Virus record (IMG/VR): IMGVR_UViG_3300049795_000021
Span: 1-40,374 of that record
Direction: 5' to 3' (one strand)
DNA from: a virus
Length of the DNA stretch: 40,374 bases
Shown here: in pieces, positions 1-40,374 of the stretch
Layout of the letters: each line of letters begins with the position of its first letter
Numbering within the stretch: position 1 is the first letter of the stretch
The notes under the pieces: model-generated
What the model was told of the DNA's origin: nothing
Seen by the model: only the letters and a program-made list of their open reading frames with translations
Databases searched by the model: none
Made by a program: the position numbers and the translations under genes

Positions 1-105
1 CCCGGAGGCGTCTGGCAGATCATCCTGTGGATCGTCCTCGCCCTGATCGCCGTGTTCCTGTTCCAAAATATCGTCCTGCCGCTCATCCACACGATCCAGA
101 AGTAA
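1..105 (+). CDS. 3' portion of the small 1-TM lysis-cassette peptide gene. Duplicate of 40248..40352 caused by the terminal overlap.
   Basis: Frame 1 reads PGGVWQIILWIVLALIAVFLFQNIVLPLIHTIQK, then TAA at 103-105. This is identical to the end of 40236..40352. Confidence 0.6.
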   Translation, partial: PGGVWQIILWIVLALIAVFLFQNIVLPLIHTIQK

Positions 106-127
106 AGGAAGGAAACTCCGATGGCCG
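1..127. repeat. Terminal direct repeat, left copy. Identical to 40248-40374, so this is a circular-assembly overlap.
   Basis: Base-by-base comparison shows 1-127 equals 40248-40374 at an offset of 40247. The repeat runs across the 3' end of a small gene, its stop, an RBS and the first 7 nt of the next gene. That does not look like a natural genome end. Confidence 0.9.
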
Positions 128-396
128 ACACGCTCGATACCGCAACTCCCCGTCGGCTCCTCGTCGACGGTCGCGATCCATCCGCCGATGAGGCGATCAC
201 CGTCAGCGACGACACGATCCTGTCGGTCGCCGCACCCGACGCCAACGGCCAGACCTTCGTGACCGGCGTGGCCGACGGTGCGGCAACGATCACCGTCAGC
301 CCGGGTGCTGAGGACGTCAACCGTTCCGAGGGCTCCGACGACATCACCGTAACCACGTTCGTCCCCCCGACGCCTCTTGCCGTGACCCTCGAATGA
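121..396 (+). CDS. Small protein with a bacterial Ig-like (Big_2-like) domain pattern
   Basis: 91 aa. GGAAGGAAA RBS lies upstream of the ATG. The segment ITVSDDTILSVAAPDANGQTFVTGVADGAATITVSP resembles the Big_2 strand pattern. High GC3. Confidence 0.55.
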   Translation: MADTLDTATPRRLLVDGRDPSADEAITVSDDTILSVAAPDANGQTFVTGVADGAATITVSPGAEDVNRSEGSDDITVTTFVPPTPLAVTLE

Positions 397-581
397 CGCG
401 CCGAGAGGTCATGCAAGCCGCCGTGGATCGCGAGATGGCGACGCTCGGACCGCCACCACGGGGAGATGGCAAAGCGACCCTCCGCTACATCGCGCGGGTC
501 TACGAGGGCGCCGACCGCATCCTTCGCACGCCGCTTCCTCACGAGACGTGGCGCGAGCGCCTGACGAGGTGGTTCGGATGA
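393..581 (+). CDS. Hypothetical protein
   Basis: 62 aa. ATGA overlap with the upstream stop. Coding-like composition. Confidence 0.5.
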   Translation: MTRREVMQAAVDREMATLGPPPRGDGKATLRYIARVYEGADRILRTPLPHETWRERLTRWFG

Positions 582-739
582 GCGCTCATGTCACCATCGA
601 TCAGACGGATACCGGCTGGCGGGTCGAGGTGACCGAAGGCGATCACGTCATCGTCGAGACCGATGGGCCGTCTTGTGTGGTGGCGGTCCACCCGGACGAC
701 GACGACAAGCAGACGCCGCTCGCCGTGACGCTGAGCTGA
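578..739 (+). CDS. Hypothetical acidic small protein
   Basis: ATG at 578 overlaps the upstream stop (ATGA). 53 aa. Ends in TPLAVTLS, like the end of the 121..396 product (TPLAVTLE). Confidence 0.5.
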   Translation: MSAHVTIDQTDTGWRVEVTEGDHVIVETDGPSCVVAVHPDDDDKQTPLAVTLS

Positions 740-1150
740 ATGAGCGAACGCCGCCGGTACACCCGCAAGCAGAAGGTCAGCATCGTGATGGCGGCCGCGG
801 CCTCGTCGACCCTTGCGGCAGCCGAGCAGGCAGGCATCCCCGAGTCCACGGTCCGGTACTGGCTCGAAAAGCCCGAGTTTGCGAGTCTCCGCGACAAAAC
901 GCGCGAGGAAGCAGCCGAGGGCTGGAAGGTCGTGCTGCACCTTGCACAGGAGCGAATCGTCGAGCTGATCCCGAAGATGGACCCCGACGAGATCATGGTG
1001 CTGGCCGGCATTGCCACCGATAAGAGCCAGCTTCTGTCGGGTGGTCCGACCAGCCGTGAATCACGGATCACCGAGGGCTGGGACGATCACGAGAAGCTCG
1101 CGCTCCGCGATGCGATCAGGGCCGAACTCGTGAAGCGGGCAGAAGCATGA
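740..1150 (+). CDS. terS: Terminase small subunit (putative)
   Basis: 136 aa. Lies directly upstream of and translationally coupled (ATGA) to the large terminase. N-terminal HTH-like segment AAEQAGIPESTVRYWL. Confidence 0.6.
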   Translation: MSERRRYTRKQKVSIVMAAAASSTLAAAEQAGIPESTVRYWLEKPEFASLRDKTREEAAEGWKVVLHLAQERIVELIPKMDPDEIMVLAGIATDKSQLLSGGPTSRESRITEGWDDHEKLALRDAIRAELVKRAEA

Positions 1151-2430
1151 GCGTCGCGATCCTTGAGCACACTGCGACCGAGGATTTGCGCGCCTTCCTC
1201 GGGGACGAATACGCCGATCCAGACGATTTCGCGTCCCAGGAGCACGAGCAGTTCTATGACTCGCACCACGCCGAACTCGTGGCATCGGGTTGGATGGGCG
1301 CCGGCAAGAGCCGCGTGTTGACCGAGAAGGCATGGAACGTGGCACGGTCGTATCCCGGCGTGACGGTGGCCCTGTTCCGCAAGGCGCAGAACTCGATCGC
1401 CCACACCACGGAGCGGACGTTCGAGCGGGACGTGCTCGACCGTAGATATCTCGCCAAGCGCAACAAGACCGAGCACTTCTGGGAGCTGACGAACGGCAGC
1501 CGGATCTACTTCCTCGGCCTCGACCCCGACCCGATCACGGGCGTTCCGTCGAAGGTCGGCTCGATGGACCTCGGCTGGGCCGGCGTCGACGAGGCGGTGG
1601 AGCTGACCGAGGAAGACTGGATCATGCTCCTCGGCCGGCTTCGGGATCCGCGGATGCCATGGCACCAGTTGGCCGCTGCGACCAACCCCGGACCGCCAAA
1701 GCACTGGCTTCGGATGCGGATGCTGGCCTCGCAGGACCGCCTGATGCTCGCGATCCGGGCCAACAAGTTCCTGACCCCCGAGTACGTGGCGATGCTGGCC
1801 AACCTGCCGGACACCGCCGCAGGGCGGAGACTCGGCAGAGGTGAATGGGCCGCCGCCGAAGGGGTCATCTGGACGCTGCCCGATACCCAGGTCCGCGACG
1901 AAGCGGGGCCGTGGAAGACGGTAGAGGCGGGGCTGGACTGGGGCTTCGTCCACGCCTTCGCCTGCGAGGTGCTGGGGCTGTCAGGGTCCGGTCGGCTGGC
2001 CGTGATCGACGAGGTCTGGGAACAGGGTCTGACCATCGATCAGATCATCCCCGTCCTCGAAGTCGTCCGCCACAAGCACGGCATCACCCGCTTTTGGGCC
2101 GACCCCTCGGAGCCCGGCTACATCCTCCAATGCCAGCGCGCGGGACTGCCCGTTGAGCCAGCCCACAACGCCGTATCGCCAGGCATCGACGCCGTGTCCA
2201 CGGCCATCGCCCGGGGGATGACGGTCGGCCCGGACTGTCGCGGCCTGCTCGGCGAGCTACCGGGCTACACGTGGGCGCCGAACCGGGCGGGCGGCTTCCA
2301 TGAGCGACCGATCGAGATCAACGACGACGCCTGCGACGCCCTCCGCTACGGCGTCGTGGGGATCACCCGAGCCTTGGAGGACAACCCGTGGGCGGCGCTG
2401 GCCGGTCAGCGGGTCGGAGGCGTGGCGTGA
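1147..2430 (+). CDS. terL: Terminase large subunit
   Basis: 427 aa. Walker A GWMGAGKS, Walker B LGWAGVDEA and coupling motif ATNP. Nuclease-domain acidic motifs GLDWGF, FWADPSEPG and NDDACDALRYG. Confidence 0.9.
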   Translation: MSVAILEHTATEDLRAFLGDEYADPDDFASQEHEQFYDSHHAELVASGWMGAGKSRVLTEKAWNVARSYPGVTVALFRKAQNSIAHTTERTFERDVLDRRYLAKRNKTEHFWELTNGSRIYFLGLDPDPITGVPSKVGSMDLGWAGVDEAVELTEEDWIMLLGRLRDPRMPWHQLAAATNPGPPKHWLRMRMLASQDRLMLAIRANKFLTPEYVAMLANLPDTAAGRRLGRGEWAAAEGVIWTLPDTQVRDEAGPWKTVEAGLDWGFVHAFACEVLGLSGSGRLAVIDEVWEQGLTIDQIIPVLEVVRHKHGITRFWADPSEPGYILQCQRAGLPVEPAHNAVSPGIDAVSTAIARGMTVGPDCRGLLGELPGYTWAPNRAGGFHERPIEINDDACDALRYGVVGITRALEDNPWAALAGQRVGGVA

Positions 2431-2708
2431 GTCACGTAGGCGAACATGTTCGGATCGTCAACGGTCCACAACTGGATGCGATGGAAGTGGACGCGATCTT
2501 CGCCGACCCGCCAATGGTGGCCCGACAGCCAACCGCGTCGAGTACGCCACCACCGCGCGGGTTCGTCATTGCACATCGCCGGTACGACTTGCTTGGCCGC
2601 CTCCGCATCGGTGAACAGGCCGTCGATGAATGTCTCAACGTTAGGCGATCCATCATCCAGCCATCGCGGTTCGTTGCGCGCCTCCGTCAGCGCCAGCCAT
2701 ATGTCCAT
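2406..2708 (-). CDS. Hypothetical Trp-rich protein. Downstream gene of the reverse-strand two-gene cassette.
   Basis: 100 aa. Its ATG (2708) abuts the stop of the upstream minus-strand gene (2709). The composition is not the R/A/G-rich kind seen in antisense artefact ORFs. The 3' end overlaps the terL stop convergently by 25 nt. Confidence 0.55.
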   Translation of the reverse strand: MDIWLALTEARNEPRWLDDGSPNVETFIDGLFTDAEAAKQVVPAMCNDEPARWWRTRRGWLSGHHWRVGEDRVHFHRIQLWTVDDPNMFAYVTHATPPTR

Positions 2709-2930
2709 CTACTTCCCCTTCTTCGGAGCGGGAGTGAACGGGCGGGAGTTGAACGGCGGACCAGTCGGACGGGCGAATATACCCAGTTCGTTTACCTCGA
2801 TCCGGCCCCCACTGACGCTATGTCCAGCAGGGGTCCATTGGCCAATGATGTGGCCATTCGCCGTGACGATCGTCAGCTTCGTGAGGGAGGCGTAGCGACG
2901 CCTGAACTTGGAACTCGGCATCTCATCCAT
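2709..2930 (-). CDS. Small protein with a Phd/YefM-like antitoxin N-terminal pattern (tentative)
   Basis: 73 aa from the ATG at 2930. Alternative starts are GTG 2936 and ATG 2921. The segment FRRRYASLTKLTIVTANGHIIGQW resembles the strand-helix-strand N-terminus of Phd/YefM antitoxins. Lys-rich tail PAPKKGK. A -10-like TACAAT lies 7 nt upstream of the ATG. Confidence 0.5.
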   Translation of the reverse strand: MDEMPSSKFRRRYASLTKLTIVTANGHIIGQWTPAGHSVSGGRIEVNELGIFARPTGPPFNSRPFTPAPKKGK

Positions 2931-2937
2931 GCACACG

Positions 2938-2947
2938 ATTGTACCAG
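2938..2947 (-). promoter_or_regulatory. Extended -10-like promoter element (CTGGTACAAT on the minus strand) for the reverse cassette. Predicts a leaderless transcript.
   Basis: The minus strand reads cTGgTACAAT-cgtgtgc-ATG. TACAAT fits TANNNT with a TGn extension. The 7-nt gap puts the transcription start at or near the A of ATG 2930. Confidence 0.4.
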
Positions 2948-2969
2948 CGCGTACAGCGGTGTACCAGCG
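2941..2969. repeat. Three direct GTAC(C)AGCG repeats phased at exactly 10 bp. Operator-like.
   Basis: GTACCAGCGC / GTACAGCGGT / GTACCAGCGT begin at 2941, 2951 and 2961. They lie in the 32-38 bp divergent gap between the reverse cassette and the + strand gene at 2969. Confidence 0.6.
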
Positions 2970-3118
2970 TGACCAACGCGATCACCCGCTACGCCGAAGC
3001 CGCCTACGCCTTGCTCGTGGCCGGCGCGGCGATGCTCTGGCCGCCGCTCGCCCTCGTCGTCGCGGCGGGCTACCTCGTGACCCTCGCGGTCATCGCTGAT
3101 CGGAGGACGCCGCCGTGA
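2969..3118 (+). CDS. Small hydrophobic (2-TM) protein
   Basis: GTG start. The 49-aa product is VTNAITRYAEAAYALLVAGAAMLWPPLALVVAAGYLVTLAVIADRRTPP. It fills the gap before the portal gene. Confidence 0.45.
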   Translation: MTNAITRYAEAAYALLVAGAAMLWPPLALVVAAGYLVTLAVIADRRTPP

Positions 3119-3197
3119 GCTACTTCCCTCGACGCACGAGATCCGGTGAGTGCGTCGGAGGAGAGGTCCGAACCGGACGGACGTTGGGAGGGATCGT

Positions 3198-5675
3198 ATG
3201 AGCATCGCGATCCCTCCCAAGCTCGCCGCGAAGGCCGGCCCCATCGGTCCCGGTAGCGGGCCGCTCCTGACTGAGTTCCCGCTGTCCGCCTACGCCAAGC
3301 CCAGCGCCCAGAAGAAGATGCAGAAGGCGTGGGCGCTGTCGTTCGAGGTGCCGTGGATCGCTGCAGCGGAGGATGCGATCACCGAACGGTTCGCGGGGGT
3401 CGAGTGGCACCTCGAAGACGAGAACGACGACGCCATCGACGACGCCTATCCGAACCAGGATGCGCAACTGGCGCGGACGCTAATCGAGAAGCCCGCGGCC
3501 AACCTGCCGGTGGGCGCGGCGTTCTACCGCTCCGACCTGTGGGCGCTCACGGCCCGGGCGATGGGCATCTGCGGCTCGTCGTTCATCTTCCTCGACCAGC
3601 CGGAACGGGTCGCCCGGACGCCGGCCGCGATGCTTCCGATCGCACCGTGGCGGATGAGCCCGAATGAGGACTCGCAGGGCAACCTCCTGACCTGGCAGAT
3701 CGACAAGACGCAGACGAGCCCCGGCATCGAAGTCTCGCTAGAGCAGATCCTCCATTACAAGCTCCGTCCCAACTTCGCCGGCCACTTCGGGGTCGGGCTC
3801 GTCGAAAGCGCGCTGCGCAAGGCCCAGATCACGACGGGCCTCGACGACCACATCGGGCTCGTGCTGTCCGGTGGCGGACGCTTGTCGGGCATCCTCTCGC
3901 CGAAGACCGGCATCGTTGGCGGAGATGAGATCCTCCAGATGGAGCGCGACTGGCGGACGATTGTCGAGCAGAGCGATGCCGCCAAGCGGTTGCAGCTCGT
4001 GCGGGCGCCGATCCAGTTCGACCGGACCACGCTCACGCCCGACGAGCTGAAGATCCGCGATCTCATGGTCGGCTCGCGGGACGACCTGCTGGCGCTGTGG
4101 GGCGTTCCGCTGTCGATCATTGGCGGCTCGACTCCCGCAGGGCTGAACTCAGGTGACACCCGCAAGTACGACGAGGCGGCGATCTGGCAGGGGCCGATCC
4201 ACCACCGACTCAACGTTTTCCGCGAGATCACGCAGTACCAGCTTCTCGACCGCTGGCGCGACCTCGGTGTCACGATCGAGCTGGAGATCGACGAACCGGA
4301 GTTTGACGACGACTCGCCGCGCTACGACCTCCTCGGCAAGTCCGTCAACGTTGCCCTGACGGACGATGAGCGTCGAGCACTGATCGGCAAGGAACCCCTG
4401 CCGAACGGCCTCGGGCTGATGGTCCGGCTGCCGGCAACGATCGTCGAGTCGTTCGCCGTGCCGTCGGTCGACGAAACCCCGTCGATCACCACGACGGTCC
4501 TCGGTCGGGCGGCGCAGCAGCAGCTCACGTCGGGCGATTCGGCGATGCTCGCGGCCGGCGAGACGAAAGCTGCCCTCCATCCCCGCGTCCAGCCGTTGCA
4601 CCAGGCGCTCATCCGCATCCGCAACCACATGGCATCGAAGGTCACCCCGCGGCTGCAGTCGTCCGTGGCGCAAGTGCTCACCGACCAGCGCCACGACATC
4701 GCCGCCCGACTCCGGGAGCACGCGGATCACGTCACGAAGAACCCCCGCGACACGAGCACATGGTTCGACAAAGGCTGGGACGCCAAGCTCCACAAGGCGT
4801 TGGTGCCGCACCTCACGGTCATGGCCGAGGCGGTCGTGGCGCAGGTTCACGACGTTCTGCCGGCCAAGCCGCACAAGGCCGGTCCTGTAGGGGCGGTCGA
4901 GCGGACCCTCAATCGTGGCGCGGCTCGGGTGACCGGGATCAACGAGACGACACGGGCGAAGATCCAGGAGGCCATCATCCGCGGGCTGGAGGACGGGTTG
5001 TCAGTTCTCGACGTGGCGGACCTGATCGAGGAATCGGGGACGGTCGGCGGTCTGGAGATGGGCGCGCTGTTCGACGAGTACCGCGCCGAGATGATCGCCC
5101 GGACCGAGCTGATGGACGCCTACAACGGCGCGGCCATCGGCAGCTACTCCGACGCCGGGATCACGCAGGTCGAGGCGATCGACGGCGACGGGGATGAGGA
5201 GTGCGCCGCGCGCGATGGGCAGACGTTCGGCATCGACGAGGCGGACGCCATCGAAGATCACCCGAACGGAACCTTGGATTGGGTGCCCGTGATCGGGGAG
5301 GAGGTCGCTATCGAAGGCAAGGCGGCCGTATCTGCACCCGTTCCCGTCACCACGCCCCAGAACTTCAACTTCAACTTCCCGGAGGGCATGGTCCGCGTCG
5401 AGCACCACGCCGGCGATGTCCACGTGGCCGCAGCGGAACCACAGATCATCCCGCCGGCGCAGATCGATGTCCACGTCCCCGACCAGCCGGCGCCGATCGT
5501 GAACACCGTGGTCAACGTTCCCGAAACGCCTGCGCCCATCGTCAACGTGGCCGGCGACACGCACATCGTCAACGTCCCGGAACCGTCCGTGACGGTGGTC
5601 GACGTCAAGCCAACCCGCAAGGTCATCGACCGCGATCGGACGGGCACGATCACCGGCATTCACGAGGAGAACTGA
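3198..5675 (+). CDS. Portal protein fused to a MuF / SPP1 gp7-like minor head protein domain
   Basis: ATG 3198 is preceded by GGGAGGG. 825 aa. Located downstream of terL. The C-terminal third carries MuF-like motifs (EMIARTELMDAYNGAAIG, DEECAARDGQTF, HPNGTLDW). A Pro/Val-rich repeat tail follows (VPDQPAPIVN, VPETPAPIVN, VPEPSVTVV). Confidence 0.75.
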   Translation: MSIAIPPKLAAKAGPIGPGSGPLLTEFPLSAYAKPSAQKKMQKAWALSFEVPWIAAAEDAITERFAGVEWHLEDENDDAIDDAYPNQDAQLARTLIEKPAANLPVGAAFYRSDLWALTARAMGICGSSFIFLDQPERVARTPAAMLPIAPWRMSPNEDSQGNLLTWQIDKTQTSPGIEVSLEQILHYKLRPNFAGHFGVGLVESALRKAQITTGLDDHIGLVLSGGGRLSGILSPKTGIVGGDEILQMERDWRTIVEQSDAAKRLQLVRAPIQFDRTTLTPDELKIRDLMVGSRDDLLALWGVPLSIIGGSTPAGLNSGDTRKYDEAAIWQGPIHHRLNVFREITQYQLLDRWRDLGVTIELEIDEPEFDDDSPRYDLLGKSVNVALTDDERRALIGKEPLPNGLGLMVRLPATIVESFAVPSVDETPSITTTVLGRAAQQQLTSGDSAMLAAGETKAALHPRVQPLHQALIRIRNHMASKVTPRLQSSVAQVLTDQRHDIAARLREHADHVTKNPRDTSTWFDKGWDAKLHKALVPHLTVMAEAVVAQVHDVLPAKPHKAGPVGAVERTLNRGAARVTGINETTRAKIQEAIIRGLEDGLSVLDVADLIEESGTVGGLEMGALFDEYRAEMIARTELMDAYNGAAIGSYSDAGITQVEAIDGDGDEECAARDGQTFGIDEADAIEDHPNGTLDWVPVIGEEVAIEGKAAVSAPVPVTTPQNFNFNFPEGMVRVEHHAGDVHVAAAEPQIIPPAQIDVHVPDQPAPIVNTVVNVPETPAPIVNVAGDTHIVNVPEPSVTVVDVKPTRKVIDRDRTGTITGIHEEN

Positions 5676-6625
5676 TGGACGATCTGCTCATGGCTCCGCG
5701 TGGCGATGTCGAGGTTCGGACGACGTCGCTCGTACCCGATGGCGCCCGCCCCGGTCTCCGTGAGCTGTGCGACGACCCGCGGGCGTTCACTCGTCCGATC
5801 CTGATTCGCGGGATCTGGCGCGATGCCGCCTTCGGAATGCAGCGGCGGGTCTGGCGTGAGCGTGTCCAGACGCACAACCTCCAGCTGAACGTCGGGCGCG
5901 ACCAGCAGAAGCGCATCGCGATGTTCGGCGACTTCGGAACCGCCCTCAATACCCTGGCGGCAGTGGGCACGGCGTCGGCCCCGACGGCCACGACATGGAC
6001 GGGCGCCGCGTCGTCGTTCCCGACCGCGACATCCGCCGCAGGCAATGCCGGCCTGCAGGGCAAGCTCGCTTTCATCGCCAATGCGATCTCCGCAGCGGCG
6101 TTCACGAACCCGGTCGTCGGGGTCATCCTGTCGAACACGGCCACTGTCCTGACGGTCGACCAGTGGTACGCCGTCCCGGTCACCGGCGCGGCAGGCACGA
6201 CGCCGGCCACAAACAGCGCATGCCTGATCCTGCCCGGCGGTGGGCCGATGTGGTTCTGCGCCCTGTCCACGAGCACCGCCGCAGCTGTGGCGAGCGACGT
6301 CACCCGCACGGCCGACGGACTGTGGGCCGATGGCACCGGTGGTGGCACGACGACTGAGCAGACGGCCAACGGCCTCGCCCGCGCGTACGTCGGTCATGGC
6401 AGCGCGACGCCGCCGACGATCTCCGGCGCGAACAACTACACCTACGGCCACACGTGGACGTACACCGGCGCGTCGACGGTCACGATCGGCAAGGTCGTCC
6501 TGTTCAACTCGCTCGCCTTCGCCGGCACCATCCCGATGCTCGAGACGCTCCTCAACGCGAATGCCTCGGTCGCAGCCAACGGCGACACGATCGTCCTGTC
6601 GTCCTGGTCGGTCACGGTGAACTGA
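5675..6625 (+). CDS. Hypothetical Ala/Thr/Gly-rich protein. First gene of the portal-protease insertion.
   Basis: The ATG overlaps the portal stop (TGATG). 316 aa. No recognisable motif. The longer ORF starting at 5201 overlaps the portal gene and is rejected. Confidence 0.6.
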   Translation: MDDLLMAPRGDVEVRTTSLVPDGARPGLRELCDDPRAFTRPILIRGIWRDAAFGMQRRVWRERVQTHNLQLNVGRDQQKRIAMFGDFGTALNTLAAVGTASAPTATTWTGAASSFPTATSAAGNAGLQGKLAFIANAISAAAFTNPVVGVILSNTATVLTVDQWYAVPVTGAAGTTPATNSACLILPGGGPMWFCALSTSTAAAVASDVTRTADGLWADGTGGGTTTEQTANGLARAYVGHGSATPPTISGANNYTYGHTWTYTGASTVTIGKVVLFNSLAFAGTIPMLETLLNANASVAANGDTIVLSSWSVTVN

Positions 6626-6627
6626 CG

Positions 6628-7089
6628 ATGGCTGCTGTCTTCACCGTCAACTCGGGCAAGGTCGCCGCTGCGTCGGCGGCGCTGAAGGTGGCCGTCCAGC
6701 TTGCCTCCACCGCCAACAAGACCTGCAAGATCATCGCGGTGGATTTCACCTTCGACGGGACGGATGCGACGAAGACGCCGATCCTCTGCGAGATGGTTCG
6801 CGAAACGGGCGTAAGTGCAACCGGCGGCACGGCCCCGACCCCGGTTCTGGCCGGCGGCGATGCGTCCGTCACCAGCGCGATGACCGCTCGGATCAACGAC
6901 ACCGCAGATGGCTCGGGGCCAACGGTGATCTGCGGCTGGCTTGTCTCGCCCACGTCGGGCTTCTCCTACCAGTGGCCGCTCGGGCGCGAGATCACCCTCA
7001 AGATCAGCGACTTCGTGGCGGCGCGGGTGACGACGGTGGCGGGGTCGGGTACGCCGAACTACGACGTCACCGTCTGGTACGAGGAGTGA
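6628..7089 (+). CDS. Hypothetical beta-rich protein
   Basis: ATG lies 2 nt after the upstream stop. 153 aa. High GC3. No recognised motif. Confidence 0.6.
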   Translation: MAAVFTVNSGKVAAASAALKVAVQLASTANKTCKIIAVDFTFDGTDATKTPILCEMVRETGVSATGGTAPTPVLAGGDASVTSAMTARINDTADGSGPTVICGWLVSPTSGFSYQWPLGREITLKISDFVAARVTTVAGSGTPNYDVTVWYEE

Positions 7090-8468
7090 GGCGTGCTGCT
7101 GTTCTCGCAGTCGTTCTCGCTTGGCTCCTGGTCGCGCCTGTCGATGCCAATCCGCCGCCCTGTCACGGCCAGATTTGTCCGCCGCCGGGGCCGGTAGCGA
7201 TGGGGCGCTTGAAAACGGCTGGTGCCGAGAGTCTCGACGTCAACGGGCTCGGGATCGAGGGGTTCGCGGCGAGCGCAGCCGGCGCGACTATCTCCACGCT
7301 CGTTCAGCGAACGGGATTGGCGTCATTCAAGGTGACCAATAACAGTAATGGAAACAACGGCGTCTGGAGTGGCCTGAGCACGGACGCCAATGTACTTGCC
7401 AGGTCCTATTTCTTTCGGATGTACTTCAGGATCGAAGTAGCTCCCTCCAGTGTCGAGACGATCTTCTCCACCGAGGATTTGCAGAACGCGGGCTTCAACC
7501 TCCAGCTCGGAACGGACCAAACCATCCAGTTGCGCGGCACCACGACTACGATCGGGAGTCCAAGCGCCGCGCTCGCTCTCAATACGTGGTACCGGGTCGA
7601 GGTATCCTGGAAGATCGGCTCTGGCTCGCTGGATGACAGCGTCGAATTTCGTCTCGATGGCGCGACGATCGCCTCCTCCACCAATGGGACGTGGTTCACG
7701 GTAGCCGCTGGACTTGTCGCGTTCGGAGCAATAAAGACGACGTCGACGGGCAGTATCTATTACTTCGACGACGTCGCTCTCAACGATGACCAAGGAGCCA
7801 GTCAGAACTCATGGCCCGGCGCCGGCAGCGTCGCCCTTCTTCTGCCGATCAGCGACAGCGCCGTGGGTGCAGGCTGGACGCTCGGCACTGGCACGGCCAT
7901 TAGCGCCAACGGTTTCGGCTCTGTCGATAACACACCACCAACGGGCGTTGCCGACCTCGCTGCGGGCTCCGATCCCAAACAGATCCGCAATGCCAGCGCG
8001 AACGCCAACACGAACTACGACGCGAACCTGACGACATATTTCAACGCGGGCATCGGGCCGAACAGTGTCGTCAATGTCCTCGTGCCCATCGTCGCAACGG
8101 CAGCGCCGGTGACGACGTCCTCCAAACAGGGCACCGTCGGCATCGTGAGCAACCCAACCATCGCCAATATCGCTTTGGGAGCAGGTGGCACCGCGGGCGC
8201 GTTCTGGTCCGGCGCGGCGGGAGCGGGGTATGCGACAGGTTGGAAGGTCTCGTTCGGGACCACAACGTACGCCCCGGCCGTCACCGTCACCACGTCTCCG
8301 GTCATGCGGATCACCCAGGTGACATCTTCCACCCGCATCGCGGTCGTCTGCTTCATGGGCATGTACGTCGACTACACGCCCGGCGGCAACCTGCCCGGAA
8401 CGGGCTTCGGCAAGACGAGCCAGGTGCGCGGTATCCGGGCCACGATCGCCCGATCGGACTTCTGGTAG
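7086..8468 (+). CDS. LamG / concanavalin-A-like lectin-fold protein with a signal-peptide-like N-terminus
   Basis: GTG 7086 overlaps the upstream stop (GTGA). The N-terminus is (M)RRAAVLAVVLAWLLVAPVDA followed by NPPPCHGQICPPPGP. The LamG-like core includes FFRMYFRIEV, NTWYRVEVSW, VEFRLDG and IYYFDDVALND. ATG 7200 is an alternative start. GC3 is visibly lower than in neighbouring genes. Confidence 0.65.
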   Translation: MRRAAVLAVVLAWLLVAPVDANPPPCHGQICPPPGPVAMGRLKTAGAESLDVNGLGIEGFAASAAGATISTLVQRTGLASFKVTNNSNGNNGVWSGLSTDANVLARSYFFRMYFRIEVAPSSVETIFSTEDLQNAGFNLQLGTDQTIQLRGTTTTIGSPSAALALNTWYRVEVSWKIGSGSLDDSVEFRLDGATIASSTNGTWFTVAAGLVAFGAIKTTSTGSIYYFDDVALNDDQGASQNSWPGAGSVALLLPISDSAVGAGWTLGTGTAISANGFGSVDNTPPTGVADLAAGSDPKQIRNASANANTNYDANLTTYFNAGIGPNSVVNVLVPIVATAAPVTTSSKQGTVGIVSNPTIANIALGAGGTAGAFWSGAAGAGYATGWKVSFGTTTYAPAVTVTTSPVMRITQVTSSTRIAVVCFMGMYVDYTPGGNLPGTGFGKTSQVRGIRATIARSDFW

Positions 8469-9575
8469 ATGGCACGCGCCGGACGCGCACAACCGATCCA
8501 CGTCAAGCCGCCCAAGCCACCGAAGGGCGGCGGGGCCAGCTTCACCGCGGTCGATAGCCTATCGGCTGAGTCGGACCTGGCGACCAAGACGGCTGGTGCG
8601 CCATCACGTACCGGAGCCGACAGTCTGGCGGCCGTCTCCGAGGTTGTCACCCGCGCAGCAACGGCGCGCAGTCGCACGGGTACGGATTCGCTCACCGCGC
8701 TGACCGATGCCGCCACTCGCACCGGCTCCGCCGCATCACGCACCGGAACGGATGCGCTCGCGGCCCTGACGGATACGGCGACTCGATCGGCGGTGGCACG
8801 ATCCCGAACGGGACCCGACTCGCTCGCGGCTCTCTCCGATGCCGCCACGCGAGCGGGGCAGACGTCCTCCCGGACGACCGCAGATAGCCTATCGGCCGAG
8901 ACCGATGCGGCGACGCGGGCCGGAGCGAGCGCCAGCCGAACCGGTTCCGATGCATTGAGCGCAGCAAGCGATGCCGCGACACGGGCCGCCGCGAGCTCGA
9001 CGAGGACGGGCACGGATGCGCTTGGCGCTCTCACGGATGCCGCTTCCCGCTCCGCTTCGGCCGCCAGTCGGACCAGCAGCGATGCTCTGACCGCCCTGAC
9101 AGATGCGGCGACCCGAGGCACATCGAACGCCCGGACCGGCTCAGACACTCTCGTAGCGTCGGCCGACATCGCGACGCGGGCCACGGCGACCAACACACGG
9201 AGCGCCTCGGACAGCCTCGCCGCTCTCGTCGATGTCGCGATGGGGGATGTCAGCGACCTCCGCACCGCCGCCGATGTCCTCGTATCGCTGGCAGACGTTG
9301 CCAGCCGATCTGCCGCTGCGACATCGCGGACGGCTGCTGATGCGCTGGACGCCTCAAGCGACATCGCAACATCGTTCGCCTCGGCGTCGCGAACCGCCAG
9401 CGATGTGCTCATTGCGTCCACGGATATCGCCCAGGCTGTCGGCATCGCGCAGGTCGTCGCGTCGGTCGGCGGAGGTGGACGCAACCGACGCCGGCACTTC
9501 ATCCCGGTCATTCCGATTATCCCCATTCAGATCGAGGACGAGGACCTGATCCTCCTCCTCTTGGAGGCTGCGTGA
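8469..9575 (+). CDS. Ser/Thr/Ala-rich protein built from about 14 tandem 22-aa repeats, with a hydrophobic-acidic C-terminus
   Basis: The ATG immediately follows the upstream TAG, and the stop overlaps the next start. The repeat unit is like SRTGTDSLTALTDAATRTGSAA. The C-terminus is RNRRRHFIPVIPIIPIQIEDEDLILLLLEAA. Confidence 0.7.
   Translation: MARAGRAQPIHVKPPKPPKGGGASFTAVDSLSAESDLATKTAGAPSRTGADSLAAVSEVVTRAATARSRTGTDSLTALTDAATRTGSAASRTGTDALAALTDTATRSAVARSRTGPDSLAALSDAATRAGQTSSRTTADSLSAETDAATRAGASASRTGSDALSAASDAATRAAASSTRTGTDALGALTDAASRSASAASRTSSDALTALTDAATRGTSNARTGSDTLVASADIATRATATNTRSASDSLAALVDVAMGDVSDLRTAADVLVSLADVASRSAAATSRTAADALDASSDIATSFASASRTASDVLIASTDIAQAVGIAQVVASVGGGGRNRRRHFIPVIPIIPIQIEDEDLILLLLEAA
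8538..9452 (+). repeat. About 14 diverged tandem repeats of 66 nt (some 63 nt), in-frame and coding
   Basis: Amino acids 24-328 of the 8469..9575 product parse into units that all keep the G-x-D-x-L ... D-x-A-[TS]-R register. Confidence 0.8.
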
Positions 9576-10651
9576 TGGCAGAAGGAACCATCGGCGGGAC
9601 ACCGATCAGCGAGCTTCCCGCGTCGTCGTTCGCGTACTGCGAAGCAGGATCCGAGGCCGTTTCGACGCGCTGCCACTTCCCGATCCGTGACAAATCGGGC
9701 AAGGCCGACGCGGCGCACGTCCGGAATGCGCTTGCACGGCTGTCCGGGTCGCCCTTCGAGGCCAAGGCTCGCCCGAAGGTCGAGGCGGCGGCGAAGGAAA
9801 TCGGCATCGGGCAACCCGGCGCGCAGAAGGCCGAGCCGATGACGACGAGCCAGCTCGACCGCTGGTTGTCCGGCAAGGTCCCGCGACGCATCCTCATGCT
9901 GCCGTTCGGCGGACCGCTGTCGGACGGCAAGGCTGGAGTGGACATCGACTACGAATACTTCGACGAGACAACGGACATCTACGGTCCGTTCCCGACCCTG
10001 CGCGCATCGCGTGAGCGCGTCGTCGACTGGCACCACGATGATGACGACGTGCCGTCACAGGTCGCCCGCAATGGCGATCCCAAACTGCTCTCAATGAAGG
10101 GCGCAATCCTCGGTCACCTCAATTTTGACGAGGACCCCGAGGCCGACGGCTATTGGGCCGACTGGTGGGCAAACGCCGGCGAGAAACGTCGTCGTCTGAT
10201 CGCCCTGCTCGACCGCAAAGGCGTGCCGATGTATGGCTCGACCCAGTCGGTCGCCAAGGCCCGCCTCCTGTGGCCGCCGGAGGCCGACGGACGGATCCCC
10301 GTCTGGCCGGTCATCCGCCACACGATCTCCACCAGTCCACAGAACACCTACGCCGTCGTGCCCGCCCTGAAGGCGACGCTTGCGGCCACCAACCTTGACG
10401 AGATCCCGGCCGAGGCGCTCAAGGCGCTGCTGGTCGGACTCGACGCGGATACGACGGAGCTTCTTCTCAGCTCGCCAGAGGCGGCGGTACGCGCTTCCGT
10501 CCTGGCCGGTGCAGAAGCGGTGAAGGCGGGTCGCGTTCTATCGAAGAAGAACATCGACGATCTGCAGGCGGCGATCGGGCTCCTATCGGACCTCCTGTCC
10601 AGGGGTGTCCTGCTGCCGGCTGCGGACACAGGAGACGAATTGACACCATGA
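9572..10651 (+). CDS. Prohead (capsid maturation) protease / scaffold-like protein (putative)
   Basis: 359 aa, directly upstream of and coupled to the major capsid gene. The N-terminal AAHVRNALARL motif is common in phage head-assembly proteins. The central region LMLPFGGPLSDGKAGVDIDYEYF ... VDWHHD ... YGSTQSV resembles actinophage maturation proteases. Confidence 0.5.
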   Translation: MMAEGTIGGTPISELPASSFAYCEAGSEAVSTRCHFPIRDKSGKADAAHVRNALARLSGSPFEAKARPKVEAAAKEIGIGQPGAQKAEPMTTSQLDRWLSGKVPRRILMLPFGGPLSDGKAGVDIDYEYFDETTDIYGPFPTLRASRERVVDWHHDDDDVPSQVARNGDPKLLSMKGAILGHLNFDEDPEADGYWADWWANAGEKRRRLIALLDRKGVPMYGSTQSVAKARLLWPPEADGRIPVWPVIRHTISTSPQNTYAVVPALKATLAATNLDEIPAEALKALLVGLDADTTELLLSSPEAAVRASVLAGAEAVKAGRVLSKKNIDDLQAAIGLLSDLLSRGVLLPAADTGDELTP

Positions 10652-12117
10652 GCGACGAAAAGGAGATCGGCGAGCAGATCGCCGAACTGACCGGCGAGCT
10701 TCGGAAGATCTCCGAACGCCGGACCGAGGCCCTCAAGGCTTCGACGGCTGACGGCGGGCGGGCTGCCGCAGCCGATGACGGAGCGAAGGACGTCAGCGCC
10801 CAACTGGTGGACCTGACGCGACAGGTTGCCGCCCTCCGCGGCGAGGACGACAAGAAGGCGTCGGACGCGGCGCGCAAGGCCGAGATCGAGGACGCCGTCA
10901 AGGCTGTCCTCAAGAACACCCGCAGCGCATCGCTGGCGGGCGCCATCGGCACCGGCTCGACGGGCGAGATCGACGACAGTCGCCTGATCCCGCAGGCCGC
11001 CACCCCGGCGCACCCGGCCCTCAAGGCACTGTTCCGCGATTACGTCGGCGGCGAGATCGTCAGCGGCTTCGTGGACAAGCTGTGGGGCACGCACGCGTCC
11101 GACTTCGCGATGGTCGGCCGCGGCAAGGCCAAGCTCGACGAGCTCGGCATGTTCTGGTCGGACCTTCCGCCCGAGAGCAAGGCCACCCTCGGCAACACCG
11201 GCGCGGCGGGTGGATACGTCCTGCCGAACAATCTTGTGGACACGGTCGTCAAGCCGTCCGTTCAGGAGGCTGTCTATCAGACGATCATCACCGTTCGCAA
11301 CGGCGTCAACGTCCGCGGCGTCGATCAGCCGTATCGCACCGGCGCGCCGACCCGGATGACGTTCCAGGCATGGGGCGTCGCGAAGGAGAACCTCGACGAG
11401 GCCTACGGGAGCTACTCGGCGGCCCTCGGCACGATGGCCCGCATCTACGATGTCGGCAAGCAATATCTCCGCTTCTCGCAGGGTGCGGCCGAGCAGGACG
11501 TCATGGACGAACTCGGCAAGGCCGCCATCCTCGGGGAGAACTTCTACATCCTCGCGGGCCTCGGTACGGGCACCGGTCCGTCCGGCGATCCGACGACGGG
11601 CGTCTACACCGCCCTCGCGGCGGCCGTGGCGGGCTACACCACCACGTTCACCGGATCGAGCTCCACGGTCGCCGGCTCCGCCGCGGCCGGTCTTGCCACG
11701 GCCTTCGGGGCGATGGCGACCCGTTCCCGGCGGCCCACGGCCGTCGTGACCGATGCCGTGACCTACTGGACGCTGTTCAGTCAGGGCTCGGACAACGCGG
11801 GCTTCTGGATGTCGGACCTGCTGGGCGCCGGGTTCCAGATCGGACCGGACAACTCCCTCCGCTGGAGGGGCGTGCCGATCCTGTACGACGCCAACTACAA
11901 CACCAACACCGGGACCACGAAGGGCGCGATCGCCGGCGACTGGCCGGCCCTCAAGCTCTATCGTGGCGCCGAGTTCCGGATCGACACCTCCGACCAGGCC
12001 GGCAGCCGCTGGGACAACAACCTCGTTGGGTTTAGGGGTGAGCAAGAGATCGGAATCAACGCCTCAACGGCCGTGTCGGTCGGGGCATTCCAGCGGATCA
12101 CCGGGCTGATCCCCTGA
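10648..12117 (+). CDS. Major capsid protein, HK97-fold type, with an N-terminal coiled-coil (delta/scaffold-like) domain
   Basis: 489 aa. Charged helical N-terminus (EIGEQIAELTGELRKISERRTEALKA). The C-terminal region is typical of HK97-like capsids (FRIDTSDQAGSRWDNNLVGFRGEQEIG). Position fits the head module. Confidence 0.8.
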   Translation: MSDEKEIGEQIAELTGELRKISERRTEALKASTADGGRAAAADDGAKDVSAQLVDLTRQVAALRGEDDKKASDAARKAEIEDAVKAVLKNTRSASLAGAIGTGSTGEIDDSRLIPQAATPAHPALKALFRDYVGGEIVSGFVDKLWGTHASDFAMVGRGKAKLDELGMFWSDLPPESKATLGNTGAAGGYVLPNNLVDTVVKPSVQEAVYQTIITVRNGVNVRGVDQPYRTGAPTRMTFQAWGVAKENLDEAYGSYSAALGTMARIYDVGKQYLRFSQGAAEQDVMDELGKAAILGENFYILAGLGTGTGPSGDPTTGVYTALAAAVAGYTTTFTGSSSTVAGSAAAGLATAFGAMATRSRRPTAVVTDAVTYWTLFSQGSDNAGFWMSDLLGAGFQIGPDNSLRWRGVPILYDANYNTNTGTTKGAIAGDWPALKLYRGAEFRIDTSDQAGSRWDNNLVGFRGEQEIGINASTAVSVGAFQRITGLIP

Positions 12118-12118
12118 T

Positions 12119-12742
12119 ATGAGCGTCTCCGCCGCTTTCCTGGTCAAGGACCCGCCGCTGGACCGGCTGGCGCTCCTCGTGGAGTACCTCCGGCCAATCG
12201 TGACGGAATTCGTCATCGTGGTCGATGACCGGACGGCGGCGGAGACGCTCGATCTGCTGTCCACCTGGCGGGGCGTGACCTGCGTCCCGTTCCGCTGGGT
12301 GGACGATTTCTCCGAGGCGCGGAACGCCGCGCTTCCCCATTGCTCGGGCGACTGGATCCTGCATCTCGACCCCGACGAGCTGCCCACGGCGGCGATGCTC
12401 GCGTTCATCGCGATGGTCGATGCCCAGCCACAGGAGGACGTCGACTGGCAGGGCTCGCGGTACATGGCCCCGCGGGGCTACCTGTTCTTCACGCAGAGCT
12501 ATTACGACGGCACACAGGCCTCCGAATGGGAGGAGCACTGGCACTGCCGGCTCTTCCGGAAGGGCTCGGTCTGGTACAAGCCGGTCCACGAGCAGGTCAT
12601 GCTCGAAGGGATGCCCGAGAGCCGGACTCGCGGCACGCCGCTGCTCCCGAAGGCACCCCGTTCGGCGTTCCTCATCCACTCGCGAATGAACGACGCGGCC
12701 AAGGATGAGCAGTACGCCGCGCTCAGCCTGGTGCCGGCGTGA
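12119..12742 (+). CDS. Glycosyltransferase family 2-like (GT-A fold)
   Basis: 207 aa. The start is 2 nt after the capsid stop. Motifs VIVVDDRT, DDFSEARNAAL and GDWILHLDPDE (DxD-type). Confidence 0.7.
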   Translation: MSVSAAFLVKDPPLDRLALLVEYLRPIVTEFVIVVDDRTAAETLDLLSTWRGVTCVPFRWVDDFSEARNAALPHCSGDWILHLDPDELPTAAMLAFIAMVDAQPQEDVDWQGSRYMAPRGYLFFTQSYYDGTQASEWEEHWHCRLFRKGSVWYKPVHEQVMLEGMPESRTRGTPLLPKAPRSAFLIHSRMNDAAKDEQYAALSLVPA

Positions 12743-13437
12743 AGTACCTCATCTGGTCCTACGATTATGACCACGCCTCGGCTGGCCCAAAGGCCCTTCA
12801 CCGTCTCTGCCACGAGTTGAACATGGCCGGGCAGGAGGCGTACGTCGGGCCGTGGACAACGAATCCAGACTGGATCACGCCCGTTCATGATGCTCCGTTG
12901 TCGGGCGACTGGACGGCCGTCTACCCCGAGATCGTCAGGGGCAACCCGTGGAATGCGCCGCATGTAGCGCGTTGGGTCCTGAATACGCCCGGCCTGCTCG
13001 GCGGCGACCCGACGTACGACGCGTCCGAGATCGTGTTTGCGTGGCACTCCGAGTTCCTGTCGGGCGTCCCGCTGCTCGAACTTCCGACGATCGAGACGGA
13101 CATCTACACCGACCGCCACGAGTCACGGTCGGGTGAGGCGTTCTACATCGGCAAGGGGTACGGGGAGTGGCCCGGCGCAGAGGTCATCACCCTTGCGATG
13201 CGCCGTGACCGCCACGCGCTGGCCGACTTGCTCAACCGCGTCACTCTGCTCCACACGTTCGACGACACGACCGCAATGATCCTGATCGCCGCGTTGTGCG
13301 GCTGTTCGGTCCATGTCGTGTCGAGCGGGGTGACGATCGACCCAGCGGGCGCGCGCGATGACTACTTCCGCCGCGCCGCCCGATCCGGTGAGCAGCTCGC
13401 CGGCTTCATTCAGGCGACGGACCTGGTGCCGGCGTGA
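12739..13437 (+). CDS. Hypothetical protein within the glycosyltransferase cassette. Possibly an uncharacterised transferase.
   Basis: GTGA overlap start. 232 aa. No canonical motif. It has the same LVPA C-terminus and 16-nt junction sequence as the upstream gene. Confidence 0.55.
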   Translation: MKYLIWSYDYDHASAGPKALHRLCHELNMAGQEAYVGPWTTNPDWITPVHDAPLSGDWTAVYPEIVRGNPWNAPHVARWVLNTPGLLGGDPTYDASEIVFAWHSEFLSGVPLLELPTIETDIYTDRHESRSGEAFYIGKGYGEWPGAEVITLAMRRDRHALADLLNRVTLLHTFDDTTAMILIAALCGCSVHVVSSGVTIDPAGARDDYFRRAARSGEQLAGFIQATDLVPA

Positions 13438-14090
13438 TCGCCGCCATCATCCCGACTCGCTACCACCCGCCCGAGTTGGACGTGCTGCTTGATGTGCTGC
13501 GAGGCGACGGAGTGCAACCGATCGTCCTCGGATCGGGGTTGTTCGATCACCAGATCTACCGGATGTGGAACGCGGGCAGCGACGCAACTAGCGCACGGAC
13601 CGTCGCCATCCTCAACGATGACATCACGCTCCTGCCCGGCTCGCTTCCGCTCATGGAGCGCATCTTGTGGTCGAACCCTCCGCCATTCGGTTGGGTCGCA
13701 CCCGAATGGCCGCAATTGGCGGTCGTCTACCCCGACATGACGGCCGAGTGGAGCCTGCCGGCGGAGCCCATGGTTCAGCGCACGACGGGGACGTGGGGGG
13801 GCGGCGGGATGACCGGCTTCTGCTTCATGTTCCGGACCGACCTCCTGCTTCCGCGCTTCGACGAGGGCTACCACTGGTGGTACGGCGACGACGCCTTCGA
13901 GTTGGGCGTCAGGGATGCCGGCTACGGCGTCGGGCGGGTCGTCGGGGTTCCGGTGCGTCACGAGCCGAACGGAACGGCCTCCCGTCATTGGGATGAGCTA
14001 CAACCGCTGATCGAGCAGGATCGCGCGCGCTGGGACGCCTCGTGGAACGCTCGCCATGCCGCTATCGCGCACCGGGAGCGGGGCGAATGA
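13434..14090 (+). CDS. Glycosyltransferase family 2-like (GT-A fold)
   Basis: GTGA overlap start. 218 aa. N-terminal IAAIIPTRY, VAILNDDI (DxD-like), and GGGMTGFCFMFR plus WWYGDDAFE, typical of GT2. Confidence 0.6.
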   Translation: MIAAIIPTRYHPPELDVLLDVLRGDGVQPIVLGSGLFDHQIYRMWNAGSDATSARTVAILNDDITLLPGSLPLMERILWSNPPPFGWVAPEWPQLAVVYPDMTAEWSLPAEPMVQRTTGTWGGGGMTGFCFMFRTDLLLPRFDEGYHWWYGDDAFELGVRDAGYGVGRVVGVPVRHEPNGTASRHWDELQPLIEQDRARWDASWNARHAAIAHRERGE

Positions 14091-15301
14091 CGCGGCTGCT
14101 GTTCCTCGGCGACCTGGCACGCACCGGGTTCGGGACGGTGACGATGGATCTCGGGCAGGCGTTGCTCGACCTCGGCATCGACGTCCGCTTCTGCTCGCTG
14201 TCCGAGACGCCGGGGGAGTTGCCGGAGCCGTTCGCCTCGCGGACGGCCCTGCTCGGCTCGCCGGGCGGATGGCTGGACGAGACCAACCCCGAAACGGTCG
14301 GTCGCCTCGAAGGGATGTTCCTAGGTTCGCTGTTCGAAGACGGCTGGACACCCGACATCGGGCTCGTCACGGGCGACATCGGCTCGCTCAAGATCAGCCC
14401 GGTCCTGCAGTTCATCCCCGAGGGCTTCCCGGTCCTCCACTACGTGCCGATCGAGGGGATCGGGCTCCCGCCGTCATGGGCCGCTGTCTGGCGCAAGGTG
14501 CAGCCGGTCGCCATGAGCCAGTTCGGCGCGGATGAGATCGCTAAGGTGACCGGCCATCGTCCTCCGGTTGTCTATCACGGCGTCGATCCGCTGTTCCACC
14601 CGGCCTCGGTCGAGTCCCCGATCCGGATCGACGGCAAGCGTCTTCGGGCGCGCGAGGCGTGTCGCAGGTTCTTCGGCGGCGATCCCGACGACATCTGGCT
14701 TCTCCGGACGGACCGCCATATGCCGCGCAAGGCGTACGGCTCGCTCCTCCGCTCGATCGCGCCGGTCCTCAGAGGACACCCGAACGTCAAGCTGATCCTC
14801 CACTGCCGGACGATGGACGGCGGCGGGGACATGCGTGACGAAATCAGCAAGTACGGAGTCCTGTCCCGCCAGATCGTCATGACCGGCTTCATGGACCCGC
14901 CGTTGGGAGGGTTGCAGCGCGAGGCGCTGGCGGCGCTCTACAACGCGGCCGACATCTATGTCTCGGTGTCGGCCGAGGGCTTCGGGTTGACGATCGCCGA
15001 GGCGTTGGCCTGCGGCGTTCCAGCGGTGGGAATGGACTACTCGTCGGTGCCCGAGGTCATCGGACCGGCCGGCGTGCTGGTTCCCATCGCGGGGCTCATC
15101 GACAACATCTACTCGTACTTCTGGGCGCGCGTTGACGAACCGAAATTCGGGCAGGCTGTCGAGGGCCTGATCCGCGATGTCGCCAAGCGGCGACTGCTCG
15201 GCGCGCAGGGCCCTCGTCACGTCGCCGCACACTTCTCTTGGCCGAATGCCGCCCGGCAGTTCGTCTCCCTCATTGAGCTTCGAAACGAGGTGGCGGCATG
15301 A
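14087..15301 (+). CDS. Glycosyltransferase family 4 / GT1-like (GT-B fold)
   Basis: ATGA overlap start. 404 aa. C-terminal E-x7-E signature region SVSAEGFGLTIAEALACGVPAVGMDYSSVPEVI. Confidence 0.8.
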   Translation: MTRLLFLGDLARTGFGTVTMDLGQALLDLGIDVRFCSLSETPGELPEPFASRTALLGSPGGWLDETNPETVGRLEGMFLGSLFEDGWTPDIGLVTGDIGSLKISPVLQFIPEGFPVLHYVPIEGIGLPPSWAAVWRKVQPVAMSQFGADEIAKVTGHRPPVVYHGVDPLFHPASVESPIRIDGKRLRAREACRRFFGGDPDDIWLLRTDRHMPRKAYGSLLRSIAPVLRGHPNVKLILHCRTMDGGGDMRDEISKYGVLSRQIVMTGFMDPPLGGLQREALAALYNAADIYVSVSAEGFGLTIAEALACGVPAVGMDYSSVPEVIGPAGVLVPIAGLIDNIYSYFWARVDEPKFGQAVEGLIRDVAKRRLLGAQGPRHVAAHFSWPNAARQFVSLIELRNEVAA

Positions 15302-16179
15302 CCGCTCGCTGGCAGGCCGCCCACACCTACGCCGCTGGCACGATCATCCTGCCAACCGTCGACAACGGCCGCTGCTTCTATGCCTCGATCGGCGGGACGT
15401 CGGGCTCCAATGAACCGGCGTGGCCCGGCAGGTATCCCGGCGTCGCCGACGGGACGGCGATCATCTGGACGCCGTACACGATCATCCAACCATCGACCAT
15501 CCGCACGATCCAGGGTTGGGACGACTCCACGGGTAGGTACTCGGACGACGTGATCGGCAACTACCTGCTGGACTCGATCGCCGAGTTGGAGAAGACAACA
15601 CGGCGGTACTTCGTGAACAAGCCCGGCTTCACGTGGCAGATGACCTCGTACGGCCGCCCGATCCTCGCCCTGCCGGGACTCCGCACGGCCTCCGCGGTGA
15701 CGTATCAGGGCGCGGCGCAGGTGGCGGGCATTCCCGGACAGGGCTCGGGCTACATGCTCCTCCCAGATGCGCAGCAGACGGGCGTCTTCACCTCGATCTC
15801 CTTCCGGCCTCGCCGGATCCCCGATGGCGATGCGCCGTGGTGGCTGTCGCTGGGCGGCGCGACCACCAACTGGTTCGACACCGCGGCCGACAGCCCGTTC
15901 GACCCGCGGAACTACGGCGGCGGCTACGTCTTCACCTCGACCGAGCTCGACACGATCATCGTCGGCGACTGGGGCTACGCGCCGGGCTCGGAGCCGGGGC
16001 CGTTCGTCCACGCCCTCGAAATCCTCGCCTCGTTCGCCCAGCAGCGGCCGGTGAGCCTGCTCGCGGATTCGGTCATCACGCCACAGGGTGGTGTCCTGTC
16101 CTATAGCCAGATGCCCGCCGAGGTCGGTCAGTTCGTCCGCGATTGGAGTGCGGGTCAGCAGGCGGTCTCACTGGGATGA
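15298..16179 (+). CDS. Head-tail adaptor/connector (gp6-like) with an extra N-terminal GTSGxxEPxWP module
   Basis: 293 aa. YSDDVIGNYLLDSIAELEKTTRRYF resembles gp6-like connectors. The N-terminal ~60 aa (WQAAHTYAAG ... GGTSGSNEPAWP ... DGTAIIW) is paralogous to the N-terminus of the 16807..17442 product. Confidence 0.5.
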   Translation: MTARWQAAHTYAAGTIILPTVDNGRCFYASIGGTSGSNEPAWPGRYPGVADGTAIIWTPYTIIQPSTIRTIQGWDDSTGRYSDDVIGNYLLDSIAELEKTTRRYFVNKPGFTWQMTSYGRPILALPGLRTASAVTYQGAAQVAGIPGQGSGYMLLPDAQQTGVFTSISFRPRRIPDGDAPWWLSLGGATTNWFDTAADSPFDPRNYGGGYVFTSTELDTIIVGDWGYAPGSEPGPFVHALEILASFAQQRPVSLLADSVITPQGGVLSYSQMPAEVGQFVRDWSAGQQAVSLG

Positions 16180-16322
16180 TCTGCGTTCTCTGTCTCCACC
16201 GTCGCGCGCGGCTCGTCCCGCTCCCCCTGACGGGGCGGGTCGTCGCGCTCTGCGACCGCTGTCGGGGGACAGCGTTCATCCGCGAGATGCGGAAGCTGGT
16301 CGCGCATGGTGCTATGCCATGA
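16176..16322 (+). CDS. Small zinc-ribbon-like protein (CxxC ... CxxC)
   Basis: 48 aa: MICVLCLHRRARLVPLPLTGRVVALCDRCRGTAFIREMRKLVAHGAMP. ATGA overlaps at both ends. It was too short to appear in the ORF track. Confidence 0.5.
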   Translation: MICVLCLHRRARLVPLPLTGRVVALCDRCRGTAFIREMRKLVAHGAMP

Positions 16323-16810
16323 GTGAGACGATCGTCGGTCTCTCGGCGCTCAACTGGCGCATGGCCGCTGTTCAGCAGCCCAAAGGCCTGATGAAACTCG
16401 CCGCCGAGCATGTCGTGGGTCAGTTGAGACGGAATATTCCGCGAAAGAGCAGCGGGACATCGCGCACGATTCATGTGGCGGAGGTCAGAGAGACATCGGC
16501 CCTGGTCGTAGGCAACAAGGTGGCGTTGTTCCTTGATATGGGCACCGGCCTATTTGGTCCCAAGCACCAGCGGATCACCCCGAGTGCAGCTAAGGCGCTC
16601 CGCTGGATGGGCGGTCCGGCCGGGTCGCTGCGGTTGTCAGGCAGGGCGCGCAAGGGCAAGGCCGGAACAGGGGCGCACTGGATCTACGCTCGCTCGATAA
16701 AGGGCATGAAGGCGCGCCCGTACATCAGTCGTTCGGTTCAGGAGGCGGCCAGGAAGGTCGGTGTGGAACTGTCCGCTGAGATCATCAAGGACTGGAACGG
16801 CGCCGGGTGA
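16319..16810 (+). CDS. HK97 gp10-like head-tail joining / tail completion protein
   Basis: 163 aa from ATG 16319. The C-terminal GMKARPYISRSV motif is typical of the gp10 family. Position is within the neck module. Confidence 0.6.
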   Translation: MSETIVGLSALNWRMAAVQQPKGLMKLAAEHVVGQLRRNIPRKSSGTSRTIHVAEVRETSALVVGNKVALFLDMGTGLFGPKHQRITPSAAKALRWMGGPAGSLRLSGRARKGKAGTGAHWIYARSIKGMKARPYISRSVQEAARKVGVELSAEIIKDWNGAG

Positions 16811-17442
16811 ACACCACGATCTGGAATCCGTACTGGCAGGCACTCCACGCCTACAGCCTGACCGCGGTCATCCGGCCCACGACGTTCGCGGGCTACACCT
16901 GGCGCGTCACGACGGCCGGGACCAGCGGGGCGACCGAGCCGACGTGGCCCAATCCGCTGCTGACGCCGACCATCGTCGACGGGACCGTGACGTGGAGCGC
17001 GGACACGGCCTTCCGGCAGCAGACGCAGGCGGCCATCCTGACCCTCGTGACCGCGTTCAAGGCGGCGAACCCCACGATCGTCCGCTCGGTCGCGAGCGTC
17101 AGGCCGGGGTCATTTGCCGGTACCGCGTCACTCCCTGTCTTCTACATCGGGGACATGAGCGAGAGTTACGCCTACGTCGGGCAGGTCTGGCAGCGGACGA
17201 TGGCGGGGCTCACCTGTTACCTCGTGGATCAGCTCGGCACCGTGGGCGACTCGAACGACCGGATGAACTTCGCCCACGACGTGTTGGCCGACCTGTTCAC
17301 CGTGAACTTCCACGCGATCTCCCCGCGCTCGATCCTCCAACTCTCAGCGATCAACGACTTCGAGTTCGAGGACCTCGGTCCCGCGTATCCCGCGCTGCAG
17401 TTCATCTTCGGCAGCACCAACATGCAGGAGGGGCGCACGTAG
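16807..17442 (+). CDS. Neck / tail terminator-like protein with an N-terminal GTSGxxEPxWP module
   Basis: GTGA overlap start. 211 aa. It lies just before the major tail gene. The N-terminus is WQALHAYSL ... TAGTSGATEPTWP ... DGTVTW. Confidence 0.45.
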   Translation: MNTTIWNPYWQALHAYSLTAVIRPTTFAGYTWRVTTAGTSGATEPTWPNPLLTPTIVDGTVTWSADTAFRQQTQAAILTLVTAFKAANPTIVRSVASVRPGSFAGTASLPVFYIGDMSESYAYVGQVWQRTMAGLTCYLVDQLGTVGDSNDRMNFAHDVLADLFTVNFHAISPRSILQLSAINDFEFEDLGPAYPALQFIFGSTNMQEGRT

Positions 17443-17529
17443 CCCATCACCACCGACTAGAACCCGACCGGCAGGAGATGCGAGTGTCCGCCGGCTCGGC
17501 CCCTCCCCTACTCGCGGGAGACCTAGGTT

Positions 17530-18552
17530 ATGCCGCTCACCCCAGCAGTCGGAGCACTCAGGCTTCGGGCCTTTCAGACGGGCCTCGAAAGCACGTTCAA
17601 GACCGCCGTCCCGGCCACCCGGCGCTATAGCTGGTCGGCGGTACCGGACATCAATCCCAACTGGACGTTCCCGACCGGCGACACGGGGACGCTCGACCAG
17701 GGACAGGCGCCGTATGGCACGGCCCGCGACTTCGTCCTTGCCGCAACGGGTCAGCTCGCCGCCAACGACGTGCCCACGATCCAGTCGGCGGGTGTCATGG
17801 GTGGCCAGTCGATCACGACATCGGGCACCGCCAAGACCTTCACGACACAGCCCGCGTCGCTCTCGCAGGACGTCTTCGATACCTGGACGGGCGAATGGTT
17901 CGATGACTCGACCGACGCCTTCCAGCTCGACGGCGGGGTCATCAACGACTTCTCCCTCGAATACCCGCAGGATGGCGGCCCGATCAACCTGACCGCCAAC
18001 TGGCGGTTCGCCAAACTCGGGACCTACCCCGCCACCCCGACGCCGGGCCTGACGCCGGACCAGAGCCCGGTCTACCTCTACATGACCGATACCGAGTTCT
18101 ACGTCAACGACAGCTCGGGCACGATCGAGACCACGAAGCTCACCGACATCGCCTACGGGGCGACGTTCGGGGTCAACAACAACCTCGACCTGAAGCGCTG
18201 GGCCAACGGTTCCTCGACGCGGTTCCAGATCCAGAACTACGGCCGCGGCCTGCGCGTCGTGAACTTCGCCCTGATCGGGGCCAAGCAGACGGCATGGGTC
18301 GCCGAGTGCGTCAAGTGGCTGGCCGATAATCCGGTCGAGCGCTTCTGGGGCCTCAAGACGACCTCGACCGCGTTCGCCTCGCTGGGTGTTCCGTACTTGC
18401 TCGACATCCGGATGCCGGGCTACTGGCTCTCCCGGTCCGAGCAGACGATCAACTCCAACACCGCGTTCCAGCTCTCCGGGCAGAACGTCTACGACTCGGG
18501 ACTCGGCTATCCGTTCCGGATGTCGTCGGTCTCGACGAGGGCCGCGCTGTGA
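17530..18552 (+). CDS. Major tail (tube) protein (putative)
   Basis: 340 aa. GGGAGA RBS. It immediately precedes the frameshifting tail assembly chaperone pair, the canonical siphovirus position. Confidence 0.55.
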   Translation: MPLTPAVGALRLRAFQTGLESTFKTAVPATRRYSWSAVPDINPNWTFPTGDTGTLDQGQAPYGTARDFVLAATGQLAANDVPTIQSAGVMGGQSITTSGTAKTFTTQPASLSQDVFDTWTGEWFDDSTDAFQLDGGVINDFSLEYPQDGGPINLTANWRFAKLGTYPATPTPGLTPDQSPVYLYMTDTEFYVNDSSGTIETTKLTDIAYGATFGVNNNLDLKRWANGSSTRFQIQNYGRGLRVVNFALIGAKQTAWVAECVKWLADNPVERFWGLKTTSTAFASLGVPYLLDIRMPGYWLSRSEQTINSNTAFQLSGQNVYDSGLGYPFRMSSVSTRAAL

Positions 18553-19040
18553 TCGAGGTCGTCGTCCCCTGCTCGTGCCCGGGCGCGCCGCACGAGCAGG
18601 ACAGCGTGTCACTGCCATCGGAGACCGACGTCCGCATCGGCGCCGCTGTCATGGCGGCGGTCCGGGTCAGTCCCAGCAGCATCCCCGAGATGGAGAGTGC
18701 GATCTCGACCGCGCTCCTCCATGTCGCGCCGCGAGCGTGGACCTTTGTCGACGAGAAAGGCGAGCCGCTAGAGGTCAGCGCCGAAAACATCGACGCGCGC
18801 CTAACGTGGAACCACGGAGGGATGGAGGTCGCTGAGAAGGCGAATGACCTCTACGGGGCTGGCTCTCCGACCGGTGTGTTCGTCCCTTTACTCCCCAAGA
18901 AACCGAAGGCTTCGCGCTCTGGGCGGACGGCCGCCTCGACCTCTCCGACCCCTACGTCTGGATCGCCCACGGACTCGTCGGACAAGCCGTCCTTGCGCGC
19001 TGTCACGGGTGGCAAGCGATCCGGGGCGAAGGCGAGTTGA
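18549..19040 (+). CDS. Tail assembly chaperone, short (G-like) form
   Basis: GTGA overlap start. It lies between the major tail and tape measure genes and contains the slippery heptamer CCCTTTA in the correct phase. Confidence 0.75.
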   Translation: MIEVVVPCSCPGAPHEQDSVSLPSETDVRIGAAVMAAVRVSPSSIPEMESAISTALLHVAPRAWTFVDEKGEPLEVSAENIDARLTWNHGGMEVAEKANDLYGAGSPTGVFVPLLPKKPKASRSGRTAASTSPTPTSGSPTDSSDKPSLRAVTGGKRSGAKAS

Positions 19041-19186
19041 CCTGGAGGGAGGCGTTTGCCACGCTCCAATTGGAGGCAGAGGAACGGATCGGACGCGCTC
19101 AGCGAGCGGCTGTTGAGAGCATCAACGCCGGGCAAGATGACGCCGCCGCTGCCATGCGTGCGGCGGCCGAGGCTGCCGGCGGATGA
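18549..19186 (+). CDS. Tail assembly chaperone, long (G-T-like) form made by -1 frameshifting at 18884-18890
   Basis: The -1 frame after the slip reads TPQETEGFALWADGRLDLSDPYVWIAHGLVGQAVLARCHGWQAIRGEGELTWREAFATLQLEAEERIGRAQRAAVESINAGQDDAAAAMRAAAEAAGG. It ends in an ATGA overlap with the tape measure start. This looks far more protein-like than the zero-frame tail. Confidence 0.7.
18884..18890 (+). promoter_or_regulatory. -1 programmed ribosomal frameshift slippery site C CCT TTA
   Basis: X XXY YYZ heptamer in phase with the 18549 frame (codons gtC CCT TTA). The -1 frame is open from 18836 to the TGA at 19184-19186. Confidence 0.75.
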
Positions 19187-21366
19187 GCTTTGCCGAGACC
19201 GCCGAGCTCGCGGTCAACCTCAAGCTCGGGACGACGGGCTCGTTCCGTGGCGCCACGTCCGAGATTCAGGGTCTTGAGGCTGCGGCTGCGCGTGGCACGC
19301 TTGGGACGGGGATTCTGTCGCGCGGTTTCGGCGCGGCGACCGGAGCCGCGTCGCGGTTCGGCGGGGCGCTCGGCCATGCGAAGAGCCAGATCGGCGGACT
19401 CATCACGGGACCGTTGGGGCTGGCAGGGCTCGGCCTCTCCCTGTTCTCGATCGGCGGTGCGCTCGAAGGTGGCATCCAGAAGGCGACCGAGATGGGCAAG
19501 GCCGCGTCACGATTGTCGGCGATCACGGGACTGGCGGTCGAGACGACCTCGGCCCTGTCGTCGGCGATGGATCACTTCGGGATCAGCGCTGACAAGCAAC
19601 TTCGGTCGGTCGGATTCCTTGAGAAGAACGTCGGGCTGCTCGCCTCGCGCAAGGACGGCATCGTCAACTTCGAGAAGGACTTCAGCTTCTCCCTGACCGA
19701 CGCCAACGGCAACCTGAAGGACGCCAACGCGCTGGTCCTCCAGTCGGCCGACTATTTCAACAACAAGAGCATCCCGGCAACAACCAAGGCGGCGGCTCTC
19801 GCCAAGCTCTACGGCCGGAGTTGGCAGGACCTCATTCCGCTCCTGTCGGCTGGCTCGGCAGGGATCGCTGCGGCGGAGGAGGAGGCGCGCAAGTTCGGGC
19901 TGACCCTGACGAAGGACAACATCGGCCAACTGGCGGCACTCCGCGAGGCGACCCGCAACTGGGGCACCGCGCTCGGCGGCTTGGAGGTCCAGATCGGGCT
20001 GCTCGTCGTCGGGCCATTGACGGATCTCGCGAAGTTCGGGACCACGTTCCTCGCCGAGAACCGTGACAAGATCACGGCCTTCTTCAAGAACCTGATCCAC
20101 AGCGCGCAGCAGTTCGCGGGCTTCGTCACGGGCACCGTTGTCCCGACGCTGATGTCCATCGGTTCGGCTGCCAAGACGGCATGGGAGGCCGTCCCGGCGC
20201 CGATCCGCGATCTGCTCGTCAAGGGCTTCGTTGCGGACAAGGCGGTCAAGTTCCTGTTCGGGTTCTCACCGATCACATTCGCCAAGGACGCGCTCGGTGG
20301 CCTGTTGAGCAAGGGCGGTACGCCATTCAATCCGCTGTTCGTCAAGGAGGTCGGGCTCGGCAGGGGACTGGGCGCGCTCGGCGGCGGACTGCCCGGACTC
20401 GGAGCCGCAGCGGCCGAGGGTGGCGCAGCCGCGGCTGGCCTCGGTGTCGGAACCATCCTGGCGGGAGTTGCCGCTGGGACTGCGGTGTCCGCACTCGGGA
20501 TCATGGGTCTCGGTTGGCTCATCAACGCCACGAGCACGCCTGCCCAGATGGCCGCCACCCAAGCCAACATCGACGCTGCGGCCCGGCGCAGGTACGGGGG
20601 TCCGGCCTATCAGAATGCTCCGACCGGACCGAGCGACAGCCCGCTCGGTCGGACCTCGGCCGCCGGCGATCGCGGGCTGGACAGCGCGGCCCTCCGTTCG
20701 GTCGGAACCCCGATCGCCGACAAGATGCTCGACAGCCCGCTTGGGCGGATGGGGCCGCAGATCGTCGCCGCCCTCAGAGACAGTCGGGCTGCCGCCAGAG
20801 TCGATGCGGCCCGACTCAACGCCGAGTTCCGCGGGATCACCGGAGCCCTGACCGGAGCCAAGGGCGATACCGCGATCGCCAAGGCCCTCAAGGCGGCGAT
20901 GACCGAGATCTTCGTCAAAGGCAAGGGCGGCTCGGGCGGTGCGCAGAACGTGCTGGCGGCTCTCAAGATCGACCTTGTGCGGACCCACGATCCGCAGTTG
21001 CAAGCGGCGCTGCGAGAGGCCATCGGCCGGGTCGAGCACGTCATCCCGGCCCGGAAGCTCATCGAGGCGCAGCTCACCAAGGCCGACCAGATCTTCCGCT
21101 CGAACCTGACGAATGCCCAGAAGATCACGGCCCTGCAGCACATCGAGGAGGTCATCGGCACCAAGAACCGGACCGCGACGAAAGAGGTTGCGGCCAAGAT
21201 CGACGCGGCCAAGCGGGCACAAGTCGCGGCGCAGAAGGCCACGACGGCGGCGGTCCAGAAGGAAAAGAACCTGCAGGTCGTCATCAACAACCTCATCAGC
21301 GTCCGCGGCCTGACCACGCTCACCAGCCGCGACACACGCTACTACCGCAACGGGATCGGCCTGTGA
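19183..21366 (+). CDS. Tape measure protein
   Basis: 727 aa. Follows the chaperone pair. Helical Ala/Lys/Gln-rich sequence with a Gly-rich hydrophobic segment (GLGALGGGLPGLGAAAAEGGAAAAGLGVGTILAGVAAG). Confidence 0.85.
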   Translation: MSFAETAELAVNLKLGTTGSFRGATSEIQGLEAAAARGTLGTGILSRGFGAATGAASRFGGALGHAKSQIGGLITGPLGLAGLGLSLFSIGGALEGGIQKATEMGKAASRLSAITGLAVETTSALSSAMDHFGISADKQLRSVGFLEKNVGLLASRKDGIVNFEKDFSFSLTDANGNLKDANALVLQSADYFNNKSIPATTKAAALAKLYGRSWQDLIPLLSAGSAGIAAAEEEARKFGLTLTKDNIGQLAALREATRNWGTALGGLEVQIGLLVVGPLTDLAKFGTTFLAENRDKITAFFKNLIHSAQQFAGFVTGTVVPTLMSIGSAAKTAWEAVPAPIRDLLVKGFVADKAVKFLFGFSPITFAKDALGGLLSKGGTPFNPLFVKEVGLGRGLGALGGGLPGLGAAAAEGGAAAAGLGVGTILAGVAAGTAVSALGIMGLGWLINATSTPAQMAATQANIDAAARRRYGGPAYQNAPTGPSDSPLGRTSAAGDRGLDSAALRSVGTPIADKMLDSPLGRMGPQIVAALRDSRAAARVDAARLNAEFRGITGALTGAKGDTAIAKALKAAMTEIFVKGKGGSGGAQNVLAALKIDLVRTHDPQLQAALREAIGRVEHVIPARKLIEAQLTKADQIFRSNLTNAQKITALQHIEEVIGTKNRTATKEVAAKIDAAKRAQVAAQKATTAAVQKEKNLQVVINNLISVRGLTTLTSRDTRYYRNGIGL

Positions 21367-23402
21367 GCCTCGATACCTACCTCGCGGGCTCGCTGGTCGG
21401 GACCACTCGCGTCCGTCTCCGAATGAGCGGTGACCAGGGCATCGCCATCTCCGCCGCGGCGGACGGCTCGATGGCGCAGGGCGGCATCGTGTTCGACGAT
21501 CCCGATAGCACGATGTCGGTCATCGGCTGGCAGCCCGTCTACGTGGTGGAGACGCTCTGCACCGCGGCCCCGCGATTGGGCACGGGCTACATCGGGGACC
21601 GAACCTACCGCCGCGGCCATTACCGGACCGGCGGTGGGCGCGAGATTGATACGACGGTCCTCGATTCCAATGTCCTGTTGCAGATGCACCGGATCAATGG
21701 CGGAGACTCGCTCCGGCCGGAAGAGACCGCGGCGGCTCGCATTGCATGGCTGCTGGCCTCGGGCTACATCCCGCTCGTGGCCGATCTCGGGCTCGTTAAT
21801 ACCACGGGCACCCTGACCTATGACGCCACCCAATACAAGGGCCAGTTCCCGTCCGATGTGCTGAACGACCTGTGTGGGCCGCGGGAGTTCATCTTCTTCG
21901 TCTACTGGGACCAGTCAGCGGCGGCGCTCGGGTTGTTCTTCGATGCCCCCACGGCCACGACGTTCACCTCGACCCTGACCATCAGCAATGTCCTGTCGGA
22001 CGTCGACAACGTGACGTGCTTCACCCCGTATAACGACGCCGAGAGCATGCTCGACCCATCCGAGGTCTATTCGCACCTCCGCTATGTCTACGCGGGCGGC
22101 GTCTATTACGCAGGCAACGCGGCCACGGACGCCGCGTTCTTCCCGTCGCCGCTCCTGCACCGGGATACGGTGGTCGAGAACATGCTGGTCGGCAAGACCT
22201 CGACCGCCATCACCTTCGCCAATCGGATCCTCGCCCGCGACGCCGTCGAGAATCAGATCATCACGATGACCGTCAAGCTGCCGGCGTCCAAGGTCGGCTT
22301 GATCGACGCCGGGATGCGGCTCAACGTCCGCCTGTCGCACGTCCCCGGCTTCACGTCGTTCGCCTATACCCGCGTCGAGCAGATCACGAAGGCCCAGACC
22401 GAGGGCACGCCGGACTTCTACGACGTGGGGCTGCGGCTGTCGACCCACGGCATCGTCGGCGGCGGTGGGACGGGCGGTGGTTCAACCCTGCCGTTCCCGA
22501 TCAGCTCGGGTACGCCGCCGCCGCTTGTCCAGTCGGCTATCCGCGTCGATGGCTCGTTCTTCAGCCCATCACCGGGCAATCCGACCGACGGCAATCTGCT
22601 CGTGGCATGGATGGTCGAGCGGAGCGGCGCGACCTATCCCCCGATCCCAACGGGCTGGACCTCTCAGGCCACGTGCGTGAATTCGTCGTCGGTCTACGGT
22701 CCGGGCAACGGCGGACGGCTCGTCTACAAGATCGCCTCGGGCGACACGGCGACCTCGATCGAGACCGATTTCACGATCGGCGGAGTCGGGACGACGTTCA
22801 TGGAATGGGGCGCGACGGCGATCGGTGCGTCCGTCGCCGTAAGCGATGTCAACGCCAACAACGCGTCGCTCGTGCTGGCGTGCGGCCCGATCACGCCCTC
22901 GGCCGCCAACGCCATCGTCGTCGGCTGTGCCGTCCAAGGCACGTTCGGGTGTAGCACCGTCGCCACGCCCGATGCGGGAGTGACGCAACTCGGCAACTTC
23001 TGCTTCCCGGGCGGGAACGATCCGACCAACTGGGTCGGATACAAGACGGTCACGACCCCGGCCGCGACGACGGTCGGCGGAATGATGGAGATCGGTGGTC
23101 GCAACGAGTACGGCTTCGTGGTGCTCACCCTCCTCCCCGCCACCGGTGCGGATCCGACTCTGCCCGGAGGTCCGGTCATCAACGAGTTCGTCGCCAACGG
23201 CGACGGGACGACCGTCCTGTTCACGACCGCTCAACCATATGCGCCGCTGTCGCTGCACGTTCGTGTCGATGGCGTGCCGATCATCCTTGGCTTGATCGAG
23301 ACCGATTCCGCAGCGGGCACATTCACGTTGGACTTCGCACCGTTGGGGGCGATTGGGGATAGTCCGGCCGAGACGGTCTACGTGGATTACGTGGCAGCAT
23401 GA
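21363..23402 (+). CDS. Minor tail protein (distal tail / tip protein with a C-terminal putative receptor-binding region)
   Basis: GTGA overlap with the tape measure stop. 679 aa. A Gly linker (GGGGTGGGS) separates two halves. The part of the ORF upstream of 21363 overlaps the tape measure gene and is rejected. Confidence 0.65.
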   Translation: MSLDTYLAGSLVGTTRVRLRMSGDQGIAISAAADGSMAQGGIVFDDPDSTMSVIGWQPVYVVETLCTAAPRLGTGYIGDRTYRRGHYRTGGGREIDTTVLDSNVLLQMHRINGGDSLRPEETAAARIAWLLASGYIPLVADLGLVNTTGTLTYDATQYKGQFPSDVLNDLCGPREFIFFVYWDQSAAALGLFFDAPTATTFTSTLTISNVLSDVDNVTCFTPYNDAESMLDPSEVYSHLRYVYAGGVYYAGNAATDAAFFPSPLLHRDTVVENMLVGKTSTAITFANRILARDAVENQIITMTVKLPASKVGLIDAGMRLNVRLSHVPGFTSFAYTRVEQITKAQTEGTPDFYDVGLRLSTHGIVGGGGTGGGSTLPFPISSGTPPPLVQSAIRVDGSFFSPSPGNPTDGNLLVAWMVERSGATYPPIPTGWTSQATCVNSSSVYGPGNGGRLVYKIASGDTATSIETDFTIGGVGTTFMEWGATAIGASVAVSDVNANNASLVLACGPITPSAANAIVVGCAVQGTFGCSTVATPDAGVTQLGNFCFPGGNDPTNWVGYKTVTTPAATTVGGMMEIGGRNEYGFVVLTLLPATGADPTLPGGPVINEFVANGDGTTVLFTTAQPYAPLSLHVRVDGVPIILGLIETDSAAGTFTLDFAPLGAIGDSPAETVYVDYVAA

Positions 23403-24067
23403 CCAGCCGCGCCGATTCGCATGGTCCGGAATTCCACCGGAAGACTGCCCATCCACAGCCGGTCCGTTGTGCGACCACGGCCCCCATCACGATCAGCACG
23501 GCCCTGAACAACGGCGACACACTCGACGGGCTGACCATGGCAACGGGCGATCGGGTGCTCGTCAAGGATCAGTCCACGGGATCGCAGAATGGCATCTACA
23601 TCGTCGGCGTCACACCCGCCCGGGCATTCGACATGGACGACGGGCTGGAGGCGTGGGGCTCGATCGTCTACGTCATCGCGGGGACGGCCAACGGCGGTAA
23701 GGCATTCAAGAACACCAATGTCACGCTACCGACGATCGACGCCACGGCCCTGACGTTCACAGAGTTCGGAGCGTCCGGCGGCTCGGTCACATCGGTCGCG
23801 CTCACAGTCCCCGCCGAGTTCAGCGTGTCGGGCTCGCCGATCACCACCTCCGGGACGCTCGCGGTCACCAAGGCGAACGAGTCGGCGAACACTGTCTGGG
23901 CGGGACCCACGACCGGCTCTGCGGCGGCTCCGACATTCCGGGCGCTCGTGGCAGCGGACATCCCGGCGGGGGTCGGGGCCGTCCACGAGATCGTCATGGT
24001 GACGGGCAGTGCACCGCCCGATCCGGTGTTGAATACCGCGGGTGACGATTGGGTGTATTCGTCATGA
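23399..24067 (+). CDS. Tail fibre protein
   Basis: 222 aa. The motif VRCATTAPITISTALNNGDTLDGLTMATGDRVLVKDQSTGSQNGIYIV is common in tail fibre N-termini. A VTSVALTVPAEFSVSGSPITTSGTLAV ... PTFRALVAADIP repeat unit follows. Confidence 0.65.
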   Translation: MTSRADSHGPEFHRKTAHPQPVRCATTAPITISTALNNGDTLDGLTMATGDRVLVKDQSTGSQNGIYIVGVTPARAFDMDDGLEAWGSIVYVIAGTANGGKAFKNTNVTLPTIDATALTFTEFGASGGSVTSVALTVPAEFSVSGSPITTSGTLAVTKANESANTVWAGPTTGSAAAPTFRALVAADIPAGVGAVHEIVMVTGSAPPDPVLNTAGDDWVYSS

Positions 24068-24330
24068 CCCGGACGTATGCGACCCTCGGTAGCGATGGCA
24101 TCCTGACGGCGGCGCAACGGCCGGCTGCGGCTGGACTGACGAAACTCAGCGGCCAGACGATCCAGATCACACAGACGACCATTGCTCATGGCCTCGGCGG
24201 AACGCCCTCGGTCGTCATCATCTCGCCACGCGGCGTGTCTTTCGTGTATGAGAGCCAGGTCGCGGACGGGACGAACGTCTATATGACCGCCGCCGGGATC
24301 ACGACGGCCGATATCTATGTCGCCCTGTAG
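24064..24330 (+). CDS. Hypothetical tail-module protein
   Basis: ATGA overlap start. 88 aa. Lies between two fibre-like genes. Confidence 0.5.
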   Translation: MTRTYATLGSDGILTAAQRPAAAGLTKLSGQTIQITQTTIAHGLGGTPSVVIISPRGVSFVYESQVADGTNVYMTAAGITTADIYVAL

Positions 24331-24339
24331 GAGTCGGCC

Positions 24340-25350
24340 GTGACGAAGTTCGAAGACAACATCTCGCCCTATCTGAGCTTCGTCGAGGGCTCGGCCCCGT
24401 CCTCTCCGGCGGCTACGAACTTCCGACTGTTTTACGATTCATCGGATCACTTGCTCAAGTGGAAGAACTCGGCGGGCACCGTGACAGCGATCGCGACGGG
24501 TACGGCGTTGACCGATCAAGGTGTCTTCACCTATCTCGATGGCACCGTGGCAGCGGCGCCCGGCACCCCGGCCAGCGGCAAGCTCCGGCTCTACGCCAAG
24601 ACGGGCAAGGTGCTCGCGGTCAAGGACGACGCGGGCGTCGAGACGGTCCTCGGAGCGGGCGGCGGGGGCTCGGATCTCGTTCAGACCTACGCGGGCTCGG
24701 GCTCGGTCTACGTGCCGGGCCTACGCGGCTCACCGGACGCCTTGCCCGCCAGCCCGAACGCGGCCGATGATGAGTTCGAGGCGCTGTCCGGCTGGACGAC
24801 GCTCGGCGCGCTGGACACGCTCAACGTGACCGACGTCCCCAGCCACGCCCATCTGGTGAAGACTACCGGCGGACAATTTGTCGACGGCATCTATAAAGCG
24901 TCGCCTTCGACACCGTTCACCGTGACGGCGAAGGTTTCGGATCGGATCTTCGACACCGACTATCAGATGTCCGGGTTGATGCTTCTGGAGACGTCGCCGG
25001 GCAAGCTCATCGTCTTCGGCGCCCGTCGGCATTCCAGCTTCAACGGTCTCTCGTGGGAGCGTTCGTCATGGACAAATCGAACCACGAATGCGGGGGCGGA
25101 TGTTGACACGACAGGGATGCCGACTGCTGGCGGCTTCCTCGTCGGCAGGCCGTTTCTCTACCCGTATCTCCGTCTCGTCGTCACCTCGTCGACGAGCGTG
25201 ACGATGCAGGTGTCCGCGGCCGGGCTCTCGTGGTTCACGGTGTACTCGGCCGTCAATCCCGGCTTTACCATCGGCGCGGTCGGGCTGTTCCTGTACAGCT
25301 ACGCCGCCGTCACGAACGAAGCGTGGTTCGATTGGATCAGGTTCACCTAA
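24340..25350 (+). CDS. Tail fibre / receptor-binding protein with a beta-sandwich-like C-terminal domain
   Basis: GTG start with GGAG RBS. 336 aa. N-terminal fibre-like motif (PAATNFRLFYDSSDHLLKWKNSAGT; SGKLRLYAKTGKVLAVKDDAG). Last gene of the structural block. Confidence 0.6.
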   Translation: MTKFEDNISPYLSFVEGSAPSSPAATNFRLFYDSSDHLLKWKNSAGTVTAIATGTALTDQGVFTYLDGTVAAAPGTPASGKLRLYAKTGKVLAVKDDAGVETVLGAGGGGSDLVQTYAGSGSVYVPGLRGSPDALPASPNAADDEFEALSGWTTLGALDTLNVTDVPSHAHLVKTTGGQFVDGIYKASPSTPFTVTAKVSDRIFDTDYQMSGLMLLETSPGKLIVFGARRHSSFNGLSWERSSWTNRTTNAGADVDTTGMPTAGGFLVGRPFLYPYLRLVVTSSTSVTMQVSAAGLSWFTVYSAVNPGFTIGAVGLFLYSYAAVTNEAWFDWIRFT

Positions 25351-25387
25351 AGGCGCGCAGCAGCCAGACGGACTGCCAGATAGGGGC

Positions 25388-25417
25388 TTGACAAGGTATA
25401 ACCGGATACCGTAGACT
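25388..25417 (+). promoter_or_regulatory. Sigma-A/sigma-70-like promoter P1 (TTGACA-18 nt-TAGACT) giving a leaderless mRNA for the XRE regulator
   Basis: TTGACA at 25388-25393 and TAGACT at 25412-25417. The ATG at 25424 is only 6 nt downstream and has no RBS. The spacer contains the inverted repeat GGTAT-aaccgg-ATACC. Confidence 0.7.
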
Positions 25418-25423
25418 TCCCGC

Positions 25424-25615
25424 ATGGGCGAAGCACCGAAGTCCCCACTCCGTCAGGTTCGCGTCGCTGCGGGCATGACCATCCGTGAACTGGAACGCCG
25501 AACCGGCATCAATCGAGGCCGGCTGTCGATCATCGAGCGAGGCGTCTCCCCGACCGATGACGAGGCCCGCCTGATCGCTGAAGCCATCCGCCGACCATCG
25601 GGCGAGGTCGCATGA
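25424..25615 (+). CDS. XRE-family (Cro/CI-like) helix-turn-helix transcriptional regulator
   Basis: 63 aa. LRQVRVAAGMTIRELERRTGINRGRLSIIERG is a classic HTH_3 pattern. First gene after promoter P1. Confidence 0.8.
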   Translation: MGEAPKSPLRQVRVAAGMTIRELERRTGINRGRLSIIERGVSPTDDEARLIAEAIRRPSGEVA

Positions 25616-25857
25616 GCCGCTGCTCGCAGGCCGGCTGCGTCCACACCGACCTCAAGGCCTACAAGCAGTACCTCGGCCACCGAATCACGATCCTCTGCTC
25701 CGAGTGCGCCGCCTCGCTCCAAGCCATCGGCATGAGCCTCACGCCGGTCGAGAGGAGAGAGGTCGATGTGCCGCCGCTCGTGGAGCGTCGCCGGATCGGG
25801 CGACCCCGTTGGCTCGACAACCTGACGGCCCGCGAAGACACGTGGCGCGTCGCATGA
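25612..25857 (+). CDS. Hypothetical Cys-containing small protein
   Basis: ATGA overlap. 81 aa. A CxxxxC ... CxxC arrangement suggests a zinc-binding fold. Confidence 0.5.
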   Translation: MSRCSQAGCVHTDLKAYKQYLGHRITILCSECAASLQAIGMSLTPVERREVDVPPLVERRRIGRPRWLDNLTAREDTWRVA

Positions 25858-25970
25858 TCCGCTGGTTCGGCATCGATGACCCGCCTCACGTCAAGCCCGA
25901 GGACTGGCGCGCGTTGCTCTGGCTGATCTGCTTTGGCGTGATCTTCGTCGCGATCACGGCTACCCAATGA
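25854..25970 (+). CDS. Small membrane protein
   Basis: ATGA overlap. The 38-aa product is MIRWFGIDDPPHVKPEDWRALLWLICFGVIFVAITATQ, with one TM segment. Confidence 0.45.
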   Translation: MIRWFGIDDPPHVKPEDWRALLWLICFGVIFVAITATQ

Positions 25971-26350
25971 CGACCGACATCCTCCACTGCCGCTGCGGTG
26001 TCGAGGTCCGCGTGGTCCGGCTGAACGCCAAGTTGCTCGCGCTCGGTCACGTCACGAACCCGCGCCAGAACCACCATCCAGTCCGGCTCGCTCCGGCGTC
26101 CGCTGACCGACGACTGAAGGCCGCCCGGCCGCCGGTCGCGGGGACAAATCAGCGGACGCCGGAGGGGCCGGAACGGCGGGTGTCCCCTGTCGAGAGGGAC
26201 GCCAACGTGGCACCGCGCAGTGCTTGCCTCGACTCCGGCCCCTCACCTGACCGGCGCTCGCCTCGTGCGGGCTCGCCCCGAATGCGTGTGCCCACGCAAA
26301 CGGACCAGCGACCCAAGCCGGTCTCCCCTAGCCAGATGCCCCGTGTCTAA
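25967..26350 (+). CDS. Hypothetical protein. Only the first ~35 codons look coding and the true extent is uncertain.
   Basis: ATGA overlap start. The N-terminus MTTDILHCRCGVEVRVVRLNAKLLALGH has high GC3. From about 26070 onward GC3 falls and the sequence becomes P/R/S-rich and hairpin-rich. Confidence 0.3.
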   Translation: MTTDILHCRCGVEVRVVRLNAKLLALGHVTNPRQNHHPVRLAPASADRRLKAARPPVAGTNQRTPEGPERRVSPVERDANVAPRSACLDSGPSPDRRSPRAGSPRMRVPTQTDQRPKPVSPSQMPRV

Positions 26351-26810
26351 CGGCGGCGGGCGCTGGCCAACCCCTTGGAGGGAGCGGTTCTGGGATCGCG
26401 TTGAGCGGCCGACCCTATTCGATTGTTGGATGTGGACACGCGGCCTTGATCAGGACGGCTACGGCCAAGTTAGTCGTTGGCCACAGAGCCACGCGAAGGC
26501 CCATCGCGTTGCGTGGGAACTGACGTTCGGCGAGATCCCGACTGATCTCGAGGTCTGCCACACCTGCGATAACCCGCCGTGCTGCAACCCGGCGCACCTC
26601 TGGCTCGGGACGCACGCAGACAACATGCGCGACTCCGTTGTCAAGGGTCGTCACAAGAACCGTCGCCGAACTAGGCCGGTCACCTTCGTCCAGCCCCCAT
26701 CGAAGGAGAGCCCCACCCGCCCCCTTCGGGTGAGTGCGGTTCGCGCTCGGGCCGACAGTGGCTCTCCTTCGATGGGGGCTGGACGCCTGACACCGCCGGG
26801 GCGGTCGTAG
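26343..26810 (+). CDS. HNH homing-type endonuclease (HNH_3-like)
   Basis: Motifs CWMWTRGLDQDGYG, AHRVAWELTFGEIP and CHTCDNPPCCNPAHLWLGTHADNMRD. The start is uncertain (GTG 26343 chosen, GTG 26220 possible). GC3 is lower than the genome norm. The 3' 120 nt are occupied by a 23-bp inverted repeat. Confidence 0.8.
   Translation: MSNGGGRWPTPWRERFWDRVERPTLFDCWMWTRGLDQDGYGQVSRWPQSHAKAHRVAWELTFGEIPTDLEVCHTCDNPPCCNPAHLWLGTHADNMRDSVVKGRHKNRRRTRPVTFVQPPSKESPTRPLRVSAVRARADSGSPSMGAGRLTPPGRS
26690..26782. repeat. Perfect 23-bp inverted repeat with a 47-nt loop (long stem-loop)
   Basis: CCAGCCCCCATCGAAGGAGAGCC (26690-26712) is the exact reverse complement of 26760-26782. An inner hairpin is CACCCG/CGGGTG at 26715-26732. 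Confidence 0.85.
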
Positions 26811-26813
26811 AAA

Positions 26814-26850
26814 GCCCCGGCCTGTCGATGTGGGAACCGCAGGCCGGGGC
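26814..26850 (+). terminator. Stem-loop terminator candidate without a U-tract
   Basis: GCCCCGGCCTG (26814-26824) pairs perfectly with CAGGCCGGGGC (26840-26850), with a 15-nt loop. It sits 4 nt after the HNH stop and before the next RBS. Confidence 0.5.
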
Positions 26851-26880
26851 ACTCGCACTGAGCAAGGGAAAGGGTAGCAA

Positions 26881-27651
26881 ATGCACCACGTAGACCTCAA
26901 CGCAATCACTCTCGCCAAGGGCGCTCACCGAGGGATCGCCGACGGCCCGTACTGCGTCATGGAATGGGTCTCGATCTTTGCCGAGGAGGCAACGCCCGGC
27001 AAGCAAACCGACCAGCCGAAGTGCTCATCCAAAGTCCTGACGAGCTTCGCGATCGCATTCAATGACCAACTCGACGACAAACAGCGCCAGCGGCTCATCC
27101 CGTTCATTCCTCGCCTCGTCGGAACCTCAGGCAATCGCAAGCTGGACAGCCTCCGCGGCTGGATGGCGACGGACTGGCTGGTCCGCACTTACGCGCCGGC
27201 CTTCCTTCGACTGACGCCCGAACTGCTCGAGCACGCTGACACGCTCGCCGTTCTTCCCGCGCTCACCGATGCCAAGAGCGCCACCAAGGCGCAGCCCTCG
27301 ATCTCGGCGGCGCGCTCGGCGGCGCGCTCGGCGGCGTACTCGGCGGCGCGCTCGGCGGCGCGCTCGGCGGCGCGCTCGGCGGCGCGCTCGGCGGCGCGCT
27401 CGGCGGCGCGCTCGGCGGCGCGCTCGGCGGCGCGCTCGGCGGCGGACTCGGCGGCGCGCTCGGCGCGCTCGGCGGCGTACTCGGCGGCGGACTTGGCGGC
27501 GGACTCGGCGGCGCGCTCGGCGGCGCGCTCGGCGGCGTACTTGGCGGCGGACTCGGCGGCTACCACTATCTTCGCGCCGGTCCTCGTCGAACTGACCGAA
27601 TCAGCATTCGCCCTATTCAGCCGCATGATCGACGCGGGCGGCGCGGCATGA
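26881..27651 (+). CDS. Hypothetical protein with a globular N-terminal domain and about 22 tandem SAAR/SAAY/SAAD tetrapeptide repeats
   Basis: 256 aa. AAGGGAAAGGG RBS. The N-terminal 140 aa have normal composition (GPYCVMEWVSIFAEE ... DQPKCSS ... RLVGTSGN). Repeats follow, then a short C-terminal helix. Confidence 0.7.
   Translation: MHHVDLNAITLAKGAHRGIADGPYCVMEWVSIFAEEATPGKQTDQPKCSSKVLTSFAIAFNDQLDDKQRQRLIPFIPRLVGTSGNRKLDSLRGWMATDWLVRTYAPAFLRLTPELLEHADTLAVLPALTDAKSATKAQPSISAARSAARSAAYSAARSAARSAARSAARSAARSAARSAARSAARSAADSAARSARSAAYSAADLAADSAARSAARSAAYLAADSAATTIFAPVLVELTESAFALFSRMIDAGGAA
27304..27561 (+). repeat. 12-nt tandem repeat tract (GCGCGCTCGGCG-type), about 22 units including 8 consecutive perfect copies
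   Basis: Read directly from the sequence. It encodes SAARSAARSAAYSAAR(SAAR)x7 SAAD SAAR SAR SAAY SAAD LAAD SAAR SAAR SAAY LAAD SAA. One unit is 9 nt. Confidence 0.9.
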
Positions 27652-27941
27652 CTCCCCACTGCGACGCCTTCGCCACCGGGCGCGCTGCCTCCGCTTGGGG
27701 CTTCGGCTCGCTGCCGTGCCAGCGCAGCTTGGGGTTGCGGACGCTCGTCGACTCGATGGGCGTGCGCCGCCGCTTCTGTGCCAGCCCCGCCCACGAGGCC
27801 AACGTCGTCCGCCGGTTCGGGCGCTCCGTCTCAGAGGAAGAGCGCGTCGCCCTCGCCATCGAGCGGATCTCGCGCGACTTCACCGACGAGGTAGAGCGCA
27901 ATCCCGAGGGCGATCCCACCCTGAACGGCGCGTTCGGATGA
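27648..27941 (+). CDS. Hypothetical protein
   Basis: ATGA overlap. 97 aa. Acidic C-terminal half with coding-like composition. Confidence 0.5.
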   Translation: MTPHCDAFATGRAASAWGFGSLPCQRSLGLRTLVDSMGVRRRFCASPAHEANVVRRFGRSVSEEERVALAIERISRDFTDEVERNPEGDPTLNGAFG

Positions 27942-28141
27942 TGGCCAGCCGGATTGCCGCAGAGGAGCGGGAGGCAGAGCTCTACGCCGAGGCCATCCGT
28001 GTCCGCTTTCACACAACGGACTGGGCACGCTGGAACCGCGAGATCATCGCCCGTTGGTCTAAGACGGCCCTACTCCGCATCAAGACTCGCGGTTGGGTCC
28101 TCGCCGAAGCAGTCGACGGCGTTCAGTGGAATGCCCGATGA
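27938..28141 (+). CDS. Hypothetical protein
   Basis: ATGA overlap start at 27938. 67 aa: MMASRIAAEEREAELYAEAIRVRFHTTDWARWNREIIARW... Confidence 0.55.
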   Translation: MMASRIAAEEREAELYAEAIRVRFHTTDWARWNREIIARWSKTALLRIKTRGWVLAEAVDGVQWNAR

Positions 28142-28437
28142 GCGGCCAGTACGTCGACCTTACCGAACGGCTGTCCGAGGCGCCCGACCTCCGCGATCTC
28201 TCGGACTTCCGGCGCAAGCAACTCCGTGAGTCCTCCTCCTGCGTCGGCTGCGGCTCCCATGAGCCTGCTCGCATCGAGGGGCGCACCTGCTCCGACTGCA
28301 CCGCCTATCCGACGTGCGGCCTCTGTGGTCGGTGGGTCGGTGACGGCTCGGGCTGGCTACCGGGCTACGTGAACGCGCTGGACGGACAGGGCGACGACAT
28401 CAAGGTCTGCACGTTCTGCTACGGGGAGGCGACATGA
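28138..28437 (+). CDS. Cys-rich zinc-finger-like protein
   Basis: ATGA overlap start. 99 aa with CVGC, CSDC, CGLC and CTFC pairs. Confidence 0.6.
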   Translation: MSGQYVDLTERLSEAPDLRDLSDFRRKQLRESSSCVGCGSHEPARIEGRTCSDCTAYPTCGLCGRWVGDGSGWLPGYVNALDGQGDDIKVCTFCYGEAT

Positions 28438-29384
28438 CGACCGAGAAGGCGCCGGAGCGCTCCCTCCACCGGAAGCTCGCGCAAGTCATGTACGAGGCGG
28501 AGCGCATCCCGAAGAACGGGCGCGCGCCCGCCGCGATGGGCGGGTTCGCGTTCGTCCAGGTGGGCGACGCCGCCGATGCCATCCGCAAGGCGCTGGCCGA
28601 GAAGTCCGTCTCGATGATCCCGACCGCCATCGAGGTCGTCGGGGAGACGGAGCACCCGAGCGGAGCCGACGGCAAGAAGATCATGACCACGCTGACCGTT
28701 CGCACGACGTGGACGCTGACCGATGGCGACTCCGGCGAGACAACCGTCATCCAGTCCCTCGGCTCGGGCGGCGATACCGGCGACAAGGCCGCGCCAAAGG
28801 CGCAATCGAACGCCATGAAGTACGCGCTGCTCATGGGGTTCCTTCTCTCGACGGGGGACGACCCGGAGCAGACCGACACGAGCGACCGCCAAAGCCAGCG
28901 TCCGGCTCCGCCCCGGCTCCCGGCCCGCGAGGACCCGGCCACCGTCGACCCGCCGCCCGTCGCCAAGAACGAGCCCTACTCGGAAAAAGAGGAGCTGATC
29001 GGCCGCATCCGGCGCCGCGGCATTATCCGCACCGGGGGACCAGAAGCCTACAAGTTGGTCTGGCAGCCGCATCCCCAGGGCAAGACGATCGGCTTCCGGC
29101 TGGAGGTTGGCCCAGAGAAGCACATCCCCCAATGCCTCCTCGTCGGCGCACTCGGCGAAGCCGTCTACATGGCTACCGGAGAGCATCCCGAGACGCTGAT
29201 CGGCGTTCCCGCGACCGTCGCGGGCATCCTCTACTACGTCAAGGACAACCGCGACAACTCCTGGTACCGACTCCACGTCGACCGCATCGAGACGACCATC
29301 GGCGGGCTCGACGTCATCCTGCCGGCCGACGAGGCGCTACCGGCGCCACCCGACGATGTAGCGCTCGTGGGTGAAGTCGCATGA
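28434..29384 (+). CDS. erf: ERF-family single-strand annealing protein (recombinase)
   Basis: 316 aa. ERF-like pattern LHRKLAQVMYEAERIPKNGR ... FAFVQVGDAADAIRKALAEKSV ... GDKAAPKAQSNAMKYALLMGFLLSTGDDPE. Confidence 0.7.
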   Translation: MTTEKAPERSLHRKLAQVMYEAERIPKNGRAPAAMGGFAFVQVGDAADAIRKALAEKSVSMIPTAIEVVGETEHPSGADGKKIMTTLTVRTTWTLTDGDSGETTVIQSLGSGGDTGDKAAPKAQSNAMKYALLMGFLLSTGDDPEQTDTSDRQSQRPAPPRLPAREDPATVDPPPVAKNEPYSEKEELIGRIRRRGIIRTGGPEAYKLVWQPHPQGKTIGFRLEVGPEKHIPQCLLVGALGEAVYMATGEHPETLIGVPATVAGILYYVKDNRDNSWYRLHVDRIETTIGGLDVILPADEALPAPPDDVALVGEVA

Positions 29385-29623
29385 CCCGCGAACCGACGCC
29401 CGGAACGCAAGCGGCCCGCATCCTCACCTTCCTCCGCCAGCACCCGGACGCGTCGACGATGGAACTCCAGCGCGGCCTCGACCCGTTCTGCTCCAACCCT
29501 CGCGCCCGTATCTCTGACCTCCGAGCCGCAGGGTTCGATGTGCGGTGCGTCAAGCGAGCGGATGGGTTCGAGGGATTCAGGGTGGTGGAGTCGGGGCCGT
29601 TGACGCTGGGGATTGTGGCGTGA
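29381..29623 (+). CDS. Winged-helix DNA-binding protein (putative)
   Basis: 80 aa. AARILTFLRQHPDASTMELQRGL ... NPRARISDLRAAGFDV resembles wHTH proteins common in actinophage early regions. Confidence 0.5.
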   Translation: MTREPTPGTQAARILTFLRQHPDASTMELQRGLDPFCSNPRARISDLRAAGFDVRCVKRADGFEGFRVVESGPLTLGIVA

Positions 29624-29856
29624 GGTTCCCGTGGAAGCGCCAGCGCAACGTACTGGACGACCAACTCGACTGGATGACCAAGTCGATCGCCCTGATCGAG
29701 GAAGCCGACCCGGAGGCGGCTCGCCGTCTGAGGATGAACATCCGGGATCGATTGTCGTTGCCGCACCGCGAGACGGATCCGATGGATCGTCCGCGCGATG
29801 TAACTGAACTGGTCATCGCCGAACTCAACCGCCTGTCGGAACGACTCGTCGGATGA
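29620..29856 (+). CDS. Hypothetical protein
   Basis: GTGA overlap start. 78 aa, helical and charged. Confidence 0.45.
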   Translation: MRFPWKRQRNVLDDQLDWMTKSIALIEEADPEAARRLRMNIRDRLSLPHRETDPMDRPRDVTELVIAELNRLSERLVG

Positions 29857-30224
29857 GGCGCTACTCCCCCATCAAGCCCTCCCGCGGCACCACATGGCCG
29901 CCGGAAGTCCGCGCCGAGGTCATGGCCCTTGACGGAGGGCGGTGCGTTGCGATCCGAGCCGGGTTCGGCGGCCTGACCCCCTGCGACCGATACCTCGAGA
30001 TCGACCACGTCCGAGCCTCGGGCGGCATGGGCATGAAGTCCCGATCCACCGCCGACAACGGCGTCGTTCTCTGCGGCGCGCATCACCGGATCAAGACGGC
30101 CGAGGGAAAGCGGATCCGCCCGTTCCTGCTCGCCTACATCGAGCGACGTTCCGCGGACTGCGGCCACGTTGACCCGAACCCGTTTTGCGACGAGTGCATC
30201 GCGCGGGGAGGGCTGCCATTTTGA
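29853..30224 (+). CDS. HNH endonuclease (classic HNH motif)
   Basis: 123 aa. LEIDHVRASGGMGMKSRSTADNGVVLCGAHHRIKT gives the H-N-H signature. Confidence 0.8.
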   Translation: MRRYSPIKPSRGTTWPPEVRAEVMALDGGRCVAIRAGFGGLTPCDRYLEIDHVRASGGMGMKSRSTADNGVVLCGAHHRIKTAEGKRIRPFLLAYIERRSADCGHVDPNPFCDECIARGGLPF

Positions 30225-30835
30225 CGACACTGGCGAGTTTCTGGGATCAGGTGGACCGTCGCGGACCGGCTGAGTGCTGGCCGTGGAAAGGCAAGCGCCA
30301 GAGCGGCGGCGGCTATGGGATGGTCGGCCACCAATACGCCCATCGCATCGCGCTCGAGATCGGCCTCGGCCGACCACTCGATCCGTCTGAGTGGTCGCTG
30401 CACTCCTGCGACAACCCGCCATGCGTCAACCCTCGGCACCTGTCCCTCGGAGACGTGACCGCCAACAACCGGGACATGTACGCCAAGGGCCGGGACAAGC
30501 GGCCGAGGACGTGGGCCTGTCCTGATTGCGGCGGCCAGGTTGAGGCCGTCTGCCGGAAGGCTGGCGCGCGATGTGAGGGCTGCGCTGCCACCGCGATGAA
30601 GGCCAAGCGGCGGCGGGCCTATGAGGCGTGGCGTCGATTCGTCCCGCTCAAGGATCCGACCTGGCGATCGCGGCGACACGACGTCTGCCCGCGCGGTCAT
30701 CCGATGGCAGGTGACAACCTCTACGCGGTCGCGTCCGGTGTCTCCAAAGGTCGGCGGATGTGCCGAGCCTGCACAGCGCTTCGCAAGGCAGCCTCATGCC
30801 AGCGGCGCGCGGACCCTCTCACGGTGTCGGCATGA
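30221..30835 (+). CDS. HNH homing-type endonuclease (HNH_3-like) with a C-terminal Cys-rich extension
   Basis: TTG 30221 overlaps the upstream stop (TTGA). ATG 30185 is an alternative start. Motifs CWPWKGKRQSGGGYG, AHRIALEIGLG and CDNPPCVNPRHLSLGDVTANNRDM. Confidence 0.8.
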   Translation: MTTLASFWDQVDRRGPAECWPWKGKRQSGGGYGMVGHQYAHRIALEIGLGRPLDPSEWSLHSCDNPPCVNPRHLSLGDVTANNRDMYAKGRDKRPRTWACPDCGGQVEAVCRKAGARCEGCAATAMKAKRRRAYEAWRRFVPLKDPTWRSRRHDVCPRGHPMAGDNLYAVASGVSKGRRMCRACTALRKAASCQRRADPLTVSA

Positions 30836-31110
30836 CCGATCTACGGGAGCCGTCCACGGCGAGCATCCGGCGCATCGACATGTCTGCGTCCCGGCCTCGT
30901 GCGTCCGCGTCTCCCGCAGATTGGCCATCGGAGGCCGCGCTGTTCGACGCCTACCGGATTCCGGCCTCGGTCATGGTGTCGAGGGATTGTGTATGTGGTG
31001 GGGATATCACCGCCCGTCGTGGGGATTGGGCGTGGATCACCGCGTCGGTTCGAGCCCACCAGGAGACGAGCCTCCATCTCGCATGGCGCGAGTGGGCGGG
31101 CATCGAATGA
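30832..31110 (+). CDS. Hypothetical protein
   Basis: ATGA overlap. 92 aa. Confidence 0.45.
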   Translation: MTDLREPSTASIRRIDMSASRPRASASPADWPSEAALFDAYRIPASVMVSRDCVCGGDITARRGDWAWITASVRAHQETSLHLAWREWAGIE

Positions 31111-31409
31111 GGGAGCGACCGCCGCCATATGCCATCTTCGGCCCGTGCCCGTGCGCAGTCTGCGGGACGCTCGTCTGGTGGGCGCGCGGCGTCACCCGGC
31201 TGAACGGCGTGCAGGTCAAGGGAACCGCGTGGTGGCGGGAGCGGACAGGCCGGATGCACCGACACACGACCTCGCGCGCGCGCGCGAAGAGATACAATAA
31301 CGCTGTCGAGTACAGCGACCCCATCGCGCATACTGTTCAACGCCCTGCGTTTCGGCTGTACTCCGAGGCGCGGGGCGTTGACGTTCCGGAGTACAGACGG
31401 AATGCCTAA
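31107..31409 (+). CDS. Hypothetical zinc-ribbon-like protein
   Basis: ATGA overlap. 100 aa. N-terminal CPCAVCG. Confidence 0.45.
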   Translation: MRERPPPYAIFGPCPCAVCGTLVWWARGVTRLNGVQVKGTAWWRERTGRMHRHTTSRARAKRYNNAVEYSDPIAHTVQRPAFRLYSEARGVDVPEYRRNA

Positions 31410-32172
31410 TGCCGACGATCGCAAGTACGTGCGCGTCTACTACAACGACCTGATCCGGGATTACCCGGACGTGTGGGCCGACAACGACCAGCTCGCCACC
31501 TGGCTCCGGCTGTTGGCGACAGCCGATCCGATGTGGCCGACCCCTCCCGAACTGCCGCGGTCCGTGAAGCCGCGCGTCCTCGGTAGGCTCGTCGACTCGT
31601 CGCTCGTCACGACCATCGCTGACAAGCGCTATCGGATGAAGGGGCTCGACGCCGAGCGAACGATGCGCGGGGATAAGGCCCGCAGTGCAGCCGCAATGCG
31701 TTGGCATAGCAAAGGCACATCCGATGGCAATGCGGAAGCCATGCCTAAACGAGAACGAGCAGAGACAAGCAGAGACGAGCCAACAGCGCGCGACGGACTG
31801 CCGAGCCTTGACCATGACGCCATTGCCGCTCTGGAGGATCGGACTGGGCAAATCTGGAGCCAAGCCGGTGAGAAGCAGCTAGGGGAATACGACCGCCTCG
31901 TCGGAACCCACGGACTCGTCAAGGTCATCGCCGCGTTCGATGCGGTCAGTCGTGGAACCAAGATGACGGCCCGGCAACTCATCTGGCCGGCGCTCCGCAT
32001 CCTCGAGCCCTTCCCTGATCTGGCCGTCGTTGAGAAAGAGGACGACGCCGAGCACGCCGCCATCGCGACCCGGCGGTCCGTGGAGAACACCCAGCGCCGC
32101 CTCCACGAGAACGGCGCGCACCAGGACGAACCGCGGCCTAACTGTCCGTCCTGTCAGGGAGTCGCATCGTGA
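31402..32172 (+). CDS. Hypothetical DNA-binding / possible replication-organiser-like protein
   Basis: 256 aa from ATG 31402. The N-terminal domain KYVRVYYNDLIRDYPDVWADNDQLATWLRLL looks winged-helix-like. The function is an inference from position only. Confidence 0.45.
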   Translation: MPNADDRKYVRVYYNDLIRDYPDVWADNDQLATWLRLLATADPMWPTPPELPRSVKPRVLGRLVDSSLVTTIADKRYRMKGLDAERTMRGDKARSAAAMRWHSKGTSDGNAEAMPKRERAETSRDEPTARDGLPSLDHDAIAALEDRTGQIWSQAGEKQLGEYDRLVGTHGLVKVIAAFDAVSRGTKMTARQLIWPALRILEPFPDLAVVEKEDDAEHAAIATRRSVENTQRRLHENGAHQDEPRPNCPSCQGVAS

Positions 32173-32186
32173 ATCAGGAGGACGGC

Positions 32187-32456
32187 ATGAGCGAACTCAT
32201 TGAGATTGAGTGGGACGCGGAATATCAGTCGCCAGATGCCATTCGTCGGCATTTGGCCCGGCTTCGGACAGCAAATCCCGACTTCGCGGCCATCCACCGG
32301 ATTGGGTTTCGTGAAGCGAGGCGAATGGCCGGTGAGGGTTTCTTCGATCCGTGTGAACGATGCGGCCATGAACGCCTCGCGCACTACGACGACGGTAATT
32401 GCGGGGAACCTGAATGTCCGTCGCACTGCGCCGCGTTCGCCAGGAGGACGGCATGA
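32187..32456 (+). CDS. Hypothetical Cys/His-containing small protein
   Basis: ATG preceded by AGGAGGA. 89 aa. It shares the 17-nt initiation block CAGGAGGACGGCATGAG with the next gene. Confidence 0.55.
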   Translation: MSELIEIEWDAEYQSPDAIRRHLARLRTANPDFAAIHRIGFREARRMAGEGFFDPCERCGHERLAHYDDGNCGEPECPSHCAAFARRTA

Positions 32457-32734
32457 GTAGCCCCACAGTGACCGACGACGAACCCCGGACGGAGGCGGGG
32501 CGGCGGTTGGCGAACACGCTGGCGGTCGGCAGTCGGCTATCGCGGGATATCTCGTTCCCGAACGCCGACGATGACATCACCACCATCGAGGCCGAGGCCC
32601 GGTCCGCTGCGCTCACCGAGGTCGAGGAAGCCGTCGCCGGACTGACGTTCGATGCGGGCACAAGCACTAAGCACTACTGGGAGAACGCGATCCAAAGACG
32701 TGTCCTCGCTGCGATCACGGGACTCCGGCGATGA
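32453..32734 (+). CDS. Paralog-array protein 1 (N-terminal MSSP..., C-terminal AAITGLRR)
   Basis: ATGA overlap. 93 aa. The C-terminus and gene junction are identical over 28-29 nt to those of the next gene. Confidence 0.55.
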   Translation: MSSPTVTDDEPRTEAGRRLANTLAVGSRLSRDISFPNADDDITTIEAEARSAALTEVEEAVAGLTFDAGTSTKHYWENAIQRRVLAAITGLRR

Positions 32735-33012
32735 CCCCAGATCGGCCGCCGCAGTGGTTCCTCGACGAGGCGGCGCGCCAAGGAACTCCTGATCCCGTGG
32801 TTCCGAGTAGCCCGGGCGAGTCGTCGGCCTCGGCGCTGCCGATCGGCTCCGGCCTGACGGCCGAGGAGATCGTCGCGGTGTACGTCGGCTCGCTGCGAGC
32901 ACCAGACGTCATGCACGACCTGATCGCTGCCGGGTACACCGTCTGCGGTCCGGACTGCGAATGCTCTTGCCTGCGGTCCGAAGCCGCTGCGATCACGGGA
33001 CTCCGGCGATGA
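32731..33012 (+). CDS. Paralog-array protein 2 (internal SSPGES, C-terminal AAITGLRR)
   Basis: ATGA overlap. 93 aa. Confidence 0.55.
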   Translation: MTPDRPPQWFLDEAARQGTPDPVVPSSPGESSASALPIGSGLTAEEIVAVYVGSLRAPDVMHDLIAAGYTVCGPDCECSCLRSEAAAITGLRR

Positions 33013-33263
33013 CGTCGAGTAGCCTGGACCCCGCTCGCGGTCCCAACTTCGATCCCCACGCGGCCCGCCCGAGTAGCCCCGACCAGCTGACGGCCGAGGA
33101 GGCGCCGGTCGTAGGCGACACAACGTTCATGGAGAACGTTCGAGAGGCGCTGTCGAACGGCTACGAAAGGGTGTGCGCCCACTGCGGCATCGGGACGGCT
33201 GGCGACGACATGGACATCCACGAGCGGCGCTGCCCCGAGTTCGACGAGAGGGTGCTGCGATGA
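33009..33263 (+). CDS. Paralog-array protein 3 (MTSSSLDP..., internal SSPDQLT)
   Basis: ATGA overlap. 84 aa. Contains CAHC ... C, possibly zinc-binding. Confidence 0.55.
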   Translation: MTSSSLDPARGPNFDPHAARPSSPDQLTAEEAPVVGDTTFMENVREALSNGYERVCAHCGIGTAGDDMDIHERRCPEFDERVLR

Positions 33264-33742
33264 CGCCGAGTAGCCCGGACCCGCTGACGGCCCACGCCCG
33301 CGTCCACGAGGCCATCGAGGTGTCGCTCCAAGAGTCGGGATACACGTACAGCCCGCGTCTGTCACGGGCCGCCGACGCCGCGGCGAGCGCTGCTCTCGCC
33401 GCCCTCCCCGCCCCACCCGACCACCGGCTACGGGAGGCGGAACGGTTGCTGCGAGCCGCAGGACGCGGTGATTGGGGCCAACTTCCCGGTCGGGTATGGA
33501 ATGAGATCGACGCCGCCCTCTCGGAGGCCACCCCCGAGTCCGCGATGTGCGTTTGCGGAGCGAACCCGCCGAGGCGTCCGTGGACAGAGGGTGCGAACGA
33601 CGACCTCTGTCGCGACGGCAATGGCAACTTCTTGCCCGGACACAGATACCTCTCGGAGGCCATCCCCAGCCCCGACCCCGAGATCGCCAGCCTCCGCGCC
33701 GCCCTCGACCCCAGCCCGGAAGGAACGTCTGATGCCAAGTAG
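33260..33742 (+). CDS. Paralog-array protein 4 (MTPSSPDPLT..., carries LSEAIPSPDPEIASLRAALD)
   Basis: ATGA overlap. 160 aa. Its stop is the TAG inside the next AGTAGCCCGGACCCGCTG motif. Confidence 0.55.
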   Translation: MTPSSPDPLTAHARVHEAIEVSLQESGYTYSPRLSRAADAAASAALAALPAPPDHRLREAERLLRAAGRGDWGQLPGRVWNEIDAALSEATPESAMCVCGANPPRRPWTEGANDDLCRDGNGNFLPGHRYLSEAIPSPDPEIASLRAALDPSPEGTSDAK

Positions 33743-34316
33743 CCCGGACCCGCTGCCGCCCGCGCTGGCGTCGGTTCTGAGTGAGACGTACGGACAGGCC
33801 GTCGCTGCCCTCGATCGGGAGCACGGCAATCGGGTAGCGACGCGCGTTGATTGGCTCTCCGATGCCGATTACGTTCTCGCCGCCCTCTCGGAGGCCACCC
33901 CCAGCCCCGACCCCGAGATCGCCAGCCTCCGCGCCGCCCTCGACGAATGCCGCCAGCACCACGCCGACACCCTCGCCGGACTCGACCCGCACACCGGCCC
34001 CAGCCTCGACCCGACCCGGCACGAGCATCGGCCCGAGTACCCGTCGTCCTGTACCGGCTGTGAGCATCTAGCTGCTGACCTTGCATCGCGATTGCCGCCC
34101 GGACTCCTGCCCAGCCCCGACCCAGCCCTCGACGTGGCATGGCGCGAGGCTGAGGCACTCGACGCTGGCGGAGTCAGTGTCCGTCGGTGGGCGTACAACA
34201 CCGGAGCGGACTTCGAGGCGTTCATCGGCGGCCACCACGACATCGGACCGACCCCGACCGAGGCGATCCGCGCCGCAATGGCTAGCCTCGCCTCCCAGAC
34301 CCCGGAGCCATCGTGA
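33732..34316 (+). CDS. Paralog-array protein 5 (MPSSPDPLP..., carries LSEATPSPDPEIASLRAALD)
   Basis: 194 aa. It overlaps the upstream gene by 11 nt. Confidence 0.55.
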   Translation: MPSSPDPLPPALASVLSETYGQAVAALDREHGNRVATRVDWLSDADYVLAALSEATPSPDPEIASLRAALDECRQHHADTLAGLDPHTGPSLDPTRHEHRPEYPSSCTGCEHLAADLASRLPPGLLPSPDPALDVAWREAEALDAGGVSVRRWAYNTGADFEAFIGGHHDIGPTPTEAIRAAMASLASQTPEPS

Positions 34317-34585
34317 GCACGGAGCGCCGCATTCTGAAGTTCGTCCTGCGACCTGAGACAACGACTATCGAGACGGCCGACGAGCCGCGCTTCCTCTCCG
34401 TCGGCTGGCAGGGCAACGACCTCTGCGTGTGGGCCGAGGCCACCGTCGGGACTGGCGTCACGACGTGGCTTGGGGCGATCCCGACAGGCGCGTATCCGCC
34501 CGACGACGGCGAGTACGTCGGCACGGCCCAAACCGAGGCGTTCGGTCAACGCCTCGTCTTCCACGTGTACCGACGGCTCTCGTGA
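34313..34585 (+). CDS. Conserved-looking phage hypothetical protein (beta-rich)
   Basis: GTGA overlap. 90 aa: RILKFVLRPETTTIETADEPRFLSVGWQGNDLCVWAEA ... GTAQTEAFGQRLVFHVY. Confidence 0.6.
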   Translation: MSTERRILKFVLRPETTTIETADEPRFLSVGWQGNDLCVWAEATVGTGVTTWLGAIPTGAYPPDDGEYVGTAQTEAFGQRLVFHVYRRLS

Positions 34586-34989
34586 GCAACCCCCACATCC
34601 CGCTCATCTCCGACCAGGAGCGCGAGCTCATCGGCATCGGTCACGTCCGCGCTTGGAACGAGCACGACGCCTACTGCCCCGGTTACGGCCTTGACGTGGA
34701 TCACGACGGCCTGTGCCGCGAGCAACCCGGCTATCCCATGCGCCCCGGCGACCCCGACCCGTTGAGCATCGCCGGCCCCGAGGAGATCGACGAGAACGCC
34801 GTTCTTCTGAGGCGTCTTGACGGGTGGACCGAAGGCAATCACGACACCGGCCCGCTGATTCGATGGGCCGCCGCCCATCTTCGGGGTTGTGTCACCGCAC
34901 CTCGCGACCGCCTGCCGGTCCTCGCCGCGATCGCCGCCACTCTCGCCCTGCTCGTCATCGCGTTTGCCGTTGGGCGGCTGACGACGTGA
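34582..34989 (+). CDS. Hypothetical protein with a C-terminal TM anchor
   Basis: GTGA overlap. 135 aa. C-terminus LPVLAAIAATLALLVIAFAVG. Confidence 0.55.
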   Translation: MSNPHIPLISDQERELIGIGHVRAWNEHDAYCPGYGLDVDHDGLCREQPGYPMRPGDPDPLSIAGPEEIDENAVLLRRLDGWTEGNHDTGPLIRWAAAHLRGCVTAPRDRLPVLAAIAATLALLVIAFAVGRLTT

Positions 34990-35330
34990 GCGAAGCCGCG
35001 ACGCCGCGACCGTGGACGCACCGGCCGAACCACAAGCCGTACCACATCGTCGTGTTCGGGGGCCGGAAGGCATACGAGGAAGGGCTGACCACTAGCGACA
35101 TTCTCGCCGCCGATGCCGCCCTGATCGTCGAAGCCGTCAACGCCTATGATCGTCTCCGGGCCATCGAGGTAGCGGCACGAGATGCCTTCGACTGGCTCCA
35201 TACCGAGTGCTACCCGGACGGCGCTGAATATGCCGGCCAAGGGCATCTCTGGAGCATGAGTCGGTCTAACCTCGCGCGCGTCGAGGCGGTCGTCTCCGCC
35301 CTCCGCGCCGCTCTGGACTCCAAGCCGTGA
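34986..35330 (+). CDS. Hypothetical protein
   Basis: GTGA overlap. 114 aa. Confidence 0.55.
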   Translation: MSEAATPRPWTHRPNHKPYHIVVFGGRKAYEEGLTTSDILAADAALIVEAVNAYDRLRAIEVAARDAFDWLHTECYPDGAEYAGQGHLWSMSRSNLARVEAVVSALRAALDSKP

Positions 35331-35497
35331 AGCTCGCCCACATCCTCGTCGGCGGGGGCTTCACCGTGTGTCTGCTCGCGGCGTTCCCGCTGGCCGCCGC
35401 GGACTGGTTGCCGCGCTCGATCCAGCTGCTGATCGGCTCGATGGCCCTGATCGCGGGCGTCTGCCTGGTCGAGGTAGAGGGCTGGGTGCGGCGGTGA
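35327..35497 (+). CDS. Small 2-TM membrane protein
   Basis: GTGA overlap. The 56-aa product is VKLAHILVGGGFTVCLLAAFPLAAADWLPRSIQLLIGSMALIAGVCLVEVEGWVRR. It was not in the ORF track because it is under 60 aa. Confidence 0.5.
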   Translation: MKLAHILVGGGFTVCLLAAFPLAAADWLPRSIQLLIGSMALIAGVCLVEVEGWVRR

Positions 35498-35577
35498 GCG
35501 TCGAGCCCAGGACGGCGAGAGTCGGTCACGTAATCGGCGCGACAGTGCCACTCGGCATTTGGCGGAACAGGTACGGC

Positions 35578-35607
35578 GGTCGCTCCGGGACTTCTCCGGG
35601 AGCGACT
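35578..35607. terminator. Imperfect GC-rich hairpin between convergent genes. Candidate bidirectional terminator.
   Basis: GTCGCTCC ... GGAGCGAC form an 8-bp stem around GGGACTTCTCCG. It lies between the + strand stop (35497) and the - strand stop (35629). Confidence 0.35.
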
Positions 35608-35628
35608 GGCCGCACACCACGCAACGCT

Positions 35629-35892
35629 TCACTCGCTGATCCAATCGCCAAGCTGGTCCTTCCGGCAGTCGGGGCAGAACCGGTGCCCGCTCTGGAACGC
35701 CGGCGTCTCGCCCAGATATTCGGGGTACCGATCGCCGGGACGGATGACGTTCGGACACCATCGACCGTGTTCGTGGCCAGCCGTCCCAAAGGGCTGATCT
35801 CCCGGATGGTCGTGGTAGCTCAGGTGGCAGTCGCAACGCCACTCCTTGCGCGCCGTGCGGATGATGGTCTGCGCGTCGTTGCTCGTCAGCAT
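35629..35892 (-). CDS. Cys/His-rich (zinc-binding-like) small protein on the reverse strand with its own promoter
   Basis: 87 aa: MLTSNDAQTIIRTARKEWRCDCHLSYHDHPGDQPFGTAGHEHGRWCPNVIRPGDRYPEYLGETPAFQSGHRFCPDCRKDQLGDWISE. Strong RBS AAGGAGAG and a consensus promoter lie upstream. The composition is unlike antisense artefacts. Confidence 0.7.
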   Translation of the reverse strand: MLTSNDAQTIIRTARKEWRCDCHLSYHDHPGDQPFGTAGHEHGRWCPNVIRPGDRYPEYLGETPAFQSGHRFCPDCRKDQLGDWISE

Positions 35893-35912
35893 GACTCTCC
35901 TTCGGTTACGCT

Positions 35913-35942
35913 TGTCTACGTCAAGTGTAACATACCTGTCAA
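35913..35942 (-). promoter_or_regulatory. Sigma-A-like promoter P2 on the minus strand (TTGACA-18 nt-TAGACA)
   Basis: The minus strand reads TTGACAGGTATGTTACACTTGACGTAGACA, then a 20-nt leader with AAGGAGAG, then ATG (35892). It has the same -35, spacing and GGTAT after the -35 as P1 at 25388. Confidence 0.65.
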
Positions 35943-35957
35943 GCTGGTACTTTCCGC

Positions 35958-36119
35958 ATGACCCTCCCCCACAACCTCGACGAGGCGATGGCGTTCCTGG
36001 GCTCCCTCACGCCCGCCGACCTCGCCAACCTCCGTCTCGGCCTCGTCACGGTCCTCGTCATCGTGGCGGCTACCGGGCTGCTGGTCTGGGCGCTGGCGAA
36101 GGTGGCACGACGTGGGTGA
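35958..36119 (+). CDS. Small membrane protein
   Basis: 53 aa: MTLPHNLDEAMAFLGSLTPADLANLRLGLVTVLVIVAATGLLVWALAKVARRG. The upstream sequence cTGgTACTTTccgcATG resembles an extended -10 and the P1 start context ACTTCCCGCATG. An alternative start at M11 has a GAGG RBS. Confidence 0.5.
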   Translation: MTLPHNLDEAMAFLGSLTPADLANLRLGLVTVLVIVAATGLLVWALAKVARRG

Positions 36120-36396
36120 GCCGCAGCCATGGCCGGGTGATGCAGGCTGGCCCGAGGACTGTTTCCGCGCCGCTGAGGACGCGTGGGACAGGCTTGACCA
36201 TGCGCTGCGCTTCGCCGCGCGGGCCGGCATGCCTACTCATGCCGTTCTCGCCCTGCACCGGCCACTCATCGAGGCAGCGATCCTCGGCGAGCCGGACCCG
36301 CGAGACTTCAACGCCCTGATCTTTGACGAGCAGCGGGCGGCCATGGCCCGTTACCGGCGTCAGTGGGCCGCCGACGCTGCGGCAGGGCACCCGTGA
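36112..36396 (+). CDS. Hypothetical protein
   Basis: GTG start overlapping the upstream gene end. 94 aa. Confidence 0.5.
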   Translation: MGEPQPWPGDAGWPEDCFRAAEDAWDRLDHALRFAARAGMPTHAVLALHRPLIEAAILGEPDPRDFNALIFDEQRAAMARYRRQWAADAAAGHP

Positions 36397-36785
36397 GCGC
36401 CTACTTGACCATCGCCGAAACCGCCCGCGCGCTCAACGTCTCGACACGCACGGTTCGCCGCGAGATCGCCGACCGCTGTTGCCGAGCTGCCGGAACGTCA
36501 GGTCAGCTCCACGTATGCGCATTTGGCTCCGGGAGTTGCCCGGTCGGCGGTCGGCTCGCTGAACGTGAGGAAGCCGGGATGACGGAGTGGGCCGACGCGG
36601 TCATCGAGGCGCTGACCAGCGAGGACGAGATCGGTCACGGCGAGGCCGTCAAGGACGGGCCGGACGGATACGTTCGCCTCGGTGTCTGCGCCTACTGCGA
36701 CGGCGAGTGGCCCTGCCGGACCCAGCGTGGGATCGACAGGTTGCTCGCTGCCGTGGCATCGCTGAATCGGAGGAAGCCGGGATGA
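36393..36785 (+). CDS. HTH (MerR/excisionase-like, HTH_17-type) DNA-binding protein. It may really be two genes, 36393..~36570 and 36579..36785.
   Basis: GTGA overlap. The N-terminus is YLTIAETARALNVSTRTVRREIAD. There is no in-frame stop before 36785. An internal RBS+ATG block (GAGGAAGCCGGGATGACG) at 36566-36584 is duplicated at 36769-36787. Confidence 0.45.
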   Translation: MSAYLTIAETARALNVSTRTVRREIADRCCRAAGTSGQLHVCAFGSGSCPVGGRLAEREEAGMTEWADAVIEALTSEDEIGHGEAVKDGPDGYVRLGVCAYCDGEWPCRTQRGIDRLLAAVASLNRRKPG

Positions 36786-37087
36786 CGAGTAGCCCAAACC
36801 CGCTGACATGCAAGCACGAAGGCGGCTGGCGGCGGGACTCCAATGACTTCACGTGGTGCGTCGACTGTGAACGCTGGCGGGACGACATCATGCGTGAACA
36901 CTGCTATCCGCCGTCGGATAGCCCGGACCCGCTTCCACGGCAACGCCTCGGATGGTGGCCCCGCAATGCCTTTGGACCCGACGTGGAGGCGGCAGGGCAC
37001 CCCGACCCTATGTCCGAGGAAGACTGGTACACGATGGCCGACTCTGCGCTCGCCGCGATCCCATCGACTCGGCTCATCTCGTCATGA
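36782..37087 (+). CDS. Paralog-family protein (MTSSPNPLT..., internal SDSPDPLP), Cys-rich
   Basis: ATGA overlap. 101 aa. It carries the same AGTAGCCC-type motif as the 32453-34316 array. Confidence 0.55.
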   Translation: MTSSPNPLTCKHEGGWRRDSNDFTWCVDCERWRDDIMREHCYPPSDSPDPLPRQRLGWWPRNAFGPDVEAAGHPDPMSEEDWYTMADSALAAIPSTRLISS

Positions 37088-37356
37088 GCCTGTTCACGCG
37101 CCTTCGCAGGAAGCCAGCCGCGCCGCGGCCGTACATGAGCGGCACCCTAAACCAGATGGTCCACGATCTCCGTCAGCGCCGTGCGGAAATCGCGGCGGCC
37201 GAACCCGAGTCGCTCGTGCTGTTCTGGCGGCCTGGCCAGGAACTAGCGAATATGCGAACCGAGGGCGAAGCCATTCGACGATTGGCGCTTGCCGAGTGCG
37301 ACGACCTGATTCGTGAGGCCACAGCACCGTTTCCGAGCCGTTTGGCAGCACCATAG
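37084..37356 (+). CDS. Hypothetical protein
   Basis: ATGA overlap. 90 aa. Last gene before the 330-bp non-coding region. Confidence 0.5.
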   Translation: MSLFTRLRRKPAAPRPYMSGTLNQMVHDLRQRRAEIAAAEPESLVLFWRPGQELANMRTEGEAIRRLALAECDDLIREATAPFPSRLAAP

Positions 37357-37687
37357 GCAGCAATGACCCCTGATTCCCCGTTCCCACGCACGCTAGTACC
37401 TATACTGCCGGAATAGGTACCAGTGACCGGGGTTGAGCGTGGGCGTGCGTGATTCTAGGCTGATTCGTGAGGGCATCTGTGCCACGTTAGGACAGGTTGT
37501 GCCAATTTTTGATCCGACAGGCAGCACCTATAGCCAGCCGGCCAATCCGCAGATACGCTGTCACCCGTGGACAATCCCGTTGCCCGCTTCATGCCCCGTT
37601 GGGCCGTGGTCGTCTGGTGGATGACGAGCCACATCAGCAACCGCATCTGGCACTGGTTCCCCTATCGATTCCGGGACCGCTGGGCGC
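37357..37687. other. Largest non-coding region. Lower GC, with inverted and direct repeats. Candidate regulatory, origin or packaging region.
   Basis: No ORF here has genome-typical GC3. Inverted repeat GTACCTAT (37396-37403) / ATAGGTAC (37413-37420). TGATTC appears twice at 11-bp spacing (37450, 37461). There is a T5 run and CCCGTTG appears twice. Confidence 0.55.
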
Positions 37688-37975
37688 ATGAATGGACCCA
37701 AGCACACGCCAAATGGCGTGCCGCTGGTCGGCCCGATGCGTAAGGCTCGCCTCCTGACCTCGGCCGGACCCCTCCACCCGGCCGCCTCCGACTCCCCCGC
37801 CGACGTCCCAGCGAACGTCGGCGGGGCTCCCATCGACGACGCCATTGAGAGCATCCGACAGCGTGATGAACGCGATGCGATCGCCGCCGAGATTCGCAAT
37901 CGCTTGGACGAGGCGTTCATTGACCTCATCGTCGGACCCTTCGGACGGTCTCCTCATCAGGCGCGTCGTGGATGA
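37688..37975 (+). CDS. Hypothetical protein
   Basis: 95 aa. First ORF after the non-coding region. No obvious RBS. Confidence 0.45.
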   Translation: MNGPKHTPNGVPLVGPMRKARLLTSAGPLHPAASDSPADVPANVGGAPIDDAIESIRQRDERDAIAAEIRNRLDEAFIDLIVGPFGRSPHQARRG

Positions 37976-38505
37976 CGCAACCGGATCTCGACCCGATTAC
38001 GGGACCAGCGCCCGCTACGTTGACGAACGCATTGCTCGCGGAACGGTTGGCGGCCGAACGGGCGTTGCGGGAGCAATCCGAGCGCTTCCTGGCGGAGGAC
38101 TTCGGCGAGTTCAAGGTCGAAATCCAGCGGCGGCTGAGCGAGTTGAACCACGCCGGTCAACTCGCCGTCGAGGCGCAGGCCCGGACGGTGCCGCGTGAGC
38201 TGTTCGACGCCTTCGTCAAGGAGAACGACTCCCGGCGCGAGGCGTCATTCGCGGCCCTCGGCGCTCGCCTGGAGCAGTCCATCGATGCCGTCAAGCAGAC
38301 GCATCGGACAGCGGTCGACGGGCTCAGCGTCAGGATCGAGACCAACGTGACCGCCCTCGAATCCCAGATCGAGGTCGAACGGAACGCTCGGATTCGGGCA
38401 GAGGGTTCCGTCTCCGTCTGGCGGTTCATCGCCGTCTTCCTCGGCTTCCCCGGCGTCGTTGGGCTGATCCTCGCGGCGATCGCCCTGTTCGGCCCGAAGA
38501 CGTGA
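37972..38505 (+). CDS. Coiled-coil protein with a C-terminal TM anchor
   Basis: ATGA overlap. 177 aa. Long helical region, then WRFIAVFLGFPGVVGLILAAIALFG. Confidence 0.6.
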   Translation: MTQPDLDPITGPAPATLTNALLAERLAAERALREQSERFLAEDFGEFKVEIQRRLSELNHAGQLAVEAQARTVPRELFDAFVKENDSRREASFAALGARLEQSIDAVKQTHRTAVDGLSVRIETNVTALESQIEVERNARIRAEGSVSVWRFIAVFLGFPGVVGLILAAIALFGPKT

Positions 38506-38509
38506 CGAC

Positions 38510-38731
38510 GTGACCGTGATGGAGGACCACTCGGTCGTCGCTCTGCTCCGTCGATTGGAGATCCAGCGCGACGCCCGCCGCGACTACCTCGCCGACGCCG
38601 AACGGCTGGACGCGCTGGCCCGTGAGCACTACCGCGCGGAGGAGATCGCCGCTGGCGACCGGGCGCACTACTGGGCGCTGTGGCTGACTGCGGCTGCTGA
38701 GGCCGAGATCGTGGACCCGGAGCCGCGATGA
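38510..38731 (+). CDS. Hypothetical helical protein
   Basis: GTG start. 73 aa. Confidence 0.5.
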   Translation: MTVMEDHSVVALLRRLEIQRDARRDYLADAERLDALAREHYRAEEIAAGDRAHYWALWLTAAAEAEIVDPEPR

Positions 38732-38732
38732 G

Positions 38733-39035
38733 ATGCGCCGTTCCACCCGGAGCGTCCCGACCGGCCCCGGCTCAAGGGGCGGGCACTGGCATGACCCCGA
38801 GTGGCGACGCGAGTATCACCGTCGATGGCGAGCCAACCATCCCGATTACCGAGAGCGGGATGCCTTGCGGATGGCCAGAACTCGGGCACGACAGCGTGGC
38901 GAGGACCCCGACATGTTGACCCGGCTGACGCGGGGCCTCTTGCCGATCCTCGCCGCGCGCTGCGCCTGTTCCTGCGGGTGCGCCGCCGAGGTCGTCCTGT
39001 TGTGCGGCTTTTGCCGTGAGGAGCTCCACACATGA
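38733..39035 (+). CDS. Arg/Trp-rich small protein with a C-terminal Cys cluster
   Basis: 100 aa. HWHDPEWRREYHRRWRANHPDYRERDA, then CACSCGC ... CGFC. ATGA coupling to the endolysin gene. Confidence 0.5.
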   Translation: MRRSTRSVPTGPGSRGGHWHDPEWRREYHRRWRANHPDYRERDALRMARTRARQRGEDPDMLTRLTRGLLPILAARCACSCGCAAEVVLLCGFCREELHT

Positions 39036-39802
39036 CCATCGAGGGAATCGACGTCAGTCGGTGGCAGGCCACGACTCCCAGCCTCGTCGGCAAGTCGTTC
39101 CTGTTCGCCCGGGCGACGTACGGCACGTTCACCGACGCGATGTATGCGACGCACATCATCAACGCCCGCGCAGCCGGGCTCGTCGCCGGGGCTTACCACT
39201 TTGGCCGCGCCGGGAACGTCCCCGGACAGGTCGCGGCCTTCCTCGCCCGAGCGGGCGATGCCGACCTGTTCTGCCTCGATCTGGAATCCGACGGCGCTAG
39301 CTCGATGTCGCTCGGCGAGGCGCAGGCGTTCATCGTCGCCGTCCACGCGTCAGGTCGGAAGATCGGGCTGTACCACTCGGACTCGGGGTTCGCGCACATC
39401 GGGCAGGACTGGGATTGGGTCGCCAATTGGTCGCAGGTTCCGGCCCGCCCGTGGACGTTCTGGCAGTACGGCGGCTCCGGCGTCGACCGGGACAAATTCA
39501 ACGGGACGCTGGCGCAGCTTCAAGCCCTCGTCCACCCCGCCATCCCGAAGACGTGGACCGCTCACGTCCCGGCCGGAGGGGCCTACACAAGCTACAAGGT
39601 GGTGAAGGTCAACGGCACGTGGAAGATCATCGATCACCACAACTGGCGGACGCCGCACGGCTTCACGCTCCCCTGCACCGGGCCGTACCCGGTCCGCCGA
39701 GGAACGATCCCGGAAACGCGCGTCCAGCTCGTGAAGATCACCAAGCCGGGTGCCTCGTACGACGGCATCTGGATCGCCGCTGGTTTTGCGAGGACCACAT
39801 GA
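39032..39802 (+). CDS. Endolysin: glycoside hydrolase family 25 muramidase with a C-terminal putative wall-binding domain
   Basis: 256 aa. GH25 pattern IEGIDVSRWQ ... FLFARATYG ... AGLVAGAYHF ... FCLDLES ... WQYGG. About 80 aa of C-terminal extension. Confidence 0.8.
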   Translation: MTIEGIDVSRWQATTPSLVGKSFLFARATYGTFTDAMYATHIINARAAGLVAGAYHFGRAGNVPGQVAAFLARAGDADLFCLDLESDGASSMSLGEAQAFIVAVHASGRKIGLYHSDSGFAHIGQDWDWVANWSQVPARPWTFWQYGGSGVDRDKFNGTLAQLQALVHPAIPKTWTAHVPAGGAYTSYKVVKVNGTWKIIDHHNWRTPHGFTLPCTGPYPVRRGTIPETRVQLVKITKPGASYDGIWIAAGFARTT

Positions 39803-39960
39803 CCGAAATCGACACCGACGAGCTGCTCCCCGACGGCCAGCCTGCCGACACCGACGACGAGGCCGAACCAGACGACGGCGACGCCACCGAGGACCCCGAG
39901 CCGATGCAGGCGGGCGAGACGGAACCTGATGCGGAGCCTGCGAGCGGGACGGAGCCGTGA
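39799..39960 (+). CDS. Extremely acidic 53-aa protein
   Basis: ATGA overlap. MTEIDTDELLPDGQPADTDDEAEPDDGDATEDPEPMQAGETEPDAEPASGTEP has 21 D/E and no K/R. Confidence 0.5.
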   Translation: MTEIDTDELLPDGQPADTDDEAEPDDGDATEDPEPMQAGETEPDAEPASGTEP

Positions 39961-40232
39961 TGGGCATCGACACGATCAAAGTCGTCTACACCTACTCGAT
40001 CGCGACCATCGTCATCGTTGCCGGCTTCGCGATCCTGTACTTCAGCCGGCTTGACCCACCGACACCGAACAGCCTCGGCCTGGTCATGGCGGGCTTCATT
40101 GGCGCGGCCATCCAGTTTGTGTTCAACCGCGAGACCCAGACCTCGACGGCGCGCCAAGTCGAGCGGGCCACGGCGGCCGGAGTCGCGTCGCAGCCGACTG
40201 CGACACCAATCGAATCAGTAGCAGGAGGCTGA
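39957..40232 (+). CDS. Holin-like protein (two TM segments)
   Basis: GTGATG start overlapping the upstream stop. 91 aa. TM1 is YSIATIVIVAGFAILYF and TM2 is LGLVMAGFIGAAIQFVF, with a hydrophilic C-terminus. Adjacent to the endolysin. Confidence 0.6.
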   Translation: MMGIDTIKVVYTYSIATIVIVAGFAILYFSRLDPPTPNSLGLVMAGFIGAAIQFVFNRETQTSTARQVERATAAGVASQPTATPIESVAGG

Positions 40233-40235
40233 AAT

Positions 40236-40352
40236 ATGCCAACCATTCCCGGAGGCGTCTGGCAGATCATCCTGTGGATCGTCCTCGCCCTGATCGCCGT
40301 GTTCCTGTTCCAAAATATCGTCCTGCCGCTCATCCACACGATCCAGAAGTAA
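40236..40352 (+). CDS. Small 1-TM peptide of the lysis cassette (holin/antiholin-accessory candidate)
   Basis: 38 aa: MPTIPGGVWQIILWIVLALIAVFLFQNIVLPLIHTIQK. AGGAGG RBS at 40223-40228. It was too short for the ORF track. Confidence 0.5.
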   Translation: MPTIPGGVWQIILWIVLALIAVFLFQNIVLPLIHTIQK

Positions 40353-40374
40353 AGGAAGGAAACTCCGATGGCCG
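40248..40374. repeat. Terminal direct repeat, right copy. Identical to 1-127.
   Basis: Same comparison as the left copy. The 127-nt length matches a common maximum assembler k-mer. Confidence 0.9.

Follow-up and report, generated by a model that had tools for sequence, protein, structure and literature searches.

Antitoxins of the Phd/YefM group pair with several toxin families, and antitoxins bind their toxins through the C-terminal part of the protein. A modular logic is also found in small terminases (TerS), which combine a DNA-binding domain, a coiled coil or oligomerisation region and a C-terminal tail that binds the large terminase (TerL). Phages further carry morons, such as bor and lom of lambda or gp15 of HK97. 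[quoted passage not shown] Finally, the late activators of phages of Gram-positive bacteria are encoded just upstream of terS (PMC3753634, PMC3152322).

Here we describe a reverse-strand gene pair, orf73 and orf100, which sits between terL and the portal gene of an uncultivated virus and recalls each of these systems in part. The window is the whole stretch of DNA analysed, i.e. the 40,374 nucleotides of an IMG/VR record. An initial annotation had suggested that the pair might be a novel toxin-antitoxin-like or defence module. We favour, with a probability of about 0.6, a different explanation: orf73 would be a self-regulating Phd/YefM-like DNA-binding protein with an effector tail, and orf100 an exchangeable cargo, not its cognate toxin.

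The gene pair and its setting

Both genes are coding, as indicated by GC content at the three codon positions (0.53/0.54/0.73 for orf73 and 0.64/0.50/0.73 for orf100), by their families of homologues and by the confident AF2 model of orf100 (pLDDT 83.7). A 194-aa plus-strand ORF spans the cassette (2388-2972), and its antisense GC pattern marks it as a shadow ORF; the converse, that orf73 and orf100 are its shadows, is ruled out by the GC position pattern and the homologue families. Third-position GC is 0.73 in the pair and 0.87 in terL and portal. The start codon of orf73 is the ATG at 2930; with the in-frame GTG at 2936 as start the product would have 75 aa, yet the homologues begin MDEM. 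The layout is as initially described: the stop of orf73 (TAG, 2709-2711) abuts the ATG of orf100 (2706-2708) without a gap, the convergent 3' ends of orf100 and terL overlap by 25 nt, and the product of orf100 is indeed Trp-rich (7 W per 100 aa). That these are two of only three convincing minus-strand genes roughly fits gene calling by a crude GC3 criterion, with 35629-35892 as the third candidate. A near-DNA search of INPHARED with positions 2000-3400 gave no match, and an Rfam scan of the entire window no RNA family.

Table 1. Features of the locus, with positions in the window
Feature	Position	Strand	Description
TerS-like HTH gene	740-1150		overlaps terL start; weak TerS PHROG matches, E 0.005-0.04
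Large terminase terL	1147-2430	+	tblastn to annotated terminases; L004 homologue has Terminase_3/6N
orf100	2406-2708	-	100-aa acidic Trp-rich cargo protein; beta-beta-alpha-beta-beta-beta fold (AF2)
Junction AAGAAGGGGAAG-TAG-ATG	2706-2723	-	KKGK codons double as Shine-Dalgarno-like, followed by the stop abutting the cargo start
orf73	2709-2930	-	73 aa, basic, pI 11; N-terminal DNA-binding-like domain, variable disordered linker, conserved C-terminal tail
orf73 C-terminal tail	2712-2753	-	residues 60-73, FNSRPFTPAPKKGK; portable conserved peptide
orf73 N-terminal domain	2829-2930	-	residues 1-34, MDEMPSSKFRRRYASLTKLTIVTANGHIIGQWTP; Phd/YefM-like beta-alpha-beta-beta (AF2)
-10-like element TGgTACAAT	2938-2946	-	TACAAT at 2938-2943, 7 nt 5' of orf73 ATG; putative leaderless promoter
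Three GTAC-core boxes	2941-2964	.	GGTACA/TGTACG/GGTACA on minus strand, at -14/-24/-34 from ATG; putative operator
Membrane-protein gene	2969-3118	+	49 aa, GTG start, divergent; phrog_502 'membrane protein', E 2e-4
Portal gene	3198-5675	+	likely start ATG 3198 after GGGAGG; L004 homologue PF04860, begins MSIAIPP equivalent

The divergent intergenic region spans only 38 bp, since the membrane-protein gene, with its GTG start at 2969, begins right next to the third box; this gene's product has a 70% identical homologue in the related locus L004. The position of the regulator gene is conserved: genes carrying the tail of orf73 stand beside terL wherever the flanking sequence is long enough to judge. 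Their orientation next to terS, terL or portal is variable (convergent, divergent or first in the operon), and one phage (L012) has two paralogues. A literature search on reverse-oriented genes lying between the terminase and portal genes of actinophages found nothing relevant.

Putative promoter and GTAC boxes

Upstream of orf73 the minus strand reads CGCTGGTACAccgCTGTACgcgcTGGTACAATcgtgtgcATG. The 7 nt between TACAAT and the ATG hold no Shine-Dalgarno sequence, and all but one of 14 diverged homologous loci have a TANNNT hexamer ending 6-8 nt 5' of the start codon; from these sequence features we infer a leaderless start of the orf73 mRNA. A sigma-70 -35/-10 consensus scan found no full promoter, no -35 element and no terminator. 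Of the leaderless extended -10 that had been proposed, the hexamer and the lack of a Shine-Dalgarno sequence stand, whereas the extended TG is not conserved among homologues.

The three phased repeats noted in the initial annotation are confirmed, with GTAC cores at 2941, 2951 and 2961, 10 bp apart. The window has a single copy of the pattern GTAC-N6-GTAC-N6-GTAC, and none of 100 shuffles has any. In the 14 diverged loci, 34 GTAC sites were observed at -14/-24/-34, against 1.6 expected. These fixed positions, together with the YefM operator core, support the view that the repeats are operator-like. Comparison with the published E. coli operator (PMC1802561, PMC4803016) further shows the paired palindromic boxes overlapping the -10 that are typical of PF02604 systems: the proximal box, TTGTACAAT or TGGTACAAT, compares with TCATTGTACAATGA, the L repeat of E. 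coli, which overlaps the -10, and all three window boxes deviate from a perfect TGTACA. Genes for the other tail-bearing proteins have different arrays upstream, of GTAAC or GTAAG in type B and of other repeats in type C. Box arrays thus track the type of N-terminal domain, which argues that this domain recognises DNA sequence. We infer that orf73 binds the boxes and represses its own promoter. The possibility that the boxes mark the genome termini was ruled out, as the contig ends do not coincide with them.

The orf73 family, its tail and its cargo

The family of orf73 is large and previously undescribed, with at least 135 homologous clusters of proteins from uncultivated high-GC phages, none of them named and none with a Pfam domain. 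For orf73 itself, no informative match was found in Pfam (E <= 1), PHROGs, PADLOC or NCBIfam, nothing by tblastn against isolated phages and, with the family, nothing in a sequence-profile search of the PDB. Its N-terminal domain is modelled by AF2 with pLDDT 90-93 (strands 2-5, 20-24 and 27-32, helix 6-15), and S6, R10, V22, G26, G30 and P34 are invariant in the family. When this model was compared with the PDB by Foldseek, the best matches were VapB46-N, PfiA, 2odk, Phd, YefM and Mtb RelB. The top matches are nearly all antitoxins of the Phd/YefM fold (probability up to 0.99, target-normalised TM up to 0.64), with E-values of 0.07-1 that are not significant, though expected for a 34-residue domain, and CBS domains also among the matches. 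PfiA superposes with an rmsd of 1.3 A over 36 columns at 25% identity. The sequence comparison is less telling: PF02604 is weakly matched by 6 of 119 relatives (best E 0.12) and not by orf73, and hhalign against three Phd/YefM sequences, YefM, Phd and RelJ, gave a probability of 0.2%. R10 is invariant in 119 family sequences and in register with YefM R10 in that non-significant alignment, and the counterpart of YefM R31 is V or A. The Phd/YefM-like N-terminus read from the sequence is backed by the modelled fold and by Foldseek matches of the stated E-values but not by PF02604 membership, and the view of orf73 as a Phd/YefM-like autoregulator is supported, not proven.

The C-terminal tail is a near-invariant peptide of 11 residues, FNSRPFTP[AV]PK, present in 90 of 122 family members, most of the others having short variants. 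Its codons vary synonymously, including Ser TCN/AGY, which shows selection at the protein level. A tRNA 3' fragment, an attP core or another DNA-level element in the tail-coding DNA was ruled out by this synonymous variation, and the flanks of the putative tRNA fragment cannot form a T-stem. The tail is modular: the same peptide ends proteins with two further small N-domain types (B and C), each with its own upstream box array, and one protein, P0019, is of type A in its N-domain and of type B in its C-terminal half. All three N-domains look DNA-binding, one being Phd/YefM-like, one a basic region with a coiled coil and one that we read as ribbon-helix-helix-like; the type B and type C proteins gave no known function in PHROG and Pfam scans. 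A literature search for the tail motif returned nothing relevant. A search of 185,579 species-representative genomes with patterns of the tail and of the N-terminal peptide found next to nothing, and hence such phages are not common prophages. Phages of at least five divergent TerL types carry the near-invariant tail, which points to a conserved host partner; it probably docks on one conserved partner, a host protein more likely than a phage protein. One may go further and propose, tentatively and at less than even odds, that FNSRPFTP[A/V]PK is a portable effector module, grafted by recombination onto at least three unrelated N-domains and docking them all to one conserved machine, most plausibly the host RNA polymerase or another host hub. 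Were this so, the tail-bearing proteins of these uncultivated high-GC soil phages would constitute a new superfamily that regulates packaging or the late operon, and the KKGK-stop-ATG junction would serve as a dedicated hot spot for the exchange of small accessory genes.

Behind the tail, the KKGK junction stands before unrelated cargo genes. Among 17 unique tail sequences compared in a table, 12 agree fully over this junction as far as the stop codon; ten continue with TAG-ATG, L028 has TAG, 3 nt and GTG, and L045 has TGA-GTG. The genes that follow belong to at least nine unrelated families, or are missing altogether. The cargo is thus exchangeable, and orf100 is one of these types. The comparison with L004 shows this best, since its TerL is 89.5% identical to that of the window and 55 nt around the tail and junction are 94.5% identical, whereas the cargo DNA is unrelated. 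This bears out the initial suggestion of an accessory gene, here independently acquired. Conversely, L027 (type A) and L046 (type C) have a common cargo protein, at 81% identity.

Structure prediction had been suggested for both proteins of the pair, and its outcome differs between them: orf73 appears Phd/YefM-like, while the AF2 model of orf100 matches no PDB fold (best Foldseek E 0.026, TM 0.26) and, in BFVD, uncharacterised phage proteins only. orf100 has 10 remote homologues, with C46, H74 and H76 invariant and H64 in at least 90% of sequences. Pfam, PHROGs, PADLOC, NCBIfam and PDB sequence profiles gave no informative match for orf100, tblastn against isolated phages gave chance-level matches only, and three cargo proteins scanned in PHROG and Pfam had no known function.

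Together, these elements suggest the following mechanism. orf73 would be translated from an mRNA without a leader, whose 5' end lies about 7 nt past the TACAAT -10, and its product would act as a small dimer-type DNA-binding protein on the three GTAC-core boxes. We propose that it shuts off its own promoter because the proximal box overlaps the -10, as YefM does at TGTACA palindromes. With the protein bound, the array would also lie right where the divergent genes for the membrane protein and the portal begin, and the disordered C-terminus would end in a portable effector tail docking one partner. Translation of orf100 would be coupled to that of orf73 through the KKGK-stop-ATG junction, at which orf100 would have been swapped in by recombination.

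Competing explanations and known systems

The locus has several outward traits of a type II toxin-antitoxin or abortive-infection module, in which orf73 would act as a labile antitoxin that also represses its own promoter, and its linker or C-terminus would neutralise orf100, a new toxin. The order of genes is antitoxin first, the genes abut, their products are small, the fold of orf73 is Phd/YefM-like and its operator YefM-like. Moreover, a pair like orf73 and orf100 recurs in L018 at ~45% identity, and hence some functional coupling between them may exist. Yet L018 is the only such recurrence, and the two genes are not kept together as a pair from genome to genome. The majority of the family are lone genes (~65% lack a KGK-type junction ending), and the tail remains the same whatever the unrelated and interchangeable cargo. 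By eye, the linkers of L027 and L046 have no obvious similarity in spite of the common cargo, and most homologues of orf100 have no orf73-like partner and are set in ordinary arrays of co-directional phage genes. No cognate toxin of PF02604 antitoxins (YoeB, Doc, RelE, ParE) lies downstream of orf73, and orf100 is unlike RelE, YoeB, Doc, ParE and VapC in structure or family. The initial remark that orf100 fits no recognised toxin family thus holds for toxin, defence, Pfam, NCBIfam and PDB families, but the cognate toxin-antitoxin or defence module that it accompanied is not borne out, and we consider it improbable. The same can be said of a related proposal that takes the pair for a classical moron, whose expression from the prophage would provide the lysogen with exclusion or defence. 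Reversed orientation inside the late region, an own -10 element, lower GC3 than the neighbouring genes and cargo that differs between close relatives would all suit a moron. But the contig is circular (127-bp terminal overlap), no integrase was seen among the large plus-strand ORFs scanned, the peptide patterns are nearly missing from the species-representative genomes, there is neither a terminator nor a PADLOC match, and the regulator gene itself, rather than having been inserted, resides in the slot as a conserved component. A moron in this sense is very unlikely.

The remaining explanations concern what the tail docks on, and one of them extends rather than contradicts the autoregulator with exchangeable cargo. 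The protein might regulate the late (packaging and structural) operon like RinA, ArpU or Ltr, its N-domain binding the boxes that head the terminase and portal genes and its tail contacting the host RNA polymerase to activate or block transcription. The location of tail-bearing genes next to terS, terL or portal, the constancy of the tail over divergent TerL types and the possibility of two paralogues per phage speak for such a role. It is nevertheless unlikely on present evidence: the 38-bp intergenic region is too small for a plus-strand promoter and the boxes would be downstream of any such, no other phased GTAC array was found in the genome, and orf73 has no Pfam or PHROG match to the RinA, ArpU or Ltr families. 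Linkage to terL can also be read as the sign of a packaging accessory factor, whose tail would dock TerL or portal like the C-terminus of a small terminase while the boxes recruit or restrain the terminase. Tail-bearing proteins resemble TerS in architecture, and in L055, L060, L062 and L063 those of type B are co-directional and in the terS position, with tail codons overlapping the TerL N-terminus. But a TerS-like HTH gene is already present upstream of terL, as it is in L037 and L064 (judged by reading the sequences), orf73 is on the opposite strand, and the contig ends are away from the boxes. An interface between two phage proteins is also unlikely, because TerL and portal belong to widely differing families and the tail hardly changes. 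We thus give this explanation little credit. The stricter variant in which orf73 is the small terminase of this phage was rejected, given its opposite strand, its position downstream of terL and the separate TerS candidate.

If the favoured explanation is true, soil phages of lytic appearance have recruited an antitoxin-type DNA-binding fold, together with its TGTACA-type operator, to serve as a regulator on its own next to the packaging genes. The identity of the tail partner would then reveal the host or phage machine that is targeted and open a way into the gene regulation of a large phage group that only metagenomes have revealed. A Shine-Dalgarno-stop-start junction with interchangeable small genes would also be a compact natural cassette system, and the slot a source of uncharacterised host-interaction proteins, orf100 included. 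More generally, these results call for caution, since pairs of a Phd-like protein and a small ORF are not all toxin-antitoxin systems.

How does the locus compare with described systems? Like the RinA/ArpU/LtrC activators (PMC3753634), tail-bearing genes bring several unrelated small DNA-binding folds to one conserved position of the packaging module; they differ in being unrelated in sequence to these activators, often reversed in orientation, and in their common C-terminal peptide, which is not described for Ltr families. The likeness to TerS lies in the domain logic and in the terS position of type B tail proteins in some relatives, whereas orf73 is antisense to the packaging operon, has a Phd-like fold and coexists with a separate HTH TerS candidate. 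A further parallel is with the antitoxins YefM and Phd and the TGTACA operators of E. coli yefM-yoeB and P1 phd-doc. As in these antitoxins, an N-terminal domain, modelled here as a beta-alpha-beta-beta fold of DNA-binding type, is followed by a disordered C-terminus, an S-x-x-F/A-R10 motif is present and the gene opens a compact bicistron; as in yefM-yoeB, palindromic GTAC-core boxes lie about one helical turn apart, the proximal one overlapping the -10. However, box spacing in the orf73 family is 10-11 bp instead of the 12 bp of E. coli yefM, the helix region is ~7 residues shorter, the PF02604 sequence match is not significant, the C-terminus is a near-invariant peptide found on unrelated domains instead of a toxin-specific helix, and the genes stand alone in most genomes, without a cognate toxin, next to terL in phages. 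As for morons, orf100 is like them an accessory gene of the late region with atypical composition and predicted independent transcription, varying between close relatives. Yet no signs of lysogeny were seen among the ORFs and genomes scanned, and this slot, which has no terminator, is headed by a conserved resident regulator gene and has its cargo exchanged at a fixed Shine-Dalgarno-stop-start junction.

The reverse gene pair and its surroundings

The first 127 bases of the window are identical to the last 127 (1-127 and 40248-40374). The contig was therefore assembled as a circle and is probably the complete genome, about 40.25 kb long, of a tailed phage with a GC content of 66%. The phage has no close relative among isolated phages, and the scan of its large plus-strand ORFs gave no integrase match. 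Almost all genes lie on the plus strand. Two small genes between terL and portal are read from the minus strand, orf73, with a Phd/YefM-like N-terminus, and the Trp-rich orf100; the genes of the region run TerS-like HTH gene, terL, reverse pair, membrane-protein gene, portal (table below). The initial annotation had described this locus accurately. The ATG of orf100 directly follows the TAG of orf73, and the 3' ends of orf100 and terL overlap by 25 nt. GC3 in the pair is 0.73, against 0.87 in the neighbouring genes. A plus-strand ORF at 2388-2972 was rejected as a gene, its GC pattern being that of an antisense shadow.

Genes of the terminase-portal region and other features observed in the window
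Feature	Positions	Strand	Remarks
TerS-like HTH gene	740-1150	+	first in the local gene order
terL	1147-2430	+	adjoins the minus-strand pair
orf100	2406-2708	-	coding GC pattern and homologues
orf73	2709-2930	-	coding GC pattern and homologues
Membrane-protein gene	2969-3118	+	49 aa; GTG start at 2969
portal	3198-5675	+	after the membrane-protein gene
Glycosyltransferase-like gene	14042-15301	+	phrog_2170, E 5e-18; within the structural module, between head and tail genes
ORF at the late/early boundary	25424-25615	+	XRE/Cro-type HTH regulator-like (MTIRELERRTGINRGRLSIIERG), by inspection only
Cys/His-rich ORF	35629-35892	-	87 aa; probably the third reverse gene of the initial annotation

A C-terminal tail shared by three kinds of protein

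A single-sequence search with orf73 returned 4 homologues and a profile search at least 135 clusters, all of them unnamed and lacking a Pfam domain, and nearly all derived from metagenome assemblies. These proteins have three parts: an N-domain, a linker that varies in both length and sequence, and a C-terminal tail (peptide FNSRPFTPAPKKGK). The tail FNSRPFTP[AV]PK is present in 90 of 122 family sequences, and most of the others carry the shorter FRP[AV]PKP. Four members (P0107, P0122, P0129 and P0130) end instead in a conserved (D)xLLRKINRG(R), which suggests a second, alternative effector peptide. The FNSRPFTP[AV]PK tail also terminates two other kinds of small protein. If the orf73 family is called type A, type B has a basic AxYMRxYRARKK motif followed by a coiled coil, ELEAEVxHLKxELAxRP, and type C, from locus L046, has an N-domain that we read as ribbon-helix-helix-like. 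The upstream box array differs with the N-domain type: type B has GTAAC or GTAAG repeats, and type C has other repeats. The protein P0019 is direct evidence that domains are shuffled, for its N-domain is of type A and its C-terminal 45 residues are those of a type B protein. The tail is thus a portable module common to three N-domain types.

The tail codons vary synonymously, with serine encoded by both TCN and AGY, which indicates that selection acts on the peptide. The phages that carry the tail have widely different TerL and portal families, yet the tail itself hardly varies, and we infer from this that its partner is conserved and probably belongs to the host. Three ideas lead at present as to what the tail does: it might control late genes by contacting the host RNA polymerase, act as a degron, or dock to the terminase.

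Wherever the flanks are long enough to judge, the orf73-family member adjoins terL, in several arrangements (table below). One phage, L012, has two tail-bearing genes: a lone type A gene (6582-6962, minus strand) reversed between terL and portal, and a type B-like ORF (3980-4192) on the main strand, overlapping an ORF with a Terminase_1-type N-terminal motif. The insertion point of the cassette shifts by one gene between phages, since in L038 and L045 it lies between the counterpart of the membrane-protein gene (3190-3348 and 817-978, respectively) and portal, whereas in the window it lies between terL and that gene. When 185,579 species-representative genomes were scanned for the two peptide patterns, N-terminal and tail, the single match was internal and spurious; as prophages, therefore, these phages are not common.

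Arrangement of tail-bearing genes relative to the terminase genes in related phage loci
Arrangement	Loci
Lone type A, reversed between terL and portal	L010/L030/L024 group, L013/L035
Type A reversed between terL and portal, with a downstream gene or room for one	window, L004, L059
Type A diverging from the terminase genes	L001, L014, L061
Type B reversed between terL and portal	L015/L037, L016/L040, L038, L041
Type B diverging from terS and terL	L017, L064
Type B in the terS position, tail codons overlapping the TerL N-terminus in another frame	L055, L060, L062, L063

Exchangeable genes behind the tail

Of the 17 unique tail sequences that were tabulated, 12 are extended by AAGAAGGGGAAG (KKGK) and a stop codon, and in all 12 an ORF stands behind this junction. 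Ten of these junctions read TAG-ATG; the others are TAG, 3 nt and GTG (L028) and TGA-GTG (L045). The ten unique sequences found behind the exact junction fall into nine unrelated families of 27-111 aa, counting an ORF in L004 whose GC3 of 0.62 is doubtful. A (K)GK ending is found in about 30% of type A members, and the remainder are predicted to be lone genes. Between the window and L004, TerL is 89.5% identical and the 55 nt across tail and junction are 94.5% identical, and where the window has the body of orf100 L004 has some 600 nt of unrelated DNA. The cargo proteins of L027 (type A) and L046 (type C) are 81% identical, behind unrelated N-domains.

The ten remote homologues of orf100 include one, in L018, that abuts and follows an orf73-like gene, behind a variant junction (SQKGK); the others examined lie within ordinary co-directional arrays of small phage genes. 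The AlphaFold2 model of orf100 is beta-beta-alpha-beta-beta-beta (pLDDT 84). It matched no PDB fold, and its BFVD matches are without exception uncharacterised phage proteins. Searches of PADLOC, NCBIfam, Pfam and PDB sequences with orf100 gave no match. C46 and the H74 and H76 of an HFH motif do not vary in the family alignment, and at least 90% of the sequences have H64, a pattern that suggests a putative metal site. The proposal that the pair forms a toxin-antitoxin or defence module is not supported by these results; orf100 is best read as one of many swappable cargo genes.

A predicted antitoxin-like fold and its putative operator

The N-domain of the orf73 family spans about 34 residues (MDEMPSSEFRRRYAxLTKPTxVTVNGHxIGxWxP), with S6, R10, V22, G26, G30 and P34 invariant. 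Modelled by AlphaFold2 with a 119-sequence alignment, orf73 is predicted to fold as beta1-alpha1-beta2-beta3 (pLDDT >90), followed by disorder. The best Foldseek matches in the PDB are antitoxins of the Phd/YefM fold (VapB46-N, PfiA, 2odk, Phd, YefM and Mtb RelB), and PfiA superposes with an rmsd of 1.3 A over 36 columns at 25% identity. Foldseek probabilities reach 0.99, yet the E values of 0.07-1 are not significant for so short a domain. A Pfam search with orf73 gave no match, and only 6 of 119 relatives match PF02604, at E >= 0.12. Aligned by hhalign to three Phd/YefM sequences, the family scored a probability of 0.2%; this same alignment sets the invariant R10 on R10 of YefM, which YefM requires to bind its operator (PMC4803016).

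The minus-strand sequence ahead of orf73 is CGCTGGTACAccgCTGTACgcgcTGGTACAATcgtgtgcATG, with TACAAT 7 nt before the ATG, no Shine-Dalgarno sequence, and three GTAC cores at 10-bp spacing, all within the 38 bp that separate orf73 from the divergent GTG at 2969. Such a triple occurs once in the 40 kb window and in 0 of 100 shuffles, and there is no second phased GTAC array elsewhere in the window. A sigma-70 consensus scan found neither a -35/-10 promoter nor a terminator, and so the case for the putative promoter comes from comparison with homologous loci. The upstream regions of 14 diverged homologues have GTAC at -14, -24 and/or -34 relative to the start codon, 34 sites in all where background predicts 1.6. 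The proximal box is TTGTACAAT or TGGTACAAT, and 13 of the 14 regions have a TANNNT hexamer whose end lies 6-8 nt ahead of the ATG. As judged from these sequences, the boxes behave as a putative operator. Elsewhere, at 37390-37425, a non-coding, lower-GC stretch of about 240 nt contains TAGTACCTATACT...ATAGGTACC, an inverted repeat of 8 bp whose GTAC cores lie 21 bp apart, the first overlapping a -10-like hexamer, TATACT. This might be a second promoter/operator of the same kind, though statistically it is indistinguishable from chance.

The best reading is that orf73 is an autoregulated, leaderless, antitoxin-shaped DNA-binding protein of an undescribed tail-bearing family beside terL, coupled here to a swappable cargo. 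The initial description of it as Phd/YefM-like with operator repeats is borne out by resemblance in fold and operator, not by sequence membership. In E. coli, YefM represses yefM-yoeB by binding a long palindrome overlapping the -10 (TCATTGTACAATGA) and a second TGTACA 12 bp away (PMC1802561; PMC4803016). The orf73 boxes resemble this operator in core sequence, in tandem layout and in their overlap with the -10, but their spacing is 10-11 bp instead of 12 bp.

Follow-up and report, generated by a model that had tools for sequence, protein, structure and literature searches.

The portal/protease junction in the viral DNA analysed here (IMG/VR record IMGVR_UViG_3300049795_000021; its whole stretch of 40,374 nucleotides is called the window) carries a real insertion of four genes, A to D, and we judge it somewhat better than an even chance that the product of this block is a virion fibre (adhesin) that is optional and passes horizontally between phages. 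At its core is the pair formed by gene A and the repeat gene D, which recurs beside head genes in many tailed-phage lineages, with B and C as facultative parts.

The four genes are co-directional on the + strand and start/stop-coupled, with the portal-MuF gene on one side and the putative protease/capsid pair on the other (Table 1). The ATG of gene A, which has GAGGAG upstream, overlaps the portal-MuF TGA, and the TGA of gene D overlaps the GTG/ATG of the following gene. In the spacer between B and C, no promoter or terminator signals above chance were found; together with the overlapping starts and stops, this suggests co-expression of A-D with the late genes. When genes were called independently on another assembly, A, B, C and D came out in the same order with products of 316, 153, 422 and 368 aa, so the block is not an assembly artefact, and the original prediction of four tightly coupled genes at this site was confirmed. 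The 460 aa first given to the C product is most likely too long. A start at ATG 7200 was adopted because three observations agree: alignments with C homologues begin at the first residue of the 422-aa form, with PHROG and Hiyaavirus matches beginning at residue 39 of the 460-aa form; GC3 is 0.63 for 7086-7199, a value atypical for coding sequence here, vs 0.77 across the rest of C; and the independent gene call gives the shorter form. Gene C is also the lowest-GC stretch of the window (0.62).

Table 1. Features of the insertion and of its flanking head genes (positions in the window)
Feature	Position	Strand	Description
Portal-MuF fusion gene	3150..5675	+	Upstream border of the insertion
Gene A	5675..6625	+	316 aa; conserved beta-rich leading member of the A...D pair
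Gene B	6628..7089	+	153 aa; probable single jelly-roll; facultative, independently mobile
Spacer B/C	7090..7199	.	Alternative: C extended N-terminally by 38 codons, starting at GTG 7086
Gene C	7200..8468	+	422 aa; predicted N-terminal ConA-like (Cip1/PL20-type) domain and conserved C-terminal beta domain
Gene D	8469..9575	+	368 aa; repeat shaft
Putative prohead protease	9572..10651	+	Downstream border
Major capsid protein	10648..12117	+	N-terminal extension of ~187 aa
GT2, two unknown genes, GT4	12119..15301	+	GT2, 12119-12742; GT4, 14042-15301

The portal-MuF product contains the Pfam domains Phage_portal (residues 70-412) and Phage_Mu_F (604-706) and matches the portal family phrog_2662 (E 6e-38). 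The HK97-type capsid protein matches Pfam Phage_capsid over residues 188-471 and phrog_10 (E 2e-19), and no Ser/Thr-rich tail was found on it. The protease is weakly assigned (to the head maturation protease family phrog_3017, E 2e-3; no sequence match in Pfam or the PDB); the gene adjoins the capsid gene in all relatives. Directly 3' of the capsid gene are glycosyltransferases (Glycos_transf_2, E 2.5e-8; Glyco_trans_1_4, E 1e-14; phrog_2170). The GT2-GT4 set is kept in relatives both with and without the insertion, which indicates that these enzymes are independent of the block and may have another target.

Relatives of the same capsid lineage differ at the portal/protease junction. In three of them (L051, L054 and L056), the protease homologue follows portal-MuF directly and the block is absent; L010 carries A...D there; and L053 and L055 have other fibre- or depolymerase-like cargo: one protein resembles the tail fibre of podophage LME-1 (E 1e-15), another is Gly-rich, and a third begins like a beta-helix enzyme. 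With the block missing from three relatives and different cargo present in two, the junction is a hot spot for cargo and the block a true insertion, and the proposal of an accessory module was borne out. The accompanying premise that head modules are normally contiguous was too strong, as the decoration genes for lambda gpD and SPP1 gp12 are located within head modules. Movement of the block as a four-gene unit, which the original prediction had raised, was not seen either: only A and D travel together, and B and C are exchanged separately. B shares 84% nucleotide identity with a gene of phage L003 over exactly the length of the ORF, the remainder of that phage being unrelated, so B is exchanged as a gene-sized module.

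The A-D pair is widespread. A D-type repeat ORF lies downstream of A on the same strand in all 15 loci whose A homologue is at least 45% identical and in 9 of the 23 loci with more distant homologues, 24 loci in total, at distances from 48 nt to 5.2 kb. These loci range across 40-72% GC and include HK97-, gpE- and T4-type capsids; D homologues themselves occur with unrelated capsid types (Gp23, gpE). Among 142 genes neighbouring A(-D) in 28 loci were 8 portals, 8 capsid proteins and 6 S78 proteases, as well as glycosyltransferases, methyltransferases and sugar-nucleotide enzymes, and no tail family was found among the top 25 neighbour families. A is directly downstream of the capsid gene in many lineages, and in five further loci the capsid gene is the nearest large gene upstream of A; the order is MCP-GT-A-x-D in L012 and MCP-GT4-x-MTase-A...D in L006. 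That the pair stands beside capsid, portal and protease genes far more than beside tail genes fits a head-surface role. The suspected link with glycosyltransferases also held, in that the adjacency recurs in independent lineages carrying A...D, and the capsid-adjacent enzymes are a possible functional partner of the block. On the other side, some A...D pairs are found in contigs of jumbo-phage type, close to a gene for a tail sheath or a virion RNA polymerase. For A, B and D, no homologue was found in 50,697 cultured-phage genomes.

Gene A belongs to a family of at least 179 homologous metagenomic clusters, all unnamed, and has no match in Pfam, PHROGs, NCBIfam or cultured phages. Most homologues are 340-360 aa long, with ~40 extra N-terminal residues relative to gene A here. 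In its AlphaFold2 model (pLDDT 81), a domain of ~130 residues matches many small Caudovirales proteins in BFVD (probability 1.0, TMt 0.56-0.66, E ~1e-3), among them proteins annotated as 'tail-collar fibre' and 'tail fiber' and a Mycobacterium phage minor tail protein. A Foldseek search of the PDB with the model returned the whisker gp5 chains of Bas63 (9mt4 K/L/M; probability up to 0.93, TMt 0.65) and, also weakly, the Sf14 neck chain K (9c39 K) and GP4 Fiber-1 (8jou a); for a whisker fold, an N-terminal helix plus an incomplete beta-sandwich, these matches are weak (probability 0.6-0.93, E 0.05-0.6). The Foldseek PDB matches of A and B are in general weak (E >1e-3), and beta-sandwich likeness is common. 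We propose that A is a base or adaptor subunit of the fibre.

The D product consists of a short N-terminal segment, ~13 units of 22 aa (residues 23-330, nt 8535-9458) and a hydrophobic/acidic C-terminal tail ending in ...IPVIPIIPIQIEDEDLILLLLEAA. The 22-aa repeats noted originally are borne out by an identity autocorrelation of 0.44 at lag 22 and 0.38 at lag 44; no tandem repeat was found in gene D at the DNA level, so the repeats are old. Across the family, the consensus is xR[TS][AI]S[DE][ST][LIV]xA[PLI][ST]D[SA][VA]xR with a period of 21/22 and invariant Arg and Asp; Pro is frequent at one repeat position, which counts against a helix. The shaft is probably alpha-helical, judging from hydrophobicity periodicity, which peaks at 98-100 degrees in five homologues, and from sub-threshold Pfam matches of the repeat regions of homologues to helical repeat families. 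Homologues are 310 to 1514 aa long. A LamG domain is fused to the repeats in P0192, P0194 and L009, and other homologues are fused to other beta domains. The C-terminal tail is common to L010 and P0192, whose LamG-D fusion has the same ...LILLEAA C-terminus, and is confined to this capsid lineage.

The beta-rich character first ascribed to B agrees with its model (AlphaFold2, pLDDT 93.8), which has 11 strands and no helix. In a comparison with the TNF/C1q-like trimeric jelly-roll heads of viral fibres, its best Foldseek match in the PDB is CD40L (E 3.3e-3, low TM-scores), and the others, including viral capsid jelly-rolls and the carbohydrate-binding domain of a cyanophage short tail fibre, are generic. 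B has 70 homologous clusters, and C has 2123 representative homologues. The family profile of C matches Cip1 (PDB 3zyp, E 6.4e-9; residues 26-196 vs 23-210 of 218) across the whole beta-sandwich core, which places the domain in the ConA-like superfamily (Cip1/PL20-type) and upholds the LamG/ConA-like prediction; the match to glucuronan lyase has E 0.04. Among 47 family members, 5 match Pfam Polysacc_lyase-like (PF21340) and 2 match Laminin_G, and the window's own C protein is below Pfam detection. C also matches phrog_14065 (E 4e-15) and the N-terminal part of a Hiyaavirus protein of 1100 aa, gp11/gp13. The N-terminal domain of C is predicted from sequence profiles to be a carbohydrate-binding or lyase-like ConA fold.

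The block was also compared with known categories. Searches of Pfam, PHROGs and NCBIfam, with E cut-offs of up to 0.1-1, linked A-D to no scaffold or decoration family, C matching only families of unknown function, in line with the original reading; known decoration families (lambda gpD/SHP, T4 Hoc and Soc, Dec, beta-tulip, phrog) did not match either. D does not fit a scaffolding protein required across the capsid lineage, because L051, L054 and L056 keep portal, protease and capsid without D. Nor does the block have the position of tail fibre or receptor-binding protein genes downstream of the tape measure gene: it lies 9.6 kb upstream of that gene (19183-21366), and the A(-D) neighbours elsewhere are head genes.

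Among described systems, the head fibre gp8.5 of phage phi29 is optional and head-module-encoded, and its short helical repeats form an elongated shaft with a separate particle-binding end. D resembles gp8.5 of this Bacillus phage (cited in PMC12796354) in its repeat-based helical periodicity, but its repeats are of 21/22 residues with invariant Arg/Asp, and it has no PDB sequence match. A further difference is that D has a conserved partner, A, encoded by a gene of its own, as are the lectin-fold parts. A second group comprises the collar-whisker assemblies of the head-tail junction: Bas63 gp5 whiskers on a collar 'rope', GP4 Fiber-1 with the fiber-tail-adaptor, T4 fibritin and XM1 gp40, of which the last two are helical coiled-coil whiskers. 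The whiskers of Bas63 assemble on a distinct, extended partner polypeptide (PMC12609058), a two-partner assembly that recalls the obligatory A-D pairing. Relative to the whiskers and collars of Bas63 and GP4, however, the structural matches are at E 0.05-0.6, A is three times the size of the whisker subunit, and no sequence relation was detected; Pfam and PHROGs revealed in the block no Ig-like collar protein bearing a rope that threads whisker dimers, and D looks like an amphipathic helical repeat in contrast to the beta-strand rope of the Bas63 collar. Hiyaavirus gp11 (Galactica) and gp13 (Hiyaa), members of phrog_14065, are related to C: their N-terminal 300 residues are homologous to it (31% identity, E 8e-15) and are followed by a degenerate ~20-aa repeat region, and the gene is flanked by those for the capsid protein and the head-to-tail adaptor, with a methyltransferase nearby. 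They differ in being single polypeptides rather than C plus D, their repeat motif is different, homology to D is not demonstrable, and the two preceding genes are unrelated to A or B. In Che8-type mycobacteriophages, virions are reportedly glycosylated by enzymes encoded in the structural operon by the capsid gene, the sugars reportedly being attached to extensions at the C-termini of the capsid protein and the tail tube protein. Mycobacteriophage virion glycosylation is echoed in PMC11256854. Glycosyltransferases likewise adjoin the capsid gene here and in many A...D loci, whereas the capsid protein of the window lacks a Ser/Thr-rich tail.

In the virion fibre that we favour, D would form an elongated, coiled-coil-like shaft anchored to the particle by its lineage-specific C-terminal tail, A would be the base or adaptor coupling the shaft to the particle, and B (a probable jelly-roll) and C (Cip1/polysaccharide-lyase-like) would be interchangeable glycan-recognising heads on it. 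We infer that such a fibre would be incorporated into the virion and would make reversible initial contact with a host surface polysaccharide. The recurrent linkage to glycosyltransferases suggests that it may be glycosylated, or may cooperate with virion glycosylation. The pairing of lectin-fold and repeat proteins contained in the original prediction stands, as the two are fused in relatives; its placement on the capsid is suggested by gene order only, which points to the head or head-tail junction rather than the tail tip. A repeat shaft with a ConA-fold or other carbohydrate-binding domain is common to head/neck and tail fibres, so modularity does not discriminate between these sites.

Placement on the tail is the alternative of most weight, if an unlikely one: A-D would be tail or side fibres (receptor-binding proteins) on the tail tip or tube, their genes merely lying within the head operon. 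It would accommodate the tail-protein matches of the A domain, the 'minor tail protein' annotation of the Hiyaavirus C homologues, the junction cargo of relatives resembling a podophage tail fibre and a beta-helix enzyme, and phage L007, in which B lies in the tail module beside a Laminin_G_3 protein, after the tape measure gene and before the holin gene. The window's tail-tip region beyond the tape measure gene is also short (679, 222, 93 and 336 aa). Against it stand the dominance of portal, capsid and protease genes around A(-D), the position of A directly after the capsid gene in many lineages, and the location of the Hiyaavirus homologue outside the tail tip cluster. A more far-reaching proposal, which we regard as quite improbable, is that the glycosylated capsid fibrils of giant viruses have a widespread but undescribed counterpart in tailed phages, formed by A...D. 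A would then be the capsid-bound base, D a coiled coil of hendecad/heptad repeats that would be O-glycosylated at the two D-[ST]-[ILVA] triplets conserved in each repeat, and B and C swappable lectin/lyase heads at the tip; the modifiers would be the recurrent adjoining glycosyltransferases, methyltransferases and sugar-nucleotide enzymes.

Less probable again is that the genes are non-structural cargo of the late transcript with a secreted or surface-acting product, for example a polysaccharide-degrading enzyme released at lysis or a surface modifier excluding superinfection. The lyase-like fold of C and the relatives that do without the block are compatible with this, as are the signal-peptide-like N-terminus that C would have if begun at GTG 7086 (RRAAVLAVVLAWLLVAPVDA) and the signal-like start of the gene after B in L003. 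However, ATG 7200 is where C begins in its homologues and in the independent gene calls, which leaves out the signal-like part, A, B and D lack a signal sequence, and LamG-shaft fusions and strict A-D pairing by capsid genes fit a particle component better. The least probable reading makes D, perhaps with A, an internal head protein, scaffolding-like or ejected, whose C-terminal tail would direct it to the procapsid. In favour, D has an elongated, probably helical form and its gene immediately precedes the protease and capsid genes, its hydrophobic/acidic tail is confined to this capsid lineage, and MuF-type proteins, such as the neighbouring gene product, are internal head proteins. Yet D is missing altogether from relatives that share the capsid and protease, an N-terminal extension is built into the capsid protein itself, and D homologues reach 1500 aa, are fused to LamG or other beta domains and accompany Gp23 and gpE capsids as well.

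Accessory head/neck fibres affect adsorption, host range, adherence to mucus or biofilm and immune recognition, and the few described come nearly all from cultured model phages. If the block encodes a virion fibre, the A-D pair would add a conserved base gene (at least 179 clusters) with a length-variable shaft, a pair absent from the 50,697 cultured-phage genomes yet widespread, and several large families of unknown function would gain names and testable roles. The portal/protease junction of one lineage is a slot exchanging alternative fibre or depolymerase cargo, and there may be a tie between virion fibres and phage-encoded glycosylation.

The genes A-D proved to be an insertion between the portal-MuF gene and the putative protease gene, as the original prediction held. 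Seven viral contigs of the same capsid lineage (48-65% identity) were compared, and in three of them (L051, L054 and L056) this junction is empty, with both genes adjacent. L010 carries A...D at the junction, and unrelated cargo occupies it in L053 (3.4 kb, 5644-8704) and L055 (4.2 kb, 2178-6395). The L053 cargo encodes a 546-aa protein similar to the tail fibre of Legionella podophage LME-1 (PDB 9efk, E 1.2e-15), a 343-aa Gly-rich protein and a 128-aa beta protein, and the L055 cargo encodes several small beta proteins and one protein whose start resembles right-handed beta-helix enzymes (AlgE epimerases, E 3e-6; pectate lyase). Judged from these gene contents, the site acts as a slot in which different fibre or polysaccharide-enzyme genes can replace one another. 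Both borders of the block are start/stop overlaps (TGATG at 5673-5677 and GTGATG at 9572-9577), and a scan of the block found no promoter- or terminator-like sites above chance, which together assign A-D to the late head operon. The same genes occur in a second independent assembly, called at 316, 153, 422, 368, 358 and 489 aa, ruling out an assembly chimera of this metagenomic phage contig (66.6% GC).

Gene layout in the window around the A-D block
Feature	Coordinates	Strand	Remarks
Large terminase	1147-2430	+	
Portal-MuF fusion	3150-5675	+	
A	5675-6625	+	316 aa
B	6628-7089	+	153 aa
C	7200-8468	+	422 aa; most likely start ATG 7200
D	8469-9575	+	368 aa
Putative prohead protease	9572-10651	+	phrog_3017 as sole match, E 2e-3
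HK97-type capsid protein	10648-12117	+	Pfam domain from residue 188
GT2, two genes of unknown function, GT4	12119-15301	+	
Tape measure	19183-21366	+	

The length of 460 aa previously given for C was not borne out. Alignments with homologues begin at residue 1 of the 422-aa form, the PHROG and Hiyaavirus matches do not start before residue 39 of the long form, and GC3 is 0.63 for 7086-7199 versus 0.77 for the remainder of the gene; with the independent gene call, this makes the tabulated ATG the most likely start, rather than GTG 7086. Read in frame with C, 7086-7199 would give RRAAVLAVVLAWLLVAPVDANPPPC..., a textbook signal-peptide-like stretch, which the homologues and gene calls indicate is not translated. 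In L003, an otherwise unrelated phage contig with a copy of B, the gene after B (6074-6808) also has a signal-like start, MKRAILAALLLTLAMVNPVSS. GC is high at the second codon position of the block, which also contains long antisense ORFs (e.g. 8372-9526, minus strand); a composition-based (GC3) gene caller chose the wrong (minus) strand for the block, which was corrected by homology and frame statistics. Public gene calls for L006 likewise place three genes on the wrong strand at a D-type locus (antisense 12360-13877, minus strand), and D-type genes are probably under-annotated in databases. The lowest-GC stretch of the whole window, 7001-8000, lies inside C (0.62 versus 0.67). GC3 is 0.73-0.77 in C and D and 0.86-0.89 in A, B, the portal and the capsid protein, a contrast that fits a more recent acquisition of C and D.

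Whether the block moves as a unit received a divided answer: A and D travel together, but B is exchanged alone and the intervening genes vary. Wherever the A homologue reached at least 45% identity (15 loci), a same-strand D-type ORF followed it at a distance of 48 nt to 5.2 kb, as was also the case in 9 of the 23 loci with a more distant A; A-D loci span 40-72% GC. Since A and D are adjacent in L009 and L020, they constitute the minimal unit. The place between them, taken by B and C in the window, is filled in L010 by a B-like gene of 266 aa, a methyltransferase-like gene and one of 242 aa, and in L008 by a glycosyltransferase; the similarity of the window to L010 also stops at the end of A. 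B shares 84% nucleotide identity with L003, ending exactly at the ORF ends, and in L007 it lies in a tail module ahead of a Laminin_G_3 protein; these boundaries and contexts point to its exchange independently of the other block genes. C and D act as one unit in relatives: the homologous protein P0192 combines LamG, D repeats and the same ...LILLEAA end, LamG is also fused to D repeats in P0194 and L009, and the 1100-aa Hiyaavirus gp11 (Galactica) and gp13 (Hiyaa) carry a C-like domain followed by ~20-aa repeats. A three-gene unit common to Hiyaavirus was rejected, as Galactica gp9/gp10 and A/B were unrelated by both BLASTP and hhalign. Also rejected was a 141-aa L003 protein (phrog_644, upstream of B) as a short A (hhalign probability <1%). 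Directly after its portal gene, L003 encodes a 153-aa collagen-like protein with a G-x-y repeat (4378-4839).

The anticipated 22-aa repeats of D were found in about 13 units. D homologues repeat with a period of 21 or 22; Arg at position 2, Asp/Glu at 6, Asp at 13 and Arg at 17 are nearly invariant, and hydrophobic positions recur every 3-4 residues. The D-type repeat regions of L012 and L019 gave sub-threshold matches to helical families (apolipoprotein, Nup49_C, Laminin_II, P10 and Mce4_CUP1). We interpret D as a helical shaft, elongated and coiled-coil-like; a beta-solenoid or beta-strand "rope" was plausible from the 7-residue sub-period, but a helix is favoured by the i/i+4 spacing of Arg and Asp and by a hydrophobicity spectrum that peaks, in five homologues, at 98-100 degrees per residue. 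The repeats show no repetition at the DNA level and are thus old and maintained by selection. The C-termini of D differ by lineage, as would be expected of an end docking on a particular particle.

The A family comprises at least 179 clusters, none of them named. Its AlphaFold2 model (pLDDT 81) is beta-rich with a single helix at residues 72-83, and a domain of ~130 residues resembles many uncharacterised 120-160-aa Caudovirales proteins in BFVD (prob 1.0, TMt 0.56-0.66, rmsd 2.6-2.9 Å), as well as BFVD proteins named tail-collar fibre or minor tail protein. The best high-probability PDB structure matches, at E values of only 0.03-0.6, were an Acinetobacter phage tailspike, GP4 Fiber I and the whisker chains of Bas63 and Sf14; the Bas63 whiskers form dimers, which an extended collar-protein segment threads together (PMC12609058). 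In the genome collection scanned for prophage hosts, A had only five distant matches, all on MAG contigs. B is confidently modelled as a single jelly-roll (pLDDT 93.8) with generic structural neighbours only. The C family is very large (2123 representatives); its profile resembles Cip1 in the ConA-fold core (E 6.4e-9) and has a weak similarity to glucuronan lyase, and some members match Pfam Polysacc_lyase-like or Laminin_G.

Pfam searches of the 142 proteins within 5 kb of the A-D pair at 28 non-redundant loci returned Phage_portal (8), Peptidase_S78 (6) and capsid families (6 HK97-type, 1 gpE-type, 1 Gp23-type) most often, and no tail family among the top 25. Lower in the list were Gly_rich_2, glycosyltransferases, methyltransferases and sugar-nucleotide enzymes (DegT, epimerase/dehydratase). 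The nearest large upstream gene is the capsid gene in L025, L035, L038, L039 and L040; the order is MCP-GT-A-x-D in L012 and Gp23-GT4-x-MTase-A...D, then DegT and acetyltransferase, in L006-type contigs. Exceptions are jumbo-phage-like contigs in which the pair lies close to a gene for a sheath or for a virion RNA polymerase. Beside A...D lie a DegT aminotransferase and an acetyltransferase in L006 (14291-16686) and an NAD-dependent epimerase/dehydratase in L034 (5343-6260), and such adjoining enzymes suggest phage-made unusual sugars. The proposed link of the block to glycosyltransferases holds in their recurrence near A-D loci, as a statistical association only; relatives without the block still keep the GT2/GT4 set. 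The 232-aa gene between the glycosyltransferases of the window is not homologous to the 232-aa gene of L006-type contigs, and their equation was rejected. The repeats of D (8535-9458) and its homologues contain two D-[ST]-[ILVA] triplets per repeat, the form of the O-glycosylation sequon described for Bacteroidetes; they are notable beside glycosyltransferase neighbours, and may be coincidental.

Further downstream, genes 15298-16179 and 16807-17442 have very high GC3 (0.88 and 0.93) and share ~60 N-terminal residues similar to the C-terminal part of phrog_20658 "head decoration" (E 5e-8 and 1e-6); they may encode paralogous abundant virion proteins, decoration or major tail. A 1073-aa ORF (20181-23402) runs into the tape measure ORF in a different frame; trimming leaves a 679-aa gene (21363-23402), the first tail-tip gene, without a PHROG match. 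After this region, a 222-aa protein (23399-24067) matches PHROGs of head decoration, tail fiber and virion structural protein (E to 3e-19), and is probably a shared surface-display domain.

No Pfam, PHROG or NCBIfam family was found for A, B or D, and tblastn detected no homologues of them in 50,697 cultured-phage genomes. Against cultured phages, the capsid protein (tblastn) and the block region (megablast) gave no match and the portal one weak MuF match. PDB sequence searches with single sequences of A, B, C, D and the protease gave no meaningful match, and a relationship of the protease to an S78_2 protease was rejected for lack of similarity.

Accessory fibres encoded in head modules are a known kind, as in phi29 gp8.5, T4 fibritin and the Bas63/GP4 whiskers. 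We found no description of the A, B and D families, of an obligatory core of two genes between which the inserts are exchangeable, or of its repeated association with glycosylation genes. On balance, we lean towards the block encoding a virion fibre that is optional and exchanged horizontally. From gene order, the head or head-tail junction is its more likely attachment site; a fibre located on the tail is a serious but distinctly less probable rival. That A-D are non-structural cargo is improbable, the signal-like extension being absent from C homologues, and an internal or scaffold role of D in the head is more doubtful still, because close relatives lack D and it is fused elsewhere to lectin domains. 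In the favoured virion fibre, D would form the shaft, A its conserved base or adaptor, and C and B swappable glycan-recognising heads, through which the phage would bind reversibly to host surface polysaccharide.

Follow-up and report, generated by a model that had tools for sequence, protein, structure and literature searches.

The gene at positions 7086–8468 of a viral DNA of 40,374 nucleotides (IMG/VR record IMGVR_UViG_3300049795_000021, positions 1 to 40,374; this whole stretch is called the window) raises the question of why a lectin-like protein encoded among the head genes of a phage should begin with a sequence resembling a signal peptide. A first-pass annotation, made by a model from the letters alone, had described an exported or membrane-anchored protein of LamG/ConA-like fold which starts at a GTG codon overlapping the upstream stop, and had offered ATG 7200 as an alternative start. 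To be answered are whether the codons ahead of ATG 7200 are coding, what they specify, and which of the two starts is used.

The Gene and Its Position in the Operon

On the plus strand the reading frame is open from 6972 to 8468, and the gene is a real member of the very large phage family PHROG 14065. It is flanked by a portal-MuF gene (3150–5675) and by protease/scaffold-like and major capsid genes (9572–12117). The GTG at 7086 overlaps the TGA stop of the upstream gene (7087–7089), and this GTGA overlap fits a tightly coupled operon; the other junctions likewise overlap or abut each other (5672/5675, 6625/6628, 8468/8469, 9572/9575, and 10648/10651). Translation from GTG 7086 yields (M)RRAAVLAVVLAWLLVAPVDA-NPPPCHGQICPPPGPVA-MGRL..., which reproduces exactly the product first described, and the strands quoted with it (FFRMYFRIEV, NTWYRVEVSW, VEFRLDG, and IYYFDDVALND) are all found in the translation. 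No nucleotide-level relative of the window was detected among 50,697 phage records. The features discussed below are collected in Table 1.

Table 1. Positions of the gene, its predicted parts, and its cassette partners in the window.
Feature	Position	Strand	Remarks
Long-form coding sequence	7086–8468	+	460 codons plus stop, start GTG 7086; from the ORF and sequence, in-frame extension conserved in relatives
Signal peptide, residues 1–21 (predicted)	7086–7148	+	(M)RR / AAVLAVVLAWLLV / APVDA; predicted cleavage after VDA; n/h/c and −3/−1 heuristic
Cys-loop/Pro-rich linker, residues 22–38	7149–7199	+	NPPPCHGQICPPPGPVA; Cys codons 7161–7163 and 7176–7178; motif shared with relatives
Retained ancestral start codon (M39)	7200–7202	+	Start in the database gene call and in almost all family members
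Out-of-frame TAG	7195–7197	+	Separated from ATG 7200 by two bases; arises from the rare codon GTA with G as the next base
Short ORF in the +1 frame (speculative)	7093–7197	+	34 codons from a GTG to a TAG stop; could serve translational coupling to ATG 7200
Cip1/ConA-like β-jelly-roll domain, residues 39–236	7200–7793	+	Fast-evolving half; profile match, AF2, Foldseek
Second β-sandwich, CBM/discoidin-like, residues 245–432	7818–8381	+	Conserved half; AF2, weak Foldseek matches
Upstream cassette partner	6628–7089	+	153-aa protein ending TVWYEE; 78–86% identical in L029 and L030
Downstream cassette partner	8469–9575	+	Repeat-rich, Ala/Ser/Thr/Arg-rich; low GC3, codon-usage z = −5.0

Fold and Family

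The body of the protein is modelled as two β-sandwiches of carbohydrate-binding type, a variable Cip1/ConA-like domain and a conserved CBM-like one. A profile of 103 sequences matched Cip1 (PDB 3ZYP) across the whole first domain at an E value of 3.2e-6, and PF21340 matches 10 of 103 homologues; the window protein alone has no Pfam match and stays below all Pfam thresholds. The AF2 model (pLDDT 84) contains a jelly-roll of about 200 residues, for which Foldseek returned, at E values around 1e-7, Cip1 (3zyp), the sialic-acid-binding domain of Vibrio cholerae sialidase, the receptor-binding domain of botulinum neurotoxin, and alginate lyase. The second domain reached a pLDDT of 81 when modelled alone (AF2), and Foldseek gave weak matches for it (E 2e-4 to 5e-3; TM about 0.35–0.45 for the query, reaching 0.59 for the target), namely to CBM35, CBM6, CBM16, CBM22, discoidin, and Cry toxins. 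Mean identity to the homologues is 31% in the ConA-like domain and 69% in the second domain; conserved residues in the body are R75, R111, Y113, E172, D228, and D229. The LamG/ConA-like fold proposed at the outset is therefore supported at the superfamily level by profile, AF2, and Foldseek, but not as membership of the LamG family, as PF13385 (Laminin_G_3) does not match the window protein and matches only 2 of 103 homologues. The jelly-roll of the first domain is shared by Cip1, a secreted fungal protein which lacks the second domain, and by ConA-like lectin or polysaccharide-lyase folds.

The match to the PHROG 14065 profile (E 4.1e-15) aligns residues 39–356 with profile positions 1–311. 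At E <= 1e-3 the family comprises 5,756 matching clusters and spans phages of 39–68% GC, its members being either standalone proteins or N-terminal modules of long, repeat-rich proteins in the head-neck region of structural operons. Depositors have annotated them as 'minor tail protein' or 'virion structural protein', and, judged solely by these annotations and by gene position, the family is probably associated with the virion. Streptomyces phage Hiyaa gp13 and Galactica gp11, 'minor tail proteins' of about 1,100 aa whose function is annotated only, are homologous to the window protein over about 290 residues (31–32% identity) and, like it, come from genes in the head-neck region of the structural operon. 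They have no signal peptide, and their Met1 aligns exactly with M39 of the window protein, where the homology begins. In the window, in contrast, the module is standalone (422 aa), with a signal/linker extension of 38 aa ahead of it and a separate repeat-rich gene after it. A scan of 185,579 species genomes yielded a single short-form locus, in a Burkholderiaceae MAG, and no host information. As the family consists of thousands of clusters with no function assigned, any clue to its role would bring annotation to many phage genomes.

Coding Capacity of the 5′ Extension

Comparison with relatives indicates that the 38-codon extension ahead of M39 is under coding selection in the window phage and in a minority of the family. 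The same signal/Cys-loop/Pro architecture is present in at least eight relatives with about 50% identity in the body; carriers include P0004, P0005, P0009, P0013, P0027, and P0137, and in the closest homologue, P0002, it lies in an uncalled upstream 'gap'. A motif of two cysteines 4–7 residues apart, with a histidine between them and proline-rich flanks, is common to L029, L030, L032, L033, L034, L035, and L037. In some other relatives a signal is fused directly to the body. The extensions of the window and of L030 differ at 7 first, 3 second, and 15 third codon positions, corresponding to 12 synonymous and 7 non-synonymous codon changes, and extension identity is 78% as compared to at most 41% in the adjacent ConA-like domain. 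SD sequences at the extension starts are strong, with a mean of −8.3 kcal/mol versus a background of −3.7 kcal/mol (p = 9e-6). In the window the GAGGAG at 7081–7086 abuts GTG 7086 with zero spacing, so that initiation there must rely on coupling.

These data have to be weighed against the simplest alternative, in which only a short protein is made from ATG 7200 and the 110 bases upstream are an untranslated spacer, their signal-like translation being an accident of GC-rich DNA. The database gene call (P0001, 422 aa) does begin at ATG 7200, nearly all of the 150 matches listed, from 5,756 clusters, start at profile position 42, which is equivalent to M39, with an in-frame stop just upstream, and the SD geometry at GTG 7086 is poor. 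Nevertheless this alternative appears extremely unlikely, since the extension is conserved as protein, substitutions in its frame are biased to synonymous ones, strong SD sequences precede extension starts in independent contexts, arbitrary starts are only rarely signal-like (see below), and a gap of 110 nt would be unique in an operon of overlapping genes. The alternative start given in the first-pass annotation was thus well chosen in that the ancestral start, and the most frequent one in the family, is ATG 7200, but it leaves aside 38 upstream codons which bear the marks of coding selection.

A single clade of long forms is not supported, as carriers are interleaved with the verified short form P0003 in L036. 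Two automatic 'LONG?' flags from a metagenome screen proved to be artefacts with a stop codon directly before the methionine. With the 50–60-residue extension alone as query, a profile search of 5.8 billion proteins returned no match at E <= 10; such a query is too short for a database of this size. The extension is trimmed by automatic gene calling both here and in the closest relative, and due to such trimming exported versions of phage structural-module proteins may be under-counted.

Signal Peptide and Linker

By the pattern of its residues the N-terminal part of the extension, up to residue 21, is a Sec-type signal peptide, and the phage probably exports a lectin-like protein to the surface of the host cell. 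The n/h/c organization of a Sec/SPI signal was recognized by the heuristic in MRR, AAVLAVVLAWLLV, and APVDA, with a small residue at −1, a small or aliphatic residue at −3, and no proline at +1. With this heuristic, a simple n/h/c plus −3/−1 test of our own and not SignalP, only 15 (1.2%) of the 1283 start codons which open a run of 60 or more codons in any of the window's six frames were scored as signal-like, as compared to all seven homologous extensions tested. The h-region is very hydrophobic, with 11–15 residues preceded by RR and a mean Kyte-Doolittle hydropathy of about 3.1; residues 2–14 are modelled as a low-confidence helix (AF2). Predicted cleavage sites across the carriers are VDA↓N, VSA↓N, VHA↓D, ASA↓S, AKA↓T, AIA↓G, and AWA↓G, with an ambiguous site in L034 (SSS↓A); the small −1 residue and the small or aliphatic −3 residue are kept in all Cys-loop carriers. 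In the window the linker which follows consists of a Cys-x4-Cys loop and a Pro-rich stretch, an example of a peptide within it being NPPPCHGQICPPPGPVAMGR. The signal-peptide-like N-terminus first described is hence regarded as a coding, Sec-type signal conserved in relatives, and its assignment to an exported form agrees with the apparent recurrence of exported or lipoprotein versions of the family among the relatives.

Other export routes were considered as well. A Tat signal was rejected: the pattern S/T-R-R-x-F-L-K is lacking, the window has RR where the homologues have KR, RP, or RG, and in the window a very short n-region precedes a strongly hydrophobic h-region. A lipoprotein signal was also rejected for the window, where the first cysteine is preceded by NPPP and not by a lipobox [LVI][ASTVI][GAS]C; a lipobox (IVGC) is found only in the distant relative P0204. 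An uncleaved signal-anchor, by which the lectin domains would be tethered in type II topology to the outer face of the cytoplasmic membrane rather than released, could build on the hydrophobicity of the h-region and the RR ahead of it, and in L076 there is a clearly longer, TM-like N-terminal segment, in an ORF whose connection to the family module is unconfirmed. As the h-region is short for a stable anchor, and as all Cys-loop carriers show the small-residue pattern at −3/−1 with a non-proline residue at +1, such an anchor is very unlikely.

Codon Usage and the Mobile Cassette

Third codon positions rich in A and T had been noticed in the gene, and this deviation is real: GC3 is 0.76 where the amino-acid composition would predict 0.855, and among the 26 genes tested this one departs furthest from expectation (z = −7.6). 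All the A/T-ending codons cited occur in it, and the lowest GC content of the window (0.587) is found at 7201–7800. It had been taken as a sign of relatively recent horizontal acquisition, for which one could cite, in addition, the deviant codon usage of the downstream gene, the different places of the cassette in different phages, and the wide range of GC contents of phages carrying the family. The cassette sits between portal and protease genes here and in L029, but after the capsid gene in L039 and Hiyaa. However, the same drop in GC3 relative to neighbouring genes is seen in the homologue and in the gene downstream of it, both in L029 (0.83 and 0.78, versus about 0.90) and in L030 (0.80 and 0.76, versus about 0.87), and L029 also has the same synteny. 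Furthermore, no promoter-like site was found in 5500–10000, where terminator-like sites are no commoner than in shuffled sequence, and both gene junctions are translationally coupled. Recent acquisition into this genome as a moron is therefore quite unlikely and not specifically supported. Because the low GC3 is shared in L029 and L030, the slot is the same in L029, and a promoter of its own is lacking, the codon bias is better read, on comparative grounds, as a trait of a mobile, mosaic cassette than as the mark of a fresh arrival here.

The upstream partner is 82–89% identical over the 66 residues available in L036 and always lies directly upstream of the homologue. Relatives of the downstream partner range from 217 to 637 aa and all end in an acidic/hydrophobic tail like that of the window protein's neighbour; the versions of L029 and L030 have a common N-terminus, and in other phages the two-domain module itself continues into repeat-rich tails of similar kind. 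Its repeats are visible at the protein level only, as Tandem Repeats Finder gave no significant DNA array in the gene. The 153-aa neighbour had no tblastn match among the 50,697 phage records, sequence searches of the neighbours against the PDB yielded no matches, and none of the four cassette genes matched NCBIfam or PADLOC.

The Internal Start Codon

A retained ATG and a conserved TAG ahead of it suggest that a second, signal-less isoform is made from ATG 7200, so that both starts may be used. All 13 carriers of signal plus linker have preserved an ATG or GTG at the position of M39, beside hypervariable linker residues. The TAG is present at −5 to −3 in six of the eight Cys-loop carriers, where it is built from rare codons (GTA, 1.4–8% of Val codons; ATA, at most 4% of Ile codons), and it is kept although other synonymous sites have diverged; the frequency of TAG at offset +1 is 0.0015–0.008 per codon. 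In short-form relatives the stop of the upstream gene, mostly TAG, lies within a few bases of the start. SD sequences at internal starts across the carriers have a mean of −5.9 kcal/mol (p = 0.012), two of them being very strong, and the linkers of L039 and L040 contain strong SD sequences (−12.1 and −13.1 kcal/mol).

It is possible, though on the unlikely side, that only the long form is made, as a secreted or wall-associated enzyme or lectin of polysaccharide-lyase-like type which is not part of the virion, with M39 and the TAG as functionless leftovers. The SD sequence before ATG 7200 is weak (−5.5 kcal/mol, around the 25th percentile of the background), and the first domain has homologues in Cip1 and in proteins resembling polysaccharide lyases. 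The methionine is lost in the signal-bearing relatives L093, L110, L112, L120, and P0163, so that a second isoform is not obligatory for the family; in the first four of these the signal is fused directly to the body. L120, whose protein matches PHROG 14065 at E 6.8e-70, has a phage context beside a tail-fibre-like gene. What speaks against leftovers is the retention of the start codon amid freely varying linker residues and the preservation of the TAG through rare codons; moreover, the AF2 model places M39 ahead of the first strand, in a segment of low confidence, where no structural reason for its retention is apparent.

The 7093–7197 ORF in the +1 frame was considered as a gene for a small protein and rejected, as its peptide is not conserved and the differences to L030 fall on its second codon positions. 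An open +1 frame with a nearby start codon occurs in all six TAG carriers, but 45–59% of 35-codon windows in the +1 frame are open by chance, so that an open +1 ORF alone is not significant; that such a length is commonly open also counts against a real small protein.

Proposed Mechanism and Comparison with Known Systems

Ribosomes finishing the upstream gene at TGA 7087–7089 would restart at the overlapping GTG 7086 and synthesize a precursor, which would be exported and cleaved after VDA to place a lectin-like protein on the outer face of the membrane or in the wall. With less certainty, ATG 7200 would still be used, either by termination-reinitiation at TAG-CG-ATG or by direct internal initiation, and one gene might then provide an exported isoform and a cytoplasmic, probably virion-destined one. 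The exported isoform could bind, or cleave, the same host surface glycan as the signal-less form, and late in infection receptors might in this way be masked or destroyed, with less superinfection and less loss of progeny on cell debris. Receptor masking or superinfection exclusion by the exported form is a plausible guess; the gene has no match in PADLOC or NCBIfam which would indicate homology to superinfection-exclusion or defence genes. The explanation as a whole, a two-domain lectin-like gene with a coding Sec extension, an exported precursor, an ATG 7200 still in use, and a role at surface glycans, is put forward with confidence and doubt in equal measure.

Phage-encoded exported proteins within or next to structural genes which act at the cell envelope are known from T5 (Llp), phi80 and N15 (Cor), and lambda (Lom and Bor), and Llp and Cor mask the phage receptor. 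These are small lipoproteins or outer-membrane proteins with no relation in sequence or fold to the window protein, whereas the predicted exported protein of the window is itself one of a family of structural-module lectins which otherwise lack a signal. Should the long form be exported, a copy of the phage's own glycan-binding module would have become a cell-surface factor with a specificity automatically matching that of the virion, an evolutionary route unlike that of the unrelated small lipoproteins, such as Llp and Cor, known so far.

Two in-frame starts in one gene, with products of different fates, are found in lambda S107/S105 and lambda C/Nu3. In the window the products would differ in compartment, being exported versus cytoplasmic, and the dual start has a comparative basis, namely the retained ATG, the conserved TAG-NN-ATG junction, and, in some relatives, internal SD sequences. 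With both starts in use, one gene would supply cytoplasmic and exported isoforms via start-site choice and termination-reinitiation. A more detailed version, in which GTG 7086 gives the Sec-exported isoform, the 34-codon ORF from GTG 7093 serves as a 'bridge' to TAG 7195–7197 with reinitiation at ATG 7200 for a cytoplasmic, virion-destined isoform, and the exported copy masks or destroys receptors with a specificity matched to that of the virion, is regarded as fairly doubtful; the arrangement would recur in several lineages, some having an SD hidden in Gly-rich linkers instead. In this version GTG 7093, with the GAGGAG of 7081–7086 sitting 6 nt upstream of it, is better placed for initiation than GTG 7086.

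Genomic Setting of the Lectin-Like Gene

With a GC content near 66%, the window represents a phage genome and codes for a terminase, a tape-measure protein, an ERF recombinase, and a GH25 endolysin; tRNA genes were not found in it. The lectin-like gene is followed there from the GTG at 7086, which overlaps the stop codon of the upstream gene (TGA 7087–7089) in a GTGA and is translated as (M)RRAAVLAVVLAWLLVAPVDA-NPPPCHGQICPPPGPVA-MGRLKTAGAE.... This N-terminus is identical to the one in the first-pass annotation, and the beta-strand motifs and A/T-ending codons listed there were all found again in the gene. Portal and MuF-like domains are joined in a single ORF of 841 amino acids, as they are in the related locus L029 (803 amino acids).

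Features of the window around the lectin-like gene
Feature	Position	Strand	Remark
Portal-MuF fusion	3150–5675	+	Upstream of the lectin-like gene
153-amino-acid protein ending TVWYEE	6628–7089	+	Directly upstream of the lectin-like gene
Open frame containing the lectin-like gene	6972–8468	+	ORF translation
Lectin-like gene	7086–8468	+	460 codons from GTG 7086
ORF in the +1 frame	GTG 7093 to TAG 7197	+	Start 6 nt after GAGGAG 7081–7086
Repeat-rich protein	8469–9575	+	Directly downstream of the lectin-like gene
Protease/scaffold-like gene and major capsid gene	9572–12117	+	Downstream of the lectin-like gene
GT2 and GT4 glycosyltransferases	12119–12742 and 14042–15301	+	Directly 3' of the major capsid gene

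Fold and Family

With the protein alone no match was obtained in Pfam, NCBIfam, or PADLOC. It aligned to PHROG 14065, to which no function is assigned (E 4e-15; residues 39–356 on profile positions 1–311), and a profile of 103 homologues matched the Cip1 core domain (PDB 3ZYP, E 3.2e-6) over the entire first domain. Ten of these 103 homologues matched PF21340 (Cip1-like/polysaccharide-lyase-like) and two matched PF13385 (Laminin_G_3). The AF2 model (pLDDT 84, pTM 0.82) begins with a low-confidence helix at residues 2–14 and a disordered linker, followed by beta-sandwiches at residues 41–235 and 248–431. Foldseek related the first domain to ConA-like lectin and lyase folds; the second, modelled separately (pLDDT 81), had a weak likeness to CBM35, CBM6, CBM16, CBM22, discoidin, and Cry-toxin folds (E 2e-4 to 5e-3). 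In a viral structure library the whole two-domain structure matched phage proteins that are uncharacterised; one carried the label 'virion structural protein'. By profile, Pfam matches of homologues, AF2, and Foldseek, the ConA/LamG-like fold that had been proposed is therefore correct at the superfamily level, but does not extend to strict membership in the LamG Pfam family. The gene and its fold assignment can be regarded as practically certain; fold and family are of known kinds, with the function of the family not assigned.

The family is very large, comprising 5,756 clusters (50% identity) at E <= 1e-3 and 956 at E <= 1e-30. Mean identity to homologues is 31% in the variable first domain and 69% in the constrained second one. 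In many members the module is N-terminal in proteins of 600–3,451 amino acids with repeat-rich tails; in the Streptomyces phages Hiyaa and Galactica it forms the N-terminus of a 'minor tail protein' of about 1,100 amino acids, the gene of which sits between capsid and adaptor genes. The C-terminal tail of the window protein (8382–8465, + strand) is variable and modelled with low confidence, with basic residues and then an aromatic end (...IARSDFW), and may be a docking peptide. Several relatives end comparably (NRAASF, GRSASY, KRSSFY, HSAFY), others with another class of tail (DVGMALTVT, PQILAQ).

The N-Terminal Extension

Thirty-eight codons separate GTG 7086 from ATG 7200 (M39), and at first sight the evidence on the start codon looked bad for a signal peptide. 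In the database, the gene called on this contig has 422 amino acids and starts at ATG 7200, M39 is exactly where homology with PHROG 14065 and Hiyaa/Galactica sets in, most relatives have an in-frame stop immediately 5' of their M/V-ARL start, and among the 150 best cluster representatives all but a few begin at the residue equivalent to M39. That the short form from ATG 7200 is the only product is nevertheless very improbable, as the 38 codons are, on the sequence comparisons, coding. The same design is common to the homologues P0004, P0005, P0009, P0013, P0027, and P0137: a basic n-region, a hydrophobic core, and small or aliphatic residues at -3/-1, followed by a Pro-rich stretch containing two cysteines that enclose a histidine, and finally M/V-G/A-R-L. 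In the closest homologue, P0002, the extension was missed by a gene call beginning at the ATG, and the upstream 'gap' of 130 nt reads in frame V-RRAIVLAFVLAWLLGCASVSA-NPPPCHGQVCPTPGPVA-MGRL. Between the window and the related locus L030 the extension differs at codon positions 1/2/3 by 7/3/15, with 12 of the codon changes being synonymous and 7 non-synonymous, and its identity of 78% contrasts with 41% or less in the domain next to it. Good Shine-Dalgarno sequences precede the extension starts across independent genomic contexts (for example aataGGAGGtatcggatGTG in L035), with a mean of -8.3 kcal/mol versus a background of -3.7 (p = 9e-6). Every operon junction near the gene is overlapping or abutting, so that the GTGA at 7086 suits the layout and a gap of 110 nt would not.

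A simple Sec heuristic of our own accepted each of the seven extension carriers tested; among arbitrary start codons, taken from all six reading frames of the window, it accepted 1.2%. A Tat signal is disfavoured and Sec favoured, since homologues have KR, RP, or RG for RR and the core is very hydrophobic; a lipobox is absent from the signal region of the window. From the shared architecture, substitutions, Shine-Dalgarno sequences, junctions, and signal test, the long form is very probably translated and probably exported, and it is likely that the extension is both translated and of Sec type. The signal-peptide-like N-terminus originally described is thus borne out; the start at ATG 7200 offered as its alternative is the commonest in the family. 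An uncleaved membrane anchor, in place of a signal cleaved after VDA, is improbable.

Retention of the Internal Start

Signal-bearing family members were sorted into two designs. In design (a), found in 13 cases, signal and linker are followed by a methionine and the body, with variants having a Gly-rich linker (P0156, P0188), NPHD (P0184, P0204), or a lipobox (P0204). The ancestral start is kept in 13/13 (ATG, once GTG), while the linker residues directly before it vary freely. In six of eight carriers of the two-cysteine linker, an out-of-frame TAG lies at -5 to -3 of this start, built from GTA or ATA plus G, in loci where GTA makes up 1.4–8% of Val codons, ATA no more than 4% of Ile codons, and TAG at that offset (+1) has a frequency of only 0.0015–0.008 per codon. 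Short-form relatives have the stop of the upstream gene, usually TAG, a few bases from the ATG, so that the long forms have kept an ancestral stop-NN-start junction at the nucleotide level. The TAG before ATG 7200 shares the frame of the upstream gene, and the window looks as if 108 nt with their own TGA had been inserted before the old junction. The +1-frame ORF ending there has equivalents in all six TAG carriers; its peptides are not conserved among them, and +1 frames of such length are open by chance in 45–59%.

Strong Shine-Dalgarno sequences (-12.1 and -13.1 kcal/mol in L039 and L040) are encoded by the linkers themselves, 9 nt upstream of the retained start; that of ATG 7200 is weak (-5.5 kcal/mol). 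The Gly-rich linker of P0156 (L039, ~6070–6093) is encoded as GGAGGCGGAGGAGGA, a near-perfect Shine-Dalgarno 9 nt before the internal ATG. In design (b) the signal is joined straight to the body and the methionine is absent. It occurs in L120 (...QNSYA|ARLWSSGFE), in a phage context adjoining a tail-fibre-like gene, and in L093, L110, L112, and P0163, giant proteins some of which have ankyrin repeats. These examples indicate that export-only versions exist; that the window gene likewise makes only the long form is nonetheless rather unlikely, continued use of the internal start being the best explanation of design (a), the window included. Two isoforms from the gene are a tentative reading, with chances slightly short of even. 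New in this comparison are a lectin family of structural modules which repeatedly gains Sec or lipoprotein signals, and a recurrent design in which the ancestral start and the coupling junction are apparently kept under selection.

In L093 (1134–4991), L110 (526–4566), and L112 (2896–4305) the two-domain module is N-terminal, directly after the signal peptide. The L093 and L110 proteins exceed 1,285 amino acids, have C-terminal repeats of the ankyrin type, and are encoded on contigs of 52–56% GC; the L112 ORF extends beyond its contig. These large proteins may be cellular or from giant viruses and not typical phage genes.

Neighbouring Genes and Possible Function

A variable gene, the gene of the 153-amino-acid protein, the lectin-like gene, and the gene of the repeat-rich protein form a block of conserved order. 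The 153-amino-acid protein, for which no family, PDB, or phage-record match was found, is far more conserved than the adjoining lectin-like protein (78–86% identity in L029 and L030; 82–89% over 66 available residues in L036). In two relatives the immediately upstream gene matches PF23140 'podophage GP4 fiber I protein gp80', and the block is located between capsid and connector genes in L039 and Hiyaa and immediately upstream of connector genes in L038, which together suggest a putative head-neck accessory of fibre or decoration type. The repeat-rich protein has about 14 diverged units of some 23 amino acids (type SRTG-D-L-AL-D-ATR) and the C-terminus GGGGRNRRRHFIPVIPIIPIQIEDEDLILLLLEAA; its relatives range from 217 to 637 amino acids and likewise end in acidic/hydrophobic residues, those of L029 and L030 have the N-terminus MARLGRT.PVQAKY in common, and in other phages comparable repeat-rich tails are fused to the lectin-like module.

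Exported phage proteins encoded among structural genes are known (Llp, Cor, Lom), as are nested dual-start phage genes (lambda S, C/Nu3). In the window gene, coupled restart at GTG 7086 would yield the long form, which would be exported by Sec, and the short form would probably arise from ATG 7200. The exported copy could bind, and possibly cleave, the host surface glycan seen by the variable ConA-like domain, and late in infection it might mask or destroy receptors, a role which we consider speculative and rather doubtful. The position of the glycosyltransferase genes directly after the major capsid gene, with a methyltransferase, an epimerase, and a GT4 at the same place in L029 (14875–20056), suggests that the virion is glycosylated, a proposal also made for some mycobacteriophages (PMC11256854); the nearby lectin-like gene could be related to this. 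Two further ORFs (15298–16179 and 16807–17442, both +) have a common N-terminal segment of about 60 residues matching the C-terminal part of PHROG 20658 ('head decoration').

Codon Usage

The foreign-looking codon usage noticed at first reading is real: synonymous codon usage of the lectin-like gene is the most deviant of 26 genes tested (z = -7.6), its GC3 is 0.76 versus 0.855 expected from amino-acid composition, and the lowest GC of the window falls within it. The downstream repeat-rich gene is second (z = -5.0). The conclusion drawn from this bias, a recent horizontal acquisition, does not follow from it, because homologue and downstream neighbour share the GC3 deficit in L029 (0.83 and 0.78, other neighbours ~0.90) and L030 (0.80 and 0.76, others ~0.87). 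With synteny conserved in L029 and no separate promoter detected for the gene, the bias is a property of the cassette in every location. Such modules occur in phages of 39–68% GC, and a mosaic, mobile module would be consistent with the bias; recent acquisition as its explanation, which other explanations may accompany, is unlikely. Further + strand ORFs with deviant codons are 31378–32172 (z = -4.4), 18549–19040 (z = -3.1), and 30185–30835 (z = -2.9). At the opposite extreme of composition to the lectin-like region, a sharp GC peak (0.73–0.77) with a strongly negative AT skew (-0.24) was seen at 27001–27900.

Follow-up and report, generated by a model that had tools for sequence, protein, structure and literature searches.

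Organization of the locus

The analysed window (the whole stretch of 40,374 nucleotides) represents a complete, circularly closed genome of 40,247 bp from a phage that has not been cultured, and all its genes lie on the same strand. Between the major capsid and head-tail adaptor genes lie four co-directional, overlapping open reading frames (ORFs), termed g1 to g4, at 12119-15301 on the plus strand. The features of the region are the following:

10648..12117, + strand, major capsid protein (HK97 type, 489 aa); Pfam Phage_capsid 3.5e-10, PHROG 10 1.7e-19
11608..11682, + strand, Ser/Thr-rich, indel-rich capsid segment, residues about 321-345, YTTTFTGSSSTVAGS...
12119..12742, + strand, g1, GT-A / GT2, 207 aa; Pfam GT2 2.5e-8
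12739..13437, + strand, g2, predicted compact GT-B fold, 232 aa; AlphaFold and Foldseek
13434..14090, + strand, g3, predicted GT-A fold, 218 aa; family Pfam matches, AlphaFold and PDB fold matches
14087..15301, + strand, g4, GT4 (GT-B), 404 aa; Glyco_trans_1_4, Glycos_transf_1 and PHROG 2170
15298..16179, + strand, head-tail adaptor, 293 aa; through the match of an orthologue to phrog_442

The capsid stop codon TGA ends at 12117 and the ATG of g1 begins at 12119, leaving 1 nt between them. Each later junction is a 4-nt overlap, GTGA for g1/g2 and g2/g3 and ATGA for g3/g4 and for g4 and the next gene. The start of g4 was set at 14087, as favoured by the JGI gene call and by homologues; the longest ORF begins at 14042. 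These ORFs and junctions agree with the initial annotation, which described four chained genes running from the capsid stop directly into the adaptor gene. In a scan of the region between 8 and 19.5 kb, no promoter-like sites were detected, and terminator-like sites were not in excess. Together with the overlaps, this bears out the proposed late co-expression with the head genes and supports the assignment of g1-g4 to a single late structural transcription unit with the capsid gene. GC3 is 0.84-0.90 in g1-g4 and 0.89 in the adjoining capsid gene, and the island therefore looks native to the genome. No clear membrane-spanning segment was seen in the four proteins, which look soluble.

The major capsid protein, upstream anchor of the island, carries about 185 N-terminal residues ahead of its Pfam match and has 44 relatives in IMG/VR. 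The adaptor gene is the downstream border. Its product gave no direct family match, but its orthologue in a related locus, L003 (36% identity), matches phrog_442, head-tail adaptor, at 3.2e-8, as expected from the earlier naming of this neighbour. The protein is extended at its N terminus by an additional domain of about 60 aa, and in L003 its gene is positioned upstream of an HK97-gp10-like gene.

Four proteins with glycosyltransferase folds

Glycosyltransferase signatures had originally been recognized in three of the genes, and each motif quoted was found in its gene. Searches with Pfam and PHROG profiles, AlphaFold models and Foldseek comparisons, along the lines suggested at that time, revealed glycosyltransferase folds in all four proteins. 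The three assignments were confirmed, while the gene at 12739..13437 (g2), previously left without a motif, also has a predicted GT-B fold.

The g1 protein matches Pfam GT2 at 2.5e-8, with a score over the gathering threshold, and contains the motifs DDFSEARNAAL and LDPDE (DxD). Phmmer against the PDB matched GmaR at 5.5e-8 over residues 3-167. A profile of six g1 orthologues matched GmaR at 1.8e-13 over nearly the full length of the glycosyltransferase domain, SunS at 1.7e-7 and the related glycosyltransferase 7msk at 6.4e-5, whereas teichoic-acid and polysaccharide GT2 enzymes scored 1e-4 or worse. In NCBIfam, the SunS family alone was matched, and weakly (18 bits against a family cut-off of 350 bits). 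GmaR and the SunS-type glycocin S-/O-glycosyltransferases are cytoplasmic enzymes whose direct substrate is a protein or peptide. By sequence comparison, the closest solved relatives of g1 are thus enzymes that attach sugar straight to proteins or peptides, which points to protein acceptors, and we propose g1 as a putative initiating protein glycosyltransferase. GmaR, the O-GlcNAc transferase that puts GlcNAc onto flagellin in Listeria (PMC9638930), shares with g1 a glycosyltransferase domain of roughly 180 residues (residues 3-167 in g1) with the W-x-D-D-F-S-x-A-R-N and D-x-D-E motifs. GmaR and SunS, however, have a TPR or peptide-binding domain beside the glycosyltransferase domain, whereas g1, at 207 aa, consists of the catalytic domain only: it lacks the TPR and anti-repressor domains of GmaR and the further C-terminal part of SunS.

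No Pfam, PHROG or NCBIfam match was obtained for g2. Its AlphaFold model (pLDDT 95.8) retrieved glycosyltransferases in 49 of the 50 PDB matches listed by Foldseek, mostly named GT-B enzymes, the best of those listed being AmGGT (3.3e-5); T4 beta-glucosyltransferase was among the weaker matches (E 1.3e-2). The model identifies g2 as a compact GT-B-fold glycosyltransferase-like protein. Its family is large (3,045 cluster representatives at E<=1e-3). Other phages carry the g2 domain in fusion with GT-A domains, and one protein combines it with both GT-A and GT4. Homologues of g2 and g3 adjoin in many viral loci, and in more distant phages the pair sits right after the portal gene; tblastn with g2 and g3 against 50,697 GenBank phage records gave no match. 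Cellular genomes also hold g2-family members, for example beside trehalose genes in Aquabacter.

For g3 itself no Pfam match was found, but 21 of 48 members of its family match PF00535. It carries an invariant D62-D63 (ILNDD) and the WWYGDDAFE motif. Its AlphaFold model (pLDDT 93.5) gave 95 PDB matches at E<=1e-3, and each of the 50 listed is a glycosyltransferase or GT-A-type entry, the list being headed by WrtF fucosyltransferase, mimivirus R655 and AvpGT, and the model places g3 among GT-A-fold glycosyltransferases. The g4 protein matches Glyco_trans_1_4 (1.1e-14), Glycos_transf_1 (4.4e-11) and PHROG 2170 (4.9e-18), with EGFGLTIAE as its EX7E motif. Its family comprises at least 903 clusters at E<=1e-30, and JGI names it a cell-wall biosynthesis glycosyltransferase.

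A fixed slot with variable content

We surveyed 39 non-redundant loci from IMG/VR whose capsid gene is related, and counted genes in the 23 that have at least 6.5 kb of downstream sequence. A g4-like GT4 lies upstream of the adaptor in 23/23 loci, and g4 is therefore the conserved anchor on the downstream side; the adaptor itself was found in 22/23. The capsid-to-adaptor gap ranges from 2.5 to 7.1 kb and its content varies: g1 occurs in 10/23 loci, g3 in 6/23 and g2 in 2/23. The 72 other ORFs of the variable interval include FkbM methyltransferases (10), GT1-like (6) and GT2 (4) proteins, epimerase, GDP-mannose dehydratase or RmlD (3 in all), as well as FdtA, cytidylyltransferase and acyltransferases. 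The synteny survey proposed earlier thus returned a capsid-side position kept in 23/23 loci with variable content. One member of the lineage, located at one end of a 156-kb contig, is a possible prophage.

The locus is best read as one allele of a hypervariable island, fixed between the capsid and adaptor genes of a large uncultured lineage of HK97-type tailed phages. Bacterial O-antigen and capsule loci likewise hold variable glycosyltransferases, methyltransferases, acyltransferases and nucleotide-sugar enzymes at a fixed position between conserved flanks. Those loci are chromosomal, whereas this island is phage-borne and lies inside a virion structural operon.

In a rival reading, infection is the time at which the enzymes alter a polymer of the host envelope, such as O-antigen, teichoic acid, capsule or exopolysaccharide, and the virion is left without glycan; this role is often favoured in published readings of phage glycosyltransferases (PMC7029224). 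Such a modification could exclude superinfecting phages or keep progeny from adsorbing again to debris. Some g2 homologues are named O-antigen biosynthesis protein by JGI, in line with the cell-wall name of g4, and the fold neighbours of g3 include WrtF and the wall-teichoic-acid glycosyltransferases TarP and RmlT. GDP-mannose dehydratase (12 of 87 ORFs upstream of the wider g2 family), epimerase, RmlD and DegT are common around g2 homologues; because these neighbours resemble O-antigen-type clusters, a polysaccharide product would fit equally well, and homologues do occur in cellular genomes. However, no Wzx/Wzy/Wzz-type protein (flippase, polymerase) or initiating polyprenyl-phosphate transferase was seen in the window or among the Pfam families listed highest for the island ORFs, nor was a membrane-anchored GtrB-like protein detected. 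Since Pfam found no integrase in the closed one-strand genome, this phage is unlikely to act by lysogenic conversion. The genes are also coupled to the capsid gene in a late operon, when a change of the host surface brings little benefit; their position is fixed in all 23 relatives, unlike typical moron positions; and g1 is nearest to protein and peptide enzymes. We regard modification of the host envelope as unlikely.

The enzymes might instead glycosylate phage DNA, placing sugars on 5-hydroxymethyl pyrimidines against host nucleases. Clusters of GT-A and GT-B enzymes that attach mono- to trisaccharides to 5hmC are documented in phages, some of them located close to genes for structural proteins (Pyle et al., bioRxiv 10.1101/2023.12.21.572611), and the T4 enzyme among the fold matches of g2 would fit this reading. 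Intact DNA-hypermodification pathways are, however, usually clustered (same source), and among the ORFs scanned Pfam detected no thymidylate-synthase-like hydroxymethylase, TET/5mYOX dioxygenase or DNA (cytosine) methyltransferase that would supply the acceptor base. In the 39 related loci, the neighbouring genes belong to sugar synthesis or encode FkbM methyltransferases rather than base-modification enzymes, and the affinity of g1 again speaks for a protein. DNA as the acceptor is very improbable.

Candidate acceptors in the virion

We lean, with modest confidence, towards a hypervariable virion-glycosylation island, whose four enzymes would decorate a protein of the phage particle; gene position, fold and analogy are the grounds for this reading. 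Multi-step glycosylation of a virion component, as first suggested, is the best-supported explanation, given four glycosyltransferase folds and a g1 nearest to enzymes acting on proteins or peptides. The most likely acceptor, judged from these data, is the major capsid protein. Across 40 capsid proteins of the lineage, residues about 321-345 contain the sole 15-residue window with a mean S+T of at least 0.3 (0.33-0.39), which makes this segment a candidate O-glycosylation patch. The Thr/Ser-rich capsid loop originally put forward as a substrate holds up in this part, but its first half (G-x-G-T-G...G-x-Y-T-A-L) corresponds to a conserved part of the capsid alignment, not to a special insertion. 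As the island is present in every capsid relative with enough downstream sequence, the lineage offers no island-less control for the patch.

The acceptor could also be a Ser/Thr-rich or repeat-containing accessory protein of the virion encoded in the head module (5675-6625, about 7100-8468 or 8469-9575) or a tail or neck protein, a variant of virion glycosylation rather than a true rival to it. The 8469-9575 protein has 27% Ser+Thr and degenerate repeats, the C-terminal half of the 5675-6625 protein is very rich in Ser/Thr/Ala/Gly, and a relative has a collagen-like protein of 803 aa at the equivalent place. The fold neighbours of g3 include mimivirus R655 and the collagen-glycosylating LH3, and the mycobacteriophage precedent described below extends to tail-tube proteins. 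Yet these products are putative virion components only, and homologues occur in few of the g2-centred loci in which they were counted (four for the repeat protein and two for the 6972-8468 protein, window included), whereas island and capsid gene are present throughout the capsid lineage. We regard a virion target other than the capsid protein as quite unlikely.

Related cassettes in other phages

Glycosyltransferases of the mycobacteriophages Che8, Corndog and Myrna modify capsid and tail-tube proteins, according to papers that cite the original study (Freeman et al. 2023, Cell Host Microbe 31:1216; via PMC11600133, PMC12363180, PMC11256854). Corndog (cluster O) encodes a methyltransferase and three glycosyltransferases, gp35-gp38, between portal and protease (PMC4351075). 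Like the island, this is a four-gene sugar-modification cassette within the head-morphogenesis operon, transcribed with structural genes. It differs in its position, portal-protease instead of capsid-adaptor, and in its content, since the window has four glycosyltransferases and no methyltransferase. Relatives of the window phage do resemble Corndog in adding methyltransferases, of the FkbM type (10 of 72 ORFs) where Corndog has an O-methyltransferase. In a comparison with Corndog gp35-38, g1-g4 gave no significant phmmer match and an hhalign probability of 2.6%.

Two further phages use the same slot. Pontimonas phage phiPsal1 (MG835450) has capsid, GT1, methyltransferase, GT2 and then neck protein genes. 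Microcystis phage Mae-JY09 (PP395641) has capsid, a small gene, GT4, GT-A-like, epimerase-like and a further gene, then adaptor. The GT4 of each is homologous to g4 (phiPsal1, phmmer 1e-16; Mae-JY09, hmmsearch 1.2e-83 with an iterated g4 profile) and the GT-A of each is weakly like g3 (4e-4 and 6e-6, respectively, in tiny databases). Neither has a homologue of g1 (GmaR-like) or g2, and their capsid proteins are unrelated to that of the window at BLAST level. We found no study or discussion of the function of these slot enzymes in the literature, and the phiPsal1 paper states that it does not discuss the phage further (PMC6106888). The view that an enzyme pathway inside the head module would be unusual and poorly described was overstated, given the Corndog cassette and the two phages with the same slot.

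A proposed model for virion glycosylation

From this combination of position, fold and precedent, we infer a protein acceptor, its identity, an order of the enzymes and a biological role. The g1-g4 proteins would be translated late from the capsid message via stop-start coupling and would draw on host nucleotide sugars, because the genome encodes no sugar-activating enzymes. The g1 enzyme may attach the first sugar straight to Ser/Thr of a virion protein, with the capsid protein as the likeliest target, and g2, g3 and g4 may lengthen this sugar into a short oligosaccharide. Virion glycosylation is a known but little-studied idea, and its possible arrangement between capsid and adaptor genes is not unprecedented. 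The resulting glycan would cover the particle surface, and its structure would vary among related phages because the mid-island enzymes are swapped.

Genome organization and the capsid-to-adaptor interval

An exact 127-bp direct repeat is present at the window ends (1-127 and 40248-40374), identifying the window, a contig from a JGI metagenome, as a circularly closed assembly; the phage genome is thus complete, at 40,247 bp. All of its credible genes lie on the + strand. The closed genome contains no tRNA genes and, by Pfam, no integrase. The genes referred to here are listed below, together with the island, which is the name we use for the interval between the major capsid gene and the head-tail adaptor gene.

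Genes of the window genome referred to in the text
1147-2430, + strand, large terminase
3150-5675, + strand, portal fused to a Mu-F-like domain
5675-9575, + strand, four genes with no assigned function, flanked by the portal/Mu-F and scaffold-position genes
9572-10651, + strand, scaffold- or protease-position gene
10648-12117, + strand, HK97-type major capsid gene (family matches)
12119-12742, + strand, g1 (island)
12739-13437, + strand, g2 (island)
13434-14090, + strand, g3 (island)
14087-15301, + strand, g4 (island)
15298-16179, + strand, head-tail adaptor gene
26220-26810, right arm, HNH endonuclease (4.2e-14)
28434-29384, right arm, ERF-family recombinase (7.9e-10)
39032-39802, right arm, GH25 lysozyme (5.8e-14)

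The layout given in the initial annotation, four genes between capsid and adaptor joined by stop-start junctions, was reproduced exactly, coordinates and overlaps included. g1 begins with an ATG at 12119, just beyond the capsid stop, which ends at 12117; the island junctions are then, in order, the overlaps GTGA, GTGA, ATGA and ATGA. For g4 we took the start at 14087 (404 aa), on which the JGI call and the homologues agree, rather than the longest-ORF start at 14042. GC3 is 0.84-0.90 in g1-g4 and 0.89 in the capsid gene, indicating that the four genes are not a recent foreign insert. A sequence scan revealed no promoter-like sites between 8 and 19.5 kb, and the count of terminator-like sites in that region did not exceed that of shuffled sequence.

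The adaptor protein of the window had no family match in Pfam at E-values up to 5, and neither the single sequence nor a profile retrieved anything useful from the PDB. Only its orthologue at the related locus L003 matches the PHROG head-tail adaptor family (3.2e-8), and on the strength of this match the capsid-to-adaptor placement of the island holds. An N-terminal domain of about 60 aa is common to the adaptor (15298-15480) and the product of 16807-17442 (16807-17010), with 37% identity (E 6e-12) and the pattern W..A..Y....I.P...G......GTSG..EP.WP......DGT..W. This domain matches PHROG 20658, annotated as head decoration, and is missing from the adaptor orthologues of four related phages.

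We also observed that the 16-mer CCTGGTGCCGGCGTGA occurs at the g1/g2 (12727-12742) and g2/g3 (13422-13437) junctions and nowhere else in the window, and that the g1 and g2 proteins both end in LVPA. The common junction 16-mer might serve as a conserved signal for stop-start coupling, or it might be left over from module shuffling.

Glycosyltransferase features of the four island proteins

Three glycosyltransferases and one gene without a recognizable motif had initially been described in the island. The three signatures stood, but the motif-less gene, g2, also appeared glycosyltransferase-like, bringing the number to a probable four. Two of the checks proposed at that stage, Pfam profile searches and structure prediction, together pointed to a glycosyltransferase fold or likeness for all four proteins.

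The g1 product (207 aa) matches the GT2 family PF00535 with 34.5 bits (cut-off 23.3). Its LDPDE motif spans residues 83-87, of which D84, D86 and E87 are invariant among six orthologues. Among PDB sequences, Listeria GmaR matched best, through its glycosyltransferase domain (5.5e-8, residues 3-167), with SunS next. A profile built from the six orthologues retrieved GmaR (1.8e-13), SunS (1.7e-7) and the related glycosyltransferase 7msk (6.4e-5), while GT2 enzymes of teichoic acid, chondroitin and heparosan scored 1e-4 or worse. The N-terminal domain of GmaR, roughly 180 residues long, puts GlcNAc on flagellin (PMC9638930), and SunS is classified in NCBIfam as a peptide S-glycosyltransferase. 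By this profile ranking, g1 is placed among those GT2 enzymes whose direct acceptors are proteins or peptides. Whereas GmaR has a TPR domain and SunS a C-terminal part beside the catalytic domain, g1 is essentially the catalytic domain alone. It is thus a concrete lead, a minimal candidate protein O-glycosyltransferase.

No match to g2 (232 aa) was found in Pfam, PHROG or NCBIfam, nor among PDB sequences, including with a family profile. Its AlphaFold model, based on an alignment of 50 homologues, has a pLDDT of 95.8, and 49 of the 50 listed Foldseek matches in the PDB were glycosyltransferases, mostly named GT-B enzymes. AmGGT was the best of these (3.3e-5), followed by PimA, SenB, MshA, BshA and T4 beta-glucosyltransferase, with TM-scores of only 0.5-0.58. 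AmGGT is a processive glucosyltransferase whose homologues lengthen sugar chains on glycopeptides (PMC12159676). A fold search against BFVD returned only weak GT-B-like viral matches, none of them from mycobacteriophages. Typical GT-B enzymes are about 100 residues longer than g2, in which no catalytic motif was identified. With reservation, we regard g2 as a putative compact GT-B-like glycosyltransferase, the resemblance being at fold level only.

A threshold of E<=1e-3 puts 3,045 of 1.84 billion representatives in the g2 family, and 124 relatives were found in IMG/VR. Homologues of g2 and g3 frequently adjoin each other in viral loci, and in more distant phages the g2-g3 pair follows the portal gene. 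The g2 domain also occurs fused to a GT-A domain (L028 3520-5255, L032 7182-9332, L038 2342-4276), to a g1-like GT2 (L080 7374-8846) and, in an 816-aa protein (L015 7995-10445; identical protein in L017), to GT-A and GT4, the middle GT-A domain being seen only with an iterated profile. Domain boundaries in these fusion proteins were drawn with clean profiles. Upstream of g2 homologues at 48 loci we found 12 ORFs for GDP-mannose dehydratase or epimerase, about nine for portal and five for capsid. Cellular homologues were found as well. In Aquabacter spiritensis (SMAI01000008.1, 6680-10873), a g2 homologue directly follows three genes, one for a trehalose-phosphatase, one for a trehalose-6-phosphate synthase (Glyco_transf_20) and one for a 299-aa product without annotation; the trehalose neighbours hint at a sugar-related role of the family outside phages. 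g2 is a lead into a large GT-B-like family that lacks a Pfam, PHROG or NCBIfam model.

The window g3 protein (218 aa) has no Pfam match; a GT2 match was detected in 21 of 48 g3 relatives. In a fold search of the PDB its model (pLDDT 93.5) had 95 matches at E<=1e-3; the 50 listed were, without exception, glycosyltransferase or GT-A-type entries. D62 and D63 are invariant across the 48 sequences. When a g3 profile was compared with PDB sequences, only de novo designed TIM barrels were retrieved, through a repeated short motif, and we judged these matches spurious.

The g4 product matches Glycos_transf_1 and Glyco_trans_1_4 with 55.4 and 43.1 bits (cut-offs 27 and 26.4), and its EX7E motif, EGFGLTIAE, starts at residue 297. 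Its closest relatives of solved structure are PimB-type and MshA-like enzymes. At E<=1e-30 the family has at least 903 clusters, most of them on contigs of phage size. Judged by sequence, g4 is a clear GT4 enzyme, with a predicted GT-B fold and retaining class. No clear membrane-spanning segment was seen in any of g1-g4, so the cassette reads GT-A, putative GT-B, GT-A, GT-B, all apparently soluble.

A hypervariable island at a fixed position

The order capsid, g1, g2, g3, g4, adaptor is kept in the close relatives L003, L007 and L012; L004 and L005 show the same order with extra genes, an FkbM methyltransferase among them. Searching IMG/VR with a capsid alignment recovered 44 loci of related uncultured HK97-type tailed phages (39 non-redundant, down to 31% identity), and no island-less capsid relative was present among the 39. 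The synteny survey suggested in the initial annotation was carried out on those 23 loci that extend downstream of the capsid gene by 6.5 kb or more, where it bore out the conserved setting of the island.

Presence of island genes and adaptor at 23 lineage loci
g4-like GT4, 23/23
adaptor, 22/23
g1, 10/23
g3, 6/23
g2, 2/23

The capsid-to-adaptor distance in this lineage ranges from 2.5 to 7.1 kb. The interval holds 72 other ORFs, including FkbM methyltransferases (10), GT1-like proteins (6), GT2 proteins (4) and epimerase / GDP-mannose dehydratase / RmlD proteins (3), as well as FdtA, cytidylyltransferases, hexapeptide acyltransferases and others. Given the fixed position, the variable content and the conserved GT4 end, the window represents one allele of a hypervariable glycan island.

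In 50,697 GenBank phage records, neither megablast with the region nor tblastn with the capsid protein, g2 or g3 found a match, and tblastn with g1 against the same set gave short weak matches only. The single outcome of a capsid scan of GTDB genomes was a contig of 8.7 kb that had been binned to a Chloroflexi MAG. One lineage member, at L139 (ENA contig of 156,688 bp, locus 3906-12018), sits at a contig end and adjoins a gene with an AIRS_C domain; its gene order is capsid, methyltransferase, epimerase, TOD1/MUCI70-like gene, GT4 and adaptor-position gene. Possibly a prophage, this member could point to the host.

Proposed glycosylation of a virion protein

We favour, with moderate confidence, virion-protein glycosylation as the function of the island. 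Through translational coupling with the capsid gene, the products of g1-g4 would appear late, drawing their donors from the nucleotide sugars of the host. In this scheme g1 would attach the first sugar to Ser/Thr in a virion protein; lengthening the glycan would fall to g2-g4. The enzyme order, the sugars involved and the glycan's role are our inference.

Our leading candidate for the acceptor is the capsid protein, because the island is tied to the capsid gene across the lineage and because residues ~321-345 form its sole Ser/Thr-enriched segment. Among 40 lineage capsids, drawn from loci among which no island-less relative was found, this segment was the only one both Ser/Thr-enriched and indel-rich. 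A capsid loop had been proposed as substrate from the outset; its enrichment is confirmed at these residues, but the first half of the loop as quoted is an ordinary conserved capsid stretch.

The Ser/Thr-rich proteins encoded at 5675-6625 and 8469-9575 are candidates too. That an accessory virion protein is the acceptor, a variant of the same idea, appears quite improbable to us. Ser, Thr, Ala and Gly are strongly enriched in the C-terminal half of the 5675-6625 product; 6631-7089 gave no informative match; and ~7100-8468 matches PHROG 14065, with a concanavalin/LamG-like look by eye only. The 8469-9575 product has 27% Ser+Thr and degenerate repeats. A tandem-repeat search of its DNA found only a two-copy 22-nt repeat, anything longer being visible at the protein level only. 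In a relative, the position equivalent to 5675-9575 is occupied by a collagen-like 803-aa protein. The 5675-9575 products may be head fibres or decoration proteins.

The island enzymes could alternatively modify the host envelope, which would fit the O-antigen-like neighbours of g2 homologues and the database names. However, neither a flippase nor a polymerase, an initiating transferase or a membrane-bound glycosyltransferase turned up, coupling ties the genes to late expression, their position among structural genes is fixed, and the closed genome lacks a Pfam-detected integrase. We therefore consider this fairly unlikely. The lack of an integrase (Pfam) and of a clear membrane span, together with the late structural operon position, also differs from what is expected of Gtr- or TarP-type lysogenic conversion. 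Phage glycosyltransferase clusters that hypermodify DNA with sugars are on record (bioRxiv 10.1101/2023.12.21.572611), but here we give such a function very little credence. A Pfam scan covering every candidate gene of ~140 aa or more in the closed genome detected no ThyS-like, TET-like/5mYOX or DNA methyltransferase gene, and the island is neighboured by sugar genes, not base-modification genes. If either of these readings were right, the island would be an ordinary auxiliary sugar cluster.

Comparison with known phage systems

The characterised virion-glycosylation enzymes are gp36-38 of Corndog and gp108-110 of Che8, and virion glycosylation by phage enzymes is an established concept. In papers citing Freeman et al. 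2023, capsid and tail-tube proteins of Che8, Corndog and Myrna are described as glycosylated by phage enzymes. The first demonstration of phage virion glycosylation dates from 2023 and three mycobacteriophages, whose particles it reportedly shields from antibodies. Corndog carries a four-gene cassette, a methyltransferase and three glycosyltransferases, between portal and protease (PMC4351075).

With phages of this type the window has phage-encoded glycosyltransferases in common, here four proteins of glycosyltransferase fold, that of g2 being putative, and with Corndog it shares a cassette embedded among virion structural genes, here overlapping genes running from capsid to adaptor. In comparisons confined to Corndog gp35-38, phmmer and hmmsearch gave nothing significant for the window enzymes, and hhalign of g3 with gp37 gave 2.6% probability. 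With no detectable kinship to the Corndog enzymes, our proposal is that the island works like those systems, not that it shares their protein families. The cultured phages phiPsal1 and Mae-JY09 carry glycosyltransferases at the same capsid-to-adaptor slot, and their GT4 enzymes are homologous to g4. The virion glycosylation suggested in the initial annotation thus stays plausible and is now better argued, but its description of the arrangement as rare and poorly described was overstated, given the Corndog head-module cassette and the same slot in phiPsal1 and Mae-JY09. What our analysis adds is the lineage-wide hypervariable island, the unmodelled g2 family and the minimal GmaR-like g1.

A broader reading, which we offer tentatively and with some doubt, sees the island as a hypervariable glycan locus of O-antigen-like design, kept between the capsid and adaptor genes by a very abundant, wholly uncultured lineage of HK97-type phages with at least 903 distinct GT4 clusters on contigs of phage size. 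The GmaR-like g1 would start a capsid-bound glycan and the g2 family would extend it, giving many glycan serotypes; virion glycosylation would be widespread in environmental phages and under diversifying selection, rather than peculiar to a few mycobacteriophages. If the island does the same job as the mycobacteriophage systems, the trait would be common in environmental phages, carried out with unrelated enzymes, and the glycan would vary between close relatives, like bacterial surface antigens. This would bear on phage-host recognition, particle stability and therapeutic phage design.
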